Of a DNA stretch of 64,000 nt, positions 1-64,000 are shown piece by piece. A model generated the notes under the pieces. It had not been told where the DNA came from and did not search any database. It saw nothing but the letters and a program-made list of their open reading frames with translations. A program made the position numbers and the translations under genes. Within the stretch, counting starts at the first letter, position 1. Every line of letters begins with the position of its first letter. This DNA comes from Acidimicrobiia bacterium (GTDB taxonomy: Bacteria; Actinomycetota; Acidimicrobiia; IMCC26256; JAOSJL01), in NCBI GenBank assembly GCA_041394025.1, contig JAWKJA010000002.1:1454541-1518540 (forward strand), read 5' to 3'.

Positions 1-1
1 A

Positions 2-487
2 CGCGACCGGCGGGCAGGCCTGGAGAACGTCGTCGCCGCCACCGGATTCGGGGCACTCGCAACAGAGCTCTCCGGTCCGGGTCGGCTCGCTTCAGAGCTC
101 GACACCGCACGGGAGCAGACGAGCGCCATCGAGCGCGAAACCTCGTCTGCCGTCGAGGGCGTGACCGTGTTCGGCGACTCCGGCAACCGGCTGGGCACCC
201 TCGTCTGCTTCGGTGTCGAGGGCGTGGAGGCGGAACCGATCCTGTTGGGGCTCGACCAGCGCGGTGTCGCCGCGCACTCGGGGTCGTCGTGCTCGAGCGA
301 GATCCTGGAGCCGTCGCCGGTCCTCGCGGCAATGGGCGTCGACGCCGACCACTCACTGCGTGTCAGCGTCGGCTGGAACACCTCAGACGCCGACGTCGCA
401 CTGTTTCTCGAGGCGTTTCCGATTGTGGTCGACGGTTTGCGGTCACTGCGCCCGCCCTCCCGGCGATCCGACGCCGCCGCCCCCTAG
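2..487 (+). CDS. cysteine desulfurase (NifS/IscS-type), C-terminal part; 5' end outside window
   Basis: Frame is open from the window edge to TAG at 485-487. Translation contains RAGLENV and the active-site Cys loop HSGSSCSSEILEPSPVL, typical of class V aminotransferase cysteine desulfurases. Confidence 0.8.
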   Translation, partial: RDRRAGLENVVAATGFGALATELSGPGRLASELDTAREQTSAIERETSSAVEGVTVFGDSGNRLGTLVCFGVEGVEAEPILLGLDQRGVAAHSGSSCSSEILEPSPVLAAMGVDADHSLRVSVGWNTSDADVALFLEAFPIVVDGLRSLRPPSRRSDAAAP

Positions 488-537
488 CTCGACCTGGCTC
501 CAGGCCGGATCGAGGTCCCCGCTAGCGTGTCCACACG

Positions 538-2814
538 ATGATCCAGCGCAGTGCCGTCGCGGCCCTGATCGCCGTTGTGGCGCTCGTTCTCACTCCCGCC
601 GGTGGTCTCGGAGTGGAAGGGTCGTCCGCACAGGTCGACCGCGTTCTGGTCGTCTCGCTCCCTCACCTCACCTGGGAGGATCTCCGGAACGCCGACACGC
701 CGAACCTCGACGGGCTGATCGACGACTCCGCCATCGCGAACCTGTCGACGCGTGTCACGGGCGGACGGGCGGAACAGGGTGAGGGCTACGCCACCATGGG
801 AGCGGGGGGCCGCGCCGTGGCGCCGCCCGAGATCGCCGGCCAGGCCTACGGACCCGAGGAGCCCTTCGGGGAAGGAACAGCCGGCGACGCCTTCGAACGC
901 CGAACAGGTCGGCCTCTCGACGCAGCTGTCGGCCAGGTGGCGTTCCCGGAGATTCTCAGGGCGAACGACGCAGCCCTCTTCGGCGCCGACCCGGGACTGC
1001 TCGGCTCGGAGCTCGCCGAACACGGCATCGACAGGGCGGTCGTCGCCAACGCCGACCGTCCTTTCTCGAACGCCGGATTCTGGATCGCACATCGCGAGGC
1101 CGCCCTGGCCCTGGTCGACACCGACGGCCTCGTCGCAGGGGGGCGGGTCGACCGCGGGATCCTCGAGCAGTCGCCCGACGCACCCTACGGAGTTCAACTC
1201 GACCCCGACGAAGTCGTGGGTGCGTTCTCCGACGTGTGGACCGGAAACGCGAGCACGATCGTGGTCGAGGCGTCCGACCTGGCTCGTGCCGACGGCTATC
1301 GGATCGTCCTCGACGATGCGCAGAAAGGGTCGATGATGCAGCGGGTGCTGGAGTCGACCGACGACATGGTCGGGTCTCTGCTCGCCGAGGTCGACCCCGC
1401 GACCGACGCCGTGCTCCTCGTCGCGCCCGGTGTGCCGGCGTCGACACCACGCCTCACCGTCTTCGCACTACGCGCGCCGGGCGTCGAGCCCGGGCTTCTG
1501 AGCAGCGCCGTCACGCGGCGCGACGGTTTCGTGACGATCTCCGACGTTGCACCGACGATCCTGGAGCTCTTCGACATCGAACCACCGAGCACGATGGAGG
1601 GACGGCCCGTCGACGTCGGCAACACCGGCGGAACGACCACCCAGCGCGTCGACGATCTCATCGGTGCCGACGCCGACGCACAGTTCCGGGACGACATACT
1701 CGATCCCGTCCTGAGTGTGTTCATCGCCCTCCAGATCGTCCTCGCCGTCGCAGCCGGCATCCTCATCTGGCGACGTCCCCGGCATCCCCGATGGACATCC
1801 GTGGTGCGCTTCAGCGCGCTCGCTGTCCTTGGTGTGGTTCCGGCCACCTACCTGGCCGCGTTCTTTCCGTTCGCCAACTGGGGAACGGCGGCCTACCTGG
1901 GCTTCCTCGCGGTGGTCGCCGCCGCCATCGCGACAGCTGCCCACGCGACACGCGCCCGTGTCGTTGGCCCACTGCTCGTGACTCTCGGTTCGATACTCGC
2001 GGTGGTCGCGCTGTCGGTCGTCGTCCTCGATTCGCAGTTGCAGCTGAGCACGGTGTTCGGTGACTCCCCGATCGTGGCGGGACGGTTCACGGGCGTGAAC
2101 AACGTGACGGCGGCGGCGTTCTTCGCGGCGGCGATCATCGTGGCGGCGCTCCTGGCCCATTGCCTTCCGTCTCCGCGCGGCGCGGTCGCCGCCACGGTGC
2201 TGCTCGGCGCGGTTCTCCTGGTCGACGTCGCGCCCCCCTGGGGCTCCGATGTGGGGGGAATCCTCACCGGGGTGCCCGCGTTCGCGCTGACTGCGGCGCT
2301 CCTGTGGAAGGTCCGCGTGCGTCTGCGGACGGTCGTGATTGCCGTCGTGGCCACCGCGGGCGCCGTGGCTCTCATCGGCGGCCTGGATCTCCTGAGACCT
2401 GCGGCCGATCGCACCCACCTGGGCCGGTTGTTCGAAACCGTCTCGTCCGACGGCTGGGAGAGCTTCGAACTGGTCGTGCGTCGCAAGCTCGACCAGAACC
2501 TCCGAACCCTCACGAACTCCCTCTGGCGTCTCGAGATCCTCGCGGTGGGCGTCTTCTTCGGCGCTCTCGTGATGCGAGCCCGCGACCGACTCGACCGGAT
2601 CGTCGAGCGGATCCCCGAGCTCCGAGCCGCCGCGTGGGGACTGCTGGTCGCAGCGGTCCTGGGCTTCGCCCTCAACGACTCGGGCCTGGCCGTACCGGGG
2701 ATGACGATGGCCGTCGCCAACCCGGTCCTGGTCTTCCTCCTCGTACGCATCGGTGAGGACGAGCGCATCGGTCAGGACGAGCCGGCCCCGTCATTCGCGG
2801 GCCCCGACACCTAG
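538..2814 (+). CDS. large polytopic membrane protein with N-terminal extracytoplasmic domain (function unknown)
   Basis: 758-aa ORF. N-terminal hydrophobic anchor (AVAALIAVVALVLTPAG), then a soluble domain of about 370 aa, then roughly 10 hydrophobic segments. I can name no diagnostic motif. Confidence 0.6.
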   Translation: MIQRSAVAALIAVVALVLTPAGGLGVEGSSAQVDRVLVVSLPHLTWEDLRNADTPNLDGLIDDSAIANLSTRVTGGRAEQGEGYATMGAGGRAVAPPEIAGQAYGPEEPFGEGTAGDAFERRTGRPLDAAVGQVAFPEILRANDAALFGADPGLLGSELAEHGIDRAVVANADRPFSNAGFWIAHREAALALVDTDGLVAGGRVDRGILEQSPDAPYGVQLDPDEVVGAFSDVWTGNASTIVVEASDLARADGYRIVLDDAQKGSMMQRVLESTDDMVGSLLAEVDPATDAVLLVAPGVPASTPRLTVFALRAPGVEPGLLSSAVTRRDGFVTISDVAPTILELFDIEPPSTMEGRPVDVGNTGGTTTQRVDDLIGADADAQFRDDILDPVLSVFIALQIVLAVAAGILIWRRPRHPRWTSVVRFSALAVLGVVPATYLAAFFPFANWGTAAYLGFLAVVAAAIATAAHATRARVVGPLLVTLGSILAVVALSVVVLDSQLQLSTVFGDSPIVAGRFTGVNNVTAAAFFAAAIIVAALLAHCLPSPRGAVAATVLLGAVLLVDVAPPWGSDVGGILTGVPAFALTAALLWKVRVRLRTVVIAVVATAGAVALIGGLDLLRPAADRTHLGRLFETVSSDGWESFELVVRRKLDQNLRTLTNSLWRLEILAVGVFFGALVMRARDRLDRIVERIPELRAAAWGLLVAAVLGFALNDSGLAVPGMTMAVANPVLVFLLVRIGEDERIGQDEPAPSFAGPDT

Positions 2815-2884
2815 AGTCCCTGCACGCGTGCCGAGAATTCCCCGGGAACCACGACCACCGACCACCACAGCGAGGAACACACAC

Positions 2885-3601
2885 ATGGCTGACTGGAACG
2901 CACTCACAACCGAGCTGACGGAGGCGTTGAAGCTGTCGGCACCGCCGATCGCCATCACCTTCTCCGACACGCCACCCGACGGTGTGGAGCCCTTCGAGGA
3001 GCCGATGCCCGAAGCCCTCGACGGTCGCACCGGCCGGGTTCCCGCCGGCTGTGTGTTCTGGATGAAGGGTACGGAGCGCACCTTCTCCACGGTCGCCGAG
3101 GACCACGGCAACTGCTCGGTGGGGAGCCTCACGCACGGCTTCAAGACGCTCGACGAGGTCGCCGGCAACGGTGACGTGGCCACCCTCGTGGAGTCGGGCT
3201 GGGTCACGATGGATGTCGTACCGGAGATCCCGGTCGTGCAGGAGAAGCCGGGCACCGTCACCTACGGACCACTCGCCGAGACACCCGTGGACCCCGACGT
3301 GGTCATGCTGCGGGTGAACGGCAAGCAGCTCATGATCCTCTCCGATGCCATTCCCGGCCTGCGCATCGAGGGCAAGCCCCAGTGCCACATCGTGGCCATC
3401 GCCAAGGAGCAGGGTGAGCCCGCCGCCAGCGTGGGCTGCGCACTCAGTCGGGTCCGCACGGGAATGCCCGCCGCCGAGATGACCTGCACCATTCCGGGGC
3501 CGATGCTGGCCACGGTGGTGCAACAGGTCACCTCCATGGCCGACACCGACACGACGGTGGCGCGCTACGCCGCCCAGGACGCCGCGCGTTTCGAAGCCTG
3601 A
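2885..3601 (+). CDS. DUF169-like protein
   Basis: ATG at 2885, 9 nt after GAGGAA. The track start at 2753 overlaps the upstream gene and encodes an Arg/Pro-rich stretch, so it was rejected. The 238-aa product resembles DUF169/COG2043 proteins from memory. Confidence 0.55.
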   Translation: MADWNALTTELTEALKLSAPPIAITFSDTPPDGVEPFEEPMPEALDGRTGRVPAGCVFWMKGTERTFSTVAEDHGNCSVGSLTHGFKTLDEVAGNGDVATLVESGWVTMDVVPEIPVVQEKPGTVTYGPLAETPVDPDVVMLRVNGKQLMILSDAIPGLRIEGKPQCHIVAIAKEQGEPAASVGCALSRVRTGMPAAEMTCTIPGPMLATVVQQVTSMADTDTTVARYAAQDAARFEA

Positions 3602-3620
3602 GGGACAGGTTCCCGTTTGT

Positions 3621-3661
3621 TCGTCTCGGGCGCCGCAGGATACCTGCGACGCTTACCCTCG
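3621..3661. repeat. GC-rich nested-palindrome intergenic repeat, copy A (partial; inner hairpin 3630-3652 with one mismatch)
   Basis: tcgtctcgggcgccgcaggatacctgcgacgcttaccctcg aligns with the copies at 50634-50691 and 57343-57400. It lies between two convergent stop codons (3601 and 3664). Confidence 0.6.
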
Positions 3662-3663
3662 CC

Positions 3664-4302
3664 TCACTTCTTCGCGGACTCGTAGAAGGGGTTCTCGCCC
3701 GAGGCGTGGTCGGTGACGTCGCGCACACCGATGATCTCGGGGATGGCCTCGGTGAGCGCCACCTCGATGCCCTGCGAGAGCGTCACGGAGGCCATGCCAC
3801 AGCCCTGGCACCCACCGCCCAGGCGGAGGTAGGCGATGCCTTCGTCGACGGCGACGAGCTCCGCAACACCGCCGTGTGAGGCGATGGCGGGGTTGATCTG
3901 CGTGTCGAGGACCTCGATCACCCTCTGGGGGAGCTCACCCGACAGGTCGGGTGGCGGGCCGTCGTAGCCGGCCGACGGCGGGGCCGGGCTGTTCGGGTTG
4001 TTCATGACCATGCCGTTGTTGGTGTAGTCGAGCGTGGCGCCGCGGAGCTTGTCGGCACTACCCGCCCCGATCACGACACTCAGGTCGTCGTTGTGCAGGA
4101 CCGTCTCGGCCTCGCCGGCCTCGGAGAGCGCACGGAAGTACATCTCGTACCGGTAGGTGGCACCGGCGATCCCGCTGACCTCGACCCAGAGCGCGAGGTT
4201 GTCGGCCTCGGGTTCGTCGGCGCGTGCCTCGAGGACCTTCTCGCGGGCCTCGTCGGTGAGCGTCAGCAGCGGCGTGGTCTCGGGTTTCTCGTCACTGGCC
4301 AT
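3664..4302 (-). CDS. NfuA-like Fe-S cluster assembly/carrier protein (A-type-like N-domain plus Nfu C-domain)
   Basis: 212-aa ORF. The C-terminal Nfu motif is LGGGCQGCGMASVTL. The N-terminal part resembles a HesB/IscA-like fold. Confidence 0.8.
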   Translation of the reverse strand: MASDEKPETTPLLTLTDEAREKVLEARADEPEADNLALWVEVSGIAGATYRYEMYFRALSEAGEAETVLHNDDLSVVIGAGSADKLRGATLDYTNNGMVMNNPNSPAPPSAGYDGPPPDLSGELPQRVIEVLDTQINPAIASHGGVAELVAVDEGIAYLRLGGGCQGCGMASVTLSQGIEVALTEAIPEIIGVRDVTDHASGENPFYESAKK

Positions 4303-4390
4303 GGTGTCCTCACGGGGGGGGAGCCGGCCGATCCGATCCGAAAAATGGATCCGGACTCATCGGATCAGCCCGACAACGGCGTCGACAGCC

Positions 4391-5674
4391 ATGATACGAC
4401 CTGTGCCCCGGGTGCTTCTCCTCCTGCCCACAACCACCTACAGAGCCCGCGACTTCCTGGAGGCGGCCGGTTCCCTGGGTGTCGAGGTGGTCGTCGGGTC
4501 CGACGGGCGCCAGGTCCTGGAGGACGTCACCGGGGCGAACACCCTGGTCCTCCCGCTCGGCGATCCCGACGAGAAGGGGGTGCGTGCGGCGGTGGACGCC
4601 ATCGTCGAGGCCAACACCCTCACGCCGTTCGACGCGATCGTCGGGGTCGACGACAGGGGCGTCGTCGCGGCAGCGGCGGCATCCGAGCGGTTGGGGCTCC
4701 CCGGCAATCACGTCGAAGCGGTACGCCGCACTCGTGACAAACGTGAGCAACGTCGCGCTTTCGGCGCTGCCGAGGTGCCACAGCCCGCGTACTCGGTCCT
4801 CGAGCCCGAGGATGTGCGCCGGCTGTGCGCCGGTGAGCACCTCGGCTCGGACGAGCTGGTCTCGTTCCCCGCGGTGATCAAGCCCCTCGGACTCTCCGGG
4901 AGCCAGGGCGTGATCCGTGTCGACCGGGAAGCCGATCTCCCCGCGGTCGCACAGCGGGTCGCACAGGTGGTCACGGGCGCGGAGGGGGGTGAAGCAACGG
5001 ACCCTCCGGAGCCGAGCCCATTGCTGCTCGAGGAGTTCGTGCCCGGACCCGAGGTGGCCGTGGAGGCCGTGGTCCGATCGGGGCAGGTTCGCGTTCTCGC
5101 CGTCTTCGACAAGCCCGACCCGCTCGACGGGCCCTACTTCGAGGAGACGATCTACGTGACCCCCAGTCGCCACTCCGAGGAGGACCTCCGCGACCTGGAA
5201 CGGGTGGTCGGTGCCGGGGTCGGCGCCCTAGGACTCACCGACGGGCCCGTGCACGCCGAGGCGCGGATCAGCGACCGGGGTGTGCGTCTCCTCGAGGTCG
5301 CCGCGCGGTCGATCGGCGGGCTGTGTGCACGTGCGCTGCGCTTCGGGGTGGGTGTCAGCCTCGAGGAGGTGATCCTCCGGCACGCCCTCCAGGACAGGCA
5401 GCCCGTCCTCGTCCCCGAGGGGGCGGCCTCCGGCGTGATGATGCTGCCGATCCCCCGCGCCGGAACCCTGCGTGATGTCCGCGGCGTCGAAGAGGCCCGT
5501 GCCGTGCCGGGTGTCGTGGGCCTCGAGACCACGATCCCGAGAGGCAGCACCGTCGAACCGCTCCCGGAGGGCGGCCGCTACCTCGGATTCGTGTTCGCCC
5601 GCGGAGCGAGCCCCGACGAGGTCGAGTCCACGCTGCGCACCGCCCACGGGAAGCTCACCATCGACATCACCTGA
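4391..5674 (+). CDS. ATP-grasp domain protein (amino-acid-ligase-like)
   Basis: ATG at 4391 (MIRPVPRVLLLLP). The longer track ORF from 4157 overlaps nfuA antisense. Pre-ATP-grasp Rossmann-like N-terminus, then FPAVIKPLGLSGSQGV and LLLEEFVPGPEVAVE blocks typical of ATP-grasp_4-type ligases. Confidence 0.75.
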   Translation: MIRPVPRVLLLLPTTTYRARDFLEAAGSLGVEVVVGSDGRQVLEDVTGANTLVLPLGDPDEKGVRAAVDAIVEANTLTPFDAIVGVDDRGVVAAAAASERLGLPGNHVEAVRRTRDKREQRRAFGAAEVPQPAYSVLEPEDVRRLCAGEHLGSDELVSFPAVIKPLGLSGSQGVIRVDREADLPAVAQRVAQVVTGAEGGEATDPPEPSPLLLEEFVPGPEVAVEAVVRSGQVRVLAVFDKPDPLDGPYFEETIYVTPSRHSEEDLRDLERVVGAGVGALGLTDGPVHAEARISDRGVRLLEVAARSIGGLCARALRFGVGVSLEEVILRHALQDRQPVLVPEGAASGVMMLPIPRAGTLRDVRGVEEARAVPGVVGLETTIPRGSTVEPLPEGGRYLGFVFARGASPDEVESTLRTAHGKLTIDIT

Positions 5675-5728
5675 CACGACGGGTGGCCGGCACCGCCCGA
5701 CGCCGACGGGGGTCGTACGCTGGCCGCG

Positions 5729-7150
5729 ATGCGCGTCCTGGTCCTGTCCACCTACGAGCTCGGTCACCAGCCCGTGCACGCGGCCGCGGCCGCGGCCGTG
5801 CTGCGGGCAGCGGGTCACGATGCCCGGGTGCGCGATCTCGCCGTCGAGGCGTGGGACGACGGCGACGTCGCCTGGGCCGACGCCCTGGCGTGCTCGGTGC
5901 CGATGCACACGGCGCGCCGTCTCGCCTCCGAGGCCACCGGCCGTGCACGGGCGGTGCGCCCCGGGCTACCGGTGTGCTGGTTCGGTCTCTACGCCGTCGC
6001 TGCCACACCGGCACGCGACGGGTCGGTCCACCTGATCGCCGGTGAGTACGGGGACGCACTCCGTGAGTGGGCCGACGACCCGGCAGGCCAGAAGGCACGG
6101 GGGGCCGTCGTCGACATCGGTCGTGCCGGACCGACGGGCACGCCGGTGCCCGACCGGACCGGCCTGCCCGGCCTCGACCGGTACGTGCGCTTCGTCGACC
6201 ATGACGGGGAGCGAACGGTCGCGGCGGTCGAGGCCAGCCACGGGTGCGCCCACCGGTGCCGGCACTGCCCTGTGCCGGTGGTCTACGACGGCCGCACACG
6301 CGCCGTCGCCACCGACACGGTGCTGGCCGACATCGAAGAGCAGGTCGCCGCTGGTGCCCGACACGTGACCTTCGGCGACGCCGACTTCCTCAACCGGCCG
6401 CGGCACTCGCTGGAGATCGTGCGCGAGATGAGACGGCACTTCGAGGGCGCTGCGGGCGGACCGCTGACGTTCGACTGCACCGTCAAGGTGGAGCACATCC
6501 TGCGCCACGCCGACGTGTGGGACGAGATGGTGGCGGCGGGGTGCCGGTTCGTGGTCTCGGCCTTCGAGTCGGTGGACGACCGCACACTCGCCCTCCTCGA
6601 CAAGGGTCACACGGCGGCGCAGGCGGCCGAGGCCGTCGGGCTGCTCCGGGCCCACGGCATCGAGATCCGGCCGTCTTTCCTCCCCTTCCTGCCGTGGACT
6701 CAGATCGAGCACCTCGTCGACCTGCTCGACTTCGTCGCCGACCACGATCTCGTCCCCAACGTGGATCCCGTGCAGTACACGATCCGGCTGCTCCTCCCGC
6801 CCGGATCGCTCCTGCTCGATCTCCCCGAGGTCCGGAAACGCGTCGGGGCGTTCGACGAGGCGGCGCACGCGTGGAGGTGGCGGCCCGACGATCCCGCCCT
6901 CGACGACCTCCAGGCGGAACTCGCGAACATCGTGGAGTCGGGCGCCGCCGAGGCTACCGGCGCCACACCGGGAGCAACGGCCGGCTACCAGCGCGTCCGT
7001 GACGCCGTGTTCGCCGTAGCCGGGCGCCCCGATCCGCGGCCGGCCGTCGATGCGGCAGCCGTCCCGCCGACGAGGCCGCGGCTCACGGAGTCGTGGTACT
7101 GCTGTTCGGAGCCGACCGACGCGCAGTTGAGCGTGCTCGAGGTGCCCTGA
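5729..7150 (+). CDS. radical SAM enzyme with B12-binding-like N-domain and C-terminal CC-S-E-P tail (CUAEP/CCAEP-tail family-like)
   Basis: CxxxCxxC motif is SHGCAHRCRHCPV. The N-terminal flavodoxin/B12-like domain starts MRVLVLSTYELGH. The C-terminal tail is ESWYCCSEPTDAQ, with TGC TGT at 7099-7104. Confidence 0.8.
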   Translation: MRVLVLSTYELGHQPVHAAAAAAVLRAAGHDARVRDLAVEAWDDGDVAWADALACSVPMHTARRLASEATGRARAVRPGLPVCWFGLYAVAATPARDGSVHLIAGEYGDALREWADDPAGQKARGAVVDIGRAGPTGTPVPDRTGLPGLDRYVRFVDHDGERTVAAVEASHGCAHRCRHCPVPVVYDGRTRAVATDTVLADIEEQVAAGARHVTFGDADFLNRPRHSLEIVREMRRHFEGAAGGPLTFDCTVKVEHILRHADVWDEMVAAGCRFVVSAFESVDDRTLALLDKGHTAAQAAEAVGLLRAHGIEIRPSFLPFLPWTQIEHLVDLLDFVADHDLVPNVDPVQYTIRLLLPPGSLLLDLPEVRKRVGAFDEAAHAWRWRPDDPALDDLQAELANIVESGAAEATGATPGATAGYQRVRDAVFAVAGRPDPRPAVDAAAVPPTRPRLTESWYCCSEPTDAQLSVLEVP

Positions 7151-7158
7151 GCCCCCGG

Positions 7159-9432
7159 CTATCCCCGCGACGCCATCGCGTTGAGAGCGGAACCTGCCTT
7201 GAACCACTCGACGTGCTCCGGGGACAGCGTCGTCGTCGTGTCGAACTCGTCGGTGCTGCCGTCGGAATGGTTGAGACGGACGCGCAGCGGTGCGTCGGGC
7301 GCCAGGGTCTCGAGGCCGAGGATGTCGACGGTGTCGTCGACGCGGACCTTGTCGTAGTCGGCGGGGTCGGCGAACGTGAGCGCCAGCACGCCCTGCTTCT
7401 TGAGATTCGCCTCGTGGATCCGTGCGAACGACCGGGCGATCACCACGCGCCCGTTCATGTAGCGGGGCTCCATCGCCGCGTGCTCGCGCGACGACCCCTC
7501 GCCGTAGTTCTCGTCGCCGACCGCCACCCACTCGATGCCGGCCTCCTTGTAGGACCGGGCGAGGTCGGGCAGTGGGACCTCTTCGCCGCTGCGCACGTCG
7601 ATACCGTGACCCGGTTTCTCGGCGAAGGCGTTGTTGACCCCCGTGAAGAGGTTCCCCGAGATGTTGGTGAGGTGGCCGCGGAAGCGCAGCCACGGGCCGG
7701 CCGGGGAGATGTGGTCGGTCGTCGTCTTGCCCTCCGACTTCATCAGGACCCGCATGCCCCGGATGTCCCCGCCGTCCCACGCGGCGAAGGGCTGCAGCAG
7801 CTCCAGTCGGTCCGAGTCGTCGGGAACGACGACCGCCACCGACGACGGGTCGTCGGCCGGCGCGACGAACCCCGACTCGCCCGTGTCGAAGCCGGCGGAG
7901 GGGAGCTCGTCGGCCGACGGTGCTTCCAGCCGCACATCCGTGCCGTCGGGTGCGGTGAGGGTGTCGCGCAGGAAGTCGAAGTCGAGCCGTCCTCCGAGCG
8001 CCAACGCCACGACGGTCTCCGGCGAGCCGATGAACGACAGGGTCTGCGCGTTGCCGTCGTTGCGGCGCGGGAAGTTGCGGTTGAAGCTCGACACGATGGT
8101 GTTGCGCTCGCCCTCCTCGATGTCGTCACGTTTCCACTGGCCGATGCACGGCCCGCAGGCGTTGGCGAGCACCGTGGCGCCGATCGCCTCGAGATCGGCG
8201 AGGAGGCCGTCGCGCTCGATGGTGGCGCGCACCTGCTCCGACCCGGGCGTGATGAGCAGCGGGCTCTGGACCGTGAGACCGGCGGCCGAGGCCTGGCGGG
8301 CCACGTGGGCGGCACGGCCGATGTCCTCGTACGACGAGTTGGTGCACGAGCCGACCAGCGCCGAGGAGATCCGGATCGGGTAGCCCTCGGTCTCCGCCGC
8401 CTCCTTGACCTCGGAGATCGGTCGGTCGAGATCGGGCGTGTGCGGGCCGACGAGGTGGGGCTCCAGGAGGTCGAGGTCGATCTCGATGACCCGGTCGAAG
8501 TACCGCCCGGGGTCGTCGTCGACGTCGGGATCGGCGCAGAGGAACTCGGCGTGGGAGTCGGCGAGCATGGCGAGCTCGCTGCGGCCGGTCGCCGCCAGGT
8601 ACTTCGCCGATCTCCGGTCGTAGGGGAAGATCGACGTCGTGGCGCCGATCTCGGCGCCCATGTTCGTGATCGTGGCCTTGCCCGTGGCGGAGATCGACTC
8701 GACGCCGGGGCCGAAGTACTCGACGACGGCGCCCGTGCCGCCCTTCACGGTGAGGATCCCCGCCACCTGGAGAATCACGTCCTTCGGGGAGGCCCACGCG
8801 GACAGCGCACCGGTGAGGCGAACGCCGATGAGCTCGGGGACACGGGTGTTGAACGGCCGGCCCGCCATCACGTCGACGGCGTCGGCGCCGCCGACGCCGA
8901 TCGCGACCATGCCCAGACCACCCGCGTTCGGAGTGTGGCTGTCGGTGCCGATCATCATTCCGCCCGGAAAGGCGTAGTTCTCCAGCACGACCTGGTGGAT
9001 GATCCCGCTCCCGGGCCGCCAGAAGCCGATCCCGTAGCGCGACGACGCCGTGCGCAGGAACTCGTAGACCTCCTGATTGGTGTCGACCGCCACCTTCAGG
9101 TCGCTCTCGGCGCCCGTGTGGGCCCGGATGAGGTGGTCGCAGTGGACGGTCGTCGGGACCGCCACGGCGGGGAGGCCGGCCAGCATGAACTGCAGGAGCG
9201 CCATCTGCGCGGTGGCGTCCTGCATGGCCACACGGTCGGGGCGATAGTCGGCGTAGTCGACCCCGCGGGACAGTCCGACTGTGTCGACGTCGTCGGCGTG
9301 GGCGAACAGGACCTTCTCGGCGTAGGTGAGCGGCCGGCCCAGGCGCTCGCGCGCCGTGGCCACGGCGCCGGGATACCGCGTGTAGACCGACTCGACGAGC
9401 TCGACGGGGGTGCCGGGAGTGACCTTCGACAT
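7159..9432 (-). CDS. acn: aconitate hydratase, mitochondrial-type (757 aa)
   Basis: ATG at 9430-9432 (MSKVTPGTPVEL). Blocks RPDRVAMQDATAQMALLQF, TVHCDHLI, GTDSHTPNAGGLG and NACGPCIGQW carry the Fe-S ligand cysteines. The track ORF extends to 9969, but that extension is Arg-rich and not credible. Confidence 0.9.
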   Translation of the reverse strand: MSKVTPGTPVELVESVYTRYPGAVATARERLGRPLTYAEKVLFAHADDVDTVGLSRGVDYADYRPDRVAMQDATAQMALLQFMLAGLPAVAVPTTVHCDHLIRAHTGAESDLKVAVDTNQEVYEFLRTASSRYGIGFWRPGSGIIHQVVLENYAFPGGMMIGTDSHTPNAGGLGMVAIGVGGADAVDVMAGRPFNTRVPELIGVRLTGALSAWASPKDVILQVAGILTVKGGTGAVVEYFGPGVESISATGKATITNMGAEIGATTSIFPYDRRSAKYLAATGRSELAMLADSHAEFLCADPDVDDDPGRYFDRVIEIDLDLLEPHLVGPHTPDLDRPISEVKEAAETEGYPIRISSALVGSCTNSSYEDIGRAAHVARQASAAGLTVQSPLLITPGSEQVRATIERDGLLADLEAIGATVLANACGPCIGQWKRDDIEEGERNTIVSSFNRNFPRRNDGNAQTLSFIGSPETVVALALGGRLDFDFLRDTLTAPDGTDVRLEAPSADELPSAGFDTGESGFVAPADDPSSVAVVVPDDSDRLELLQPFAAWDGGDIRGMRVLMKSEGKTTTDHISPAGPWLRFRGHLTNISGNLFTGVNNAFAEKPGHGIDVRSGEEVPLPDLARSYKEAGIEWVAVGDENYGEGSSREHAAMEPRYMNGRVVIARSFARIHEANLKKQGVLALTFADPADYDKVRVDDTVDILGLETLAPDAPLRVRLNHSDGSTDEFDTTTTLSPEHVEWFKAGSALNAMASRG

Positions 9433-9512
9433 GGGGCTCCGGGATCTCGATGCACCCGCGGCGCGGGAGCCTGACGTGAAACGAGGCCCCAGAGTATGCG
9501 TCGGGTGGTGGC

Positions 9513-10349
9513 TCAGGAGGCGTCGGGCGACGAGGCCGGGTACATCCGGCGGACACCGGAAGGAACCGTGTCGCGCATGCGCGTGACCACGTCGAGGAAC
9601 CGCTCGACACCGACCGTGTCGAGACCGCGGGCCCGGACCACCACGTAGTTGCCCCCGAAACCGAACGACCACGGCTCGACCTGGGCTAGCAGGAACCGAC
9701 GCATCGGCTCGTCGAGGAGCTCGGCGGCGAAGGTGTCGTCGGTCGTCATGACGGCGAACGCGTTCGTGAAGTCGTCGCTCGCCCCGCACGTGAAGGCCGT
9801 GCCCCGCTCCAGCGGAAGGGCCGGTCCGTCGGTCGGCGCACCCGTCGGGGTGATCTCGAGCCGGGGCACGTCGGCGTTGAGCTCCGAGACGGAGCACACG
9901 ACGGTGCCACTCGGTGTCGCGCGGCCGTAGACCCAGACGCTGCGGCCGTTGAACGTCCCCCGGGCACATCCGACGAGCGCGTCGAGACCGCTCACATCGT
10001 CACCGTCGGCCACGTCGTCGAGGGCACGGAGCGGGGCGAGGAACTCGTAGCGGAACACGGGTCGGAAGTCCCCCGCTGCGGGGAGGTCGGGCAGGTCCCC
10101 GATCGACCGACGGTCGGTGTCGACGGTCTGGCGCGGAGCGCTCCGTCCGAAGGCCCGGAAGATCCCGGCGCGTGCCAGCAGCCAGATCAGCACGACGAGG
10201 CCCACGATGATGACCAGGGCCGCCACGGGCAGCCGCCTCCTCCCGGGGCCGGTGGCCCCGTCGACCGGGGGCGCCCTCGACCGGCACCCCCACTCCCATC
10301 GGCGCGGCGGCTGGGGACTTTCGGCCGATGGGCCCACATTGTGACGCAA
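9513..10349 (-). CDS. hypothetical membrane-anchored protein
   Basis: ORF with a single TM (LPVAALVIIVGLVVLIWLLA) and a soluble C-domain of about 200 aa. Start is uncertain and may be internal. No recognised motif. Confidence 0.5.
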   Translation of the reverse strand: MRHNVGPSAESPQPPRRWEWGCRSRAPPVDGATGPGRRRLPVAALVIIVGLVVLIWLLARAGIFRAFGRSAPRQTVDTDRRSIGDLPDLPAAGDFRPVFRYEFLAPLRALDDVADGDDVSGLDALVGCARGTFNGRSVWVYGRATPSGTVVCSVSELNADVPRLEITPTGAPTDGPALPLERGTAFTCGASDDFTNAFAVMTTDDTFAAELLDEPMRRFLLAQVEPWSFGFGGNYVVVRARGLDTVGVERFLDVVTRMRDTVPSGVRRMYPASSPDAS

Positions 10350-10422
10350 CGGGGTGGGCGCCCGGGCTCACCGGCTAAATCCGACTTGAGAGGTCGGGAA
10401 TTGGCCGCTACCGTCGGCGCCG

Positions 10423-11208
10423 ATGCCTTCCCCGCCCGACGTGCGGCGTGATGTCCGTTCCCCGCACGCCGTCGACCTGGATCACGTGTCGAAGGTCTTC
10501 GGCCACGGCCCCGATGCCGTCCACGCCCTCGACGACGTCACGCTCCGGGTGTCGCCGGGGGAGTTCGTGTGCCTCGTCGGGGCGTCGGGATGCGGCAAGA
10601 CGACGCTGCTGCACCTCGTGGCCGGGCTGGACACGCCGACGGCGGGCCGGATCGGGGTCCAGGGCGGGCGGGCGACGGTCATGTTCCAGGAGTCGGCGCT
10701 CTTCCCGTGGCTCACCGTGGCCGGCAACGTCGAGTTGGCGCTGACCCTGCGATCGATGTCGGCGACCCACCGGGCGGAGACGGTGGCGGCGCTGCTCGAC
10801 ATGGTCCACCTCACCGATTTTGCCGACAGGCGCCCCCACGAGCTCTCCGGCGGGATGAGCCAGCGGGTGGCCCTCGCCCGGGCTCTCGCCCAGCAGGCCG
10901 AGGTGCTCCTGATGGACGAGCCCTTCGGCGCCCTCGACGCGGTGACCCGCGACGTCCTCCACGAGGAGCTGTGCCGCCTGTGGGCCGACACGGGCCTCAC
11001 CGTGCTCTTCGTCACGCACAACGTGCGTGAGGCCGTCCGCCTGGGCGACCGCGTCGTGCTGCTGTCGAGCCGCCCGGGTCGCATCGTGGAGGAGTTCGAC
11101 GTCGACATCGACCGCCCCCGGAGGATCGAGTCGCACGAGGTCGCCGACCTCTCGGTCGAGATCACCGGGTGCCTCATGGCAGAGGTGAAGCGTCATGTGC
11201 CCCATTGA
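10423..11208 (+). CDS. ABC transporter ATP-binding protein (nitrate/sulfonate/taurine NitT family-like)
   Basis: Walker A GASGCGKTT, signature LSGGMSQRV, Walker B LLMDEPF. Confidence 0.85.
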   Translation: MPSPPDVRRDVRSPHAVDLDHVSKVFGHGPDAVHALDDVTLRVSPGEFVCLVGASGCGKTTLLHLVAGLDTPTAGRIGVQGGRATVMFQESALFPWLTVAGNVELALTLRSMSATHRAETVAALLDMVHLTDFADRRPHELSGGMSQRVALARALAQQAEVLLMDEPFGALDAVTRDVLHEELCRLWADTGLTVLFVTHNVREAVRLGDRVVLLSSRPGRIVEEFDVDIDRPRRIESHEVADLSVEITGCLMAEVKRHVPH

Positions 11209-12112
11209 GCCCGCGACGTCCGTCGACGGCCACTCCGGCAGCCACCGAGACGGTCACTCCGACGACGAGCTCACCGAGGAGCTGGCGGGCCTCGACGCGC
11301 TGGAAGTGGCCGTCCCACCGTCCCCCGGGCGGGCGACGCGCGCCTGGGCCGCCGCGTGGCCGAAACTGGCCGCTGCGCTCGTGGCGCTCGTCGCCTGGCA
11401 GCTGATCGTCTGGTCGGGGTGGCGCTCCACGGACGTCCTGCCCGGGCCCGGCCCGGTGTTCGAGACGCTCTGGGACGACCTGTGGAGCGGAGATCTCATC
11501 CTTGCCACGGCGCTCACGCTTCGTCGGGCCGTCCTCGGATTCGCACTCGGGATCGCCATCGGAACGCCGATCGGGATCGCCGTGGCGCGGGTGCGCGTCG
11601 TGCGGACGGCGGTCGGATCGGTCGTGACGAGTCTCCAGACCATGCCGTCGACCGCGTGGTTCCCGTTCGCGATCCTGCTCTTCTCGCAGTCGGAGACCGC
11701 CATCATGTTCGTGGTCGTGCTCGGCGCGGCTCCGGCCGTCGCCAACGGGCTCGTGGCCGGGATCGACCAGATCCCACCCAACCTCCTGCGTGCGGGACGC
11801 GTGCTCGGCGCGCGCGGGTGGACGGCTCTGCGTTACGTGGTGCTCCCGGCGGCCTACCCCCAGTACGTGGCGGGCCTCAAGCAGGGCTGGGCGTTCGCGT
11901 GGCGGAGCCTCATCGCCGGGGAGTTGATCGTGCAGGTGGCCGGCAGCGAGTCGATCGGTGTCCGGCTCCAGGACGCGCAGCGCAGCGACGACGCCACGGC
12001 GCTGCTCGCCACGATGGTCGTGATCCTCGTGATCGGGATCGCCGTCGACAGCCTCGGGTTCGGGACGCTCGAGCGACGGATCCGCCGCCGCTACGGGCTT
12101 GCGACCTCTTGA
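11195..12112 (+). CDS. ABC transporter permease (SsuC/TauC-like)
   Basis: Overlaps the ATPase gene by 14 nt. Six hydrophobic segments and a BPD_transp_1-like EAA loop region (LLRAGRVLGARGWTALRYVVLP). Its last 105 nt are duplicated at 16087-16191. Confidence 0.85.
   Translation: MCPIEPATSVDGHSGSHRDGHSDDELTEELAGLDALEVAVPPSPGRATRAWAAAWPKLAAALVALVAWQLIVWSGWRSTDVLPGPGPVFETLWDDLWSGDLILATALTLRRAVLGFALGIAIGTPIGIAVARVRVVRTAVGSVVTSLQTMPSTAWFPFAILLFSQSETAIMFVVVLGAAPAVANGLVAGIDQIPPNLLRAGRVLGARGWTALRYVVLPAAYPQYVAGLKQGWAFAWRSLIAGELIVQVAGSESIGVRLQDAQRSDDATALLATMVVILVIGIAVDSLGFGTLERRIRRRYGLATS
11992..12096. repeat. 105-bp direct repeat, left copy (attL-like; permease 3' end)
   Basis: Identical base for base to 16087-16191. 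The flanks diverge immediately on both sides. Confidence 0.85.
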
Positions 12113-12151
12113 GCCCTAGCCCAGCGGGCTCGCCGTGAATGACGTCGGCCC

Positions 12152-12397
12152 TCAGTCGCGCCGGCGGCGTTCTTCGTAGCGCCGCCGCCAGCGATGACCG
12201 ACACCACCCGGGCGGACAAGCCACCAGGTGAACAAGCCAGCACCGATCCCGAACCCAACGCACACGAGCGGGTAGTTGAAGTCGAACTGGAGCATGGAAT
12301 AGACGAAGCCGAACGCTCCGACGATCGAACCCGCTAGCCGCGGGTGTGCTGAAGCCCAGCGATACTCCTTCTCGTCGTACCTCTCGCGCTTCACCAC
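12152..12397 (-). CDS. candidate 2-TM immunity-like small protein (in frame with the RHS ORF; GTG at 12395-12397)
   Basis: VVKRERYDEKEYRWASAHPRLAGSIVGAFGFVYSMLQFDFNYPLVCVGFGIGAGLFTWWLVRPGG...RRRYEERRRRD: two hydrophobic helices and an Arg-rich tail. The stretch just upstream (about 12398-12560) has poor GC3 and Cys/Arg-rich translation, so it may be non-coding spacer. Confidence 0.3.
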   Translation of the reverse strand: MVKRERYDEKEYRWASAHPRLAGSIVGAFGFVYSMLQFDFNYPLVCVGFGIGAGLFTWWLVRPGGVGHRWRRRYEERRRRD

Positions 12398-13696
12398 CGC
12401 TACTTGCCCGACCCTGGGCACCGAACATCGACAAACGCGCCGACGGCGGTGACACCCAGATCCGAAATCGCTGCTGCTCGCGAGGCTCCTGCCGCACCCA
12501 AGGGCCCACCCACAGCTCCTCCAAAAAACGGGCAGCGCTGCCGCGCGTGCTACCCGCTGCCGCTTGCATGGCTTCTCGTCGAGTGCTTCAGAGGTCACGT
12601 TCAGGGCACTCCCCCCAGCTACAAGCGCTAGCCCGGCAGGCGGATTGGCGAACGTGACACCTGTGCCCAGCAAAACTCCACCAGTATCGACGGCCTTTGT
12701 GATCCCGACCCTATTTTCGCCGACCCAGTCGACGGCGTCGTCGAGGCAGTTCCCGAGGTCCCGCCACCCACATCCTCTGAGACCCATCGGGTCGACCAGA
12801 ACGCCGGGGCGGTTTCGGACGTAGGCGTATGACGACACCGACGGGCTGTCCGCAGAAGGTTGCAGTGGGTCGGTGGCGAGGAACCGGCCTGTCGATGGGT
12901 CGTACTGGCGGGCCCGAAGGTTGTAGAGGCCGGTCTCTTCATCAAGGTATTCGCCCGTGAAGCGCATCGGATTCGCCGGTGCTGACGGCTCGAGTTGTTC
13001 CGAACGACGCGCTGCACCGAATGGCTCATAGTCGTAGGAACATCGTGGCGTGCCGTCGGCGGAGGTGACGGCCGCAATGTTGCCGAGGTCGTTGCGGTGG
13101 AAGAACGACTCCCCGCCGGCTGCGCGCATCGAGATCGTGCTTTCGCCGAACACGTAGTCGCGCAACGGCACTCCGCCACCGTCGGACTCGCCAACCAGCT
13201 GTGGTACCGGGGCGTTCCGATCCCACAACGAGTAGGTCGTTCCGGTTTCGGTCGTGGCCGCGAGCCGGTTCCCGTCGGCGTCGTAGCTGTAGGCCACGTC
13301 GGTCGTGTGGGAACCCCCAACGAGTGAGGCGGACCCGGTGACGCCCGTGACGGTCTCCCCGATCTTGGTGACCTGGAGATCCCCATCGGTGATCGTTCCG
13401 TAGGCCTCGTAGTCTACGGCGCCTGACAGGGACAGGCTGACCTCGTCGTTGCCGGCACCGTTGTCGGTGACTGACCAGTCGAGGTTGACGAGTCCGAAGA
13501 AGCTGTAGGTGCTCGTCGCCCCATTCGCGCCGTCGGGTGTGACCTGTCCGAACCAGATCGGCACGGTGACGTCGACGCCAGCCTGTTGGTCGGTGACCCG
13601 AACGCTGCCGAAGTAGACCGGGAACAACCACAACGAGCGCACGTTGAACTCCACGTCGACCACTGAGCCCGTCGCCGGTTTCGACGCGCCCGTCAT
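12152..13696 (-). CDS. RHS repeat-associated core domain protein fragment with C-terminal polymorphic-toxin-like tail
   Basis: Contains YD-type repeats (VAYSYDADGNRLAAT, CSYDYEPFG). The RHS core end reads PMRFTGEYLDEETGLYNLRARQYDPSTGRFLATDP...VLVDPMGL, with DPxGL at 12779-12793. The 208 codons after it look heterogeneous. Only about 300 aa precede the core, so this is probably an orphan or truncated module. Confidence 0.75.
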   Translation of the reverse strand: MTGASKPATGSVVDVEFNVRSLWLFPVYFGSVRVTDQQAGVDVTVPIWFGQVTPDGANGATSTYSFFGLVNLDWSVTDNGAGNDEVSLSLSGAVDYEAYGTITDGDLQVTKIGETVTGVTGSASLVGGSHTTDVAYSYDADGNRLAATTETGTTYSLWDRNAPVPQLVGESDGGGVPLRDYVFGESTISMRAAGGESFFHRNDLGNIAAVTSADGTPRCSYDYEPFGAARRSEQLEPSAPANPMRFTGEYLDEETGLYNLRARQYDPSTGRFLATDPLQPSADSPSVSSYAYVRNRPGVLVDPMGLRGCGWRDLGNCLDDAVDWVGENRVGITKAVDTGGVLLGTGVTFANPPAGLALVAGGSALNVTSEALDEKPCKRQRVARAAALPVFWRSCGWALGCGRSLASSSDFGSGCHRRRRVCRCSVPRVGQVAVVKRERYDEKEYRWASAHPRLAGSIVGAFGFVYSMLQFDFNYPLVCVGFGIGAGLFTWWLVRPGGVGHRWRRRYEERRRRD

Positions 13697-13756
13697 TCGG
13701 TTGGCCAGATCATAGGTATAGGCCGTAGCGCCGGCGGCCGCAGCGCGCGACCAGAC

Positions 13757-13999
13757 CTAACGCCTGCGCCGCCGGTCGCCGAGCAGCAGGGCGGCGATAC
13801 CTGTACCGCACCAAACCGCCACGGCCACCGCAATCTTCCACCGGGCATCTTCTGACGGCCTGGCTTGGCCGAGCACCCAAGCCACCACCAGTGCACCAAG
13901 AGCTCCAGTCAAGAACAAGAAGACGGTACGTACCTTCCTCTCGAGCACGGGGCAATCGAGAGAATGGAAGAAACCCGGACCGCAGGTCTTGCAGCCCAT
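13757..13999 (-). CDS. small 2-TM protein with N-terminal CxxC...C motif (immunity-like)
   Basis: ATG at 13997-13999: MGCKTCGPGFFHSLDCPVLERK, then two TM helices and a tail GDRRRRR. Same architecture as the ORF at 12152-12397. Lower-GC codons. Lies directly upstream of the RHS fragment. Confidence 0.4.
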   Translation of the reverse strand: MGCKTCGPGFFHSLDCPVLERKVRTVFLFLTGALGALVVAWVLGQARPSEDARWKIAVAVAVWCGTGIAALLLGDRRRRR

Positions 14000-14063
14000 G
14001 ACTACTTGCCGCAACTCGGTTCTGGAGGTCCCCCGCTCTGACGGACAGGTTGGGTGTGGGTGA

Positions 14064-14937
14064 TCATGGGGCGTTGGTGGTTTCGTAGTCGAGGGGGCTG
14101 TGTCCGGCGTTGTAGCTGTGCCGGCGGCGGGGGTTGTACCAGGTTACGATCCATTCAGAAGATCGCGTGGGCGAGCTGGTCGCGGGTGTCCCAGTGGTGC
14201 TGGTCCAACAGCTCGCGTTGCAGGCTCGAGAAGAAGACCTCGGCGACGGAGTTGTCATACGCGTCGCCGATGGATCCCATCGATCCGAGCAGGCCGGCGT
14301 TGCGGAGCCGGTTGCCGAACAGCCATGACGTGTAGATCGACCCGTGATCCGAGTGTGCAACGGTTTGGCCTGCTGGAGGTCGCCGCCGCCAGGTAGCCAT
14401 CTGGAGTGCATCCGCGGCGAGCTCTGTGCGGATGTGATCCGCGATGGACCAGCCAACGACCCGGCGGGACCAGGCGTCGACCACAGCGGCGAGGTAGACG
14501 GTGCCTTCATCGGTGCGGTGCTCGGTGACGTCCATCACCCACAGGCGGTCGGGACCTTCGGGGTCGAAGCGTCGCTGCACGAGGTCGGGGTTCGGGTCCG
14601 TGCCGTCGCGGCGGGTGCAACCGTTCTTGCCTCGCCGGGACGGGTAGTGGATCCCCACCGCGCCGCAGTCACGCATCCAGCGTTCCACCTGGGTCTTGGA
14701 GCACCGCCGGCGCATCCCCAAGCGGAGCTCCTGAAGAACCCGAGGTGACCCATACGAGTGCCGAGACATCGTCCAAATGTCGAACACCGTGTTGGCCATC
14801 CAGGCGTCGTCGAGTTCGGCGTCAGTGACCGGTTCGGATCGACGCTGGAAAAAGCCCGCTCTCGACACCCCCATCACACGGCAGCACACCGCGACGGGCA
14901 GATCCGAGCAACGCTCGGCGATGAAGGTGTAGATCAT
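14064..14937 (-). pseudogene. IS3 family transposase OrfB (rve/DDE integrase core) with a 3'-terminal frameshift
   Basis: DDE core blocks LWVMDVTE and HSDHGSIYTS. This frame stops at 14155 after ...QLAHAIF. The conserved tail EWIVTWYNPRRRHSYNAGHSPLDYETTNAP continues in another frame down to 14064, which implies one extra nucleotide near 14155-14160. Confidence 0.8.
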
Positions 14938-15224
14938 TTTGGGAGGACGTTCTCCTGGGCGAAGTACGCCGCCGCAGGCTTGAGGATCTCGTTCTCCATC
15001 TTCGCCACGCGCAACTCACGGCGCAGCTTCACCAGCTCCTCGCGCTCAGCAGTGCTGAGACCACCAGAGCGCCGTCCCTCGTCGAGGTCAGCTTGGTGCA
15101 TCCAGTTCCGCAAGCAGCTGTCGGAGATCCCAAGATCGGTTGCGATCTCCGCCACGGGCTTCTCGCGCAACCGGGCCAACTCCACGGCTCGCTGACGAAA
15201 CTCCGGTGGGTGGGGTGCAGGCAT
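14934..15224 (-). CDS. IS3 family transposase OrfA (HTH)
   Basis: MPAPHPPEFRQRAVELARLREKPVAEIATDLGISDSCLRNWMHQ plus a leucine-zipper-like tail. Ends in CCAAAATGA, overlapping the orfB start. Confidence 0.85.
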   Translation of the reverse strand: MPAPHPPEFRQRAVELARLREKPVAEIATDLGISDSCLRNWMHQADLDEGRRSGGLSTAEREELVKLRRELRVAKMENEILKPAAAYFAQENVLPK

Positions 15225-15356
15225 CTGGACTCCTTCCCGAGACGACCCACAGTCGCCTCAGCATCGGTGTCCGTCAACCCGGGGGACCTCCACCTTCCTG
15301 ACCGGGGTTCGAGGTGACAGATCAGTGGTTCACCCTGGGTTTGATGGAGACTCGGT

Positions 15357-15482
15357 TCATTGGGTTCCAACCGTGTTGTGGTCGGTCTGTTGACCAGCGT
15401 AGAACGCTGCTTCGAGTTCTGCTGGTGGCATGTCGTGGCAGTGGCCGTGGAGACGCTGGTGGTTGATGGGATGAAGGAGCGG
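15357..15482 (-). pseudogene. remnant of a second rve-type transposase C-terminus
   Basis: Minus-strand translation ...PLLHPINHQRLHGHCHDMPPAELEAAFYAGQQTDHNTVGTQ* resembles the YNxxRxH...PAEFE tail of integrase-core transposases. No upstream catalytic domain is present. Confidence 0.35.
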
Positions 15483-15556
15483 GTCCTGCGCTCCTCGTGA
15501 GCCCGGCGTGCATGCTCGGGGGCTCACACCATGTTCACGAGGATGGGAGGGCCCTC

Positions 15557-16086
15557 ATGGCAGGGTACGTTCCGATTGATCTCCATCGCCGCCGTTCGGT
15601 GGTGATGCACATCGACTCCGCCGGTGAGATGCTGGGTTGGAAGCGGGTCGCCAACGAACCGGACGCGCTGGTGGCTGAGGTGCTCTAGCACGGCGAGTCT
15701 CCCGAGGTGGCGATTGAAGCCACCTACGGGTGGTACTGGGCGGTCGACGCGCTCTCGGCAGCCGGGTGCGAGGTGAAGCTGGTCAACGTTGCTGCGGTGC
15801 GCGGGTTCGAGAATCGCCGGGTGAAAAATGACGTGCGGGACTGCGAGCTGTTGGGCCAGTTGATGCGCACGAACACGCTGCCCGAGGCGTGGATGGCCCG
15901 GAGCGAGGTACGCGAGCAGCGGGAGCTGGTCCGCTATCGGGCCAAGCTGGTGGCTGTGCGTACCGGGTCCAAAGCCCAGGTCCACTCGGCGTTCGCCAAG
16001 CTGGGCATCCAGGCTTGCTGGTCGGACATGTTCGGTCCCTCGGGCCGCCAAGAACAGGAACGTGAGCCGTGCCTCGAACGTGAAGG
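15557..16086 (+). pseudogene. IS110 family transposase, N-terminal DEDD domain only (in-frame TAG at 15686-15688; 3' truncated at the repeat)
   Basis: MAGYVPIDLHRRRSVVMHIDSAG...AEVL*HGESPEVAIEATYGWYWAVDALSAAGCEVKLVNVAAVRGFENRRVKNDVRDCELLGQLMRT...LVRYRAKLVAVRT matches the IS110 N-domain pattern. The C-terminal domain is absent. The ORF runs directly into the 105-bp permease repeat. Confidence 0.7.
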
Positions 16087-16191
16087 CGCCACGGCGCTGC
16101 TCGCCACGATGGTCGTGATCCTCGTGATCGGGATCGCCGTCGACAGCCTCGGGTTCGGGACGCTCGAGCGACGGATCCGCCGCCGCTACGG
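16087..16191. repeat. 105-bp direct repeat, right copy (attR-like)
   Basis: Identical to 11992-12096. Followed by ggtctcgccaccccgtag (GLATP*), which is synonymous with but differs from the tail after the left copy. Confidence 0.85.
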
Positions 16192-16225
16192 TCTCGCCAC
16201 CCCGTAGCGCGACGAAACCGCGCCG

Positions 16226-16693
16226 TCAGACTTCCTCGACGACGACCGACTCCATGACGTCGCCGACCTCGATGGCCTGGGCGACGTCGAGACCCTCGGT
16301 GGTGTAGCCGAAGAGGTTGTAGTCCTTCGACAGCTTGCTCGTGCAGTCGTCGATGCAGATGAAGAACTGCGAGCCGTTGGTGTTCGGCCCGGCGTTGGCC
16401 ATGGCCACCGCACCCAGTGTGTACTCACCGGTGACGGGCTCGTCCTCGAACTGGTAGCCGGGGCCGCCCGTGCCGTCGCCGTCGGGGCATCCGCCTTGCA
16501 CGACGAACTCGGGCACGACTCGGTGGAACGTGAGCTTGTCGTAGTAGCCGTCGCGGGCGAGGCCGACGAAGTTGGCGACCGTGCGGGGTGCCAGCGTGGG
16601 GTCGAGATCCATCACGATGTCGCCCTTGCTCGTGGTGACGGTCACGCGGTAGGTGGCGTCCTCGTCGATGGGATGGTTCGTCTGCGGTTCCAC
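16226..16693 (-). CDS. peptidyl-prolyl cis-trans isomerase, cyclophilin type
   Basis: FHRVVPEFVVQGGCP, GAVAMANAGPNTNGSQFFI. Confidence 0.9.
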   Translation of the reverse strand: MEPQTNHPIDEDATYRVTVTTSKGDIVMDLDPTLAPRTVANFVGLARDGYYDKLTFHRVVPEFVVQGGCPDGDGTGGPGYQFEDEPVTGEYTLGAVAMANAGPNTNGSQFFICIDDCTSKLSKDYNLFGYTTEGLDVAQAIEVGDVMESVVVEEV

Positions 16694-16768
16694 GGAAGCT
16701 CCTGGGGCGTCGGAGCCTTCACGCTACCGGGGCGTCGGCACCTGCCTCGACTTGCGAACAGCGATGCG

Positions 16769-17542
16769 TCAGCCTGCAGGAACCGCGGCCCGCGCCTCCT
16801 CGGCGACCTGGCGTACCTGGTCGGCCAGGGGGCCGTCGGGATCGAGCTCGAGGTACCGGTCGAACTCGACGACCGCTCCGGCAGGGTCGTCCATGCCCCG
16901 CAGGAGGATCAATCCCCGGAAGAAGTGGGCGTCGGCGAAGTCGGGATCGAGTGCGACCGCAGCGTCGACGCGTTCCAGGGCCTCGTCGGGGAGGTCGGCC
17001 AGGAACACGATCCACCCGCCGTAGGCGCGCGCTTCGACGTTCGTGGGGTCGAGGGCCACGACCTCGTCGTAGGCCATGAGTGCGGCGGCAGGGTCCGTGG
17101 GCGCCAGGAAGCGCGCCAGCTCGAGATGCGCCTCGGGGTCGTCGGGGTTGCGCTCCACCGCCTCCTCGAGGGCCTCACGCGTCGCTGCGGCGCTGTCTTC
17201 GGCGGTCTGCTCGTTGCCGGTGGCGGTCCCCCCCTCCGTACGATCCCCCAGCGCGTTGGCGAGCAGGATGCCCGCCACGACCGCGAACGCCAGGATGCCG
17301 CCGGCCACGGCGAGCGTTCGCGCGGTGCTGCGCGGACGCTCCGTCGTACCCGGGTCCTCACCGGAACGTTCCGCCGCATCGATGGCCCGCAGTACCGCTG
17401 CAGCACGCGCGGTGTAGTCGTCGCGGAGCCGTTCGTATGTGTCCTCGTCGATGTCGTCGTCGGCACGCTCGCGCTCCAGGTCGTCGAGGGACCGAAGGAG
17501 GAAGTCGCGCTCGTCGTAGAGGTCACCGAGCGCCGGCTGCAC
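16769..17542 (-). CDS. ccmI: c-type cytochrome biogenesis protein CcmI/CycH-like (TM plus TPR)
   Basis: GTG at 17540-17542 chosen, overlapping the ccmH end by 20 nt. Acidic helical N-terminus, one TM (LAVAGGILAFAVVAGILLA), TPR-like repeats, and last position in the ccm operon. The longer track ORF runs antisense-like into ccmH. Confidence 0.6.
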   Translation of the reverse strand: MQPALGDLYDERDFLLRSLDDLERERADDDIDEDTYERLRDDYTARAAAVLRAIDAAERSGEDPGTTERPRSTARTLAVAGGILAFAVVAGILLANALGDRTEGGTATGNEQTAEDSAAATREALEEAVERNPDDPEAHLELARFLAPTDPAAALMAYDEVVALDPTNVEARAYGGWIVFLADLPDEALERVDAAVALDPDFADAHFFRGLILLRGMDDPAGAVVEFDRYLELDPDGPLADQVRQVAEEARAAVPAG

Positions 17543-18008
17543 CGGGGTCCTCCTCCTGTCGGCGCTCGCGCTCGACGAGCTCACGGTCCTCTGCCGTCGG
17601 CGTGTAGCGGGGCTCACGGCGCCACCGCGTGAGCGCGACCACGAGGACTCCCCCACCGACCAGGAGCCCGGCGACCGGCAGGAGCCAGACGAGCAGGCCC
17701 ACACCGCTCCCCGGCGGTTCGAGCAGGATCCACTCGCCGTACCTGTCGACGTACGCCTGGCGGATCTCCTCGTCGGTCTGCCCCTCGTCGATACGGCGTC
17801 GGACGTCGTCGCTGATGGCCCGCGCCGTCGACGACGGGCTGTCGGCCACCGAGAGCCCCTGGCAGGTCGGGCACCGCAACTCCTCCGTGAGGGCCTCGTG
17901 GCGCGCCTCCGGAGACGTGTCTCCCCCGCCCGAATCGCTCCACGCGACGGCGACCGTCGCCACGACGAGAGCGGCGAGCGCCGCCCAGGGCAGCCAGCGG
18001 CGCATCAC
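17523..18008 (-). CDS. ccmH: cytochrome c-type biogenesis protein CcmH
   Basis: LRCPTCQG motif, signal peptide, and a C-terminal TM. Confidence 0.85.
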   Translation of the reverse strand: MMRRWLPWAALAALVVATVAVAWSDSGGGDTSPEARHEALTEELRCPTCQGLSVADSPSSTARAISDDVRRRIDEGQTDEEIRQAYVDRYGEWILLEPPGSGVGLLVWLLPVAGLLVGGGVLVVALTRWRREPRYTPTAEDRELVERERRQEEDPGAAGAR

Positions 18009-18607
18009 CCGATTCCCCGCGCGCGATCGAGCATCGCCTCGAGGTCGTCGACGTCGACCTCGCCGAGCTGCTTGGCGACGACGACGCCGGCGGGATCGAT
18101 GGCGTAGGTCTCGGGTTGCCCCGTGGTGGCGAAGTCGAGCGCGGCCCGAGCACCCGGATCAGACGTGATCGTCCAGTCGACGCCCTTCTCCTCGACCCAT
18201 GCGAGTGCGGCCTCGTCGGTGTCGTCCCGCACGATGCCGACCATCGCGAAGTCCGCGTCCTCGGCGTGCCGGTCGTAGAACTCGGCCAGCGCGTCGTGCT
18301 CCGTACGACACGGGAGGCACCAGGAGTTCCAGAAGTTCACGATCACGGCCTTGCCCGCCAGCGACTCGTTGCTCACGGTCTCCGCGGGCGGCTCTGCGTC
18401 CACCACGGCAGGAGAGAGCACGGGCAGGTCGAACTCCGGCGCGGGCCCACCGAGATCCGGCCCACCCTCGAACGTGGGGTCGGTGTTCACCTGCGTCGCC
18501 AGCACGACGGCCAGGACCACGACGACGACTCCCGCCGCCGACGCCGTCCACAGCACGACCCGCGAGCGGCGTGGCCGACCCTCCGGCGACGGCGCACCGG
18601 TCGTCAC
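18005..18607 (-). CDS. ccmG: thiol:disulfide interchange protein CcmG/DsbE
   Basis: GTG at 18605-18607 forms a GTGA overlap with the ccmF stop. One TM, then a thioredoxin fold with FWNSWCLPCRTEH. Confidence 0.85.
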   Translation of the reverse strand: MTTGAPSPEGRPRRSRVVLWTASAAGVVVVVLAVVLATQVNTDPTFEGGPDLGGPAPEFDLPVLSPAVVDAEPPAETVSNESLAGKAVIVNFWNSWCLPCRTEHDALAEFYDRHAEDADFAMVGIVRDDTDEAALAWVEEKGVDWTITSDPGARAALDFATTGQPETYAIDPAGVVVAKQLGEVDVDDLEAMLDRARGIG

Positions 18608-20673
18608 GCCGGTACCTCCGGTGTCTCGGGGAGTGCGTCCGTTGCCACGTCGGAGCGGCGGACGCGGTGCAGCGCACTCTTCGCCGACGGGCCGACGGCG
18701 ACCAGGGTCCCGAGGAACATCACGCCGCCGCCGATCCAGAGCCACAGGACCATCGGGTTCACGGCCACGCCGAGCGTGACGCGCCCCGACTCGTTGGGCG
18801 ACGAGATCAACGTGAGGTACACGTCGCGCGTGACGCCGGTGCGCACCGAGGGGGTGCCGATACCCTGGGTGCTGTTCGGGAACGTGGAGATCGCAGGCGC
18901 GTAGACACCGAGGTCGTCGCCCCCCCTTTCCACCCGCACACGTGCCGAGCTCGTGGCCTTCTGTGCGGTCGTCGACGTCTCGCTCCCGAGATAGGTGACC
19001 GTGTAGCCCGCCACCGTGGCCGACTCACCCTCGGCGAGCCGGACCTCGCGGCTGGTCGACCAGTGGGCGCCCACCGAGATGGCGAGGGCGACGAGCACCA
19101 CCCCGACGTGCACGACGAGGCCGCCGTACCTGCGCGGGTTGCCGGTGACCGTGCGGAGAAGTGCCGTCGGGACCGCCTCGTCGTGGCCACGGCGACGCGA
19201 CCGCACCGCCACGACGAACTGCTGCACGATCCCGGCGAGGGCGAAGGCGGCGAGGCCGAAGACGAGGATCTGGGCGACGCCGCGGGTGCCGAACAGGACG
19301 GCGACGGCCATGGTGGCCGCCCCGGTCCAGGCCGGCACCCGGAACCGCCGTTGGAGCACGTCACCCGAGGCCGCACGCCACGGCAGAGCGGGGGCGGCGG
19401 CCATGAGGAAGAGGAGCGCCAGCCCGATGGGAAGAGTCATCCGGTCGAAGTACGGCTCACCGACCGACAACTGCCGCTCCTGGAAGGCCTCGACGAGCAG
19501 CGGGAACACGGTGCCGAGCAGCACGACGAAGGCGAACGCCGCGAACAGGAGGTTGTTGGCCAGAAACGCCGACTCGCGCGACACGATGCTGTCGATCCGA
19601 CCCGGCGAGCGCAACAGGTCGCCGCGCCACGCGATGAGCCCGATCCCCACGACGGCGGTGATGCCGAGGAACGCGAGCAGCATCGGCCCGATGCCCGACT
19701 CCGTGAAGGAGTGGACGCTGTTCACCACACCCGAACGCGTGAGGAACGTGCCGAGGATCGTGAGACAGAACGTGGCGATGAGAAGCGACAGGTTCCAGAC
19801 CCGGAGCATCCCCCGGCGCTCCTGCACCATCACGGAGTGGATGTAGGCCGTGCCGGTGAGCCACGGAAGGAGTGACGCGTTCTCGACGGGGTCCCACGCC
19901 CAGTAGCCGCCCCAGCCGAGGACCTCGTAGCTCCACCATCCGCCGAGGACGATCCCCGCTGTGAGAAAACCCCAGGCCAGCACAGCAGCGCGGCGGGTCT
20001 CGATGAGCCAGCCCTCGCCGAGCCGGCCGGTGACGAGCGCCGCCACGGCGAACATGAACGGCACGGTGAAGCCGACGTAGCCCAGGTACAGCATCGGCGG
20101 ATGGACCGCCATGAGAGGGTGGTTCTGGAGCAGCGGGTTCGGTCCCGGGCCGTCGGGGGGAACGACACCCGACACGAGCCGAAACGGGTTGGCGGGACCC
20201 AGGACGAGAAGGAAGAAGAAGAGCGCCACGACGAGACCCGTGATCGTCGCCCACGCGACGAGCGGGTCGGTGGCACGGTCGCGGAACCGCCACGCCGTGT
20301 GGGCCAGGTAGCCGGCGAGGATCAGGACCCACAGGAGGATCGAGCCCTCGAGCGACGCCCACAGGGACGCCACGGTGTAGAAGACCGGCGTGGCGCGCGA
20401 GCCGTTGGCGGCCACGTACTCCAGGGAGAAGTCGTGGCTCAGCAGTGCCCATTCCATGACGAGCGCTGCCACGACCGCGGCCACGAGCACCGCGAACACG
20501 AAGCGGCGCCCCAGCAGCAGGAGGCGGTCGTCGCCGCGGTGCAAACCGACGCCGAGGGCCGTGATGCCGAGAGCACAGGCGGCGGCACCCCACACGAGGG
20601 CGCCGTATCCGATCGCCGCCTTCACCGGCGCAGGCTGGGGGCGCCGGGGCCCCGACGACTCATGGGGCGTCAC
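18604..20673 (-). CDS. ccmF: cytochrome c heme lyase subunit CcmF
   Basis: 689-aa polytopic protein with WWD domain WGGYWAWDPVENASLLPW. The start may be the internal GTG at VKAAIGY. Confidence 0.9.
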   Translation of the reverse strand: MTPHESSGPRRPQPAPVKAAIGYGALVWGAAACALGITALGVGLHRGDDRLLLLGRRFVFAVLVAAVVAALVMEWALLSHDFSLEYVAANGSRATPVFYTVASLWASLEGSILLWVLILAGYLAHTAWRFRDRATDPLVAWATITGLVVALFFFLLVLGPANPFRLVSGVVPPDGPGPNPLLQNHPLMAVHPPMLYLGYVGFTVPFMFAVAALVTGRLGEGWLIETRRAAVLAWGFLTAGIVLGGWWSYEVLGWGGYWAWDPVENASLLPWLTGTAYIHSVMVQERRGMLRVWNLSLLIATFCLTILGTFLTRSGVVNSVHSFTESGIGPMLLAFLGITAVVGIGLIAWRGDLLRSPGRIDSIVSRESAFLANNLLFAAFAFVVLLGTVFPLLVEAFQERQLSVGEPYFDRMTLPIGLALLFLMAAAPALPWRAASGDVLQRRFRVPAWTGAATMAVAVLFGTRGVAQILVFGLAAFALAGIVQQFVVAVRSRRRGHDEAVPTALLRTVTGNPRRYGGLVVHVGVVLVALAISVGAHWSTSREVRLAEGESATVAGYTVTYLGSETSTTAQKATSSARVRVERGGDDLGVYAPAISTFPNSTQGIGTPSVRTGVTRDVYLTLISSPNESGRVTLGVAVNPMVLWLWIGGGVMFLGTLVAVGPSAKSALHRVRRSDVATDALPETPEVPA

Positions 20674-21124
20674 CCTCCGACGTCGCCGCGTCCGACGACG
20701 GCTCCTCGTCGGTGTTCACCTCGGGCGGTGAGTACTCGTTGCCGTGGTTGATGAGGATCCGGTCGGAGCGAAACGTCACGAAGTCGTCGGACCACTCCCC
20801 TTCGGTCACCACGGGGGCGCCCTCGGCGAACAGGTCGGGCGGGTCGCCACGGTGGACGACCTCGACGGTCGCGGTGCCGTCGGTGACCTCGAAGGTGACG
20901 CCGTCGTCGGTCTCGGCAACGGTCCCGGGCACGACCTCACCGGCGAGGCGCACCCGTCCGCTGTCCTGTTCCGCCACGGCCTCCGACACGGTCCGGAAGT
21001 AGACGATGTTGCCGCGCAGGCCTCCGAACACGAGGAAGGCCACCGCGCCCACACAGGCGAGTGCGGCTGCGACGTAGAGCCACCGTCGACCCCGGACGGC
21101 GCGCGGCGAGGCCTGCGACGTCAC
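20660..21124 (-). CDS. ccmE: cytochrome c maturation heme chaperone CcmE
   Basis: GTG at 21122-21124, 6 nt after GGGAGG. TM, then an OB fold. Heme-binding HxxxY is present as NHGNEY. The longer track ORF is Arg-rich upstream. Confidence 0.85.
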   Translation of the reverse strand: MTSQASPRAVRGRRWLYVAAALACVGAVAFLVFGGLRGNIVYFRTVSEAVAEQDSGRVRLAGEVVPGTVAETDDGVTFEVTDGTATVEVVHRGDPPDLFAEGAPVVTEGEWSDDFVTFRSDRILINHGNEYSPPEVNTDEEPSSDAATSEGDAP

Positions 21125-21276
21125 GGGCGCCCCTCCCGCGCCCGGACACGGGTGAGGTCCTCGTCGGTCATCGAGGCGCGGACCCTCCGGAAGCGCCACG
21201 CCATCCACGCGACATACGCGACGAGGACGACCACCGTGACGACGTACCCCGCGAGCACGTACCCCGCATCGCTCAC
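21121..21276 (-). CDS. ccmD: heme exporter protein CcmD (51 aa; below the ORF-track cutoff)
   Basis: VSDAGYVLAGYVVTVVVLVAYVAWMAWRFRRVRASMTDEDLTRVRAREGRP*. Single TM. GGGAGA lies 6 nt upstream. GTGA overlaps with both the ccmC stop and the ccmE start. Confidence 0.6.
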   Translation of the reverse strand: MSDAGYVLAGYVVTVVVLVAYVAWMAWRFRRVRASMTDEDLTRVRAREGRP

Positions 21277-22058
21277 CGGTCGTCTCCCACACCCGCGACC
21301 GCCGGGCCGGCCGACGCGGCGCTGTTCGCCGCACCGGCATCGGCGCTCGCGATCCGATCCGCTATCGCGGCCTCGAGCTCACGCTCGTCGTGGCCCTCCT
21401 CGAGGCGGGCGAGTTGCACCCGACGCGCCATGAGGTAGCCGTAGGCGAGCGTGAAGGCCACGACGGCGAATGCCAGCGTCCAAGCCATCGTCCCCTCGAT
21501 CTGCGCGTCGAGCTCGGGGTTGAACACGGTCGCCTCCTGGTGGAGGGTGCGCCACCAGTTCACCGAGAAGTGCACGATCGGCACGTCGACGAAGGCGATG
21601 AGCGCCGCGATCGCGGCGCGTCGGGCCCGCACGTCGGGATCGGCCGGCACGCGCCGCAGCGCCAGGTAGCCGAGATACAGGAAGAACAGCACCGCGGTGG
21701 TGACGAGCCGGGCGTCCCACACCCACCACGTTCCCCACACGGGACGGCCCCAGAGCGAGCCGAGCACGAGCGTGAGCCCCGTGAACACCACGCCGATCTC
21801 GGCCGACGCACCGGCGAGAAGATCCCAGTCGAGGCGGCGCGTGCGCGGCCAGAGGTAGAGAAGTGACGCCACGGCGGTGACGAAGAACGCCAGGTACGCC
21901 AGCCACGCCGCCGGCACATGGACGTACATGAGCCGTTGCGCGTCGCCCTGCACGGCGTCGGCGGGCGCGACCCCCAGCGCGAGAACGCCGAGGACGAACA
22001 GGGCCAGCAGCGTGACGAGACCCAGGATGTTCACCGCGGGCCGGGCCAGCGAGATCAT
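21273..22058 (-). CDS. ccmC: heme exporter protein CcmC
   Basis: ATG at 22056-22058 (MISLARPAV) forms an ATGA overlap with the ccmB stop. WWD motif WGTWWVWDARL. Acidic/Ala-rich C-terminal extension of about 50 aa. Confidence 0.9.
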   Translation of the reverse strand: MISLARPAVNILGLVTLLALFVLGVLALGVAPADAVQGDAQRLMYVHVPAAWLAYLAFFVTAVASLLYLWPRTRRLDWDLLAGASAEIGVVFTGLTLVLGSLWGRPVWGTWWVWDARLVTTAVLFFLYLGYLALRRVPADPDVRARRAAIAALIAFVDVPIVHFSVNWWRTLHQEATVFNPELDAQIEGTMAWTLAFAVVAFTLAYGYLMARRVQLARLEEGHDERELEAAIADRIASADAGAANSAASAGPAVAGVGDDR

Positions 22059-22729
22059 GCGTCCTCCAACAGGGAGCCGAAGGCGAGAACCCCCAGCCCC
22101 ACGTACAACACGGCGAACAGCCCGAGGAGCTGGACCCACGGCCATGCCTCGGACGGCACGCCGTCGAGCCCCGCCTCGAACGCCCGCGTGGCCCCCAGCA
22201 TGACCGGCGCAACCACGGGAAGCAGCAACAGGGGCACCAGCGTCTCGCGCGTGCGCAGGCCGGCGGCGAGCACCCCGAAGAGCGTACCGGTGGCCGCGAC
22301 GCCGACGGTCGCGGCCAGGGCCGTGAGGGCGAGGATCCCGAGGCTTCGCAGCGCCATGTCGTAGAAGACGACGACACCGACACCGAGCACGACCTCCAGA
22401 GCCAGGAGCTCGATGCTCACGGCGAGCGCCTTGCCGAGGAACACGGACGCACCGTCGATGCCGGAGAGGCGAAGTCCGTCGAGAGCGCCGTGCTCGGTCT
22501 CCAGTGCGAAAGAGCGTGAGACCGCGAGCACCGCGGCCAGCAGTACGGCGACCCAGAACAGCCCGGGGGCCACGACGGGGAGCAGGCCGCGGTCGGGGTC
22601 GAGGGCGAAGGCGAACAGCAGCAGCACGACGGCGCCGAACGGCAGGACCTGGTTGAGCGTGACCCGTGAGCGGGCCTCGATGCGCAGGTCCTTGGCGGCG
22701 ACGAGCCACACCTCACGGACGAGGCTCAT
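22055..22729 (-). CDS. ccmB: heme exporter permease CcmB
   Basis: 224-aa six-TM protein in the ccmB position, with an ATGA overlap with ccmA. Confidence 0.85.
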   Translation of the reverse strand: MSLVREVWLVAAKDLRIEARSRVTLNQVLPFGAVVLLLFAFALDPDRGLLPVVAPGLFWVAVLLAAVLAVSRSFALETEHGALDGLRLSGIDGASVFLGKALAVSIELLALEVVLGVGVVVFYDMALRSLGILALTALAATVGVAATGTLFGVLAAGLRTRETLVPLLLLPVVAPVMLGATRAFEAGLDGVPSEAWPWVQLLGLFAVLYVGLGVLAFGSLLEDA

Positions 22730-23391
22730 GGGCGTGGTCCCGGTGCGTCGCCCGTCGGTGCGGCCGCGACGGGGTGCGCGCGGCCGCCGACGACGCGGAC
22801 CTCGCGGTCCGCCAGCGACCGCACGCGCTCGGTCTCGTGCGAGGCGATGATGACGGTCGTGCCGTGATCGGGCGCCGCGCGCACGATCCCGTCGAGAACG
22901 GCCCGCCCATCAGGGTCGAGCCCGGCGTGGGGCTCGTCGAGGAGCAGCAGCTCGGGGTGGCCGGTGAGCGCCACGGCCAGTGCGAGGCGGCGGCGCTGGC
23001 CGGCCGACAGCTTCTGGTGGGTGACGGCCGCCTGCGCGTCGAGTCCGACCCGCGAGAGATGGTCGTCCGCCGACGAGGCGTCGTTTCCCGCTGCCCGCGC
23101 GGCGAAACGCAGGTTCTCCCGCACGGTCAGGTCGTCGTAGCACAGCGTGTCGTGCGCCATGAGCCCGAGGAGGTGTCGGTGGCTTCGCCGGTCACGGGCA
23201 AGGTCGACACCCAGGACCTCGGCCTCACCCGACCGCAACCGGACGAGGCCGGCCAGCAACCGCAGGATCGTGGTCTTGCCCGCTCCGTTGGGGCCGCTGA
23301 GCAGCACGATCTCGCCTCGGCTCACGTCGAGGTCGGCGCCCGCCAGAGCGGGGAAGCGACCGAGGAGACAGACAGCGGCGCGGAGGCGCAC
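22726..23391 (-). CDS. ccmA: heme exporter ATPase CcmA
   Basis: GTG at 23389-23391 chosen; TTG at 23403 is possible. Walker A GPNGAGKTT, signature LSAGQRRRL, Walker B LLLDEP. The longer track ORF upstream is not credible. Confidence 0.85.
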   Translation of the reverse strand: MRLRAAVCLLGRFPALAGADLDVSRGEIVLLSGPNGAGKTTILRLLAGLVRLRSGEAEVLGVDLARDRRSHRHLLGLMAHDTLCYDDLTVRENLRFAARAAGNDASSADDHLSRVGLDAQAAVTHQKLSAGQRRRLALAVALTGHPELLLLDEPHAGLDPDGRAVLDGIVRAAPDHGTTVIIASHETERVRSLADREVRVVGGRAHPVAAAPTGDAPGPRP

Positions 23392-23566
23392 AGCGAGCGG
23401 CAACGGACCCTCAAGGGCCGGGAAACGGTGCCGAAAGTGTAAGGAGCGCCCCGTGAACCCGTCGAACCGGCATGTGGACGCCGCCGCCGGACCGTGGGAG
23501 GTCGCACGACCCGGTGGTGAGCCGGACTGCCCCGAATGTCCCGGTAGGATTCGCCCCGTGCCCGAG

Positions 23567-24766
23567 ATGGACGACATGCCCGACGAGACCACCGCGTCCG
23601 AGACCACTGCGTCGTCCTCGGCGCCCGTCGCAACGGCGTCGACGGCCACGGCCACCCCGACCACGACGACGGAGCGCCCGGCAGCAGACGGCGACACCGG
23701 CCCCTCCCGGCAGCCGGGGCGCACCGGCGACGGCGGCTCCGGCGGCGACGAGCCTCCCGGGGAGACACCCGACCCCGAATCCGGCTCCTCCCGGCCCCGC
23801 GACACCGGCATCCGGGCGGTGGTCGGCTTCATCGGCCGTGGCCTCATCACGCTCGGAATCCTCGTTCTCCTGTTCGTCGCCTACCAGCTCTGGGGAACAG
23901 CAATCTACGAGGCGCGCGCCCAGAACCAGCTCGAGACCGACTTCGAGCAGCGTCTCCAGGAGGTCGAATCGAACGCCACGGAGAACCAGGCGCCCGACGA
24001 CCTGGGCGGGGCCGAGGGTGAGAACGGATCGTTCCTCGACGAGCCCGTTCCCGCCTCGTCGTTCACCGAGGGTGAGGCCGCCTTCAAGATCGAGATCCCC
24101 GATGCCGGTGTCGACAGGATCGTCGTGCAGGGCGTGTCGATCCCCGACCTGCGCAAGGGCCCGGGCCACTACGAGTTCACCCCGATGCCCGGTGAGATCG
24201 GTAACGCCGCCATCGCCGGTCACCGCACCACCTACGGCCAGCCCTTCCACAACCTCGACAAGCTCGAGCCGGGCGACGAGGTCACCACCACGACCCTCAG
24301 CGGCACCTTCGTCTACGACGTCGTGAAGACCGAGGTCGTCCAACCCACCGACGTCGACGTGCTCGAGCCCCCCGGCAAGAACACCTACGTCGGCGACGAA
24401 ATCCCCGAGGGCGGGGCGATGCTCACGCTCACCACCTGCAACCCGAAGTACTCGGCGGCGGAGCGCCTCGTGGTGTTCGCGGCGCTCAACCCCTCGAAGA
24501 GCCCCGAGGCGCAACCGCCGAGCGTCGACGTCACCCTGGGGGCAGAGCGCACCACGATCGACTCGGCGGGCCTGTCGGGTGAGTCCGGGAGCCGGATGCC
24601 CACCTACGTCTTCGGCCTGGTCGTGGCCGCCGTGGGGGCGCTGTGGTACTTCGCCTTCCGGCGCTGGCGGCACTGGTACACGTGGTTCGCCGGCGCCATT
24701 CCGTTCCTGGCCGTTCTCTTCTTCTTCTACACCTACCTCGAGCGCGTCCTCCCCGGAAACTACTGA
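23567..24766 (+). CDS. class E-like sortase (membrane-anchored transpeptidase)
   Basis: ATG at 23567. Low-complexity N-terminus, one TM, catalytic His (IAGHRTTYG), TLxTC motif MLTLTTCNP, and C-terminal TM segments. Confidence 0.85.
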   Translation: MDDMPDETTASETTASSSAPVATASTATATPTTTTERPAADGDTGPSRQPGRTGDGGSGGDEPPGETPDPESGSSRPRDTGIRAVVGFIGRGLITLGILVLLFVAYQLWGTAIYEARAQNQLETDFEQRLQEVESNATENQAPDDLGGAEGENGSFLDEPVPASSFTEGEAAFKIEIPDAGVDRIVVQGVSIPDLRKGPGHYEFTPMPGEIGNAAIAGHRTTYGQPFHNLDKLEPGDEVTTTTLSGTFVYDVVKTEVVQPTDVDVLEPPGKNTYVGDEIPEGGAMLTLTTCNPKYSAAERLVVFAALNPSKSPEAQPPSVDVTLGAERTTIDSAGLSGESGSRMPTYVFGLVVAAVGALWYFAFRRWRHWYTWFAGAIPFLAVLFFFYTYLERVLPGNY

Positions 24767-24774
24767 GGCAAGGA

Positions 24775-24818
24775 CCCGAGGCGAGGCATGGGAAAGGCGT
24801 CAGCCCCGCATCGGGGCT
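24775..24818. repeat. 44-bp direct repeat, copy 1 (contains hairpin AGCCCCG-cat-CGGGGCT at 24802-24818)
   Basis: cccgaggcgaggcatgggaaaggcgtcagccccgcatcggggct. Copy 2 lies 101 bp downstream and differs at 1 position. Confidence 0.8.
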
Positions 24819-24853
24819 CAGGCGCCGCAGGCGCCGACCCGAGCCGAGGACCA

Positions 24854-24876
24854 GCGGGGCAGGTACCCTGCCCCGC
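24854..24876. repeat. perfect 10-bp-stem hairpin GCGGGGCAGG-tac-CCTGCCCCGC (copy B of the dispersed palindrome family)
   Basis: Same stem sequence as 50651-50673, but the loop is tac rather than ata. Centred in the convergent intergenic region, so it may act as a bidirectional terminator. Confidence 0.7.
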
Positions 24877-24919
24877 CCGAGGCGAGGCATGGGCAAGGCG
24901 TCAGCCCCGCATCGGGGCT
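24876..24919. repeat. 44-bp direct repeat, copy 2 (hairpin CGTCAGCCCCG-cat-CGGGGCTGACG at 24899-24923)
   Basis: cccgaggcgaggcatgggcaaggcgtcagccccgcatcggggct. It overlaps the last 6 codons and the stop of the epimerase gene. Confidence 0.8.
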
Positions 24920-25983
24920 GACGCGAACTCCTCCATCCCCTCCGCCAGGTCGATCCGGGCGCGGAAGCCGAGGTACGTCGCCGCACGCTCGATGGACGCG
25001 AACACGTGGCGGACGTCGCCGGGGCGGTAGCCGCCCACCACCTCGGGGGCGGGTGAGCCCGGGAAGCAGCGGTGGAGTGCCTGCGCCAGGTCGAGCACGG
25101 TTCGCGGCGTCCCGCTGGCGATGTTGAAGACAGCGTGGTCGAGCACGGCCGCCTCCGACCCGGCACCGTCCTCGTGGGTACCGGCAAGAGCGAGCACGTT
25201 GGCGTGAGCCACGTCGCGCACGTGCACGAAGTCGCGCATCTGCCCACCGTCCTCGAACACGCGGGGTGCGGTCCCGTCTTCGTAGGCACTGCGGAAGATC
25301 GACGCCACACCCGCATACGGCGTGTCGTGGGGCATCCTCGGCCCGTAGACGTTGTGGTAGCGCAGGACCGTGAGCTCCGTGTCGTGCTCGCGCGCGAAGG
25401 CGGCGCACAGGTGCTCCTGGTGGACTTTGGTGGCCGCGTACACGTTGCGGGGATCCACCGGTGCCTCCTCGGGGACGGCCTCGGGCACCAGCTCCGAGCC
25501 GCACTCGGGGCACAGCGGCTCCCAGAGACCGGCGTCGAGCCGTTCCCGCGGTCGGGGCCCGGGGCGTACCAGCCCGTGTTCGCCGCACCGGTAGCGGCCC
25601 TCGCCGTAGGCGACCATGCTCCCCGCCAGGACAAGCCGCTCCGGAACATGGGCCGCGTGCATGGCGGCGAGCAGGGAGGCGGTGCCGGCGTCGTTGTGCG
25701 CGACGTAGTGCTCGACGTCGCCGAAGTCGACGCCGAGCCCGACCATCGCCGCCTGGTGGCACACCGCGTCGACACCACCCAGTGCGTCGGCCACCGCGTC
25801 GCGGTCGCGTACGTCGGCGAACCGGTGGTCGACGTCGGGTCGCAGGTCGGCGGGAGGACCGTTGTGGGCGCCCGGATGGAGCAGGTCGAGCACACGCACG
25901 TCGTGGCCCCGCTCACACAGGGCGTCGACGACGTGCGAGCCGATGAACCCGGCTCCGCCGGTGACGAGGACCGATGGCTTCAC
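24901..25983 (-). CDS. NAD-dependent epimerase/dehydratase (SDR) with Cys/His-rich insertion
   Basis: GTG at 25981-25983 forms a GTGA overlap with the kinase stop. VLVTGGAGFIGSH, catalytic YAATK. The insert RYRCGEHG...LCPECGSE sits before the YxxxK. Confidence 0.85.
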   Translation of the reverse strand: MKPSVLVTGGAGFIGSHVVDALCERGHDVRVLDLLHPGAHNGPPADLRPDVDHRFADVRDRDAVADALGGVDAVCHQAAMVGLGVDFGDVEHYVAHNDAGTASLLAAMHAAHVPERLVLAGSMVAYGEGRYRCGEHGLVRPGPRPRERLDAGLWEPLCPECGSELVPEAVPEEAPVDPRNVYAATKVHQEHLCAAFAREHDTELTVLRYHNVYGPRMPHDTPYAGVASIFRSAYEDGTAPRVFEDGGQMRDFVHVRDVAHANVLALAGTHEDGAGSEAAVLDHAVFNIASGTPRTVLDLAQALHRCFPGSPAPEVVGGYRPGDVRHVFASIERAATYLGFRARIDLAEGMEEFASAPMRG

Positions 25984-27323
25984 GCCGTGGCGACCGGGCG
26001 GTGCACATCGCCGCCTCCCGGTGGACCGGGGTCGAGAGGCAGGACAACCGTGAAGCGTGCGCCGCCGTTGTCGTTGCGCACCTCGATGTGTCCGCCGTGG
26101 GCCTCGACGAGGCCGCGGGCGATGGTGAGCCCGAGGCCCGCGCCACCGTCGGCCGGGCGCGCCGGATCGGCGCGGTACGCGGTGTCGAAGACCCTGTCGA
26201 GATCGGCCTCGGGGATCCCGCCACCGTCGTCGCAGACCGACACCCACGCGGCGGGGACGTCGCCCCCGCCGTCGACCGACGCGGCGGAGACGCCGGCACC
26301 GTTGCCCGCCTCGACGACGACGGTGCCGTCGACGGGCGTGTGACGAATGGCGTTCTCCAAGAGGTTGCGCAGCACACGCAGCACATCGACCGGCGAGCAC
26401 CGCAGCTCCGGCGGGGTCCCGACCATCCGACCCTCCACCTGGACACCCTTCGCCGCCGCCACGCCCTCCACACCGGCGAGAGCGTCCGAGACGAGATCGG
26501 CCAGGGGCACCTGCTCCCGCTCCGGGCGGACGACACCGGCCTCCACCCTGCTCAGCTCGAAGAGGTCGTCGACCAGCTCGGCGAGCCGGTCGGCCTGCGT
26601 CCGGACGGTCGTGTGGTACTCGGCGACGACTCCCGGGTCGGTGACCACGCCGTCCTCGAGGGCCTCCGCCAGGGCGCGGATCCCGGCCAGTGGTGTCCGG
26701 AGGTCGTGGCTCACCCACGCCACGAGCTCGCGTCGCGACTGCTCCATCGCCTGCTCACGCTCCCGCGACTCCCGGAGCCGCTGCGACATGTCGTCGAGCT
26801 CACGTGCGAGGCGTGCCCACTCCCCCGGTCCGACCGACCGTGCCGGGGCGTCCCCGGCCTCCACCGCGACGCCGTCGCCGATTCGGCGCGTGCGCTCGGC
26901 CAGTGCGTGGCTGGCGCGGGACACACGGTTGCCGAGGAGCACGGCGGCCGCCACACCGACGGTTCCGGCGGCGACGAGCACGACGTCGAGTGCGGCCGCG
27001 TCGGCGTTGGAGATGAACATCCGCCGCGCGGCCGACCAGGCTCCGAGCCCTGCGGCACCCACCGCCGTCAACGTGACGATCGTGACCTGTACGCCGATCG
27101 GGCGCCGGCGGGCCAGGCCCAGCGCGAGAGTCCCGAGGGCTCCGGCGACCAGGGCCGCTCCGGCGGCGATCACGAGCAGCTCGAAGAAGTGCGAACGCGA
27201 CATCGACCGCGCCGAGGCGACGAGCGCTGTCAGGAACGCGCCGACGAGGAGCGTTCCCCCGACGAGAAGCAGCGTCCGCCGGGTGCCCGGGACGGTCTCG
27301 TGTGTGGTCGTCGTCACGCTCAT
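25980..27323 (-). CDS. sensor histidine kinase
   Basis: ATG at 27321-27323 after GAGGGAAG. Several TMs and a HAMP-like linker. H-box WVSHDLRTPL, N-box LRNLLENAIRHTP, G-boxes DDGGGIP and GAGLGLTIA. Confidence 0.85.
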   Translation of the reverse strand: MSVTTTTHETVPGTRRTLLLVGGTLLVGAFLTALVASARSMSRSHFFELLVIAAGAALVAGALGTLALGLARRRPIGVQVTIVTLTAVGAAGLGAWSAARRMFISNADAAALDVVLVAAGTVGVAAAVLLGNRVSRASHALAERTRRIGDGVAVEAGDAPARSVGPGEWARLARELDDMSQRLRESREREQAMEQSRRELVAWVSHDLRTPLAGIRALAEALEDGVVTDPGVVAEYHTTVRTQADRLAELVDDLFELSRVEAGVVRPEREQVPLADLVSDALAGVEGVAAAKGVQVEGRMVGTPPELRCSPVDVLRVLRNLLENAIRHTPVDGTVVVEAGNGAGVSAASVDGGGDVPAAWVSVCDDGGGIPEADLDRVFDTAYRADPARPADGGAGLGLTIARGLVEAHGGHIEVRNDNGGARFTVVLPLDPGPPGGGDVHRPVATA

Positions 27324-27339
27324 GGTTCTTCCCTCGTCC

Positions 27340-28029
27340 TCACGCGTCGAACCGGTAGCCGACACCCCACACGGTCGAGATCCTGGTCGGGTTCGACGGC
27401 TCGTCCTCGATCTTCTCGCGCAACCGGCGGATGTGCACGGTCACCGTCGACGCGTCGCCGTAGCTGTAGCCCCACACCCTCTCCAGGAGCTCGTCGCGTC
27501 GGAAGGCAACCCCCGGATGGGTGGTGAGGAAGGCCAGGAGGTCGAACTCCCGTGCGGTGAGTGGGACCTCCGCACCGCCGCGCTCCACCGTGCGGGCACC
27601 CGTGTCGATCACCAGGTCGCCGAACGTGACGGGTTCCACCGGATCGGGAGTGGGCGCGTGGGTGCGGCGCAGGACGGCCCTGATGCGGGCCATGAGCTCC
27701 CGGGGTGAGAACGGCTTCGTCACGTAGTCGTCGGCGCCGTACTCGAGCCCGCACAGACGGTCCTCCTCCTCGCCCTTGGCCGTGAGTATGACGACAGGAA
27801 CCGGGCCGGCGTCACGGAGGCGGCGACACACCTCCAGACCATCCATGTCGGGGAGCATGAGGTCGAGCACGGCGAGGTCGGGGCGACGGGCGTCGGCCTC
27901 CCTCACGGCGGCCTCACCGCTGTCGAGGGCGCACACGTCGTATCCATCGCGTTCGAGATACCGCACGACGACCTCCGAGACCGTCGGGTCGTCCTCGACG
28001 ACGAGCACGCGGCGGGTCGGCGTGGTCAT
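27340..28029 (-). CDS. OmpR-family response regulator
   Basis: ATG at 28027-28029. RVLVVEDD, LDLMLPDMDG, winged-helix tail STVWGVGYRF. Confidence 0.9.
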   Translation of the reverse strand: MTTPTRRVLVVEDDPTVSEVVVRYLERDGYDVCALDSGEAAVREADARRPDLAVLDLMLPDMDGLEVCRRLRDAGPVPVVILTAKGEEEDRLCGLEYGADDYVTKPFSPRELMARIRAVLRRTHAPTPDPVEPVTFGDLVIDTGARTVERGGAEVPLTAREFDLLAFLTTHPGVAFRRDELLERVWGYSYGDASTVTVHIRRLREKIEDEPSNPTRISTVWGVGYRFDA

Positions 28030-28031
28030 GG

Positions 28032-29471
28032 TCACCACCGGGTCCGGATCCCGGTCTGTACGGCGAGGGCAACGAGCGCCTGTGCTGCGAGCCATCCCCG
28101 CAGCACCGCGGCCCGCGGCACGCGTCCGATGAGGGCGGAGGCCGCCGGGAGGAGCCAGACGGCGAACGGCAGCCAGATCCGCTCCACCTCCCCCTTCGAG
28201 AAGCCCGAGAGGTCGGCGACGGCGACAGCAGCCAGCGCTCCTCCCACGAGCAGCCAGAGCTTGCGGTCGCCCAGGCACGCCAGTCCTGCGGCGGTGGCGG
28301 GGCCCACCACCAGGCCGAGGGCGGCGATGTTGGCCCAGAGGAAATAGCCGTAGGGCCGGGTCGAGGCCACGCTCTCGTAGTACTCGGCACGCGACGTCGA
28401 CCACCCGTCGAGATACGAGAAGCCGGCCAGCCAGAAGACGCCGAGGACCAGCAGTGCTCCCGCAGTCGCCACGAACAGGGGCCGCGGCCGGCGGCGCGCC
28501 GCCGCCACGCCGGTAGGGACGAGCGCGACGAGCGCCACGCCGTACGACAGCATCAGGGCCGCACCGAAGAGCAGTCCCCCTGAGGCGCTCGCGATGTCGG
28601 AGCGACGCCCGGACCGGCCCGTACCCACGATCACCGCTGCCACGGCGGCGGCCGAGACACCGGCGATCAGGGCATCGGCGCTCGTGGCGATCCACACCGC
28701 TACCGGAGCCAGAACGAGGAACGGTGCCGCCGCGCGTGCCCGCTGCTCGCCCGCTACCTCCCGGACCGCCACGAGGACGGCGGGGACGGCCAGCGCGCCA
28801 CCGGCGATGAACAGCACGGCGGCCCAAGCCCGGCCTCCGAGGCCCACTTCGTCGAGCGACCAGAGAGTGAGCAGTGTGCCCGGCGGATGTGAGCGGACGT
28901 GGGTGACGTAGCTGTCGATGTCGTCGGTGAAGCCCGACAGGAAGTCGCCGGGCGAGCCGACCCGGTCGACGTCGAGCAGGTACTCGTCGCCCGGAAGCGT
29001 CGTGGGGTCCGTGATGCCGTCGAGACCGTCGGTGAACGCCAGCGCCACCGCCCAGACGGCCGCGGCGATCGCCGCCGCGGCGAGGAGTGTGCGCCACGGC
29101 AGCGCGCGAACCGCACGCGGCGCACCGACGATGACAGCCAGGGCCACGGCAACCGGCACGACGACACGCACGCCGAGGCGGAGGTCGTCCCACCCCACGA
29201 TCGGAGGTGCGCTGAGCCGCAGCGCCTCGCGACCGAGGTCATCGATGAGGTGCTGTCCCCACAGCCGGGCGGCCACGATCAGGAGACCCCACGCCACCAC
29301 GGCGGCGGTGGCGCGGTAGGCCGGCCGGGACCACCACGGGCGCGCCGGCGACACGGCGGACGAGCCCGGCGGGCCCTCGTGCTCGGCGGTCCGGACGGGC
29401 GTGTCGCCCTCCGCCGCCCCGGCGGAGCTCTCGGAGTGGACCCCAGGGGTCGACACGTCTGTGCGGGGCAC
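28032..29471 (-). CDS. polytopic membrane protein, GT-C-fold glycosyltransferase-like
   Basis: About 10-12 hydrophobic segments. An acidic first loop (FTDGLDGITD, DEYLLDVD) is followed by VRSHPPGTLL, resembling the DE...HPPL signature of PMT/ArnT-type enzymes. Context includes a GT2 polyprenyl-P-sugar synthase-like gene. Confidence 0.55.
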   Translation of the reverse strand: MPRTDVSTPGVHSESSAGAAEGDTPVRTAEHEGPPGSSAVSPARPWWSRPAYRATAAVVAWGLLIVAARLWGQHLIDDLGREALRLSAPPIVGWDDLRLGVRVVVPVAVALAVIVGAPRAVRALPWRTLLAAAAIAAAVWAVALAFTDGLDGITDPTTLPGDEYLLDVDRVGSPGDFLSGFTDDIDSYVTHVRSHPPGTLLTLWSLDEVGLGGRAWAAVLFIAGGALAVPAVLVAVREVAGEQRARAAAPFLVLAPVAVWIATSADALIAGVSAAAVAAVIVGTGRSGRRSDIASASGGLLFGAALMLSYGVALVALVPTGVAAARRRPRPLFVATAGALLVLGVFWLAGFSYLDGWSTSRAEYYESVASTRPYGYFLWANIAALGLVVGPATAAGLACLGDRKLWLLVGGALAAVAVADLSGFSKGEVERIWLPFAVWLLPAASALIGRVPRAAVLRGWLAAQALVALAVQTGIRTRW

Positions 29472-29584
29472 GTCGGAAATCTACCGGCCACCACCGTTCC
29501 GGACGCCCGCGCGCCGGAGTTGTTTCGCGAATCGTAAGCAGATCCGCAGACATCCCCGGTGGTGCTCTCGGTACGGTTCACGGC

Positions 29585-30226
29585 GTGCCCGATGTCGTGC
29601 TGCCCGTCCTCGACGAAGTGGCGGCGCTGCCGCGGGTTCTCGGGTCGATGCCTGTGGGCTACCGGCCGATCGTCGTCGACAACGGGTCGACCGACGGCTC
29701 GGCCTCGGTCGCAGAAGACCTCGGCGCGTTCGTCGTCCACGAGCCGCGCCGCGGTTTCGGAGCCGCGTGTTTCGCCGGACTGACGGCGGCCTCCGACGAC
29801 GTCGTGTGCTTCATGGACTGCGACGGCTCGCTCGACCCCACGCAACTGCCACGCGTCGCCGACCCCGTCGCCAAGGGTGTGGCCGATCTCGTGCTGGGTG
29901 CTCGCGACGCCGCACGCGGCGCCTGGCCGCTGCACGCCCGCCTCGGCAACCGCGCCGTCACGCGGACGATCCGGAAGCGCTACGGCGTGCGCCTGCGCGA
30001 CCTCGGGCCGATGCGTGCCGCGCACCGCAGCGAGCTCGTCGCCCTCGATCTCCGCGACCGCCGGTTCGGGTGGCCACTCGAGATGGTGGTGCGCGCCCTC
30101 GAGGCCGGGTGGCGCGTCGACGAGGTCGACGTGACCTATGCGCCCCGCGACGGGCGCTCCAAGGTCACGGGAACCGTGCGCGGGACCGCCCGTACCATCC
30201 GCGACATGCGGCGGGTCCTCGCATGA
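29585..30226 (+). CDS. glycosyltransferase family 2 (polyprenyl-phosphate sugar synthase-like)
   Basis: GTG start. VVLPVLDE, VVDNGSTDGS, FMDCDGS (DxD). Confidence 0.85.
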   Translation: MPDVVLPVLDEVAALPRVLGSMPVGYRPIVVDNGSTDGSASVAEDLGAFVVHEPRRGFGAACFAGLTAASDDVVCFMDCDGSLDPTQLPRVADPVAKGVADLVLGARDAARGAWPLHARLGNRAVTRTIRKRYGVRLRDLGPMRAAHRSELVALDLRDRRFGWPLEMVVRALEAGWRVDEVDVTYAPRDGRSKVTGTVRGTARTIRDMRRVLA

Positions 30227-30882
30227 CGGCACCTCCGGCCACCCTGATCGTGATCGCCAAGGAACCACGACCCGGTCGCGTGAAGACCCGGCTGTGCCCA
30301 CCGTGCACCCCGGAGCAGGCAGCCGACCTGGCCGCCGCCGCCCTCTCCGACACGCTGATGGCGGTCGCCACGACGCCCGCGAATCGCCGGATCCTGGCGC
30401 TCGACGGCACAGCGGGTCCGTGGCTACCCGATGGCTTCGATGTGGTTCCCCAGTGCGGCGGTGCCCTCGGCGAGCGGCTGTCGGATGCCTTCTCCCACGC
30501 CGACGGTCCGGCGCTGCTCGTGGGGATGGACACGCCCCAGATCGACCCGCCGCTGCTCAGTGAGGCCCTCGGGCGCCTCTGCGAGCCCGCCGGGACGGCT
30601 CCCGACGCCGTCCTGGGCCGCGCCCTCGACGGTGGCTGGTGGGCGCTCGGGCTCCGCCGCCCCGATCTCCCGGTCTTCGACGGGGTCCCCATGAGCACCG
30701 ACCACACGTACCCCGACCAGGTCCGCCGTTTCGAGGAGCTCGGCCTCCGCCATGGCGATCTCCCCTCGCTCATGGACGTCGACACCTTCGACGACGCCAC
30801 GGCGGTCGCCGCCACCGCTCCCGGCACGGCATTCGCGGGTGCGGTGGCGAAGGTCGCCGCCCTGCTGGAGTCGACGCCGTGA
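30223..30882 (+). CDS. DUF2064 / TIGR04282-like glycosyltransferase-fold protein
   Basis: ATGA overlap with the upstream GT2. LIVIAKEPRPGRVKTRL, LVGMDTPQ, DGGWWALG blocks, recalled for DUF2064. Confidence 0.7.
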   Translation: MTAPPATLIVIAKEPRPGRVKTRLCPPCTPEQAADLAAAALSDTLMAVATTPANRRILALDGTAGPWLPDGFDVVPQCGGALGERLSDAFSHADGPALLVGMDTPQIDPPLLSEALGRLCEPAGTAPDAVLGRALDGGWWALGLRRPDLPVFDGVPMSTDHTYPDQVRRFEELGLRHGDLPSLMDVDTFDDATAVAATAPGTAFAGAVAKVAALLESTP

Positions 30883-31604
30883 GACCGCACACGACGGAAG
30901 CGCCGTTGCACGGTGTGCCCACCGCGCTGCTGCGCGGGGAGTGCGGGACGCCCTTCGTGCCGCCCGACAACCGCTGGGCCACGCCGGCCGACGACGCCGA
31001 GCGTGCCTTCGTCGAGCTCGTCGTCGAGCTCGACGTCGCGCCTGTCCTCGACGTCGGGTGCGGACCGGGCCGCCACGTCGTCGCCCTCGCCGAACGCGGG
31101 ATCCCGGCGCTCGGCATCGACGTGTGCGAGCGGGCCCTCGACGTGGCACGCAACCGGGGGGCGTCGGTCCTCCACCGTTCCGTCTTCGACAGAGTCCCCG
31201 CCGCCGGCCGGTGGGGAAGCGCCCTGCTCCTCGACGGCAACATCGGGATCGGGGCCGATCCCGTCCGGCTGATGCGTCGTGTCGCTGCACTGCTGCGCCC
31301 CGGCGGGCGCCTGCTCGTGGAGCTCGACCCGCCGGGAACCGCCGCCGACGTGCGCCGCGTCCGCCTCGAGATCGTCGCCGGGCACGGTCCGGGCACCGTC
31401 GGCGTGGGGCCGTGGTTCGACTTCGGGCGGCTGCCCGCTGATCAGGCCGAGGCGAGCGTGGCGCATGCCGGTCTCGACGTCGTCGACATCTGGTCGGACC
31501 GCGGGCGGCACCTGGCGCTGCTCGTCGTCCCCGCCCGCGTCGACGCAGGTTCGGCCGCCGATGTCGACGACACGGTTCGGCCCCCGGCCGGGCCCGGGTC
31601 ATGA
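30879..31604 (+). CDS. class I SAM-dependent methyltransferase
   Basis: GTGA overlap. Motif I VLDVGCGPGRH, and post-I ALGIDV. Confidence 0.75.
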   Translation: MRPHTTEAPLHGVPTALLRGECGTPFVPPDNRWATPADDAERAFVELVVELDVAPVLDVGCGPGRHVVALAERGIPALGIDVCERALDVARNRGASVLHRSVFDRVPAAGRWGSALLLDGNIGIGADPVRLMRRVAALLRPGGRLLVELDPPGTAADVRRVRLEIVAGHGPGTVGVGPWFDFGRLPADQAEASVAHAGLDVVDIWSDRGRHLALLVVPARVDAGSAADVDDTVRPPAGPGS

Positions 31605-32785
31605 GGCTCCGCTGGCCGCCCCGCCCCACCGTCGGGCCGTTCCGCGACGGCGCCTTCTCCGGTCGCCTCCACGACGAGCGCACGGCCGCCGTCCTCGGGG
31701 TGGCGCTCGGTGTCGGCTTCACGGTCTGCTTCGCCACGGGCGTGCTGTCGCACCTGATCCAGAACCCACCGAGTTGGTTTCTCTGGACGTCGCGCCCGGC
31801 CGGTCTCTACCGGCTCACGCAGGGAACACACGTGGCGCTGGGCCTCGCGCTGATCCCGGTGCTGCTTGCCAAGCTGTGGGTGGTCTACCCGAAGTTCTTC
31901 GACTGGCCGCCCTTCGGGTCGTTTCCCCACTTCGTCGAGCGCGTCACCATCCTGCCGCTCGTGGGCGGCGGCCTGTTCCTCACGTTCACCGGTCTGGGCA
32001 ACATCAACGTCTGGCGTCCCTGGAACTTCGGTTTCCGGCCCGGCCACTACTGGGCGGCGTGGATCACCATCGGCGCGCTGGTGATCCACGTCTTCGCCAA
32101 GTACGCCACGACGCGCGACGCCCTGTGGCGCAGCGGCGGGCACGCCGCGGCGAAGGACCTCGACGCCACGGGCGACAACGGGTCCGCCGGGATGTCACGA
32201 CGGGGCTTTCTCGCCACCACGTTCGGTGCCTCGGCGGCCGTGGCCCTCTTCACCGTCGGACAGAGCTTCGAGCCACTCCGGACAGTGGCCTACCTGGCGC
32301 CCCGCCGGCCCGACTCGGGCCCTCAGGGACTGCCGGTCAACCGCACCGCCGCCTCGGTCGGCCTCACCGACGTCGACGTCGCCGACTACCGCCTCACCGT
32401 GGAGGGACCCGCAGCCACCGACCCCTTCGAGCTCACCTACGACGAGCTGCGGGCCCTGCCGCAACGAACCGTCGAACTGCCGATCGCGTGCGTCGAGGGC
32501 TGGAGCGCCAACGCCACGTGGACGGGTGTTCCCGTGAGCGATCTCCTCGAACGCGCGGGCGCGCCGAACGACTGCGAGGCGCGTGCGATTTCGATGCAGG
32601 ACAGCCCGCGGCAACGCTCGTCCGACCTGAACAGGCTGCACGCCCACGACCGTGACACGCTGCTCGCGCTCGAGGTCAACGGTGAGACACTCGACGCCGA
32701 CCACGGGTTCCCGGTGCGCCTCATCGGGCCCAACCGGCCCGGGGTCATGCAGACCAAGTGGGTCTCCCGCCTGGAGGCACGGTGA
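31601..32785 (+). CDS. membrane-anchored molybdopterin-dependent oxidoreductase (sulfite oxidase/YedY fold fused to an N-terminal 4-TM domain)
   Basis: ATGA overlap. Four N-terminal TMs, an internal Tat-like SRRGFLATT, then IACVEGWSANATWTGVP and HGFPVRLIGPNRPGVMQTKWVSRLE, typical of the oxidoreductase molybdopterin-binding domain. Confidence 0.75.
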   Translation: MRLRWPPRPTVGPFRDGAFSGRLHDERTAAVLGVALGVGFTVCFATGVLSHLIQNPPSWFLWTSRPAGLYRLTQGTHVALGLALIPVLLAKLWVVYPKFFDWPPFGSFPHFVERVTILPLVGGGLFLTFTGLGNINVWRPWNFGFRPGHYWAAWITIGALVIHVFAKYATTRDALWRSGGHAAAKDLDATGDNGSAGMSRRGFLATTFGASAAVALFTVGQSFEPLRTVAYLAPRRPDSGPQGLPVNRTAASVGLTDVDVADYRLTVEGPAATDPFELTYDELRALPQRTVELPIACVEGWSANATWTGVPVSDLLERAGAPNDCEARAISMQDSPRQRSSDLNRLHAHDRDTLLALEVNGETLDADHGFPVRLIGPNRPGVMQTKWVSRLEAR

Positions 32786-33243
32786 ACGGCTCCGGCGATC
32801 CCTCCCCCGCGGACAACACCTACGGCGCTCGCTTCTGGGTCGGTGTCGTCATCGGCGGCGCCGTGATGGCCTACGGCGCGATCGGGCTGATCCGGAACCT
32901 CTCGGGTGACGCCCTCGTGAGCTGGGGCCTGTTCTTCATCGGCGCGGACCTCCTCCACGATTCCCTGTTCGCTCCTGCGGCGTTCCTCGCCGGCGCCGTG
33001 CTGGCTCGCCTGTTGCCCGTGCCGTGGCGGACGCCGGTCATGGCGGGGTGCATCATCAGTGCATCCGTCCTCCTGGTCGTCCTCCCGCCTCTGATCGGTC
33101 TCGGAGGAAACCCGGGTAACCCGACGCTGCACCCGATCGACTACACGACGTCGACCATCACGGCCCTGGCGATCGTCTGGGGTGCGGTGGGTGCAGTGAG
33201 CCTGGTGGCGGCTCGCGGGGAGAGACGCTCCTCGAGCTCCTGA
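32782..33243 (+). CDS. small 4-TM membrane protein
   Basis: GTG at 32782 forms a GTGA overlap with the molybdoenzyme stop. Four hydrophobic segments. No motif recognised. Confidence 0.5.
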   Translation: MNGSGDPSPADNTYGARFWVGVVIGGAVMAYGAIGLIRNLSGDALVSWGLFFIGADLLHDSLFAPAAFLAGAVLARLLPVPWRTPVMAGCIISASVLLVVLPPLIGLGGNPGNPTLHPIDYTTSTITALAIVWGAVGAVSLVAARGERRSSSS

Positions 33244-33330
33244 TCGCTGCGGTGACGGCTTCGACGACATTGACGGCGTCAACGCGCCCTGATTGGATAC
33301 AGCCCGACCGAACAGGGGGGACCGGACTCG

Positions 33331-34674
33331 ATGGGTCGCAGGCGGGGGCCGCTCGCGGTCGCGGCGTTGATGGCTGCGGCCGCCCTGTTGGCCGCAGCCT
33401 GCGACAACGGCGACAGTTCGGGAAGCGGATCTGGAAGCGGTTCGGGGACCGACGGGTCCGGCGCCTCCGACGGTGGCCCCGTGGTGGAGCAGTTCGCCGG
33501 CACCGAGATGTCGATCGGTGTCATTCCCGACGCTCCCACAGAGGCAACGGGCGAGCCGATCCCCGTCGGTCTCCTGAACCAGGAGGACACGCCGCTGGGC
33601 TCGTTCCCCGAGGTTCGACTCGGCGCCGAGACCGCCGTCCAGTTCCTCAACGAGGAGATGGGGGGCGTCGACGGGCGACCGATCGAACTCCACACCTGCA
33701 TCACCGACTTCTCGCCGGAGCAGTCGTCGGCCTGCGCGCAGGAAATGGTCCAGAGCGACGTCGTGGCCGTTCTCGGGGGCATCGACCTGGCCAGCGCCGG
33801 ATCGATGCCGATCTTCGAGCAGAACGAGATCCCCTACGTGGGCGGTATCCCGGCCAACTTCGAGGAGGCCCAGAGCCCGGTGTCGTTCCAGTTCAGCGGC
33901 GGCACGTGGGGCGCCATGACGGCCTTCGCGTACTGGGCCGCCGAGGAGGTGGGCGCCGAGAAGGTCGCCATCGCCTACGGCGAGTTCCCACCCATCTCCG
34001 ACGCCGCCATCCAGTACGGCGAGGCCGTCCTGGAGGCCCGGGGTGTCGACGACGTCGACCTCGTCGCCTTCCCGATCGACACGACCGACTTCCTCCCGGT
34101 CGTCACACGTGCCATGGAGGGAAATCCCGACGCCATCTTCTGGGGCACCGCCGACGCCGGCTGCCAGTCCGTGATGCAGTCGTCGTTCGACCTCGGCGTG
34201 AGCGCGCAGTTGTTCATGACGGGCGCGTGCGCGGCGCCGCGCATCGTCGAGGAGGTCGGTCCGGGTGCGGAAGGGGTCCTGTTCAACATCGAGGGCGTCG
34301 CCAAGGCCGACGTGCCCAACCCGGAGGTCGACCTCTTCACCGCCGTCGCGGACCGCTACGGCGAGGGGGCCTTCGATCCCCAGAGCGCTGCTACCGTCTC
34401 GTTCCGCTCGACGATGAACCTCTACGCCCTCATGACGGAGCTGGGTGCCGACAACATCTCCACCGCGACGATCATGGAGGGACTCCGCACAGCCGTCGAC
34501 GTCCCGAGCTTCGACGGGCATCCCTACACCTGTGACGGAGAACAGATCCCGGACCTTCCCGCGATGTGTTCACCTCAGGAGAATCTCGTCGTCTGGGACG
34601 GCACCGAGCTGTCGCAGGTGAACGACGACTGGATCCAGGTTCCCGAGATCCTGCGTGAGGCGGGTGTCGGCTGA
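33331..34674 (+). CDS. ABC transporter substrate-binding lipoprotein (LivJ/K branched-chain amino acid type)
   Basis: Lipobox LLAAAC followed by a Gly/Ser linker. Type I periplasmic binding fold blocks (VGGIPANFEE, AIAYGEFPP). Confidence 0.85.
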   Translation: MGRRRGPLAVAALMAAAALLAAACDNGDSSGSGSGSGSGTDGSGASDGGPVVEQFAGTEMSIGVIPDAPTEATGEPIPVGLLNQEDTPLGSFPEVRLGAETAVQFLNEEMGGVDGRPIELHTCITDFSPEQSSACAQEMVQSDVVAVLGGIDLASAGSMPIFEQNEIPYVGGIPANFEEAQSPVSFQFSGGTWGAMTAFAYWAAEEVGAEKVAIAYGEFPPISDAAIQYGEAVLEARGVDDVDLVAFPIDTTDFLPVVTRAMEGNPDAIFWGTADAGCQSVMQSSFDLGVSAQLFMTGACAAPRIVEEVGPGAEGVLFNIEGVAKADVPNPEVDLFTAVADRYGEGAFDPQSAATVSFRSTMNLYALMTELGADNISTATIMEGLRTAVDVPSFDGHPYTCDGEQIPDLPAMCSPQENLVVWDGTELSQVNDDWIQVPEILREAGVG

Positions 34675-34697
34675 ACAGCCGAGAGTCCCGATCCTGA

Positions 34698-36733
34698 CCG
34701 ACCCACGAGACCGACGAGGCGACCATCGAGGCCCACGTCCAGTTCCTGCTCCTGGGCCTCGGCGGCGGCGCCGTCATCGGCGCCCTCGCACTCGGGCTCG
34801 TTCTCACGTACCGGGCGTCGGGGGTCATCAACTTCGCGCACGCGGCGATCGGCATGTACATCGCGTTCGCCTACTACGAGCTCCGCGGTACGGGTGACCT
34901 CGTCCTCCCCGTACTCGGCCTTCCAGACCGGCTCCACGTCATGGACGATCCACCCACGTGGGTTGCGTTCGCGGTGGCCATCCTCCTGGCGGCCGCCATC
35001 GGCGTGCTCCTGTACGCCGTCGTCTTCCGGCCCCTGCGCCACGCGCCGCTTCTCGGCCGTGTGGTTGCATCCCTCGGAATCTTTCTCTACGCCCAGTCGC
35101 TGGTTAGCCTCCGCTTCCCCACGATCGGCGCCGCCGTCAGCACGATCGAGCCCCTGTTCCCGACCGAGCCCGTCACCGTCCTCGGGGCGGTGATCCCCCG
35201 CGACCGGATCTGGCTGGCGGCCGTCGTGCTCCTGGCCTCGGCCGCTCTCGCGGCCGCCTACAAGTGGACACGGTTCGGGATCGCCACACGCGCCGCGTCC
35301 GAGAGCGAGAAGGGCGCGCTCCTCATCGGCCTGTCGCCCGACCGTGTCGCCGTCGTGAACTGGGACTCGCCACGGTGTCGGCAGGAGTGGCGATGATCCT
35401 CATCGCACCGATCGCCCGGCTCGATCCCGTCACGAGCAGTCTTCTGGTGGTCCCGGCCCTGGCCGCCGCTCTCCTCGGCGGGTTCCGCTCGTTCCTGATC
35501 GCTGCCACCGCAGGGCTCGCCATCGGGATGCTCGAGTCGGAGCTCCTCAAGCTCCAGGCCGACCACGGGTGGCTCCCCGACGGAATCCAGCAGGGCGTGC
35601 CCTTTCTCCTGGTCATCCTCGTCATGGCCCTGCGGGGCCGGAGCCTGCCCACCCGTGGCGACCTGATCCAGCGTCTCCTGCCGCGGTCACCGACCCCCCA
35701 CCACGCAGGTGTCACCACGCTCGTCCTCGCGGCGGGGGCGGTCGCGGGACTCCTGACGCTCGGGAGCGTGTGGCGACAGGGGATCATCACCACGACCATC
35801 GCCACACTCCTGTGCCTGTCGATCGTCGTCCTCACGGGCTACGTGGGTCAGATCTCGCTCGCGCCGATGGCCTTCGCCGGCTTCGGAGGGTTCGCCGTCA
35901 TCAAGTTCACAGAGGCCTACGGAATCCCGTTTCCCCTCGCCCCCGTACTCGCCGCCGCCGCGGCCGTTGCACTGGGTCTGCTCACAGGCCTGCCGGCTGT
36001 GCGCGTCCGCGGCATGAGCCTCGCTCTGGTCACGCTGGCGGCGGCGCTCGCCGTGGAGGAGATCGTCTTCCGGTGGGGTTGGCTCACCGGCGGCCTCGGT
36101 GGAACGGATGTGCCCCCACCGGAGATCTTCGGGATGGACCTGGGAATCGCAGCGCGTGGCACCGGCTTCCCGAGACCCGCTTTCGGGATCCTGTGTGTCA
36201 TCGTCACAGCTCTCGCGGGTCTTCTCGTGGCCAACTACCGGAGGTCCTTGACCGGGCTCCGTTTCCTCGCTGTTCGCGCCAACGAGCGCGCGGCGGCCGC
36301 GGCGGGGATCGACGTGGCGCGTACGAAGCTCACGGCCTTCGCCATCTCGTCCTTCCTGGCGGGCCTCGCCGGCTGTCTCCTCGCCTACCAGCGCCAGACG
36401 ATCTCGGGCGACAGCTTCCTCGTGTTCCTGTCACTCTCCTTCCTCGCCCTCACCTACCTCGGGGGAATCGCGGGTGTCAGCGGCGCCGTGATCGCCGGGC
36501 TGCTCGCACAGGGCGGGCTCGTCACCGTCGCGCTCGACCAGACCGGTGGTGACGCCGCGGAGTACCAGTTCGCGATCAGTGGAGTGGTGCTCGTGGTCGT
36601 CGCCGTGGCCTACCCCGACGGCATCGCCGGGGCTGTTCGGTCGGCCTGGGAGCGCCTCACACGGATCGTGCGTCCCGGCGGATCCACCGGCCGGGCGCAG
36701 ACCGCCGGAAGGGCCGGTACCGTCGCTTCATGA
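34698..36733 (+). pseudogene. fused LivH-LivM-type ABC permease, apparently disrupted (no canonical start; -1 frameshift at the G-run 35362-35364)
   Basis: The frame opens after TGA at 34695, with no ATG/GTG/TTG before the conserved N-terminus VQFLLLGLGGGAVIGALALGLVLTYRASGVINFAH. The reading VAVVNW|GLATVSAGVAMILIAP requires one extra G. The LivH part runs without a stop into the LivM part (LTGYVGQISLAPMAFAGFGG). Confidence 0.6.
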
Positions 36734-36899
36734 CGGCGACGGAATGCTCCACGGTATGTGGATCGATAGCGGGCAGATGGTGAACCGGCGCCCCGAGCGC
36801 GGCACACGGTTCGGCGTGATGGACCGTGGCGGGGAACCGACGATGTGCGCTGGTTCCGCACGGATGCCGGACCTCACCTGACCTGCGGCAGGCCTTCGT

Positions 36900-37706
36900 T
36901 CAGCGTCCTGTGAAATCGGGAGGACGCTTCTCGGCGAACGCCTCCATGCCGACGCGTACGTCGTTGCTCGAAAAGGCGCGCTCCTCGTCGGCATCGATGG
37001 CGGCGATGGCGTCGTCGTCGACACCGGGAACGAGACCTCCGCGCTCGGCGATGAGCTCGAGGGCCCGCTTGTGGCCCGCCACGGTGAGGGGTGCGAGCTG
37101 CGCGATCTCGTCGGCCATCTCCAGGGCCGTGTCGAGCGGGTTGTCGCTCCGTCGGCTCACGAGTCCCATCCGGTCCGCCTCGTCGACACCGACCGTCCGG
37201 CTCGTGATGAGCAGGTCCCGGGCATTCCCGGGACCCACGAGATCGGCGAGCCGCTGGATGTTGGTCCAGTGCAGATGGATGCCGAGCCGTCCCGCGGGGA
37301 TCCCGAAGGTGGCGTCACGACCCGCCACGCGCAGATCACATGCGACCGCGAGCTGCGTCCCGGCACCGATCGCGGGACCATGAACCGCTGCGATGACCGG
37401 TGCCGGAAGCGCGCCCATGGCGTCGAGCAGCTCCTCGAAGGCGGGCCGAAACGTGTCGCGGCGCTGCTCGCGCCACTCGCCGCCGGGCTCGTGGGAGTCG
37501 TCGGTGGAGGGCGCGAACCTCGTGCCCAGATCGGCGCCGGCGCAGAATGCCGAGCCCGCGCCGGTGAGCACGACAGCGCGCACGTCGTCGGCGTCCTCGA
37601 GGTGTGCGCGCAGCTGATCGCAACCCTGTGCGTGGAGGGCGTTGCGCCGGTCGGGGCGGTCGAGCGTCGCGACCACGACGTGCCCTCGGGCCTCCCAGCG
37701 GATCAC
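36900..37706 (-). CDS. enoyl-CoA hydratase/isomerase (crotonase family)
   Basis: GTG start. LDRPDRRNAL, VLTGAGSAFCAGADL, AAVHGPAIGAG. Confidence 0.85.
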   Translation of the reverse strand: MIRWEARGHVVVATLDRPDRRNALHAQGCDQLRAHLEDADDVRAVVLTGAGSAFCAGADLGTRFAPSTDDSHEPGGEWREQRRDTFRPAFEELLDAMGALPAPVIAAVHGPAIGAGTQLAVACDLRVAGRDATFGIPAGRLGIHLHWTNIQRLADLVGPGNARDLLITSRTVGVDEADRMGLVSRRSDNPLDTALEMADEIAQLAPLTVAGHKRALELIAERGGLVPGVDDDAIAAIDADEERAFSSNDVRVGMEAFAEKRPPDFTGR

Positions 37707-37712
37707 GGCGTC

Positions 37713-37931
37713 TCAGGACTCGTCGATGAGGGCGATCAGGTCTCCGTCGCAGACCTGCTGGTGGAGATCGACGTGGATCTCCCGGACGACGCCGGGCTCG
37801 CGAGTGGTCACCGGCACGTCGGTTCCCGCCGACTCGAGGACGGCAACGACCTCACCTTCGGCGATCATCGTTCCGAGCTCCGCAGGGAGGTCACGGACAT
37901 TTCCGCCCACAGGGCTTCTGATCTCCTGCAC
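37713..37931 (-). CDS. biotin/lipoyl-attachment-domain-like protein lacking the modifiable lysine (72 aa)
   Basis: GTG at 37929-37931. VQEIRSPVGGNV...IAEGEVVAVLESAGTDVPVTTREPGVVREIHVDLHQQVCDGDLIALID aligns to the BCCP hairpin pattern, with ESAGTD in place of EAMKME. Confidence 0.6.
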   Translation of the reverse strand: MQEIRSPVGGNVRDLPAELGTMIAEGEVVAVLESAGTDVPVTTREPGVVREIHVDLHQQVCDGDLIALIDES

Positions 37932-37971
37932 GGCGCGGGAGCGTAGTGCAGCGCACTCCGGACGTCGTGTC

Positions 37972-39306
37972 TCAGGCGTCGCGCGACCGGCGACGGCCAC
38001 CACGGGTCGTCGAACCCTCCGGGCGGTCCTCGAGACGGCCGTCGTCCCCGAGGACCTGCTCGAGCGCACCGAGCGCGCTGGTGCCGAACATGTATGCAGG
38101 ACCCGAGTACATCCGCTCCAGCGCCAGGGCTGCGCGTCCGTCGTCACCCCGGGTCAGCTCCTCGTAGGTGACGGCGACCCGGAGAGCGGCGGCGCCGGGC
38201 GGGTCGGGATAGCGACGCGCATCGGAGGGTTCCGGTCGCGGGCGCCGGTGGGGACGGGCCGCGGCCCACACGACGGCTCCGACACGGTCGAGACGGTCGT
38301 CGGCGGCCAGGATGTGTGCCGTGGCGTCCGCCTCGTCTGTTCGCGCTGCCGCTCGACGGTGCGCACGCCAACGGTCGGTGTGCCGTTCCACGTCGGTGGC
38401 GACGTCGGCGTCGAGGCACACGCTGCCCAGTCGGTGGAGACGGGCGGCAGCCTCCAGATCCTCGAGGGCCGCGAGATCGAGGTCCAGGCTCTCGCCCACC
38501 GCGCGCGACAGTTCGGTGACACGGTCCGTACTCCCTGGAGCGACGTGGCCGCCCAGCTCCGGAGCCGCGGCCAGGGCGTCGATGGTCTCGGTGTAGTTCC
38601 GGCGTGCACGGCGAACGAGGTGGTCGGCCGCCAGCGCAGCGACGAGCGGGACGGCCAGGAGCAGGGCGCTCCACCGGCCCGGACCGGGCCGGCCGTCCAC
38701 CCCCGTCGAGACGAGAGCCATCAAGACGCCGCTCGTGGCAACGGCCAGGGCGGCTGCGCGCCCGGCGGGCCGGCGTGATCGGTGCCCGATGCGGTGGGAG
38801 CCGATCGGAGCCCCCCGGGTCGCGTCGGGCAGCTCCGGGAGCCACGCGCCGCCACGGAACCGGAACACGAGCTCGTCGGCGACCATCTGGATCAACGCTG
38901 CCGCGCCCAGCGACGCGAGGACCCAGGGTGCGGTGCCGGCGGGGGCGAGAGCGAGGACCGCGTGGTAGGCGCCCAGTGCCGTACACGCCGTGGCCAGCCG
39001 GAATGCGACGCGTCGGCGCTCGGTCAACGGGGCACCGCTCCCGCGCAGCCACGCTGCCACCGGGAACGCGACCGCGCACACCGCGAGGAACTCAGGCACG
39101 GCCAGGTTCCTCATCGTCACCAGAACGACCGCGTGCGATGCCGGGACGCGGGGCGCGCCCAGCGGGTGGAGAACGAGCAGGTCCCCGACGACGACCCCGA
39201 GCGTGAGGAGCACGATGTCGGGAGCCGAGCCACCGAGCACGAACGAGACACCGAGCGCGCACACCCCGGCACAGATCACGACGACGACCCGTGACGACCG
39301 GCTCAC
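37972..39306 (-). CDS. membrane protein with degenerate HD-type C-terminal domain (HD replaced by HR)
   Basis: GTG start with a GTGA overlap with the upstream gene. About 7 TMs. The C-domain TDRVTELSRAVGESLDLD...AARLHRLGSV is collinear with the HD-GYP-like neighbour but lacks the HD dyad. Confidence 0.55.
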   Translation of the reverse strand: MSRSSRVVVVICAGVCALGVSFVLGGSAPDIVLLTLGVVVGDLLVLHPLGAPRVPASHAVVLVTMRNLAVPEFLAVCAVAFPVAAWLRGSGAPLTERRRVAFRLATACTALGAYHAVLALAPAGTAPWVLASLGAAALIQMVADELVFRFRGGAWLPELPDATRGAPIGSHRIGHRSRRPAGRAAALAVATSGVLMALVSTGVDGRPGPGRWSALLLAVPLVAALAADHLVRRARRNYTETIDALAAAPELGGHVAPGSTDRVTELSRAVGESLDLDLAALEDLEAAARLHRLGSVCLDADVATDVERHTDRWRAHRRAAARTDEADATAHILAADDRLDRVGAVVWAAARPHRRPRPEPSDARRYPDPPGAAALRVAVTYEELTRGDDGRAALALERMYSGPAYMFGTSALGALEQVLGDDGRLEDRPEGSTTRGGRRRSRDA

Positions 39307-40859
39307 GCGCCCGCCTCGGCCAGGTCGCCGAGCCCGGCCGACCCCGTTCCCATCACGGGCGGTGACACCGGGAACCTCTCGACAGCGGGAGGGGCGCCCG
39401 CGGCGCGCAGTATCGCGTCGGAGACCGTGTCCTCTCTCCCGAGGGAGACGTCACGCGCTCGCCACTGGAGTGCGCGCTCGAGTGCCTCGACACAGAGCGG
39501 GTGGAACTGACTCCCGGCGCAGCGACGCAGCTCGTCGAGCGCCACGTCCCTGCCCAGCGCGCGTCGGTAGGGGCGCGTCGAGGTCATGGCGTCGAATGCG
39601 TCGGCCACGTGAACGATGTGGGGCTCGAGGAGAGCCGCCCGCTTCCCGCGTCGAGGTCCCGTCCTGCGGATGTCAACCGAGTCGGCGCGCCGGTCCCTGT
39701 CGGGCGGAGTCCCGGGTGCGGCGCCAATCGGGTCGGCGCCGTCATAGCGCGAATGGGTACTCGAGGCACTGGGGGCGACGTCGCGCAGGAAGCTGATTCG
39801 CTCCAGGATCTCCACCGACACCTCCTCGTGCCGGTGAACGAGGTGGAACTCCTCCGATGTCAGCCGACCCGGCTTGTTCAGCAACTCGCTGGGCACGGCG
39901 AGCTTGCCGACATCGTGCATGAGGGCCGCGCATCGGAGACGGTCCAGCCGTGCGGGCGACAGGCCGAGCTCCTCGCCGATGAGCCGGGCGTACACGGCGA
40001 CCCGCCGCACGTGCCGGGCGGTCGCTCCGTCCTTTGCCTCGAGGGCGCGCAGCAGCGTCTCGAGAGTCGCCTCGTGCGCGCGGCGGAGCTCCTCGTACGC
40101 GTGGAACGTGCGGTGGGCGACCACGACCGGGACGATGAACAGCGGCAGCGTCGCGGCGCCGTACTCCACCCACACGGAGCCCATGACCAGGCCGAGCACC
40201 GTGAACGGCACGACCTGCCACGACCCCGGGCGGAAGCGGCGGAGGCACCACCGGACCGACCGACCGCCCGCCAGCGTCATGGCGACAGCGACGAGGAGAT
40301 CGTTGAGGACGAGGTCGACGAGCGCGACGGGCACAGCCAGGACGAGAAGCGCGAGGCCCGTGACACCCGTGACGGCCGCGAGCGCGGCGTACGTGACGGA
40401 GACGACGAGCGTGGCGAAGCCGTAGCTACCGGCGTTGAAGGCGATGCGCGGGACGTCGTGACGCCGCAGGGCCGGAAGGTAGAGGGCGCCGCACATCGAG
40501 ACGATCATCGCCCCCGCCGGCGCACCCTGCGCGTGGAACACGACGACCGCCGCCATGACCGGCACACTGCTGGCTGACATCGTCGTGCCGTCGGGGAACG
40601 CGACGGAGCGGTTCTCCGTGAAGGCGACGAGGCCCCCGAAGACCACGAGCGGCCCCACGGCCGGGGCTCCGCCGGTCACGCAGAGCACCGCGGCAACAGC
40701 GAACGCACCGACCCCGAGCACGACGCCGAAGATCCCGAAGCGCCGCGACGTCCGTCGGCGGGCACCCGCCGGCGCCCCGCCGGAACACGCGGAGCGGGCG
40801 GGTGACGACTCCCTGCTCGAAGACGGTCTCGTGCTCGACATGGCTGCTCGTCGGTGCAC
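39303..40859 (-). CDS. membrane-bound HD-GYP-related phosphohydrolase
   Basis: N-terminal polytopic domain. HVRRVAVYARLIG, AALMHDVGKLAVP, HRHEEVS, DAFDAMTSTRPYRRAL. The HHExxDGxGYP box reads THSRYDGADPIG and is followed by an insert of about 40 aa. Confidence 0.75.
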   Translation of the reverse strand: MHRRAAMSSTRPSSSRESSPARSACSGGAPAGARRRTSRRFGIFGVVLGVGAFAVAAVLCVTGGAPAVGPLVVFGGLVAFTENRSVAFPDGTTMSASSVPVMAAVVVFHAQGAPAGAMIVSMCGALYLPALRRHDVPRIAFNAGSYGFATLVVSVTYAALAAVTGVTGLALLVLAVPVALVDLVLNDLLVAVAMTLAGGRSVRWCLRRFRPGSWQVVPFTVLGLVMGSVWVEYGAATLPLFIVPVVVAHRTFHAYEELRRAHEATLETLLRALEAKDGATARHVRRVAVYARLIGEELGLSPARLDRLRCAALMHDVGKLAVPSELLNKPGRLTSEEFHLVHRHEEVSVEILERISFLRDVAPSASSTHSRYDGADPIGAAPGTPPDRDRRADSVDIRRTGPRRGKRAALLEPHIVHVADAFDAMTSTRPYRRALGRDVALDELRRCAGSQFHPLCVEALERALQWRARDVSLGREDTVSDAILRAAGAPPAVERFPVSPPVMGTGSAGLGDLAEAGA

Positions 40860-40923
40860 CGACGCGTCGCCACCGGCGGGCGGGGTTCGGGCGGGACCCC
40901 GTCGTCAGCCGTTCCGCTCCGCT

Positions 40924-41019
40924 CTAGTACCAGAAGCCACGGCGGGTTCCACCCACGAGGAGCAGTCCTGCCGCGGCCGTCGCAAGGACGGTCAGTCGGA
41001 CAGACAGGGTTTGCACCAT
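40924..41019 (-). CDS. candidate 31-aa hydrophobic small protein
   Basis: GAAGGAGGG sits 7 nt before the ATG. Product MVQTLSVRLTVLATAAAGLLLVGGTRRGFWY*. Lies 65 nt upstream of the HD-GYP-like gene on the same strand. Below the ORF-track cutoff. Confidence 0.35.
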   Translation of the reverse strand: MVQTLSVRLTVLATAAAGLLLVGGTRRGFWY

Positions 41020-41409
41020 CGCACACCCTCCTTCGTGCGAATCGACGGCCCGCGACCCGTGCCCGGGCCGCGGCGGCAATCCGCTCCGCTGAGGTGGCTG
41101 ATCGTGCGGGATCCCGCCGGGACCCGGTCCGGTCCGGCGGCTGCGTCGTGCTCTCGGCTCTCCTCGGTCGGGTCGATCGGTCCCGGGTCGTCACACCCGG
41201 TGTTCAGCCTGGGGAATCCGCCCGCCTGGCCCCGTCCACCCGGACCGTCAGGAAGGGGCGGAGCCGGGGTCACCGCCCCGCCCCGTGCCCCTTCGTGACT
41301 CACAGGAGTCTCGTTGATTAACACGAACAACACAAGCACCAATTTCTCCGAGTTTGGTACCCCCCGGGCCTCACCACGCATAGTGTTCACCGCAGGGGAG
41401 GACGCACCC

Positions 41410-42123
41410 GTGAACGATCCCGATCTGCAAGGGCTGGAGCGCGAGCTCACGCGTCTGCCCGATGTCTCGATCGCGCGGGTTGTGGCGGATCCGTCGGGCG
41501 GTGTGGCCGAGATCCACATCGTCGCACTCCCCGGGAAGCCACCGAAGCAGATCGTGCGCGATGTGGAGTCGGTGGCGGTGGCATCCTTCGGGCTCCGTCT
41601 CGACCGGCGCGCCGTCTCGGTCGTGCAGCCGGCGCCCGGGGAGGCCCCGACGGCCCACACCCCCGGCAGCGGGACGGCCTCGCCGGGGAGATCCCGCCCT
41701 GTCGCGACGCCTGCCGCATCTTCCGCGCCGGAGGGGACGTACCGCCCGGTCCTGACGGGAGTGGACGAGCTCAGCACGGGTGGCCACACGCACGTGACCG
41801 TCACACTCGACGACCGGGGCCGGGAACTCCGCGGGACAGCGGAGGGCTCCATCGCCTCGGTCGCCCACGGGCGCATCGTGGCCGAAGCCGTCCTCGACGC
41901 CCTCGGCGGCGCGACGCCCGCCGTCGCCGCGCTCGCGGTCGACACGGCCCACGTGATCCCGGTCGGTCGCTCCCACGTGGCCATCGTGACCCTCGCCCAT
42001 GTCGACCCTCCGGCCGAGCACCAGCTGTCGGGCACAGCGGTGGTGCGGGCCGGCCGCCACGCCGATGCCCTGGCGCGCGCCGTGCTCGACGCCACCAACC
42101 GCCGCCTCGGCATCCCCGCCTGA
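41410..42123 (+). CDS. hypothetical two-domain protein
   Basis: GTG at 41410, 8 nt after GGGGAGGA. The track start at 41314 lies in an AT-rich non-coding-looking patch. Two alpha/beta-like domains are joined by a Pro/Ala/Ser linker. No family recognised. Confidence 0.55.
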   Translation: MNDPDLQGLERELTRLPDVSIARVVADPSGGVAEIHIVALPGKPPKQIVRDVESVAVASFGLRLDRRAVSVVQPAPGEAPTAHTPGSGTASPGRSRPVATPAASSAPEGTYRPVLTGVDELSTGGHTHVTVTLDDRGRELRGTAEGSIASVAHGRIVAEAVLDALGGATPAVAALAVDTAHVIPVGRSHVAIVTLAHVDPPAEHQLSGTAVVRAGRHADALARAVLDATNRRLGIPA

Positions 42124-42147
42124 CACCAGGCTCGGTACGCTCCGTCC

Positions 42148-43221
42148 GTGGCGAGGCGGGCGGTGATCGTGTCGTACCGGCTCGGCGGTACCGACGGCGT
42201 GTCGGTCGAGGCCACCAAGTGGTCGTGGGCCCTCACGGAGCTCGGGTTCACGGTGCGCCGCGTGGCCGGCGAGATCCTCGACGACGGCAAACACTCCGAT
42301 GTCGTTCTACCGGGCCTCGCCATCGACGCCACCGTCGGGCCCGACCCGGTCGAGGTCGGCGACGCTCTCGGAGACGACGACCTGGTGGTGGTCGAGAACC
42401 TCTGCTCCCTCCCGCTGCACGAGGCCGCCTCCCGTGTCGTGGGTGACGTGCTGCAACGTCGCGGAGGGCGCGTCCTCCTGCACCACCACGACCTCCCGTG
42501 GGAGCGACGGCGCTTCGAGCACGTGCGCGGCATCCCGCCCGACATCGACGGAGCGCTCCACGTCACGATCAACGAACGCGCCTGGTCGAGGCTGACCGTG
42601 CACGGGATCCGAGCCGTCAGGATTCCCAACCTGTTCGACCCACGTGAGCCGGGAGGCGACCGCGAGGGTACGCGGTCGCTCGCGGGAATCGAGCCCGACG
42701 ATGTACTCCTCCTCCAGCCCACGCGCGCCATCGAGCGCAAGAACCTCCCGGCCGGTCTCCGGTTCGGCGCTGTCCTCGACACGCTCACCGACCGCACGGT
42801 GCGCTACTGGATCACAGGGCCGCCCGAGGAGGGCTACGGCAAGACATGGGCGGCCCTGCTCAACGCCTCGCCGCTGGAATGCTTGACGGGACGGGCGAGA
42901 TCCGTCGCCGACGCCTATGCAGCGGCGGACGCCGTCGTCTTCCCCTCCACCGTCGAGGGCTTCGGGAACCCGATCGTCGAAGCCGCTCTGGCCCGCCGTC
43001 CCCTGGTCGTCGGATCGGTCGGCCTGCACCGGGAGCACTACGACGCGGGCCTGCAGATGTTCACAGTGGGGAATCCCGAGGGCGTCGCGGCATGGCTCGC
43101 CGACCCCGAACCTTTCTTCCTGGAGCGGAACCGCGAGGCGGCGATCGCCGCCTACAGCCTCACCACGCTCCCCGATCGGATCACCGACGCCTTCCGCGGG
43201 GCAGGATGGACGGAGTGGTGA
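42148..43221 (+). CDS. glycosyltransferase (GT-B fold, GT4-like)
   Basis: The C-terminal half has VFPSTVEGFGNPIVEAAL, the E-x7-E-type motif of retaining GT4 enzymes. Confidence 0.75.
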   Translation: MARRAVIVSYRLGGTDGVSVEATKWSWALTELGFTVRRVAGEILDDGKHSDVVLPGLAIDATVGPDPVEVGDALGDDDLVVVENLCSLPLHEAASRVVGDVLQRRGGRVLLHHHDLPWERRRFEHVRGIPPDIDGALHVTINERAWSRLTVHGIRAVRIPNLFDPREPGGDREGTRSLAGIEPDDVLLLQPTRAIERKNLPAGLRFGAVLDTLTDRTVRYWITGPPEEGYGKTWAALLNASPLECLTGRARSVADAYAAADAVVFPSTVEGFGNPIVEAALARRPLVVGSVGLHREHYDAGLQMFTVGNPEGVAAWLADPEPFFLERNREAAIAAYSLTTLPDRITDAFRGAGWTEW

Positions 43222-43259
43222 GAGCAGCAGCAGGGCGAGGCAGAAGCGGTGAGAACGGA

Positions 43260-43547
43260 ATGGTGAACGACGGCGATCGCGCCACACCGGAGAGCGACCC
43301 GATCCTCGCCCGTCGGGCACAGCTCGCCCGGTGGGTGTCGATCGGCCAACGCGTCGGCTACCTGGCGCTCGTGGTGTCGATCGTGGTGTTCGTGATCGCC
43401 TTCGCTCTGGACTTTCCGGGATGGGCCGTCACGACGGTCATCGTGTCGCTGCTCACGGCCATCGTCGTGCTGCCGGTGCCTATCGTGATGGGCTACGGGC
43501 TCAAGGCGGCGGAACGGGCCGACAGGGGCCTGCCCGACGGCCACTGA
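43260..43547 (+). CDS. small 2-TM membrane protein
   Basis: ATG at 43260. GYLALVVSIVVFVIAFAL and VTTVIVSLLTAIVVLPVPIVMGY. The longer track ORF overlaps the GT4 gene in another frame. Confidence 0.5.
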   Translation: MVNDGDRATPESDPILARRAQLARWVSIGQRVGYLALVVSIVVFVIAFALDFPGWAVTTVIVSLLTAIVVLPVPIVMGYGLKAAERADRGLPDGH

Positions 43548-43663
43548 CGGGCGGCCGCGGAGCCTGCCCGGCTACCGAACGACTCTGCCCTCCCGGTAGA
43601 TTGCAGCCGGAGTCTCCACGGCGCACACCACGACACCCCACCCACGACACGAGGAGCCGCACC

Positions 43664-44770
43664 ATGCCGAAGGCCGCTGTCTGCGATGAGATCGGGAGCC
43701 CCATCACGGTCCAGGACGTGGACCTGGACGATCCCCGGGCCGGGGAGCTGCGTATACGTACGGCCGCCGCCGGTGTCTGCCACTCCGACCTCTCGGTCCA
43801 GAACGGCACGCTGCTCCAGCCCATCCCCGCCGTGCTCGGCCACGAGGGCGCCGGAGTCGTCGAGCAGATCGGTGAGGGCGTCACGGGTTTCGACGTGGGC
43901 GACCACGTCGTCGTGTCGTGGGTTCCCCAGTGCGGACAGTGCTTCTACTGCGCCCACGGCCAGCCCGAGTTGTGCGAGGTCGGGCTCACCGCGCTCGTGA
44001 CCGGCGGCCAGCTCGACGGGACACCCCGGTTCAGCCGTGATGGCGAGCCGCTGCTCCAGATGGCTTCAGCGGGTCTCTTCTCCGAGGAGACGGTCATCCC
44101 CGCCATCGGTGCCGTGAAGATCAACAAGGAGCTGCCGCTGGCGTCGGCTGCGCTCATCGGCTGTGGAGTGCTCACGGGCTTCGGTGCCGCCGTCAACACT
44201 GCCGACATCAAGCCCGGCGACTCCGTGGCCGTTCTCGGCTGCGGTGGCGTCGGCCTCAACACGATCCAGGGCGCGGTCCACGCCGGCGCCGACCGCGTCA
44301 TCGGGATCGACATGCTCGACACCAAGCTCGCGATGGCCGAGGAGTTCGGTGCCACCCACATCATCAACCCCCGCCACGGTGACGCCACCGAGCAGGTGAT
44401 GGAGCTCACCGACGGTCGTGGCGCTGACGTGGCCTTCGAGGTCATCGGGCTCCCCGCCACCATCGAGCAGACGGTCGCGATGACCCGGCGCGGTGGGCAG
44501 GCGGTCCTCGTCGGTGTCCCCAACATGGAGTCCACGGTCGAGTTCAACGCCGCGATGGAGTTCCTCGTGGCCGAGAAGCAGCTCCGTGGCTGCTGGTACG
44601 GATCCTCCACGACGCATCGCGACGTCCCGATGCTCGCCGACCTCTACAAGGACGGGAAACTCAAGCTCGACGAGCTGATCTCCGCCGAGATCGACCTCGA
44701 CGGCGTCAACGAGGCATTCACGGCGATGGAGAACGGCGAGGTCGCCCGCTCGGTCATCATCTTCGACTGA
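43664..44770 (+). CDS. zinc-dependent alcohol dehydrogenase (class III / mycothiol-dependent formaldehyde dehydrogenase-like)
   Basis: ATG at 43664 after GAGGAG. GVCHSD, GHEGAGVV, the CGQCFYCAHGQPELC structural Zn site, and GCGGVG. Confidence 0.9.
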   Translation: MPKAAVCDEIGSPITVQDVDLDDPRAGELRIRTAAAGVCHSDLSVQNGTLLQPIPAVLGHEGAGVVEQIGEGVTGFDVGDHVVVSWVPQCGQCFYCAHGQPELCEVGLTALVTGGQLDGTPRFSRDGEPLLQMASAGLFSEETVIPAIGAVKINKELPLASAALIGCGVLTGFGAAVNTADIKPGDSVAVLGCGGVGLNTIQGAVHAGADRVIGIDMLDTKLAMAEEFGATHIINPRHGDATEQVMELTDGRGADVAFEVIGLPATIEQTVAMTRRGGQAVLVGVPNMESTVEFNAAMEFLVAEKQLRGCWYGSSTTHRDVPMLADLYKDGKLKLDELISAEIDLDGVNEAFTAMENGEVARSVIIFD

Positions 44771-44828
44771 GCCGCCGGCACGACGGGCAGCGACGATCCA
44801 CCGGCCGTCCGCGGGAGGAGGCAACGCT

Positions 44829-45836
44829 ATGCGCTACCGCAGGCTCGGAGACACAGACCTCGAGGTGTCGGAGGTCGGCTTCGGAACCTGGACGATGGCA
44901 AGCGACTGGTGGGGCGTCGTCGACGACAAGCAGGGTCTCCTGCACGCCGCGCTCGATGCGGGCATCAACTTCCTCGACACCGCGCCGGTCTACGGTGAGG
45001 CCGGCGTCGGCGAGACGCTCCTGGCCGACGTGCTGTCGTCCGACCGTGACGACATCGTCCTCACGACCAAGTGCGGCTACGACATCGCCGCCGAGCGGCC
45101 GGGTGGGCAACGCGAGCGCCCCCAGGACTGGCGCCCGGAGAGTGTGCGCGAGCAGCTCGAGGGCTCGCTGCGCCGCCTGGGAACCGACCGCGTCGACCTG
45201 TACCAACTCCACAACGCACGTCTCGACGCCATCGAGAGCGACGACCTCTTCGCCACGCTCGCCGACGTCCGCGCCGAGGGCAAGATCCGCGAGATCGGGG
45301 TTGCTCTCGGTCCCGCCATCGGGTGGGTCGACGACGGCCTCTATGCGCTCCGGGAACGGCCGATCGCCACGATCCAGACCGTTTTCAACGTCCTCGAACA
45401 GGAGCCCGGCCTCACCTTCGCGGCCGAACCGGCCGTGGCCGACGGCCGGTGCAGCATCATCTCGCGCGTCCCCCACGCCTCCGACACGCTGTCGGGCAGG
45501 GTCACACCCGACACGCGGTTCCCCAAGGGCGACCACCGGGCGCACCGCAACCGCGACAACATGCTCGACAACTTCGAGAAGGCCGAGACCCTGTCCTTTC
45601 TGTGGGCGCCCGAGACGGACCGCACCATCGGCCAGGCAGCTGTGGCGGGGATCCTGGCCAACCCGGCGTTCGCGACGGTGCTCCCCACGGTCACCGACGC
45701 CGACGAGATACGCGAGTACGCGTCGGCCTCCGATCGCCCGCTCTCAGCCGATGAGAAGACACGGCTCGACGAGCTCTGGTCCCGTAACTTCGACCACGAG
45801 GACCGCTTCGAGATGCCGATGAAGGTCAGCCGCTAG
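44829..45836 (+). CDS. aldo/keto reductase
   Basis: GFGTW, INFLDTAPVYG, DLYQLHN. Confidence 0.85.
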   Translation: MRYRRLGDTDLEVSEVGFGTWTMASDWWGVVDDKQGLLHAALDAGINFLDTAPVYGEAGVGETLLADVLSSDRDDIVLTTKCGYDIAAERPGGQRERPQDWRPESVREQLEGSLRRLGTDRVDLYQLHNARLDAIESDDLFATLADVRAEGKIREIGVALGPAIGWVDDGLYALRERPIATIQTVFNVLEQEPGLTFAAEPAVADGRCSIISRVPHASDTLSGRVTPDTRFPKGDHRAHRNRDNMLDNFEKAETLSFLWAPETDRTIGQAAVAGILANPAFATVLPTVTDADEIREYASASDRPLSADEKTRLDELWSRNFDHEDRFEMPMKVSR

Positions 45837-46422
45837 GCAGGTCGTCCGAGCGGACACCGCGCAGGCCGAACCACGCCATCTCGGACAGCCACGTTGCGAG
45901 CCGTTCGGGGCTGTGCTCGGCGTCGGGGTCGTTGAGCGCGCGGCGCGCTGTCGCCTCCGAGACCCCCACGAGGGCGTGTGCGAGCACGCGCCGGTGCTCG
46001 GAGGTCGCGTCGATCTCGATGAACCCGGAGATGGCCTCGGCGATCTGCTCGATCACACGCTCCACGACACGGGCGAAGTCCTCGTCGTTTCGGACGCTCG
46101 CGCCGAAGAGCAGGCGGAACGACATCCGGTTGCTCATCACGTATCCGAAGTAGGCCCCGAAGCCCGCCTCCACGCGCCGACGCCCTCCCGAGACCCCACC
46201 GGCCGCCGCAGCGATGGCCGCCAGGAGTTCCTCGCCCACCGTCTCGAGCAACTCGATGTACAGCGCGCGCTTCGACGTGAAGTGCTGGTAGAGCACCGGC
46301 TTGGTGACGCCCGCAGCCACGGCCACGTCGTCCATCGACGTGGCGTGGAAGCCCTTGGCGGCGAAGACGTCGCGGGCGACGCCGACCAGCTGGTGGCGCC
46401 GGTCGGGCGCGGCCAGTCTCAT
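45826..46422 (-). CDS. TetR family transcriptional regulator
   Basis: HTH TSMDDVAVAAGVTKPVLYQHFTSK. Confidence 0.85.
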   Translation of the reverse strand: MRLAAPDRRHQLVGVARDVFAAKGFHATSMDDVAVAAGVTKPVLYQHFTSKRALYIELLETVGEELLAAIAAAAGGVSGGRRRVEAGFGAYFGYVMSNRMSFRLLFGASVRNDEDFARVVERVIEQIAEAISGFIEIDATSEHRRVLAHALVGVSEATARRALNDPDAEHSPERLATWLSEMAWFGLRGVRSDDLPSG

Positions 46423-46467
46423 GTGCCAAGGCTAGCGGTGGCGCGCCGTACCGGCGCGTGGCGCCCG

Positions 46468-47676
46468 CTACTTGATGTGAACGCCCGAGATCGCCCGTGC
46501 CACGACGAGGCGCTGGATCTCCGAGGTCCCCTCGAAGAGGGTGTAGATCTTCGAGTCGCGGTGCCACTGCTCCACCGGGAACTCCCGGATGTAGCCGTAG
46601 CCGCCGAGGATCTGGATCGCCTGCTCGGTGGCCCACACGGCGACCTCACCGGCCTTGAGCTTCGACATCGAGCCCTCTCCGTTCTCGAAGGGCTTGCCGT
46701 TGGCGGCCATCCAGCACGCCCGCCACACGAGGAGCCGGGCGGCGTCGATCTCCATCTTCATGTCGGCCAACTTGAAGGCGATGGCCTGGTTCTCGATGAT
46801 CGCCCGGCCGAACTGCTCCCGTTCCTTGGCGTAGTCGAGGGAGTACTCGTAGGCCGCGCGGGCGATACCGAGCGCCTGCGCCCCGACGAGGGGGCGGCTG
46901 GCCTCGAAGGTGCTCATGGCAGCCTGTGTCTTGTTGCTCTTGCCCTCCCGGGCACGGGCCAGGCGGCTCTCGAGCTTCTCCTCGCCGCCGAGGAGGTTCT
47001 CGCTCGGGACGCGGACGTCGTCGAGCAGCACCCCACCCGTGTGGGAGGCGCGGATACCCATCTTCTTTTCCTTCTTGCCCGCCTCGAGCCCGGGCGTGTC
47101 GGGGCCGATCACGAACGAGGCATGGCCGCGCGAGCCCAGCTCGGGGTCGACACTCGCCACGATGACGTGGACATCGGCGATGCCCCCGTTGGTGATGAAC
47201 GTCTTCTCGCCGTTGAGGACCCAGTCGTCGCCGTCCTTCTTTGCGGTCGTGCGGAGGCTCGACACGTCGGACCCTGCTCCGGGCTCGGTGACGGCGAAGG
47301 CCGCGAGCTTGATGTCCTCGGGGGTGCCGAAGCACTGCGGGACCCACTCGTTGATCTGTTCGGGTGTCCCGTTGCCGACGATCCCGGACACGCCGAGCGT
47401 GGTGCCGAAGATCGCGAGGGCGATGCCGGCGTCGCCCCAGCACAGCTCCTCACTGACGATCGGGAAGGTGAGCCCCGTGGGGTCGCCGAAGAACTGGGCG
47501 ACGGCCTCATAGGAGTAGAGGCCGATCTTGGCCGCCTCCTCGATGACGGGCCAGGGTGTCTCCTCGCTCTCGTCGTACTCGGGGGCGGCGGGCCGCACGA
47601 CGTCCTCGGCGAAGTCGTGGACCCACTTCTGGATCTGGAGCTGGTCCTCGTTGAGATCGAGCGAGAACTCCGACAT
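46468..47676 (-). CDS. acyl-CoA dehydrogenase
   Basis: AFAVTEPGAGSD, FITNGG, QILGGYGY. Confidence 0.9.
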   Translation of the reverse strand: MSEFSLDLNEDQLQIQKWVHDFAEDVVRPAAPEYDESEETPWPVIEEAAKIGLYSYEAVAQFFGDPTGLTFPIVSEELCWGDAGIALAIFGTTLGVSGIVGNGTPEQINEWVPQCFGTPEDIKLAAFAVTEPGAGSDVSSLRTTAKKDGDDWVLNGEKTFITNGGIADVHVIVASVDPELGSRGHASFVIGPDTPGLEAGKKEKKMGIRASHTGGVLLDDVRVPSENLLGGEEKLESRLARAREGKSNKTQAAMSTFEASRPLVGAQALGIARAAYEYSLDYAKEREQFGRAIIENQAIAFKLADMKMEIDAARLLVWRACWMAANGKPFENGEGSMSKLKAGEVAVWATEQAIQILGGYGYIREFPVEQWHRDSKIYTLFEGTSEIQRLVVARAISGVHIK

Positions 47677-47772
47677 GGCTGCCTCCCTGCACGGCCGGTG
47701 ATCGGACCGGCGCTTCGGTGCCCGGGCTCCTGGTCGCCGCCGTTCGGGTGGTCGACCGGAAACCCCGGTGCG

Positions 47773-47792
47773 TTGTTACTACTCGGTAACCA
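47773..47792. promoter_or_regulatory. candidate operator: imperfect inverted repeat ttGTTAC-tactcg-GTAACca
   Basis: Seen about 100 nt upstream of the acyl-CoA dehydrogenase start, in the divergent intergenic region. A TetR gene lies directly downstream of that gene. Confidence 0.25.
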
Positions 47793-47874
47793 CAGGATAG
47801 CCCCTGTGGGGGGCTGCCGCGGCACCCTGCGCTGCACTTTGCGATACGCCAGATTGTCGATCTAGTTTTCTTGT

Positions 47875-48270
47875 ATGAGCGAGTTTCGGATCGGACAGGC
47901 AGCAGAGCTCCTGGGGGTCAGCGCCGACACGGTGCGCCGACACGCCGACGAGGGGCGGCTCCCGTCGCGGCGGACCCCCGGCGGCCACCGGGTGGTCGAC
48001 GGGGCCGCGCTCGCCGAACTGGCCGTGGAGACGGCGGACTCCCCCGAACCCGGGCGCATCGTCGGCGCGTCGGCCCGGAACCGCTTCACCGGCCTCGTCA
48101 CGCGTGTCGTGCGCGACGGGGTGATGGCACAGGTGGAGATCCAGGCGGGGCCCCACAGGATCGTCTCACTGATGACCCGCGAGGCGGCCGACGAGCTGGA
48201 GCTCGAGCCGGGCGCCCTCGCGGTCGCGGTCGTGAAGGCCACCACCGTGATCGTCGAGGTTCCCGGCTGA
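47875..48270 (+). CDS. molybdate-responsive regulator-like protein (excisionase/MerR-type HTH plus single Mop/TOBE domain)
   Basis: N-terminus IGQAAELLGVSADTVRRHADEGRL. C-terminus SARNRFTGLVTRVVRDGVMAQVEIQAG...AVAVVKATTVIVE, typical of the molybdenum-pterin-binding (Mop) domain. Lies directly upstream of modABC. Confidence 0.75.
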   Translation: MSEFRIGQAAELLGVSADTVRRHADEGRLPSRRTPGGHRVVDGAALAELAVETADSPEPGRIVGASARNRFTGLVTRVVRDGVMAQVEIQAGPHRIVSLMTREAADELELEPGALAVAVVKATTVIVEVPG

Positions 48271-49052
48271 TGGTCCACCGCCATCGCCGGCACACCCGAA
48301 TGCGGCGCGCTGAACGTGCGACGATCGGAATCGTCATGTCGGCGGTGCTCGTGCTGTCGAGCGGCGTCGGGTGCGGCGGGTCGTCGCCCGGCGACGTCAC
48401 CGTCTTCGCCGCCTCCTCCCTCACCGAGGGCTTCGAGCAGATCTCCCGCGTCTACGACCGGTCGAACGACGCCGATGTCGCTCTCGACTTCGACGGATCC
48501 GCGCGCCTCGCCACCCAGATCGCCCAGGGCGCACCGGCCGACGTGTTCGCGAGCGCAGACCGGCGCACGATGGACGACGTCGTCGAGTCCGTGGGAGCGC
48601 GTCGCGGTCCGGAGGTGTTCGCCCTCAACGAGCTCACCATCGTCGTGGAGCGCGGCAACCCCACCGGGATCACCGGGCTGGCTGATCTCGCACGCGGCGA
48701 TCTCCGGGTGGCGCTGGCAGATCCAGCGGTTCCGGCGGGGGCCTACGCCGCCGACGTCCTCGACCGGGCGGGCGTCGTGGTCGACCCCGCCACCCTCGAG
48801 GGCAACGTCCGGGGTGTGGTCACGAAGGTCAGTCTCGGAGAAGCGGATGCAGGAATCGTGTACGTCACCGATGTCGCGGCGACCGATGACGCGCTCGAGA
48901 CCGTCGCGATCCCTCGCGCCGACAACGTCACTGCCGAGTACCTGATCGCGGTGCTGGAGGACGCGCCCGACGGGGCCGACGAGTTCGCCGATCTCGTGCT
49001 CGGGCCCGAGGGCCGCGCCATCCTGAGAGCACAGGGGTTCGGGCTCCCGTGA
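48270..49052 (+). CDS. modA: molybdate ABC transporter substrate-binding lipoprotein
   Basis: Lipobox LSSGVGC. VFAASSLTEGF, VFASAD, GIVYVTD. The start may instead be the ATG at 48300. Confidence 0.85.
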   Translation: MVHRHRRHTRMRRAERATIGIVMSAVLVLSSGVGCGGSSPGDVTVFAASSLTEGFEQISRVYDRSNDADVALDFDGSARLATQIAQGAPADVFASADRRTMDDVVESVGARRGPEVFALNELTIVVERGNPTGITGLADLARGDLRVALADPAVPAGAYAADVLDRAGVVVDPATLEGNVRGVVTKVSLGEADAGIVYVTDVAATDDALETVAIPRADNVTAEYLIAVLEDAPDGADEFADLVLGPEGRAILRAQGFGLP

Positions 49053-49897
49053 CCTCGGCGCCGGTGACCGCCGACCCGCCACCGCGCGCGCGCCGAGGGC
49101 CCCGCGACCGGCGTACCGGGCCCGGTCGCCCACCGGTCGGGGTGGTCCCGCTGGCCCTTCTCGCGCTGCTGTTCATCGCCCTGCCCGTGGTCGCTCTGCT
49201 CGTACGGGCACCGTGGTCGGGCCTCGTCGACGACCTCACCTCTCGCACCTCCCTGGACGCACTCCGGCTCTCCCTCGTCACGTCGGCCGCAGCCGCCGCG
49301 TCGGCCACACTGCTCGGCGTCCCGCTGGCGATCCTCCTCACGCGGGGAGCGTTCGCCGGCCGCAGGGTTCTCCAGGCACTGGTGCTCCTGCCGATGGTGC
49401 TCCCGCCCGTCGTCGTGGGGGTCGCTCTCCTGCTCGCCTTCGGCCGGAACAGCGTCGTCGGCACCCTCCTCGACGACGCGTTGGGTCTTCGGCTTCCCTT
49501 CACGACAGCCGGGGTCGTCGTGGTGCAGACGTTCGTGGCGCTGCCGTTCGTCGTGGTGACGGTGAGCGCGGCACTGCGGGGCATGGACCGCCGGGCCGAG
49601 GAGGCCGCCGCGACCCTCGGGGCCGGTCCCTGGACGGTGCTGCGACGTGTCACGCTCCCCGCCGTCGCCCCGGCGATCGCTGCGGGGTCGGCGCTGGCGT
49701 GGGCACGGGCGCTCGGCGAGTTCGGCGCCACGATCACGTTCGCCGGGAGCCTGCCCGGCGAGACGCGGACCCTGCCCCTCGCCCTCTTCAACGAACTCCA
49801 GACCTCACTCGACGGCGCCGTGTCACTGGCCGTTCTCATGCTGGCGGTGTCGGCGGCCGTCCTCATCGGGCTACGCGGGCGATGGCTGGCCCGGTGA
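49049..49897 (+). CDS. modB: molybdate ABC transporter permease
   Basis: GTGA overlap with modA. EAA loop region EEAAATLGAGPWTVLRRVTLP. Confidence 0.85.
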   Translation: MTSAPVTADPPPRARRGPRDRRTGPGRPPVGVVPLALLALLFIALPVVALLVRAPWSGLVDDLTSRTSLDALRLSLVTSAAAAASATLLGVPLAILLTRGAFAGRRVLQALVLLPMVLPPVVVGVALLLAFGRNSVVGTLLDDALGLRLPFTTAGVVVVQTFVALPFVVVTVSAALRGMDRRAEEAAATLGAGPWTVLRRVTLPAVAPAIAAGSALAWARALGEFGATITFAGSLPGETRTLPLALFNELQTSLDGAVSLAVLMLAVSAAVLIGLRGRWLAR

Positions 49898-50676
49898 GCC
49901 GCGGGGAACTGTCGGTCCGCGGCCGGGTGGAGTACCCGGCGTTTTCGCTCGACGTCGATCTCTCGGTCGGTGCGGGCGAGCTCGTCGCGATCGTCGGCCC
50001 GAACGGCTCCGGCAAGACAACGTTGCTGCGCGTGGTGGCGGGCCTCACCCCTCTCACCGCGGGCTCGGTCACACTCGACGGGGTGTGTGTCGACGACCCG
50101 GGACTCGGCCGGTGGAAACCCCCCGAGAAGAGGGCGGCGGGGTTCGTCTTCCAGGACCATCGCCTGTTCCCCCGCGGCGACGTCATCGCCAACGTCGCGT
50201 TCGGCCTCCGGGCGGGCGGCACCCGAGCGGGCCCGGCCCGGCGGCGCGCGCTCGAATGGCTCGAGCGCATGGGGGCCGACCACCTGGCGGCTCGCTCGAC
50301 ACCGACGCTCTCCGCGGGGGAGGCGCAGCGGGTGGCGCTGGCCCGTGCCCTCGCGCCCGAACCGTCGATCCTGCTCCTCGACGAGCCCTTCGCGAACCTC
50401 GACGATCCCACCCGCCGCTGGATGCACCTGATCGTCACCGGCAGCGACGGGCCCGACGGCGCCGAGGGTCCTCCGGCACGTCTCGTCGTGACACACGAGC
50501 CGACCGAGGCACTCACCCTCGCACGCCGCGTGATCGTCCTCGAGAACGGGCGGATCGTCCAGGACGACGAGCCCGACGCCATCACCGCACGACCTGCCTC
50601 CGAGTACGCCGCGGCCCTGAGGACAGACAACTCCCCGAGTCGTCGCTCGGGCGGGGCAGGATACCTGCCCCGCTGA
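49894..50676 (+). CDS. modC: molybdate ABC transporter ATPase (no C-terminal TOBE domain)
   Basis: GTGA overlap with modB. GPNGSGKTT, LSAGEAQRV, LLLDEPF. The last 14 codons are encoded by the palindromic repeat. Confidence 0.85.
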   Translation: MSRGELSVRGRVEYPAFSLDVDLSVGAGELVAIVGPNGSGKTTLLRVVAGLTPLTAGSVTLDGVCVDDPGLGRWKPPEKRAAGFVFQDHRLFPRGDVIANVAFGLRAGGTRAGPARRRALEWLERMGADHLAARSTPTLSAGEAQRVALARALAPEPSILLLDEPFANLDDPTRRWMHLIVTGSDGPDGAEGPPARLVVTHEPTEALTLARRVIVLENGRIVQDDEPDAITARPASEYAAALRTDNSPSRRSGGAGYLPR

Positions 50677-50691
50677 CCCTCGACTCCGACG
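50634..50691. repeat. GC-rich nested-palindrome repeat, copy C (inner hairpin 50651-50673)
   Basis: cccgagtcgtcgctcgggcggggcaggatacctgccccgctgaccctcgactccgacg. Matches 57343-57400 at 55 of 58 positions. Spans the modC stop and ends 5 nt before the PPK2 ATG. Confidence 0.85.
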
Positions 50692-50695
50692 GGTA

Positions 50696-51475
50696 ATGTC
50701 CCGCCGCATGGGGCGCCTCGACGACGTCGACCTCACGCTTCGCCTGAAGCGTGCCGCCGAGGCCGAGAGGCTCGAGGCCGCGCAACAACGTCTTCTGCAG
50801 CTTCGCCTCACGCTGGCCGGGCTCCTCGGGTCGCAGGGCCTCGGTCCCCCGGTGTGCATCCTCGTCGAGGGCTGGGACGCCTCGGGCAAGGGTGGTGCGA
50901 TCCGCCGGCTCGTGGCACGTCTCGATCCGCGCCACGTGCGCGTCGTGTCGTTCTCGGCCCCCACGGCCGACGAGCTCCGCCACAACTGGCTCCGCCGCTT
51001 CTGGCCGGCGCTGCCGGGATGGGGCGGCATGGCGGTCCTCGACCGGTCGTGGTACGGGCGCGTGCTCGTGGAGCGGGTCGAGGGTTTTGCTACCCGGGAG
51101 GAGTGGGACCGCTCCTACGGCGAGATCGTGGACTTCGAGGAGATGCTCGCCCACGACGGCACCGTGCTGCTGAAGTTCTGGCTCCACATCTCCCACGAGG
51201 AGCAGGCGCGACGCTTCGAGCGACGCCAGGCCGATCCGCTCAAGCGCTGGAAGCTCACCGAGGAGGACTGGCGGAACCGGCGAAAGCGCGCCGAGTACGA
51301 AACCGCGGTCGAGGACATGCTCGAGCGCACCGACGTGCCGACAGCGCCGTGGTTCGTCGTTCCCGCCGAGTCCAAGCGGTGGGCACGGGTCGAGGTGATC
51401 GAGACGGTTGTCACCTCCATCGAGGAGGCTCTCGGTGCGCGCGGCGTCGCGGTGCCGAGTGTGGAACCGGACTGA
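50696..51475 (+). CDS. polyphosphate kinase 2 family protein
   Basis: EGWDASGKGG (Walker A-like), WLRRFWPALPGWGGMAVLDRSWY, KRW. Confidence 0.85.
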   Translation: MSRRMGRLDDVDLTLRLKRAAEAERLEAAQQRLLQLRLTLAGLLGSQGLGPPVCILVEGWDASGKGGAIRRLVARLDPRHVRVVSFSAPTADELRHNWLRRFWPALPGWGGMAVLDRSWYGRVLVERVEGFATREEWDRSYGEIVDFEEMLAHDGTVLLKFWLHISHEEQARRFERRQADPLKRWKLTEEDWRNRRKRAEYETAVEDMLERTDVPTAPWFVVPAESKRWARVEVIETVVTSIEEALGARGVAVPSVEPD

Positions 51476-51523
51476 GGAGCCCGGCGCCGGGGCCGTCGCA
51501 CCCGGCAACTACGCTCCGGCGCT

Positions 51524-52723
51524 GTGTCTCCCGACGAGCTGACAGTGCCTACTCGCTACGCGGGTCGCGCCGCCGTCGCCGGGATCGCCGAGACCGACTA
51601 CATGCGGGGCTCACCCCGCCTGCCCGTGGAGCTCATGCTGGAGGCCGCCGCCGGGGCCCTCGACGACGCCGGGCTCTCCCGCAGCGACATCGACGGGGTC
51701 ATCCCTCCCCCGGGCTACACGACCGTCGAGGAGCTCGCCGCCAACCTCGGGCTGGGCGACGTCCGCTTCTCCTCCACCGTGCACATGGGCGGCGCCAGCC
51801 CGACCGCGTCGTTGCAGCACGCGGCCATGGCCGTGTCATCGGGCGTGGCCGACGCCGTGCTGGTCGTGGCCGGCTGGAACGGCTACTCGGCGTTCCGGCC
51901 ACGCGACGACGTGCCGCGGCCCCGACGCGGGCTCGACCCGAACGCGGTTCTCGACACCGTTGTCGACTTCTACGTCCCCTACGGAGCGGCGTCGGCGGCG
52001 CAGTACTACGGCTGGATCGCCACCCGCTACATCCACACCTACGACATCCGTCCCACCGATGCAGGAGAGGTTGCGCTGGCCTTCCGCGCGCACGCGCAGA
52101 ACAACGACAGGGCACTCATGCGGGGCCGACGTCTCACGATGGACGAGTACCTGGCGGCCCCGTGGGTCAGTGAGCCGTTCCGAAGATACGACTGCTGTCT
52201 CGAAACCGACTGTGCCGCGGCTGTCGTGGTCACGAGCACCGAACGCGCCCACGACCTGGCACAGCCGCCGGTCGTGATCCTCGGGGCGGCCGAGGGGCAC
52301 CCGGCCCCCGCCGACGACCTCACCAACCGCGACGACCTCTTCCACATCGGGCTCACCGACGCTGCGCCCCGCGCGCTCGCCATGGCGGGCGTCGCCATCG
52401 GCGATCTCGACGTCCTGGGGGTGTACGACGCTTTCACGTACACGGTGCTGCTCCAGCTCGAGGCGCTCGGGGTGTGCGGTGCGGGCGAGGCCGGAGCGTT
52501 CGTCCGTGGGGGCACGCTCGCGCCCGGCGGGGCGCTTCCCACCAACACACACGGCGGCCACCTCTCCCAGGGCCACATGTGGGGGTTCAACCACGTCGTG
52601 GAGATGACGCGGCAACTGAGGGGCCAGGCAGGTGAGGCCCAGGTCGACGACGCCGAGGTGGGGCTCGTCACCGGCTGGGGCGACTTCGGCGACGGCAGCC
52701 TCGTCGTGTTGGGCGCGCCCTGA
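51524..52723 (+). CDS. thiolase-fold lipid-transfer-protein-like enzyme (SCP-x type)
   Basis: GTG start. Thiolase-like fold blocks, with C-terminal [11 protein letters not shown]. Paired with a DUF35 gene. Confidence 0.8.
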
Positions 52724-53154
52724 TGCCCGACACGCCCCCGCCCGAGCGCGGAGTGGAGCGGACGCTCCCCGAGGCGGTCGGCCTCAACGCGGAATTCTAC
52801 GGGCACTGCGCCACCGGGCGGCTCCACATCCAGCGCTGCTCCGACTGTGCGGCATGGCGCCACCCGCCGCGCTACCGGTGCCCCGAATGCGGGTCTGACG
52901 CATGGACCTGGGAGCCGTCGTCGCAGCGGGGCCGCGTCTACACGTGGACCATCACACACCGGGCCGTCGACCCGTTCTTCGCCGACAGGATCCCCTACGC
53001 GGTCGTCGTAGTCGAGACCGAGGAGGGAGTCCGGCTCGTCGGAAACACGTCCGGCATCGGCAACGACGACCTCGCACTCGACCTGCCCGTTCGCATCCAT
53101 CTCGTACCGGTCGACGACAGGGTGGCCCTGCTCGAGTTCGGGCCTGGCTCGTGA
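52723..53154 (+). CDS. DUF35 OB-fold / zinc-ribbon protein
   Basis: TGATG junction with the thiolase gene. CSDC...CPEC rubredoxin-like ribbon followed by an OB fold (YAVVVVETEEGVRLVG). Confidence 0.8.
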   Translation: MPDTPPPERGVERTLPEAVGLNAEFYGHCATGRLHIQRCSDCAAWRHPPRYRCPECGSDAWTWEPSSQRGRVYTWTITHRAVDPFFADRIPYAVVVVETEEGVRLVGNTSGIGNDDLALDLPVRIHLVPVDDRVALLEFGPGS

Positions 53155-53933
53155 CCGGCGCCCTCCACCCGCCCGGTGATGAGCCCGTGGATCTCACCGT
53201 CGTCATGCCGGCCCACGACGAGGCCGACTACCTCGAGGACTCCGTGAACGAGATCGTCGAAGGGCTGCGGAAGCGACACCGGAGCTTCACCGTCCTCATC
53301 GTCGAGAACGGCTCGTCCGACGGGACCCCCGACATCGCGCGTGCCCTGGCGCAGAGCGTCCCGGAGGTGGGCACCACGTCGCTGCCGGCCGCCGACTACG
53401 GGGCCGCCCTGCGCCACGGCCTGCTCGAGGCCAAGAGCCCTCTCGTCGTCACGTTCGACGTCGACTACTTCTCCCTCACCTTCCTCGACGATGCCCTGAC
53501 GCGCCTCGACACCGAGCCGGATCTGGCGGTCGTGGTCGCATCGAAGCGATCGCCCGACGCCGACGACCGCCGGCCGTGGACGCGTCGGGCCGTCACGGCG
53601 GGCTTCTCTGCGATCCTCCGCGTCGGCTTCGGGCTCGAGACGACCGACACCCACGGCATGAAGGCGCTGCGCCGACAGGCCGTGGAGCCACTCGCCCGTG
53701 CCTGCGCTTCAGGGGCCGACCTGTTCGACACCGAGCTCGTGATCCGCACCGAGCGCTCGGGCCTGGGGGTGTCGGCACTCGGGGTCACCGTCGAGGAACG
53801 TCGGCCTTCACGGACGCCTGTGCTCACGCGTGTCCCGCGGACGCTCGTGGGCCTCGCCCGGCTCCGCCACCGGCTCGGTGGACCTCGCCACGCGGGCGGA
53901 ACCGGCACCGGCGGGTACCGCGGGCGCCCTTGA
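53151..53933 (+). CDS. glycosyltransferase family 2
   Basis: GTGA overlap with DUF35. TVVMPAHDE, VENGSSDGT, FDVDY (DxD). Confidence 0.75.
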   Translation: MTGALHPPGDEPVDLTVVMPAHDEADYLEDSVNEIVEGLRKRHRSFTVLIVENGSSDGTPDIARALAQSVPEVGTTSLPAADYGAALRHGLLEAKSPLVVTFDVDYFSLTFLDDALTRLDTEPDLAVVVASKRSPDADDRRPWTRRAVTAGFSAILRVGFGLETTDTHGMKALRRQAVEPLARACASGADLFDTELVIRTERSGLGVSALGVTVEERRPSRTPVLTRVPRTLVGLARLRHRLGGPRHAGGTGTGGYRGRP

Positions 53934-53951
53934 CAGACACGTCCCACGCGG

Positions 53952-54146
53952 GTGACATGGTCACGTACCAGGAACCGGACACCGGGAGCGGAGCCCGTGC
54001 TCGTATTGCTCGCCCTGGCCTTCGCGGCGTTGGCCGTCGTGGGCTGCTGGCAATTCGTCGGATACATCGCAGACCGTCGACGGGCGCGCCGCCGTCGACG
54101 CGAGATCGAGACCCTCGAGAGCCTCTACGACAGCTCCGACGACTGA
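53952..54146 (+). CDS. possible small single-TM protein
   Basis: TM LVLLALAFAALAVVGCWQFVGYI, then a basic stretch and an acidic tail. A more likely start is the GTG at 53997 after GGGAGCGGAG. Confidence 0.3.
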   Translation: MTWSRTRNRTPGAEPVLVLLALAFAALAVVGCWQFVGYIADRRRARRRRREIETLESLYDSSDD

Positions 54147-54188
54147 CGCCCCGCAGCGAACCGACCGTCGACGAGCGCCTCCCTCCCC

Positions 54189-54899
54189 ATGACCGACCCG
54201 ACACGCCCTGACCGTCCCGCGGACCAGACCGCGCCACCACCGGGTCCGTACTCGGACCCGCCGCCGACCGAGCCGGCCGGTTCGACCCCGCCGCCCACGA
54301 CGCCGATGCCGCCGGCCGGAGGCGGTGACATCCCACCACCTCCCGGTGGACCGGGCGCGGTGGCTCCCGACGGCGACGACGACGGTGACGGCGGCGGGCT
54401 CCCCCCGTGGGCCCCGTGGGTGCTGGGCGCCGTCGGTGTGGTCATGGCCGTCACGATCGCCGTGCTGCTGACGCTTCTTCTCACGAAGGACGACGGCGGT
54501 GAGGTCGCCGACGACACCACGACGACCGAGGAGGAGACCACCACGACGTCGTCGCCCAGCACCACCACGAGCACGACCGAGCCGGCCCCCGAGCCGACCG
54601 ACCCACCCGTCGGTCCCGACATCCCGGAGCCGGGCGACGGGACCGCCGAGGGGGCCATCGCCACGTGGGCCATCGACCAGGACTTCATCTACGTCGGTGA
54701 CTGCGCTGCGGCATCGCCGTCGGAGGACGTGATCCTCTGCTCGACGTTCTGGGAGGAGGGTGGCGACAGCGTGGTCTACGGCCTCGGCCCGCCGGCCTCG
54801 GAGATCGCCATCTGGGTCCTGCTCGCCCCGGGGCCCACAGGCGGTCTCGAGGTCATCGACAGCGCGGACGCCTTCGAGTTCCCGACGCCGCCGTTCTAG
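54189..54899 (+). CDS. Pro/Thr-rich membrane-anchored protein
   Basis: Pro-rich N-terminus, one TM (WVLGAVGVVMAVTIAVLLTLLL), a Thr/Glu-rich linker, and a globular C-domain of about 90 aa. Confidence 0.55.
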   Translation: MTDPTRPDRPADQTAPPPGPYSDPPPTEPAGSTPPPTTPMPPAGGGDIPPPPGGPGAVAPDGDDDGDGGGLPPWAPWVLGAVGVVMAVTIAVLLTLLLTKDDGGEVADDTTTTEEETTTTSSPSTTTSTTEPAPEPTDPPVGPDIPEPGDGTAEGAIATWAIDQDFIYVGDCAAASPSEDVILCSTFWEEGGDSVVYGLGPPASEIAIWVLLAPGPTGGLEVIDSADAFEFPTPPF

Positions 54900-54934
54900 G
54901 GACACCCGGCCCGGACCCGGCCGAGACACGACGC

Positions 54935-55996
54935 TCAGCGCATCAGGTGGCGACCGGGGATAAGCGGGAGGTCGAGGGACGAGAGCAGCCCCGGGTCGGC
55001 CTCGACCACGGCGGGGATGGCGTTGAGCACCCGCATGGCGGTTGCGAGAACCCCGCCCGTGTTGTGGTCGCCGTCCTCGCCCTCGAGCGTGAGCTCGCAC
55101 CGGAGCGACGGCGACCCGTCGACGGTGATCACGTAGCCGCCGCCACGAGGTGGCTGCGGCCAGTCGGGAGCCTGGTCGTCACGGAGCCGTGTCCAGTGCT
55201 CCACGATGATGGCGTCGCGGCCGTCGACCACCCCGATGACCTGGAAGTGCAACGCGGCGGTCGTGCCCTCCTCCACCACACCTGACGCGATGGTGAAGGT
55301 CTCCGTGGCGGGGAGACGCTCGTGGACCTCACGGATCTCGTCGAGATCGACGTCGAGGGCGGCGGCGATCATGTGCACGACGCCACCCCACCCGAGAGTG
55401 AGCGAGCCGGGGAGGAGCAGCAGCGGCTCGGCGTCGAGCGGCTTCCCGAAACCCATGGTCTCGAAGAGGACCTCACCCTGGTCGTAGGTGTCGTAGTTGA
55501 GGATCTCCTGTACCCGCACCGCGTCGACGCGCTCGGTGAAGCCCGTGAGGAGAATGGGCAGGAGCTCGTTGGCGAAGCCCGGGTCGATGCCGTTGGTGAA
55601 CGCAGAGGTCCCACCCTTCTGGCATGCATCCTCCAGGAGCGCGCGCAGCCGCGGATCGTAGGACGGTGGGTAGACGAGCGAGACGACCGACGTGGACACG
55701 ACGTTCTTGCCGGACTCGAGGGCTCTGCACATGTCGGCGACCGCGTCGTCGGGGCGGAGGTCGCCGGTGGCCATGTAGCTCACGACGTCGGCGTCGAGGG
55801 CCAACGCCGTATCGACGTCGTCGGTGGCGACCACGCCGGTGGCCGGGAGCCCGCAGAGGTCGCCGGCGTCGCGCCCGACCTTGTCGGCGCTGTGGACGAT
55901 GACACCCACGAGCTCGAGATCGGGGTGCCGGATGATGGCCGGCAGGGCGGCTGCACCCACGTTCCCGGTTGCCCACTGGATGACCCTGTGCTTCAT
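54935..55996 (-). CDS. NAD(P)-binding dehydrogenase, DapB-N-terminal-like (amine dehydrogenase-like family)
   Basis: ATG at 55994-55996 (MKHRVIQWATGNVG). The remainder of the 824-aa track ORF is antisense to the CoA-transferase gene. Confidence 0.7.
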   Translation of the reverse strand: MKHRVIQWATGNVGAAALPAIIRHPDLELVGVIVHSADKVGRDAGDLCGLPATGVVATDDVDTALALDADVVSYMATGDLRPDDAVADMCRALESGKNVVSTSVVSLVYPPSYDPRLRALLEDACQKGGTSAFTNGIDPGFANELLPILLTGFTERVDAVRVQEILNYDTYDQGEVLFETMGFGKPLDAEPLLLLPGSLTLGWGGVVHMIAAALDVDLDEIREVHERLPATETFTIASGVVEEGTTAALHFQVIGVVDGRDAIIVEHWTRLRDDQAPDWPQPPRGGGYVITVDGSPSLRCELTLEGEDGDHNTGGVLATAMRVLNAIPAVVEADPGLLSSLDLPLIPGRHLMR

Positions 55997-56086
55997 GGCG
56001 AGACAGCCTAGGTTCTCCCCCTCCGAGGTGCACCGGCCCTGCGCCGCGGGCCAGCCTGTGACGATCCACGAACCCCCGAGGTCCAC

Positions 56087-57328
56087 ATGCCTGCCACAAC
56101 CCGCCTGCTCGACGGCGTCCGCGTGATCGAGAGCTCGCTTCTCGGCCCCGGCGCCATCACGACACATCTCGCCGACATGGGGGCCGACATCATCAAGGTC
56201 GAGCCGCCGGCGGGCGACTACATCCGTCAGATGACATGGCCCATCGTGCAGGGGAACTCGCTGCTCCACCTCCACGTGAGCCGCGGGAAGAAGAGCCTCG
56301 TGCTCGACCTCAAGAGACCCGAGGCCGTGGAGGTCTACCTCGACCTCGTGCGCGGGGCCGACGCCGTCGTGGAGGCGATGCGCCCCGGCGCGCTGGAACG
56401 TCGTGGGCTGGGCTACGAGCAGCTGAAGGCTGTGAACCAGGCCATTGTGTTCTGCACCGTGTCGGGCTACGGCGCCACCGGCCCCTACCGCGACCTGCCG
56501 AGCCACGGCATCGCCTACGACACCTGGGCGGGCCTCGTGAACCCCGAGACCGACGAGGAGGGGTTCACGGTCATCCCGGAGCACCCGTCGATGGGGATGC
56601 ACGCCGGCCCCCTCTTCGGGGCGCTCGGCATCCTCGCCGGCATCGTGCACGCCCGCGCGACGGGGGACGGGACCCAGATGGAGGTGGCGCAGTCGGACGC
56701 GGCCGCCTACATGGACTGGTACCGCTCCGAGACCTGGCGTGCCTACGAGCGGCCCGAGTCGGAGGTCACGGGGAACGCCGCCGACAACTACGAACGTCGC
56801 GCGCCCGGAACCGCCGGGATGCGCTCCGGTGTGCGCTACCAGATCTACGACTCGTCCGACGGCTACGTGCTCTTCATGGCGTCGGAGCAGGCCTTCTGGA
56901 AGAACTTCTGCGAGGGTGTGGGACGCGAGGAGCTCTTCGAGAGGTACCCGGGGTCCAAGTACGCCGACCACGCCCCGGGGAACCGCGAGCTGCAGGCGCA
57001 GCTGAAGGAGATCTTCGCCGAACGGTCGAGTCGCGGCTGGATCGACTTCGGTCTCGAGCACAACGTGCCGATCGCGCCGGTCAACACGCCGCAGACGATC
57101 GCCGACGACCCCCAGTTCCAGGACCGCTTCCCGTGGATCCCGCGGGAGCGCCTCGACGCCGAGCAGCTGCCGTTCCCGGTGAAGATCGTCGACGGTGAAC
57201 ACCCGGTGCCGACGCGCGCGCCTGATGTGGGCGAGCACACCGAGGCGGTGCTCACCGAGGTCCTCGGCTACGACAGCGACCGGATCGACAACCTGCGCTC
57301 TACCGGCGCGCTGGGCCCAACGGAGTAG
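56087..57328 (+). CDS. CoA transferase family III (CaiB/BaiF)
   Basis: LDGVRVIE, GADIIKVEPP, the following catalytic-Asp region, and SGYG. Confidence 0.85.
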   Translation: MPATTRLLDGVRVIESSLLGPGAITTHLADMGADIIKVEPPAGDYIRQMTWPIVQGNSLLHLHVSRGKKSLVLDLKRPEAVEVYLDLVRGADAVVEAMRPGALERRGLGYEQLKAVNQAIVFCTVSGYGATGPYRDLPSHGIAYDTWAGLVNPETDEEGFTVIPEHPSMGMHAGPLFGALGILAGIVHARATGDGTQMEVAQSDAAAYMDWYRSETWRAYERPESEVTGNAADNYERRAPGTAGMRSGVRYQIYDSSDGYVLFMASEQAFWKNFCEGVGREELFERYPGSKYADHAPGNRELQAQLKEIFAERSSRGWIDFGLEHNVPIAPVNTPQTIADDPQFQDRFPWIPRERLDAEQLPFPVKIVDGEHPVPTRAPDVGEHTEAVLTEVLGYDSDRIDNLRSTGALGPTE

Positions 57329-57342
57329 GGCCCAGCGCGTTT

Positions 57343-57400
57343 CCCGAGTCGTCGCTCGGGCGGCGCAGGATACCTGCGCCGCTGATCCTCGACTCCGACG
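57343..57400. repeat. GC-rich nested-palindrome repeat, copy D (inner hairpin 57360-57382)
   Basis: cccgagtcgtcgctcgggcggcgcaggatacctgcgccgctgatcctcgactccgacg. Lies between the convergent stops of the CoA-transferase and DMT genes. Confidence 0.85.
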
Positions 57401-57442
57401 ACAGCCCACGACACGAACGATTCGGGACGCAGGCTCCCCGCC

Positions 57443-58285
57443 TCACCCGACGGCGATGAGGACGAGGCCTGTGAGAGCGATGGCGAGGCCCGCGACCTGA
57501 CTGCGCCCCATGCGCTCGCTGAGCACGACGCGCGCCAGGAGCACGGTGACGGCAGGATACAGACCCGACACGGGAGCCACGAGGCTGATCAGGCCTCGGC
57601 GGAACGCCAGGAGCTGAAAGGCGTTGGCACTGAGCTCGAGGAGAGCGCCGCCGATCGACAACGGGTAGTCCCGGCTCGTAAGGCGCTTCGGGAGGCGGGC
57701 GACGACGACGATCACGAGGAGAATCGGGAGACTGAAGCACCGCGAGAGGAACACCGGCCAGAAGCCCGCGTGGTCACCCGTCTCGGAGAAGAAGATGAAG
57801 GCCACCCCGAATCCGATTCCGGCACCCGCGGCGACGAGCAGCTCCCGGACCCGCGACCCTCCCTCGAACGGCTGGGCCTCGGGCCCGCGCGCAACGAGCA
57901 CGATGGCCACGAGGGCTGCCACGATGCCCACCACGGCGACCACCGACGGCCTCTCACCCGTCAGGATCCCCCACAGAACCGGAATCACGGAGCTGCCCAC
58001 GGCACTGATCGGGGCCACGACGCTCATCCGCCCGATCGACAGACCGGTGAAGAGCAGCCCGAGCCCGGCGGTCCCGATGATCCCGACACCTGCCGACAGG
58101 AGCACGACCCTCGTCCCCGGGAACGGCTCGGGGAACAGCACGAGCAGGAGGGGCGACACCAGGAACCCCGTGGCGAGCGTCGTGACGAGCACAGCCGTGA
58201 CCGCGTTGCGACGCGTGACGAAGCCACCGAGGAAGTCCGAGCTACCGAAGGCGCCGGCGGTGAGGAGTCCGAGCAGGAAGGCCAA
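57443..58285 (-). CDS. DMT superfamily (EamA-like) transporter
   Basis: 280 aa with about 10 TMs arranged as two EamA-like halves. Confidence 0.8.
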   Translation of the reverse strand: MAFLLGLLTAGAFGSSDFLGGFVTRRNAVTAVLVTTLATGFLVSPLLLVLFPEPFPGTRVVLLSAGVGIIGTAGLGLLFTGLSIGRMSVVAPISAVGSSVIPVLWGILTGERPSVVAVVGIVAALVAIVLVARGPEAQPFEGGSRVRELLVAAGAGIGFGVAFIFFSETGDHAGFWPVFLSRCFSLPILLVIVVVARLPKRLTSRDYPLSIGGALLELSANAFQLLAFRRGLISLVAPVSGLYPAVTVLLARVVLSERMGRSQVAGLAIALTGLVLIAVG

Positions 58286-58426
58286 GCCGCACAGGCTATG
58301 ACCGCCGGGGTCGTCGCCCCTTCTCTTCGTCGCGAGAACTGCGCCCGTCTTTCGGCGTCAGCCGGTCCGGTGCACTCCTGTCGGTGACGGATCGATAGAT
58401 TCCTGGCTCATGTCCAGGAGGCCACG

Positions 58427-59215
58427 ATGATTCTCGACCGCTTCGACCTCAACGGAAAGGTGGCTGTTGTCACCGGAGCCGGGCGCGGAATCGGTGAGCG
58501 CTCGGCAACCGCGCTCGCCGAGATCGGCGCCGACGTGGTGTGCGCGGCACGCTCGCAGGATCAAATCGACGACACGGTGGCCCAGATCGTCGACCGGGGG
58601 CGGCGGGGTCTGGCCGTTCCGACCGACGTGAACCAACGCGCCGACCTGGAAGGCCTCATCGACGCCACGATGGAGGAGTTCGGCCGCATCGACGTTCTCG
58701 TGAACAACGCGGGTGGATGGCCGCCCCAGGAGTTCCTGAACACGAGCGACTCCGACTTCGAAGAGGCGTTCCACTTCAACGTCACGACGGCGTTCCTGCT
58801 CACACGTCTCGCCGCGCCGAAGATGGCGGAGTCCGACGGAGGCGCCGTCGTGAACATCTCGTCGCGCACGGCAAGCATCATCCTGCGGGGCTTCGTCGCC
58901 TACGGCACCGCCAAGGCCGCGCTGTCCTTCATGACGAGAAGCCTCGGTGCCGAGCTGGCCCCGAAGGTACGGGTCAACGCGATCGAGGTGGGGGCGGTGG
59001 CCACTTCCGCTCTCGAATACGTCAAGACCGACGAAGCCATCGAACGGCAGCTCGTCGACACAACGCCGATGGGGCGCATCGGTGAGGTCGACGACGTCGC
59101 CGCCATGCTCGTCTACCTGGCGAGCCCCGCTTCGCAGTGGGTCACCGGGAAGATCATGCAGGTCGACGGAGGCGTCGAGACACAGCAGTTCGAGTTTCCT
59201 CCGGCCGACCTCTGA
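58427..59215 (+). CDS. SDR family oxidoreductase (FabG-like)
   Basis: VTGAGRGIG, NNAG, YGTAKAA. Confidence 0.9.
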   Translation: MILDRFDLNGKVAVVTGAGRGIGERSATALAEIGADVVCAARSQDQIDDTVAQIVDRGRRGLAVPTDVNQRADLEGLIDATMEEFGRIDVLVNNAGGWPPQEFLNTSDSDFEEAFHFNVTTAFLLTRLAAPKMAESDGGAVVNISSRTASIILRGFVAYGTAKAALSFMTRSLGAELAPKVRVNAIEVGAVATSALEYVKTDEAIERQLVDTTPMGRIGEVDDVAAMLVYLASPASQWVTGKIMQVDGGVETQQFEFPPADL

Positions 59216-59296
59216 GCCGACCCGCCCGGGCCCGGAGGCGGCGGGTGCCCGTCCCGGGGCACAATGACGTCACATTGACCGCCGCCCGGAGCAAAC

Positions 59297-60388
59297 GTGC
59301 CTGAGTCACTCCCCACCGCGAGTCCCCGGGGCCGCAGCGCCGACGACGTCGAACCACGTCTCTCGGCGTGGCTCGCCGAGCGCGAATCGACGAGCCCACC
59401 CACCGTCACGGTCGAGCCGATGTCGGGCTCCAGCGGGATGTCGAGCGAAACCGTCCTGTTCGAGGCGGCATGGGCAGACGGGCGACCGCCGGAACGACTC
59501 GTCGCGCGCATGGAGCCCGACGACCCCGTTCCCGTCTTCCCCCACTACGACATGGAGCTCCAGTTCCGCTGCCTCGAGACCGTGCAGGAGCACACGTCGG
59601 TTCCCGTCCCACGGCCCCGCTGGTTCGAGCCGGACGGCGCCGTGCTCGGCGCTCCCTTCTTCGTGATGGACCGCGTCGACGGGCAGGTTCCTCCCGACCT
59701 GCCCCCCTACACGTTCGAGGGCTGGGTGTACGACGCCGACACGGAGGACCAGGAGCGGCTCTGGCTGTCGTCCATCGACGTGCTCGCCGGAGTCCACACC
59801 CTCAATCCCCGGGACCACGACCTGACGTTTCTCGACCGCGGTGGGGACGGCGACGACGACCTCGGCCGCTACCTGAACCGCGAGCGCGACTTCCTGGCGT
59901 GGGCATGTGACGTCGGGAGGTATCCGACCATCACCGCCGCGCTCGACTGGCTCGTGGAGAACAGGCCACCGGATCCCGGCCCGTCGGTCATGAACTGGGG
60001 CGATGCACGACTCGGCAACATCATGTTCCGCGACTTCACCCCGGTGGCCGTCTTCGACTGGGAGATGGCCGCCCTGGGCCCCCGCGAGACCGATGTGGGG
60101 TGGTCACTGTTCCTGCACCGCTTCTTCGTGGAGGTGGCCGACCAGCTCGGCATCGAGCCGGGGGTCCACGTCCCCGACCGCGACGCCACGATCGACCACT
60201 ACGAACACGTAGCGGGTGCGCGTCTGTACGATCTCGAGTGGTACGAGGCGTTCGCCGGATACCGGTTCTCGGCCATCATCACCCGAACCGACGCCCGAAC
60301 GGTCGCCTCGGGCCAGACCGAGCCGCCCGACAACCCCGAGGACACGATCCACCCGCTGCCGCTCCTCCGGAAGATCACCGGGCTCTGA
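59297..60388 (+). CDS. phosphotransferase enzyme family protein (APH-like kinase fold)
   Basis: GTG start. FFVMDRVDG, NWGDARLGNIMF, DWEMA. Confidence 0.8.
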   Translation: MPESLPTASPRGRSADDVEPRLSAWLAERESTSPPTVTVEPMSGSSGMSSETVLFEAAWADGRPPERLVARMEPDDPVPVFPHYDMELQFRCLETVQEHTSVPVPRPRWFEPDGAVLGAPFFVMDRVDGQVPPDLPPYTFEGWVYDADTEDQERLWLSSIDVLAGVHTLNPRDHDLTFLDRGGDGDDDLGRYLNRERDFLAWACDVGRYPTITAALDWLVENRPPDPGPSVMNWGDARLGNIMFRDFTPVAVFDWEMAALGPRETDVGWSLFLHRFFVEVADQLGIEPGVHVPDRDATIDHYEHVAGARLYDLEWYEAFAGYRFSAIITRTDARTVASGQTEPPDNPEDTIHPLPLLRKITGL

Positions 60389-60397
60389 GAGGACTCC

Positions 60398-61618
60398 GTG
60401 ACGGCACCCGCGCGCACACCCCTCGTCTACGACCCGTTCGACTACGGGATCGACGCGGACCCGCACCCGGTGTGGAGGCGAATGCGCGACGAGGCTCCGC
60501 TGTACAGGAACGACGAGCACGACTTCTGGGCGCTCAGCCGCTTCGCCGACGTCCTCGAGGCCTCGCTCGACTGGCGCACGTACTCGTCGGCGCACGGCAC
60601 GGTGCTCGATCTCATGACCGAGGAGGAGCAGACCGACGCCTCCATGATCTTCACGGACCCACCCGAGCACGACGAGCTCCGGCACCTCGTGTCGGGAGCG
60701 TTCACACCGAAACGAATCAGCGCGCTGGAGGGGCGTGCCCGTACCATCGCGTCGGGCCTCCTCGACAGCGTCGTCGAGGGGTCCGCGGGCCGTTCGGCCA
60801 CGACCTTCGACTTCGTCCAGGACTTCGGGGCCCGTCTGCCGACCGCGGTGATCTCCTCTCTGCTCGGCGTTCCCGAGAACGACCAGGACCGGCTGCGCCA
60901 CCTGACCGACACGATGCTCTACCGCGGACCCGACGGCGAGGTTCCCGGTGAGTCCACGCTGGACGCCATGGCGGAACTCGGCGCCTACATCCTCGACCTG
61001 ATCGACGAGCGGAGAGAGAGTCCCGGCGACGATCTCGTGTCCGTTCTCCTCGCCGCCGAGCTGAAGCATCCCGACGGCACCGGGCGCCGGCTCACGCGCC
61101 GCGAGATCCACGACTTCACCGTGCTCCTGTTTGCCGCCGGCAACGAGACCGTCGCACGCCTCCTCGGCAACGCCGCCGTGATCCTGGCCGAGTACGCCGA
61201 CCAGCGGGCACGGCTCGCCGCCGACCCGACGGGGATCCCCAACGCCGTCGAGGAGCTGCTGCGCTTCGAGGCCCCGTCACCCGTTCAGGGTCGCTGGACG
61301 ACCCGCGACGTGGAGCTGCACGGCGCGACCGTTCCCGCCGGCTCCCGGATGCTCCTGCTCACGGGGAGCGCCGGCCGCGACGAGCGCGAGTACGACGACC
61401 CCGACACGTTCGACATCTCGCGTGTGTTCTCGCGCCACGTCACGTTCGGCTACGGGATCCACTTCTGCCTGGGAGCGTCGCTCGCCCGGCTCGAGGCGCG
61501 CGTGGCCCTCGAGGAGGTGCTGTCACGATTCCCCGAGTGGCAGATCGACACGCCCGGCCTCGAGCGCGTCCACACCAGTAACGTGCGGGGATTCCACCGG
61601 GTGCCCGTCTCCGTCTGA
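60398..61618 (+). CDS. cytochrome P450
   Basis: I-helix AGNETV, EXXR (ELLRFE), heme loop FGYGIHFCLG. Confidence 0.9.
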   Translation: MTAPARTPLVYDPFDYGIDADPHPVWRRMRDEAPLYRNDEHDFWALSRFADVLEASLDWRTYSSAHGTVLDLMTEEEQTDASMIFTDPPEHDELRHLVSGAFTPKRISALEGRARTIASGLLDSVVEGSAGRSATTFDFVQDFGARLPTAVISSLLGVPENDQDRLRHLTDTMLYRGPDGEVPGESTLDAMAELGAYILDLIDERRESPGDDLVSVLLAAELKHPDGTGRRLTRREIHDFTVLLFAAGNETVARLLGNAAVILAEYADQRARLAADPTGIPNAVEELLRFEAPSPVQGRWTTRDVELHGATVPAGSRMLLLTGSAGRDEREYDDPDTFDISRVFSRHVTFGYGIHFCLGASLARLEARVALEEVLSRFPEWQIDTPGLERVHTSNVRGFHRVPVSV

Positions 61619-61659
61619 GCGACGCCCGGGAGAGGCCGACCGACCGGAAGGAACGAGCC

Positions 61660-61938
61660 GTGTGCCTTGTCGTCCTGGTGGGTGCCTTCGCACCCCGATT
61701 CGCGATCTTCCTCGTCTGGCTGTTCAGCAATCGCATGGCGCTGGCGTTCGACAGCTTCTGGATCGCCCTGGCCGGGTTCGTCTTCCTGCCGTTCACCACG
61801 CTGCTCTACGCCATCGCCTACCAGCCCATCGTCGGTGTGAGCGGCTTCGGCTGGTTCCTCGTGGGCATGGGCTTCGTGCTCGACATCGCCAACTGGTTGG
61901 GTGGCGCTCGCCAGAGAGACCAGCGCCGCTACGACTGA
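61660..61938 (+). CDS. small 3-TM membrane protein
   Basis: GTG start. Hydrophobic 92-aa product with a basic tail. Confidence 0.5.
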   Translation: MCLVVLVGAFAPRFAIFLVWLFSNRMALAFDSFWIALAGFVFLPFTTLLYAIAYQPIVGVSGFGWFLVGMGFVLDIANWLGGARQRDQRRYD

Positions 61939-61973
61939 CAGCAGGCCTCGCGTCGGCTGCCGGCCCGGAGTCG

Positions 61974-63272
61974 TCAGACCTCGGAGTGGGTGACGGGCTC
62001 CTCGCCCATCCACTCGCGCAGCGTGTTCTTCAGCTTCGTCTGTTGGATGAACAAATCGTGCTCCGGAGGAAGGTCGGTCGCCGTGTCGGGCGACTTGAAG
62101 TAGAAGCTCAACCACTCCTGCACACCCGATTCACCGGCACGTGCGGACAGATCGAGGAACAGTGCGAGGTCGAGCACGATCGGTGCCGCCAGGATCGAGT
62201 CGCGGCAGAGGAAGTTGATCTTGATCTGCATCGGGTAGCCGAGCCAGCCTGAGATGTCGATGTTGTCCCAGCCCTCCTTGTTGTCGCCGCGTGGCGGGTA
62301 GTAGTTGATCCTCACGACGTGGTCGATGTCTCCGTAGAGCTCCGGGTACACGTCGGGCTGGAGGATCGTGTCGAGCACCCCGAGCTTCGAGACCTCCTTG
62401 GTCTTGAAGTTCTCGGGGTCGTCGAGCACTTCGCCGTCGCGGTTGCCGAGGATGTTCGTGGAGTACCACCCGTCGATGCCGAGCATCCGCGCCTTGAGGC
62501 CCGGCGTGAGGGTCGTCTTCATCCAGGTCTGGCCGGTCTTGAAGTCCTTGCCGGCGATCGGGATGCCCCGCCTCTTCGCCAACTCCACCAGGGCCGGGAC
62601 GTCGCACGAGAGGTTGGGTGCGCCGTTGGCGAACGGCACGCCGGACATCAGCGCCGCGTAGAGGTAGATCTGGCTGGGAGCGATGTCGACGTCGTCACGG
62701 CGCAGCCCCTGCTCGAACGCCTCGATGCTCTGGTGAACGTCGCTGATCTCCTGGTAGGCCTCGGTGGAGCCACACCACACCATCACCAGTCGGTCGCAGT
62801 CGTTGTCGGCGCGGAACCGCTCGATGTCGTCGATGAGTGCCTCGGCCTGTGCCAGCTTCCCTCTCACCGCCTTCACACGCCGGCCGTCGAGCCGTTTCAC
62901 CCACTCGCTGTCGAAGACGGCGTCCATGGCGACGATCCCTTCGAGCTCGGCCGAGATCGGGCCGAGATCCTCGTCGCTCAGCACACCCGCCGTGCGGGCC
63001 GCCTCGAGAGCGTTGGGTGAGATGGGGTCCCACGCGCCGAAGACGAGGTCATCGAGGTCAGCCAGCGGAACGAAGTCACGGATCAGCGGATTGCGGCCCT
63101 CGTCACGCCCGCCGAGGCGGATGTGGGCCATCTGGGACAGGGAGCCGACCGGCGCGGACAGCCCGTTGCGGATTGAGAGAACGCCGGCGATGAAGGTGGA
63201 CGCCACGGCGCCGAGCCCGGGCGTGAGCACGCCCAGGCGGCCTGAGGCAGGTGTGATCTGTGTGGAGGTCAT
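61974..63272 (-). CDS. ino1: inositol-3-phosphate synthase
   Basis: 432 aa with blocks LVMVWCGSTE, PFANGAPNL, GKDFKTGQT and LGNRDG, typical of bacterial MIPS. Confidence 0.9.
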   Translation of the reverse strand: MTSTQITPASGRLGVLTPGLGAVASTFIAGVLSIRNGLSAPVGSLSQMAHIRLGGRDEGRNPLIRDFVPLADLDDLVFGAWDPISPNALEAARTAGVLSDEDLGPISAELEGIVAMDAVFDSEWVKRLDGRRVKAVRGKLAQAEALIDDIERFRADNDCDRLVMVWCGSTEAYQEISDVHQSIEAFEQGLRRDDVDIAPSQIYLYAALMSGVPFANGAPNLSCDVPALVELAKRRGIPIAGKDFKTGQTWMKTTLTPGLKARMLGIDGWYSTNILGNRDGEVLDDPENFKTKEVSKLGVLDTILQPDVYPELYGDIDHVVRINYYPPRGDNKEGWDNIDISGWLGYPMQIKINFLCRDSILAAPIVLDLALFLDLSARAGESGVQEWLSFYFKSPDTATDLPPEHDLFIQQTKLKNTLREWMGEEPVTHSEV

Positions 63273-63304
63273 GCCTCACCCTGCCACACGGACGGGTCGG
63301 TGGC

Positions 63305-64000
63305 TCAGGCCGGGGCCCCGACCGGAGCGGTCGGGGTGAACCTGACCGGCAGCGACTCGAAACCGCTGATGAAGCTGGACGCCCGGCGCGGGAGGTCCGT
63401 GTAGGGAACTGCCAACTCGACATCGGGTATCCGGGCCAGCAGCTGCTCGAACAGGACGCGGAGCTCCAGGCGGGCCAGGGCGCTCCCCATGCAGAAGTGC
63501 GGCCCGAAACCGAAAGCCAGGTGCAGGTTCGGGCTCCGGTGGATGTCGAAGGTGTGCGGGTCGTCGAACACCTCCTCGTCGCGGTTGGCCGACGGGTACA
63601 GCATGAGGACGTCATCGCCGGCTCTGAGTCGCTGACCTCGCAGCTCGACATCCCGCGTGACTCGGCGGTTCATGTTCTTGACCGGCGACACCCACCGCAG
63701 CATCTCGTCCACGGCCGACTTCATGAACGACGGATCGGCAGCGAGCTCGTCGCGCTGGTCGGGGTGGTGGCACAGCTCCGCCAGGCCCCCGCTGATGACG
63801 TGCCGCGTGGTCTCGTCACCGCCGATGAGGATGAGGAGTGACTCCCACACGAGCGAGTCGTCGTCGAGGGAGTCGCCGTCGACCTCCGCGTGCACGAGGA
63901 CCGAGATGAGGTCGTCGGCCGGGCATCCACGTCGTTCCTCGATAGCGGCCGTCTGGTGCCCCCAGAAGCCCTCCATGGCGCCGGCGGCCTCGAGCAGCGC
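63305..64000 (-). CDS. cytochrome P450, C-terminal part; 5' end outside window
   Basis: Frame is open to the window edge. I-helix GGDETT, heme loop FGFGPHFCMG. Confidence 0.85.
   Translation of the reverse strand, partial: ALLEAAGAMEGFWGHQTAAIEERRGCPADDLISVLVHAEVDGDSLDDDSLVWESLLILIGGDETTRHVISGGLAELCHHPDQRDELAADPSFMKSAVDEMLRWVSPVKNMNRRVTRDVELRGQRLRAGDDVLMLYPSANRDEEVFDDPHTFDIHRSPNLHLAFGFGPHFCMGSALARLELRVLFEQLLARIPDVELAVPYTDLPRRASSFISGFESLPVRFTPTAPVGAPA

Follow-up and report, generated by a model that had tools for sequence, protein, structure and literature searches.

The locus raises the question of whether a complete System I (Ccm) operon in an apparently actinobacterial genome is an exception within its lineage or part of that lineage's ordinary equipment. 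System I attaches heme to c-type cytochromes. Bacillus, Mycobacterium, and Corynebacterium use System II (ResB/ResC or CcsBA, CcdA, and ResA; PMC9145763, PMC10663686); those two papers take Mycobacterium and Bacillus as their Gram-positive examples of it. A sequence-only reading of the DNA had treated the operon as an anomaly. The evidence presented here makes it very probable that the locus is a canonical System I operon, ccmABCDEFGH plus a CcmI-like tetratricopeptide repeat (TPR) gene, in a member of the Acidimicrobiia and inherited vertically within that class.

Nine co-directional genes lie on the minus strand at positions 16769-23403 of the window (the whole 64 kb stretch that was analyzed) and encode CcmA to CcmH and a TPR protein at the CcmI position:

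22726..23403, minus strand: ccmA, ATP-binding subunit of the heme-handling ABC complex, 225 aa, TTG start
22055..22729, minus strand: ccmB, membrane subunit of the ABC complex, 224 aa
21273..22058, minus strand: ccmC, WWD-domain protein predicted to load heme onto CcmE, 261 aa
21121..21276, minus strand: ccmD-like gene, small single-pass membrane protein, 51 aa
20660..21124, minus strand: ccmE, membrane-anchored heme chaperone, 154 aa
18604..20625, minus strand: ccmF, heme lyase subunit, 673 aa as deposited
18005..18607, minus strand: ccmG, membrane-anchored thioredoxin-like reductase, 200 aa
17523..18008, minus strand: ccmH, thiol-oxidoreductase partner of CcmF, 161 aa
16769..17542, minus strand: CcmI-like TPR gene, 257 aa

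The nine ORFs were found on the strand and at the location given in the sequence-only reading; the extent reported there, 16769-23391, differs only at the ccmA end, where the called TTG start at 23403 lies 12 nt further out. Four-nucleotide overlaps occur at six junctions (A/B, B/C, C/D, D/E, F/G, and G/H). Those at A/B and B/C are ATGA and those at C/D, D/E, and F/G are GTGA, as had been claimed. The G/H junction, which had not been listed, is also a GTGA overlap; were ccmH to start at the ATG at 18005, the overlap would shrink to 1 nt (TGATG). The reported 20-nt overlap of ccmH and the TPR gene is present and comes with a strong Shine-Dalgarno sequence; AGGAGGAGGA precedes the TPR gene. The 14-nt overlap described for E/F exists if CcmF starts at the alternative GTG at 20673 (689 aa), but the start at 20625 used by GenBank and Logan leaves a 34-nt gap. 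Our gene boundaries match eight of the nine deposited proteins exactly; the 161-aa CcmH was absent from the protein collection compared, so the deposited CcmH start probably differs.

Family models matched eight of the nine operon proteins, and the curated cutoffs of specific Ccm models were not reached by CcmD, CcmG, and the TPR protein. CcmA scored 136.4 bits with TIGR01189 (cutoff 131.6), is 33% identical to E. coli CcmA, and contains a Walker A motif (GPNGAGKT), a signature motif (LSAGQ), and a Walker B motif (LLLLDE); it is identical to MEZ5170443.1, named "heme ABC exporter ATP-binding protein CcmA" in GenBank. CcmB (identical to MEZ5170442.1, "heme exporter protein CcmB") has about six hydrophobic segments and matched PF03379 with 114.7 bits. 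CcmC, labelled "CcsA" in GenBank (MEZ5170441.1), matched PF01578 with 128.8 bits, TIGR01191 with 183.9 bits (below the cutoff of 186), and the E. coli CcmC structure 7F02 with an E-value of 5.6e-39. It carries the motif WGTWWVWDAR, and E. coli His60 and His184 are conserved in it as His47 and His173. The CcmD-like protein ("hypothetical protein R3A49_06805" in GenBank) has a single hydrophobic helix followed by a basic tail and matched TIGR03141 weakly (E = 1.7e-3, 18.4 bits, below the cutoff of 25.95); similarity to E. coli CcmD was undetectable. In many related loci a similar ORF of 37-56 aa, starting M[ST]D[AV]G[YF]V, separates ccmC from ccmE. CcmE, identical to MEZ5170439.1 ("cytochrome c maturation protein CcmE"), has an N-terminal membrane anchor and matched PF03100 with 76 bits and NF009727 with 99.8 bits, the latter below its cutoff; its motif is HGNEY, and its His127 and Tyr131 align to E. 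coli His130 and Tyr134.

CcmF (identical to MEZ5170438.1) matched PF16327 with 193 bits and PF01578 with 118 bits and is 34% identical to E. coli CcmF. The motif WGGYWAWDPVEN is present, and His175, 263, 305, and 506 align to E. coli His173, 261, 303, and 491. CcmG, a "redoxin domain-containing protein" in GenBank, has an N-terminal membrane anchor and matched Redoxin (69 bits), AhpC-TSA (68.5 bits), and the DsbE subfamily model TIGR00385 (72.5 bits, below the cutoff of 123); Cys97 and Cys100 of its WCLPC motif align to E. coli Cys80 and Cys83. CcmH has two hydrophobic segments, matched PF03918 with 107.2 bits, and is 40% identical to the N-terminal domain of E. coli CcmH, with Cys46 and Cys49 of LRCPTC aligning to E. 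coli Cys43 and Cys46. Every motif claimed from the sequence alone was thus found, and the gene identifications and tight coupling were upheld by family models, motifs, and overlaps.

The order A-B-C-D-E-F-G-H and the style of overlapping genes are those of E. coli K-12 ccmABCDEFGH (b2201-b2194). CcmA, B, C, E, F, G, and the N-terminal half of CcmH share 27-40% identity with their E. coli counterparts, and conservation extends to each of the twelve functional His, Tyr, and Cys residues checked (four in CcmF and two each in CcmC, CcmE, CcmH, and CcmG). E. coli CcmH differs in being a fusion with a TPR (CcmI-like) domain, for which there are two genes here. The closest solved structure for CcmF is that of Thermus thermophilus, 6ZMQ (E = 4.9e-129), which aligns over residues 18-650, a span that takes in the WWD loop and histidine-bearing helices, and is much nearer than E. 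coli CcmF, although it covers a single protein and comes from another phylum. We know of no solved complex of CcmF with CcmH or CcmI, and 6ZMQ therefore says nothing about the TPR partner.

The CcmI role of the TPR protein is suggested by position and architecture. The protein (MEZ5170435.1, "tetratricopeptide repeat protein" in GenBank) consists of an acidic N-terminal segment, one transmembrane helix (residues ~77-95), and C-terminal TPR repeats. In R. capsulatus, CcmI has a cytoplasmic loop between two transmembrane helices; only one helix is predicted here, after the acidic segment. Generic TPR models alone matched the protein, it showed no significant resemblance to the TPR-containing half of E. 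coli CcmH, and profile searches and the E. coli comparison found no specific similarity to a characterized CcmI or a CcmI-specific model. In most Acidimicrobiia loci and several Limnocylindria loci, a TPR gene follows ccmH directly. Having CcmH and CcmI as two proteins, the arrangement of Rhodobacter capsulatus and most proteobacteria, is the commoner state (PMC3601427), and the locus resembles it: CcmH is unfused, and a TPR protein with a membrane anchor comes next.

System I*, found in archaea and Desulfovibrio, uses CcmA, B, C, E, and F homologues (PMC3601427), which are common to both systems. The presence of CcmH and of His127-x3-Tyr131 in CcmE identifies the locus as canonical System I rather than System I*. 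System II does the same job, and the WWD heme-handling domain of CcsA/ResC (PF01578) is common to CcmC and CcmF. A ResB/CcsB partner was not found at the locus; the CcsB model TIGR03144 gave only weak matches (37-38 bits against a cutoff of 187.6), which fell on the shared domain. To our knowledge, CcmE, CcmAB, and CcmH have no System II counterparts.

A pathway can be proposed, each step drawn from the homologous systems of E. coli, Rhodobacter, and Thermus. At the outer face of the membrane, CcmC with CcmD would present heme at its WWD/His site and form a covalent heme adduct on His127 of the chaperone CcmE, and ATP hydrolysis by CcmA2B2 would release holo-CcmE. Holo-CcmE would then deliver heme to the WWD site of CcmF, whose b-heme, held by two transmembrane histidines, may reduce the incoming heme. 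CcmG and CcmH would keep the CxxCH cysteines of the apocytochrome reduced. The TPR protein probably serves to retain the apocytochrome at the CcmF/H lyase during formation of the two thioether bonds. No gene for a c-type cytochrome (CxxCH) was found in the window, where the sole CxxCH lies in an antisense ORF with non-coding codon statistics.

On protein identity and neighboring genes, the host is a bacterium of the actinobacterial class Acidimicrobiia. The operon proteins are 100% identical to GenBank MEZ5170435-443 from a metagenome-assembled genome (MAG), "Acidimicrobiia bacterium", and the operon is adjoined by genes for a class E sortase (186 bits; cutoff 160) and an MtrA-like regulator. 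The actinobacterial origin suspected from the sequence was therefore borne out. Taxonomy and the class E sortase also suggest that the host, unlike E. coli, lacks an outer membrane. Membrane anchors are predicted for CcmD, E, G, H, and the TPR protein; with all extracytoplasmic components anchored, the pathway could work in such a cell.

System I is widespread in the Acidimicrobiia. Among the best 80 CcmF loci in GTDB genomes, surveyed at one per species, 47 were from Actinomycetota, and 46 of these fell in Acidimicrobiia CcmF groups, including Acidimicrobiaceae, Iamiaceae, Microthrixaceae, and Poriferisodalaceae. The genes ccmA, B, C, E, F, G, and H were jointly detectable in 32 of the 47, ordered A-B-C-E-F-G-H in 29 and F-H-I-G in three. 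The upstream sortase recurred in 21 loci, and a downstream cyclophilin and aconitase were syntenic in close relatives. CcmF was 63-69% identical on the contigs where the aconitase was 73-76% identical; CcmF divergence thus tracks that of aconitase, which speaks against horizontal acquisition. Actinomycetota CcmF formed one clade in 99 of 100 neighbor-joining bootstraps, apart from Gemmatimonadota, Chloroflexota, and Myxococcota. The GC content of the operon (0.70-0.72) is similar to that of the whole window, and the GC3 of CcmF (0.91) to that of neighboring genes. Because of the synteny, single clade, class-wide presence, and matching composition, we conclude that the operon was inherited vertically in the class and is not a recent transfer.

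That this genome or a shallow lineage took the operon from a Gram-negative donor, its composition having since adapted, is accordingly very unlikely, and there is no support for a recent date of the GC-ameliorated acquisition proposed earlier. A downstream segment of lower GC (0.65) does contain, 0.6-4.6 kb from the operon, an IS3 transposase, an IS110 fragment, and an RHS-core ORF, and the next-closest CcmF proteins among the matches listed (45-50% identity) are from Gemmatimonadota, Limnocylindria, and Myxococcota. However, the mobile-element block is beyond the cyclophilin gene, outside the operon, and looks inserted between that gene and the ABC-transporter and aconitase genes that are operon-adjacent in relatives. 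Many Acidimicrobiia species keep the operon order and both flanks, and neither GC nor GC3 is anomalous; synteny and phylogeny largely refute such a transfer already. An ancient transfer, dating to the base of the Acidimicrobiia or earlier, is a separate scenario and may have occurred. An artefact of assembly or binning, with the contig or the operon part belonging to a Gram-negative genome, merits consideration since the source is a MAG and the related loci are mostly MAGs with generic labels. We regard it as extremely improbable: the deposited contig spans 1.6 Mb, two other read sets independently assembled the same arrangement, the sortase and regulator are immediate neighbors, and contigs with the similar aconitase are labelled actinobacterial or Acidimicrobiia. 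The genes also occur in closed Acidimicrobiales and Poriferisodalaceae MAG chromosomes of 2.1-3.9 Mb (OY730477, OZ242033, OZ242297, NZ_OZ244925, and OZ252012) and in cultured Iamia, with CcmF present in Iamia sp. SCSIO 61187.

CcmF, CcmH, and the TPR protein could instead form a specialized NrfE/NrfF/NrfG-type lyase for an unusual heme motif, such as the CxxCK of nitrite reductase. The best NCBIfam matches are indeed TIGR03145 nrfE for CcmF (417 bits) and TIGR03147 nrfF for CcmH (60 bits), but these scores are far below the cutoffs of 927 and 159 bits, and the general CcmF/NrfE model, also below its cutoff, scores nearly as high on CcmF (409 bits). The genes sit, translationally coupled, within a full ccmABCDE...G operon, an nrfA-like or other CxxCH/CxxCK gene was not found nearby, and most relatives carry the same single operon, leaving this explanation very little credence.

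The general-purpose System I operon is therefore the preferred reading. The sequence-only reading was right about gene identities, coupling, and actinobacterial origin, and its view of the operon as an anomaly gives way to the finding that System I is common in the class. Our literature search found no paper on Ccm genes in Acidimicrobiia, and GenBank annotation of the operon already exists. The operon is standard and ordinary for its lineage, System I is a class-wide trait of the Acidimicrobiia, and the locus departs only from the loose rule that Gram-positive bacteria use System II.

Nine consecutive open reading frames (ORFs) were found on the minus strand of the window at 16769-23403, in the order ccmABCDEFGH followed by a gene for a tetratricopeptide repeat (TPR) protein. 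The genes are overlapping (ATGA at the A/B and B/C junctions; GTGA at C/D, D/E, F/G, and G/H), and the TPR gene overlaps ccmH by 20 nt and is preceded by a strong Shine-Dalgarno sequence, AGGAGGAGGA. The 14-nt overlap between ccmE and ccmF requires a GTG start at 20673 for ccmF; the deposited 673-aa CcmF starts at 20625, which leaves a gap of 34 nt. The start called for ccmA was a TTG at 23403, 12 nt past the end assigned in the sequence-only reading, and ccmH may have an alternative start, an ATG at 18005. Gene boundaries were those of ORFs checked against deposited proteins, and eight deposited proteins were matched exactly (MEZ5170435 and MEZ5170437-443); a gene call that relied on third-position GC failed to find several of the ccm genes and served for composition only. 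The deposited products carry the following GenBank names:

ccmA product: CcmA
ccmB product: CcmB
ccmC product (21273-22058, minus strand; MEZ5170441.1): "cytochrome c biogenesis protein CcsA"
product of the ORF in the ccmD position: hypothetical protein
ccmE product: CcmE
ccmF product: CcmF/NrfE family
ccmG product: redoxin domain protein
TPR gene product: tetratricopeptide repeat protein

Ccm names are in use for five of the nine operon proteins, and the identical deposited proteins show that this known system was public before and is mostly rightly named. Because CcsA is a System II name, its use for CcmC could lead keyword surveys to mis-score Acidimicrobiia as System II organisms. The CcmC of a sister metagenome-assembled genome (MAG), MCZ7530288.1, is likewise named CcsA.

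The identical proteins belong to a 1,605,800-bp contig of an NCBI entry named "MAG: Acidimicrobiia bacterium", and independent assemblies of two other read sets have the same gene arrangement. Mis-binning of the contig that bears the operon was considered and rejected. The genes beyond ccmA are:

23441-24766, plus strand: class E sortase, divergent from ccmA, the two start codons being only about 35-50 nt apart
24901-25983: sugar epimerase/dehydratase gene, with the MtrA-like and MtrB-like genes upstream
25980-28050, minus strand: MtrA-like response regulator and MtrB/WalK-like histidine kinase (MtrA model 246.7 bits, below the cutoff of 300)
28032-29471, minus strand: long ORF of 479 aa with a coding-like third-position GC of 0.88 and no Pfam or NCBIfam match

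The block containing the epimerase gene is kept in L003, one of the best 80 loci in a scan for CcmF relatives, which also encodes a 55%-identical counterpart of the 479-aa ORF. Class E sortases and MtrA-like regulators are typical of Actinomycetota. Given the sortase that adjoins the operon (NF033747, 186 bits, above the cutoff of 160), the MtrA-like regulator and kinase nearby, and the identical MAG proteins, the description of the genome as apparently actinobacterial, made from the sequence alone, was correct, and the class is Acidimicrobiia. The short spacer between the sortase gene and ccmA suggests leaderless transcripts or promoters within coding regions. A promoter and terminator scan, which is uninformative for an actinobacterium of 70% GC, gave no candidate promoter, and the terminator-like sites that it gave lie within genes and are no more than expected by chance; Rfam gave no match anywhere in the window.

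The proteins encoded by the operon were compared with family models, solved structures and the ccm operon of Escherichia coli K-12, to which CcmA, CcmB, CcmC, CcmE, CcmF, CcmG, and the N-terminal half of CcmH are 27-40% identical. All 12 functional residues checked against E. coli were kept (four in CcmF and two each in CcmC, CcmE, CcmH, and CcmG), and the functional role of these residues is established in E. coli. Every motif quoted in the sequence-only reading was present in the window proteins. CcmA exceeded the cutoff of its equivalog model (TIGR01189, 136.4 bits; cutoff, 131.6) and has the Walker A, signature and Walker B motifs. CcmB matched Pfam PF03379 (114.7; cutoff, 24.9) and scored below the cutoff of the NCBIfam ccmB equivalog (67; cutoff, 156). 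CcmC matched PF01578, scored slightly below the cutoff of TIGR01191 (183.9 bits; cutoff, 186), contains the WGTWWVWDAR motif, and aligned with E. coli CcmC in structure 7F02 chain C (E=5.6e-39), its His47 and His173 corresponding to E. coli His60 and His184. The ORF in the ccmD position has 51 codons, overlaps each neighbor by 4 nt and encodes one helix with a basic tail; its match to TIGR03141 was weak (E=1.7e-3; 18.4, below the cutoff of 25.95) and pairwise alignment detected no similarity to E. coli CcmD.

CcmE (PF03100, 76 bits) has an N-terminal membrane anchor and the HGNEY form of the H-x-x-x-Y motif, in which His127 and Tyr131 align with E. coli His130 and Tyr134. CcmF contains PF16327 and PF01578, scored below the cutoff of the NCBIfam CcmF/NrfE model (409; cutoff, 569), and aligned with the crystal structure of Thermus thermophilus CcmF, 6ZMQ (E=4.9e-129). 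Its WWD motif, WGGYWAWDPVEN, was found, and His175, His263, His305, and His506 correspond to E. coli His173, His261, His303, and His491, two external and two transmembrane histidines; this WWD/histidine architecture has been reviewed (PMC10663686). CcmG, whose gene lies between ccmF and ccmH, has Redoxin and AhpC-TSA domains, an N-terminal anchor and a WCLPC motif with Cys97 and Cys100 aligned to E. coli Cys80 and Cys83; it scored 72.5 with the DsbE subfamily model (cutoff, 123). CcmH matched PF03918 (107 bits) and its LRCPTC motif aligned with E. coli Cys43 and Cys46. A hydropathy scan predicted one membrane anchor each for CcmD, CcmE, CcmG, and the TPR protein; for CcmH it predicted two hydrophobic segments.

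The TPR protein, which has TPR repeats after a single transmembrane helix, is a putative CcmI equivalent, a role suggested by the coupling of its gene to ccmH, its architecture and its conserved position; in most Acidimicrobiia loci and in some Limnocylindria loci, the gene for a TPR homolog comes after ccmH. Its matches were to generic TPR models (Pfam and NCBIfam) and generic TPR structures, and none was to a CcmI/CycH-specific model. It gave no significant alignment with the TPR half of E. coli CcmH, and a structure search showed no specific similarity to any solved CcmI or NrfG relative.

By homology, the operon most likely encodes canonical System I, the pathway described previously (PMC3601427, PMC10457321, PMC10663686). 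In this pathway, CcmC with CcmD would place heme on His127 of membrane-tethered CcmE, and holo-CcmE would then be freed through ATP hydrolysis by CcmA and CcmB. Heme would be accepted and reduced by CcmF, CcmG and CcmH would keep the CxxCH cysteines of the apocytochrome reduced, and the TPR protein would probably present the apocytochrome to the lyase. Since every external component is predicted to be membrane-anchored, an outer membrane would be unnecessary. The System I* variant of archaea and Desulfovibrio (PMC3601427) was ruled out because CcmE has its histidine and CcmH is present. A dedicated lyase of the NrfEFG type was rejected: the matches to the NrfE model TIGR03145 (417; cutoff, 927) and the NrfF model TIGR03147 (60; cutoff, 159) were below cutoff, and no linkage to nrfA was seen within the window. 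No ResB-family protein was encoded within the operon, and the matches of the System II CcsB model to CcmC and CcmF were weak ones to a shared domain. No genuine gene for a CxxCH or CxxCK substrate was detected in the 64-kb window.

System I had been judged anomalous for Actinomycetota, and either a lineage-specific exception or a horizontal acquisition ameliorated in GC had been proposed. The CcmF of the window was used to scan GTDB genomes, one for each species; at least 594 stretches that encode a relative were detected, and the best 80 loci were analyzed. Among these 80, 47 are from Actinomycetota, several of them on closed chromosomes, and those with a named family or genus include members of Acidimicrobiaceae, Iamiaceae, Microthrixaceae, Candidatus Poriferisodalaceae, and Candidatus Aldehydirespirator. 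Searches of these loci with the nine window proteins (tblastn) showed that 32 of the 47 have all of ccmA, B, C, E, F, G, and H. The gene order was A-B-C-E-F-G-H in 29 of these, usually followed by the TPR gene, and F-H-I-G (I being the TPR gene) in the other three; most of the remaining Actinomycetota loci were cut by contig ends. A CcmD-like ORF of 37-56 aa with one helix lies between ccmC and ccmE in many of the relatives' loci. The protein database contains thousands of CcmF relatives, and the best 120 are 67-89% identical to the CcmF of the window; all of these with a taxon name are from Acidimicrobiia or Actinomycetota/Actinobacteria. A search seeded from an Iamia locus detected the CcmF of cultured Iamia sp. 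SCSIO 61187 (on a 5.14-Mb contig) and of Aquihabitans. The gene identities and the phylum given in the sequence-only reading stand, and of its two proposals the lineage-specific exception is the right one, but System I is common in this class, so that the operon is no anomaly there and the exception extends to the whole class. Two Acidimicrobiia loci, L008 (8001-11956; CcmF, CcmH and the TPR gene) and L067 (8001-11413; CcmF with CcmH), lacked ccmABCE in the 8 kb upstream. Their operon could be split, or the lyase pair could be an additional one encoded elsewhere than the operon.

The other proposal, horizontal acquisition, was not borne out as a recent event. The genes and other features on the TPR-gene side of the operon and elsewhere in the window are:

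538-2814, plus strand: long ORF of 758 aa with a coding-like third-position GC of 0.84 and no Pfam match
11731-11823, plus strand: tRNA-Gly(acc) of 93 nt called by ARAGORN within an ABC permease ORF (11195-12112), probably a false positive
12152-13696, minus strand: ORF with an RHS-associated core domain, in a lower-GC block
14155-14937, minus strand: IS3-family transposase, in the same block
15707-16207, plus strand: IS110 transposase fragment, in the same block
16226-16693, minus strand: cyclophilin-type peptidyl-prolyl isomerase, 75 nt after the TPR gene
42640-42725, minus strand: tRNA-Ser(cga), which looks normal

The block at 12152-16207, with a GC of about 0.65, looks like a mobile-element insertion. 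It lies beyond the cyclophilin gene and interrupts a neighborhood that is contiguous in relatives, where the cyclophilin gene is followed directly by aconitase or by an ABC-transporter pair; the block is an insertion beside the operon and not its vehicle. The GC of the operon is 0.70-0.72 compared with about 0.70 for the window, and the third-position GC of ccmF (0.91) is like that of neighboring genes. The flanks are conserved as well. The cyclophilin gene is kept after the TPR gene in the closest relatives (70-78% identity) and, given this conserved place on the same strand, may be co-transcribed with the ccm genes. In these relatives aconitase comes next after the cyclophilin gene; on the same contigs, aconitase is 73-76% and CcmF 63-69% identical, a divergence that is, by these sequence comparisons, proportionate. 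A divergent sortase gene lies upstream of ccmA in 21 Acidimicrobiia loci (31-50% protein identity), and the pairing may be part of a conserved backbone, or it may point to cytochromes anchored in the cell wall.

In a neighbor-joining tree of 81 CcmF sequences, those of Actinomycetota formed one group (99 of 100 bootstraps) apart from Gemmatimonadota, Limnocylindria (Chloroflexota), and Myxococcota, with values of 99 for the main Acidimicrobiia group and 100 for the subgroup of the window. This is a distance tree, and its sequences were picked for their similarity to the query; it is therefore evidence for one origin among the sampled sequences and leaves that origin undated. Synteny, composition and the CcmF clade led us to reject recent horizontal transfer into this lineage. 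The cultured Micrococcaceae member Tersicoccus phoenicis 1p05MA, of the class Actinomycetes, has ccmABC(D)EF-H-I-G (NZ_MRDE01000068.1; L081, 5322-12000). Its CcmF grouped in 100 of 100 bootstraps with Microthrixaceae and other Acidimicrobiia sequences (L067, L072, and L080), all with the F-H-I-G order, and its operon may represent a transfer of System I into Actinomycetes.

Full-text literature searches combining Acidimicrobiia or Actinobacteria with Ccm found no paper on Ccm genes in Acidimicrobiia. The Gram-positive examples used for System II are Bacillus, Corynebacterium, and Mycobacterium (PMC9145763, PMC10663686). The generalization behind the sequence-only reading is real and derives from the class Actinomycetes, and databases already set Acidimicrobiia apart. 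As a discovery the operon carries little weight, being a textbook pathway and normal for its class. Its value lies in correcting a rule: the equation of Gram-positive bacteria or Actinomycetota with System II comes from models in Actinomycetes and Bacillota and fails for Acidimicrobiia. Attempts to reconstruct respiration in uncultured Acidimicrobiia, which are abundant in soil, sea water and sponges, should expect c-type cytochromes matured by Ccm. A joint reading, which we offer tentatively as possible but short of probable, is that Acidimicrobiia as a whole mature cytochrome c by System I alone, which the class gained or kept a single time at its base, with a single-helix TPR partner specific to the lineage standing in for classical CcmI, a conserved divergent sortase that could hint at cell-wall-anchored cytochrome substrates, and T. 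phoenicis as a case of transfer from this lineage into Actinomycetes. If this were true, a whole Gram-positive class of Actinomycetota would be an exception to the rule that Gram-positive bacteria use System II.
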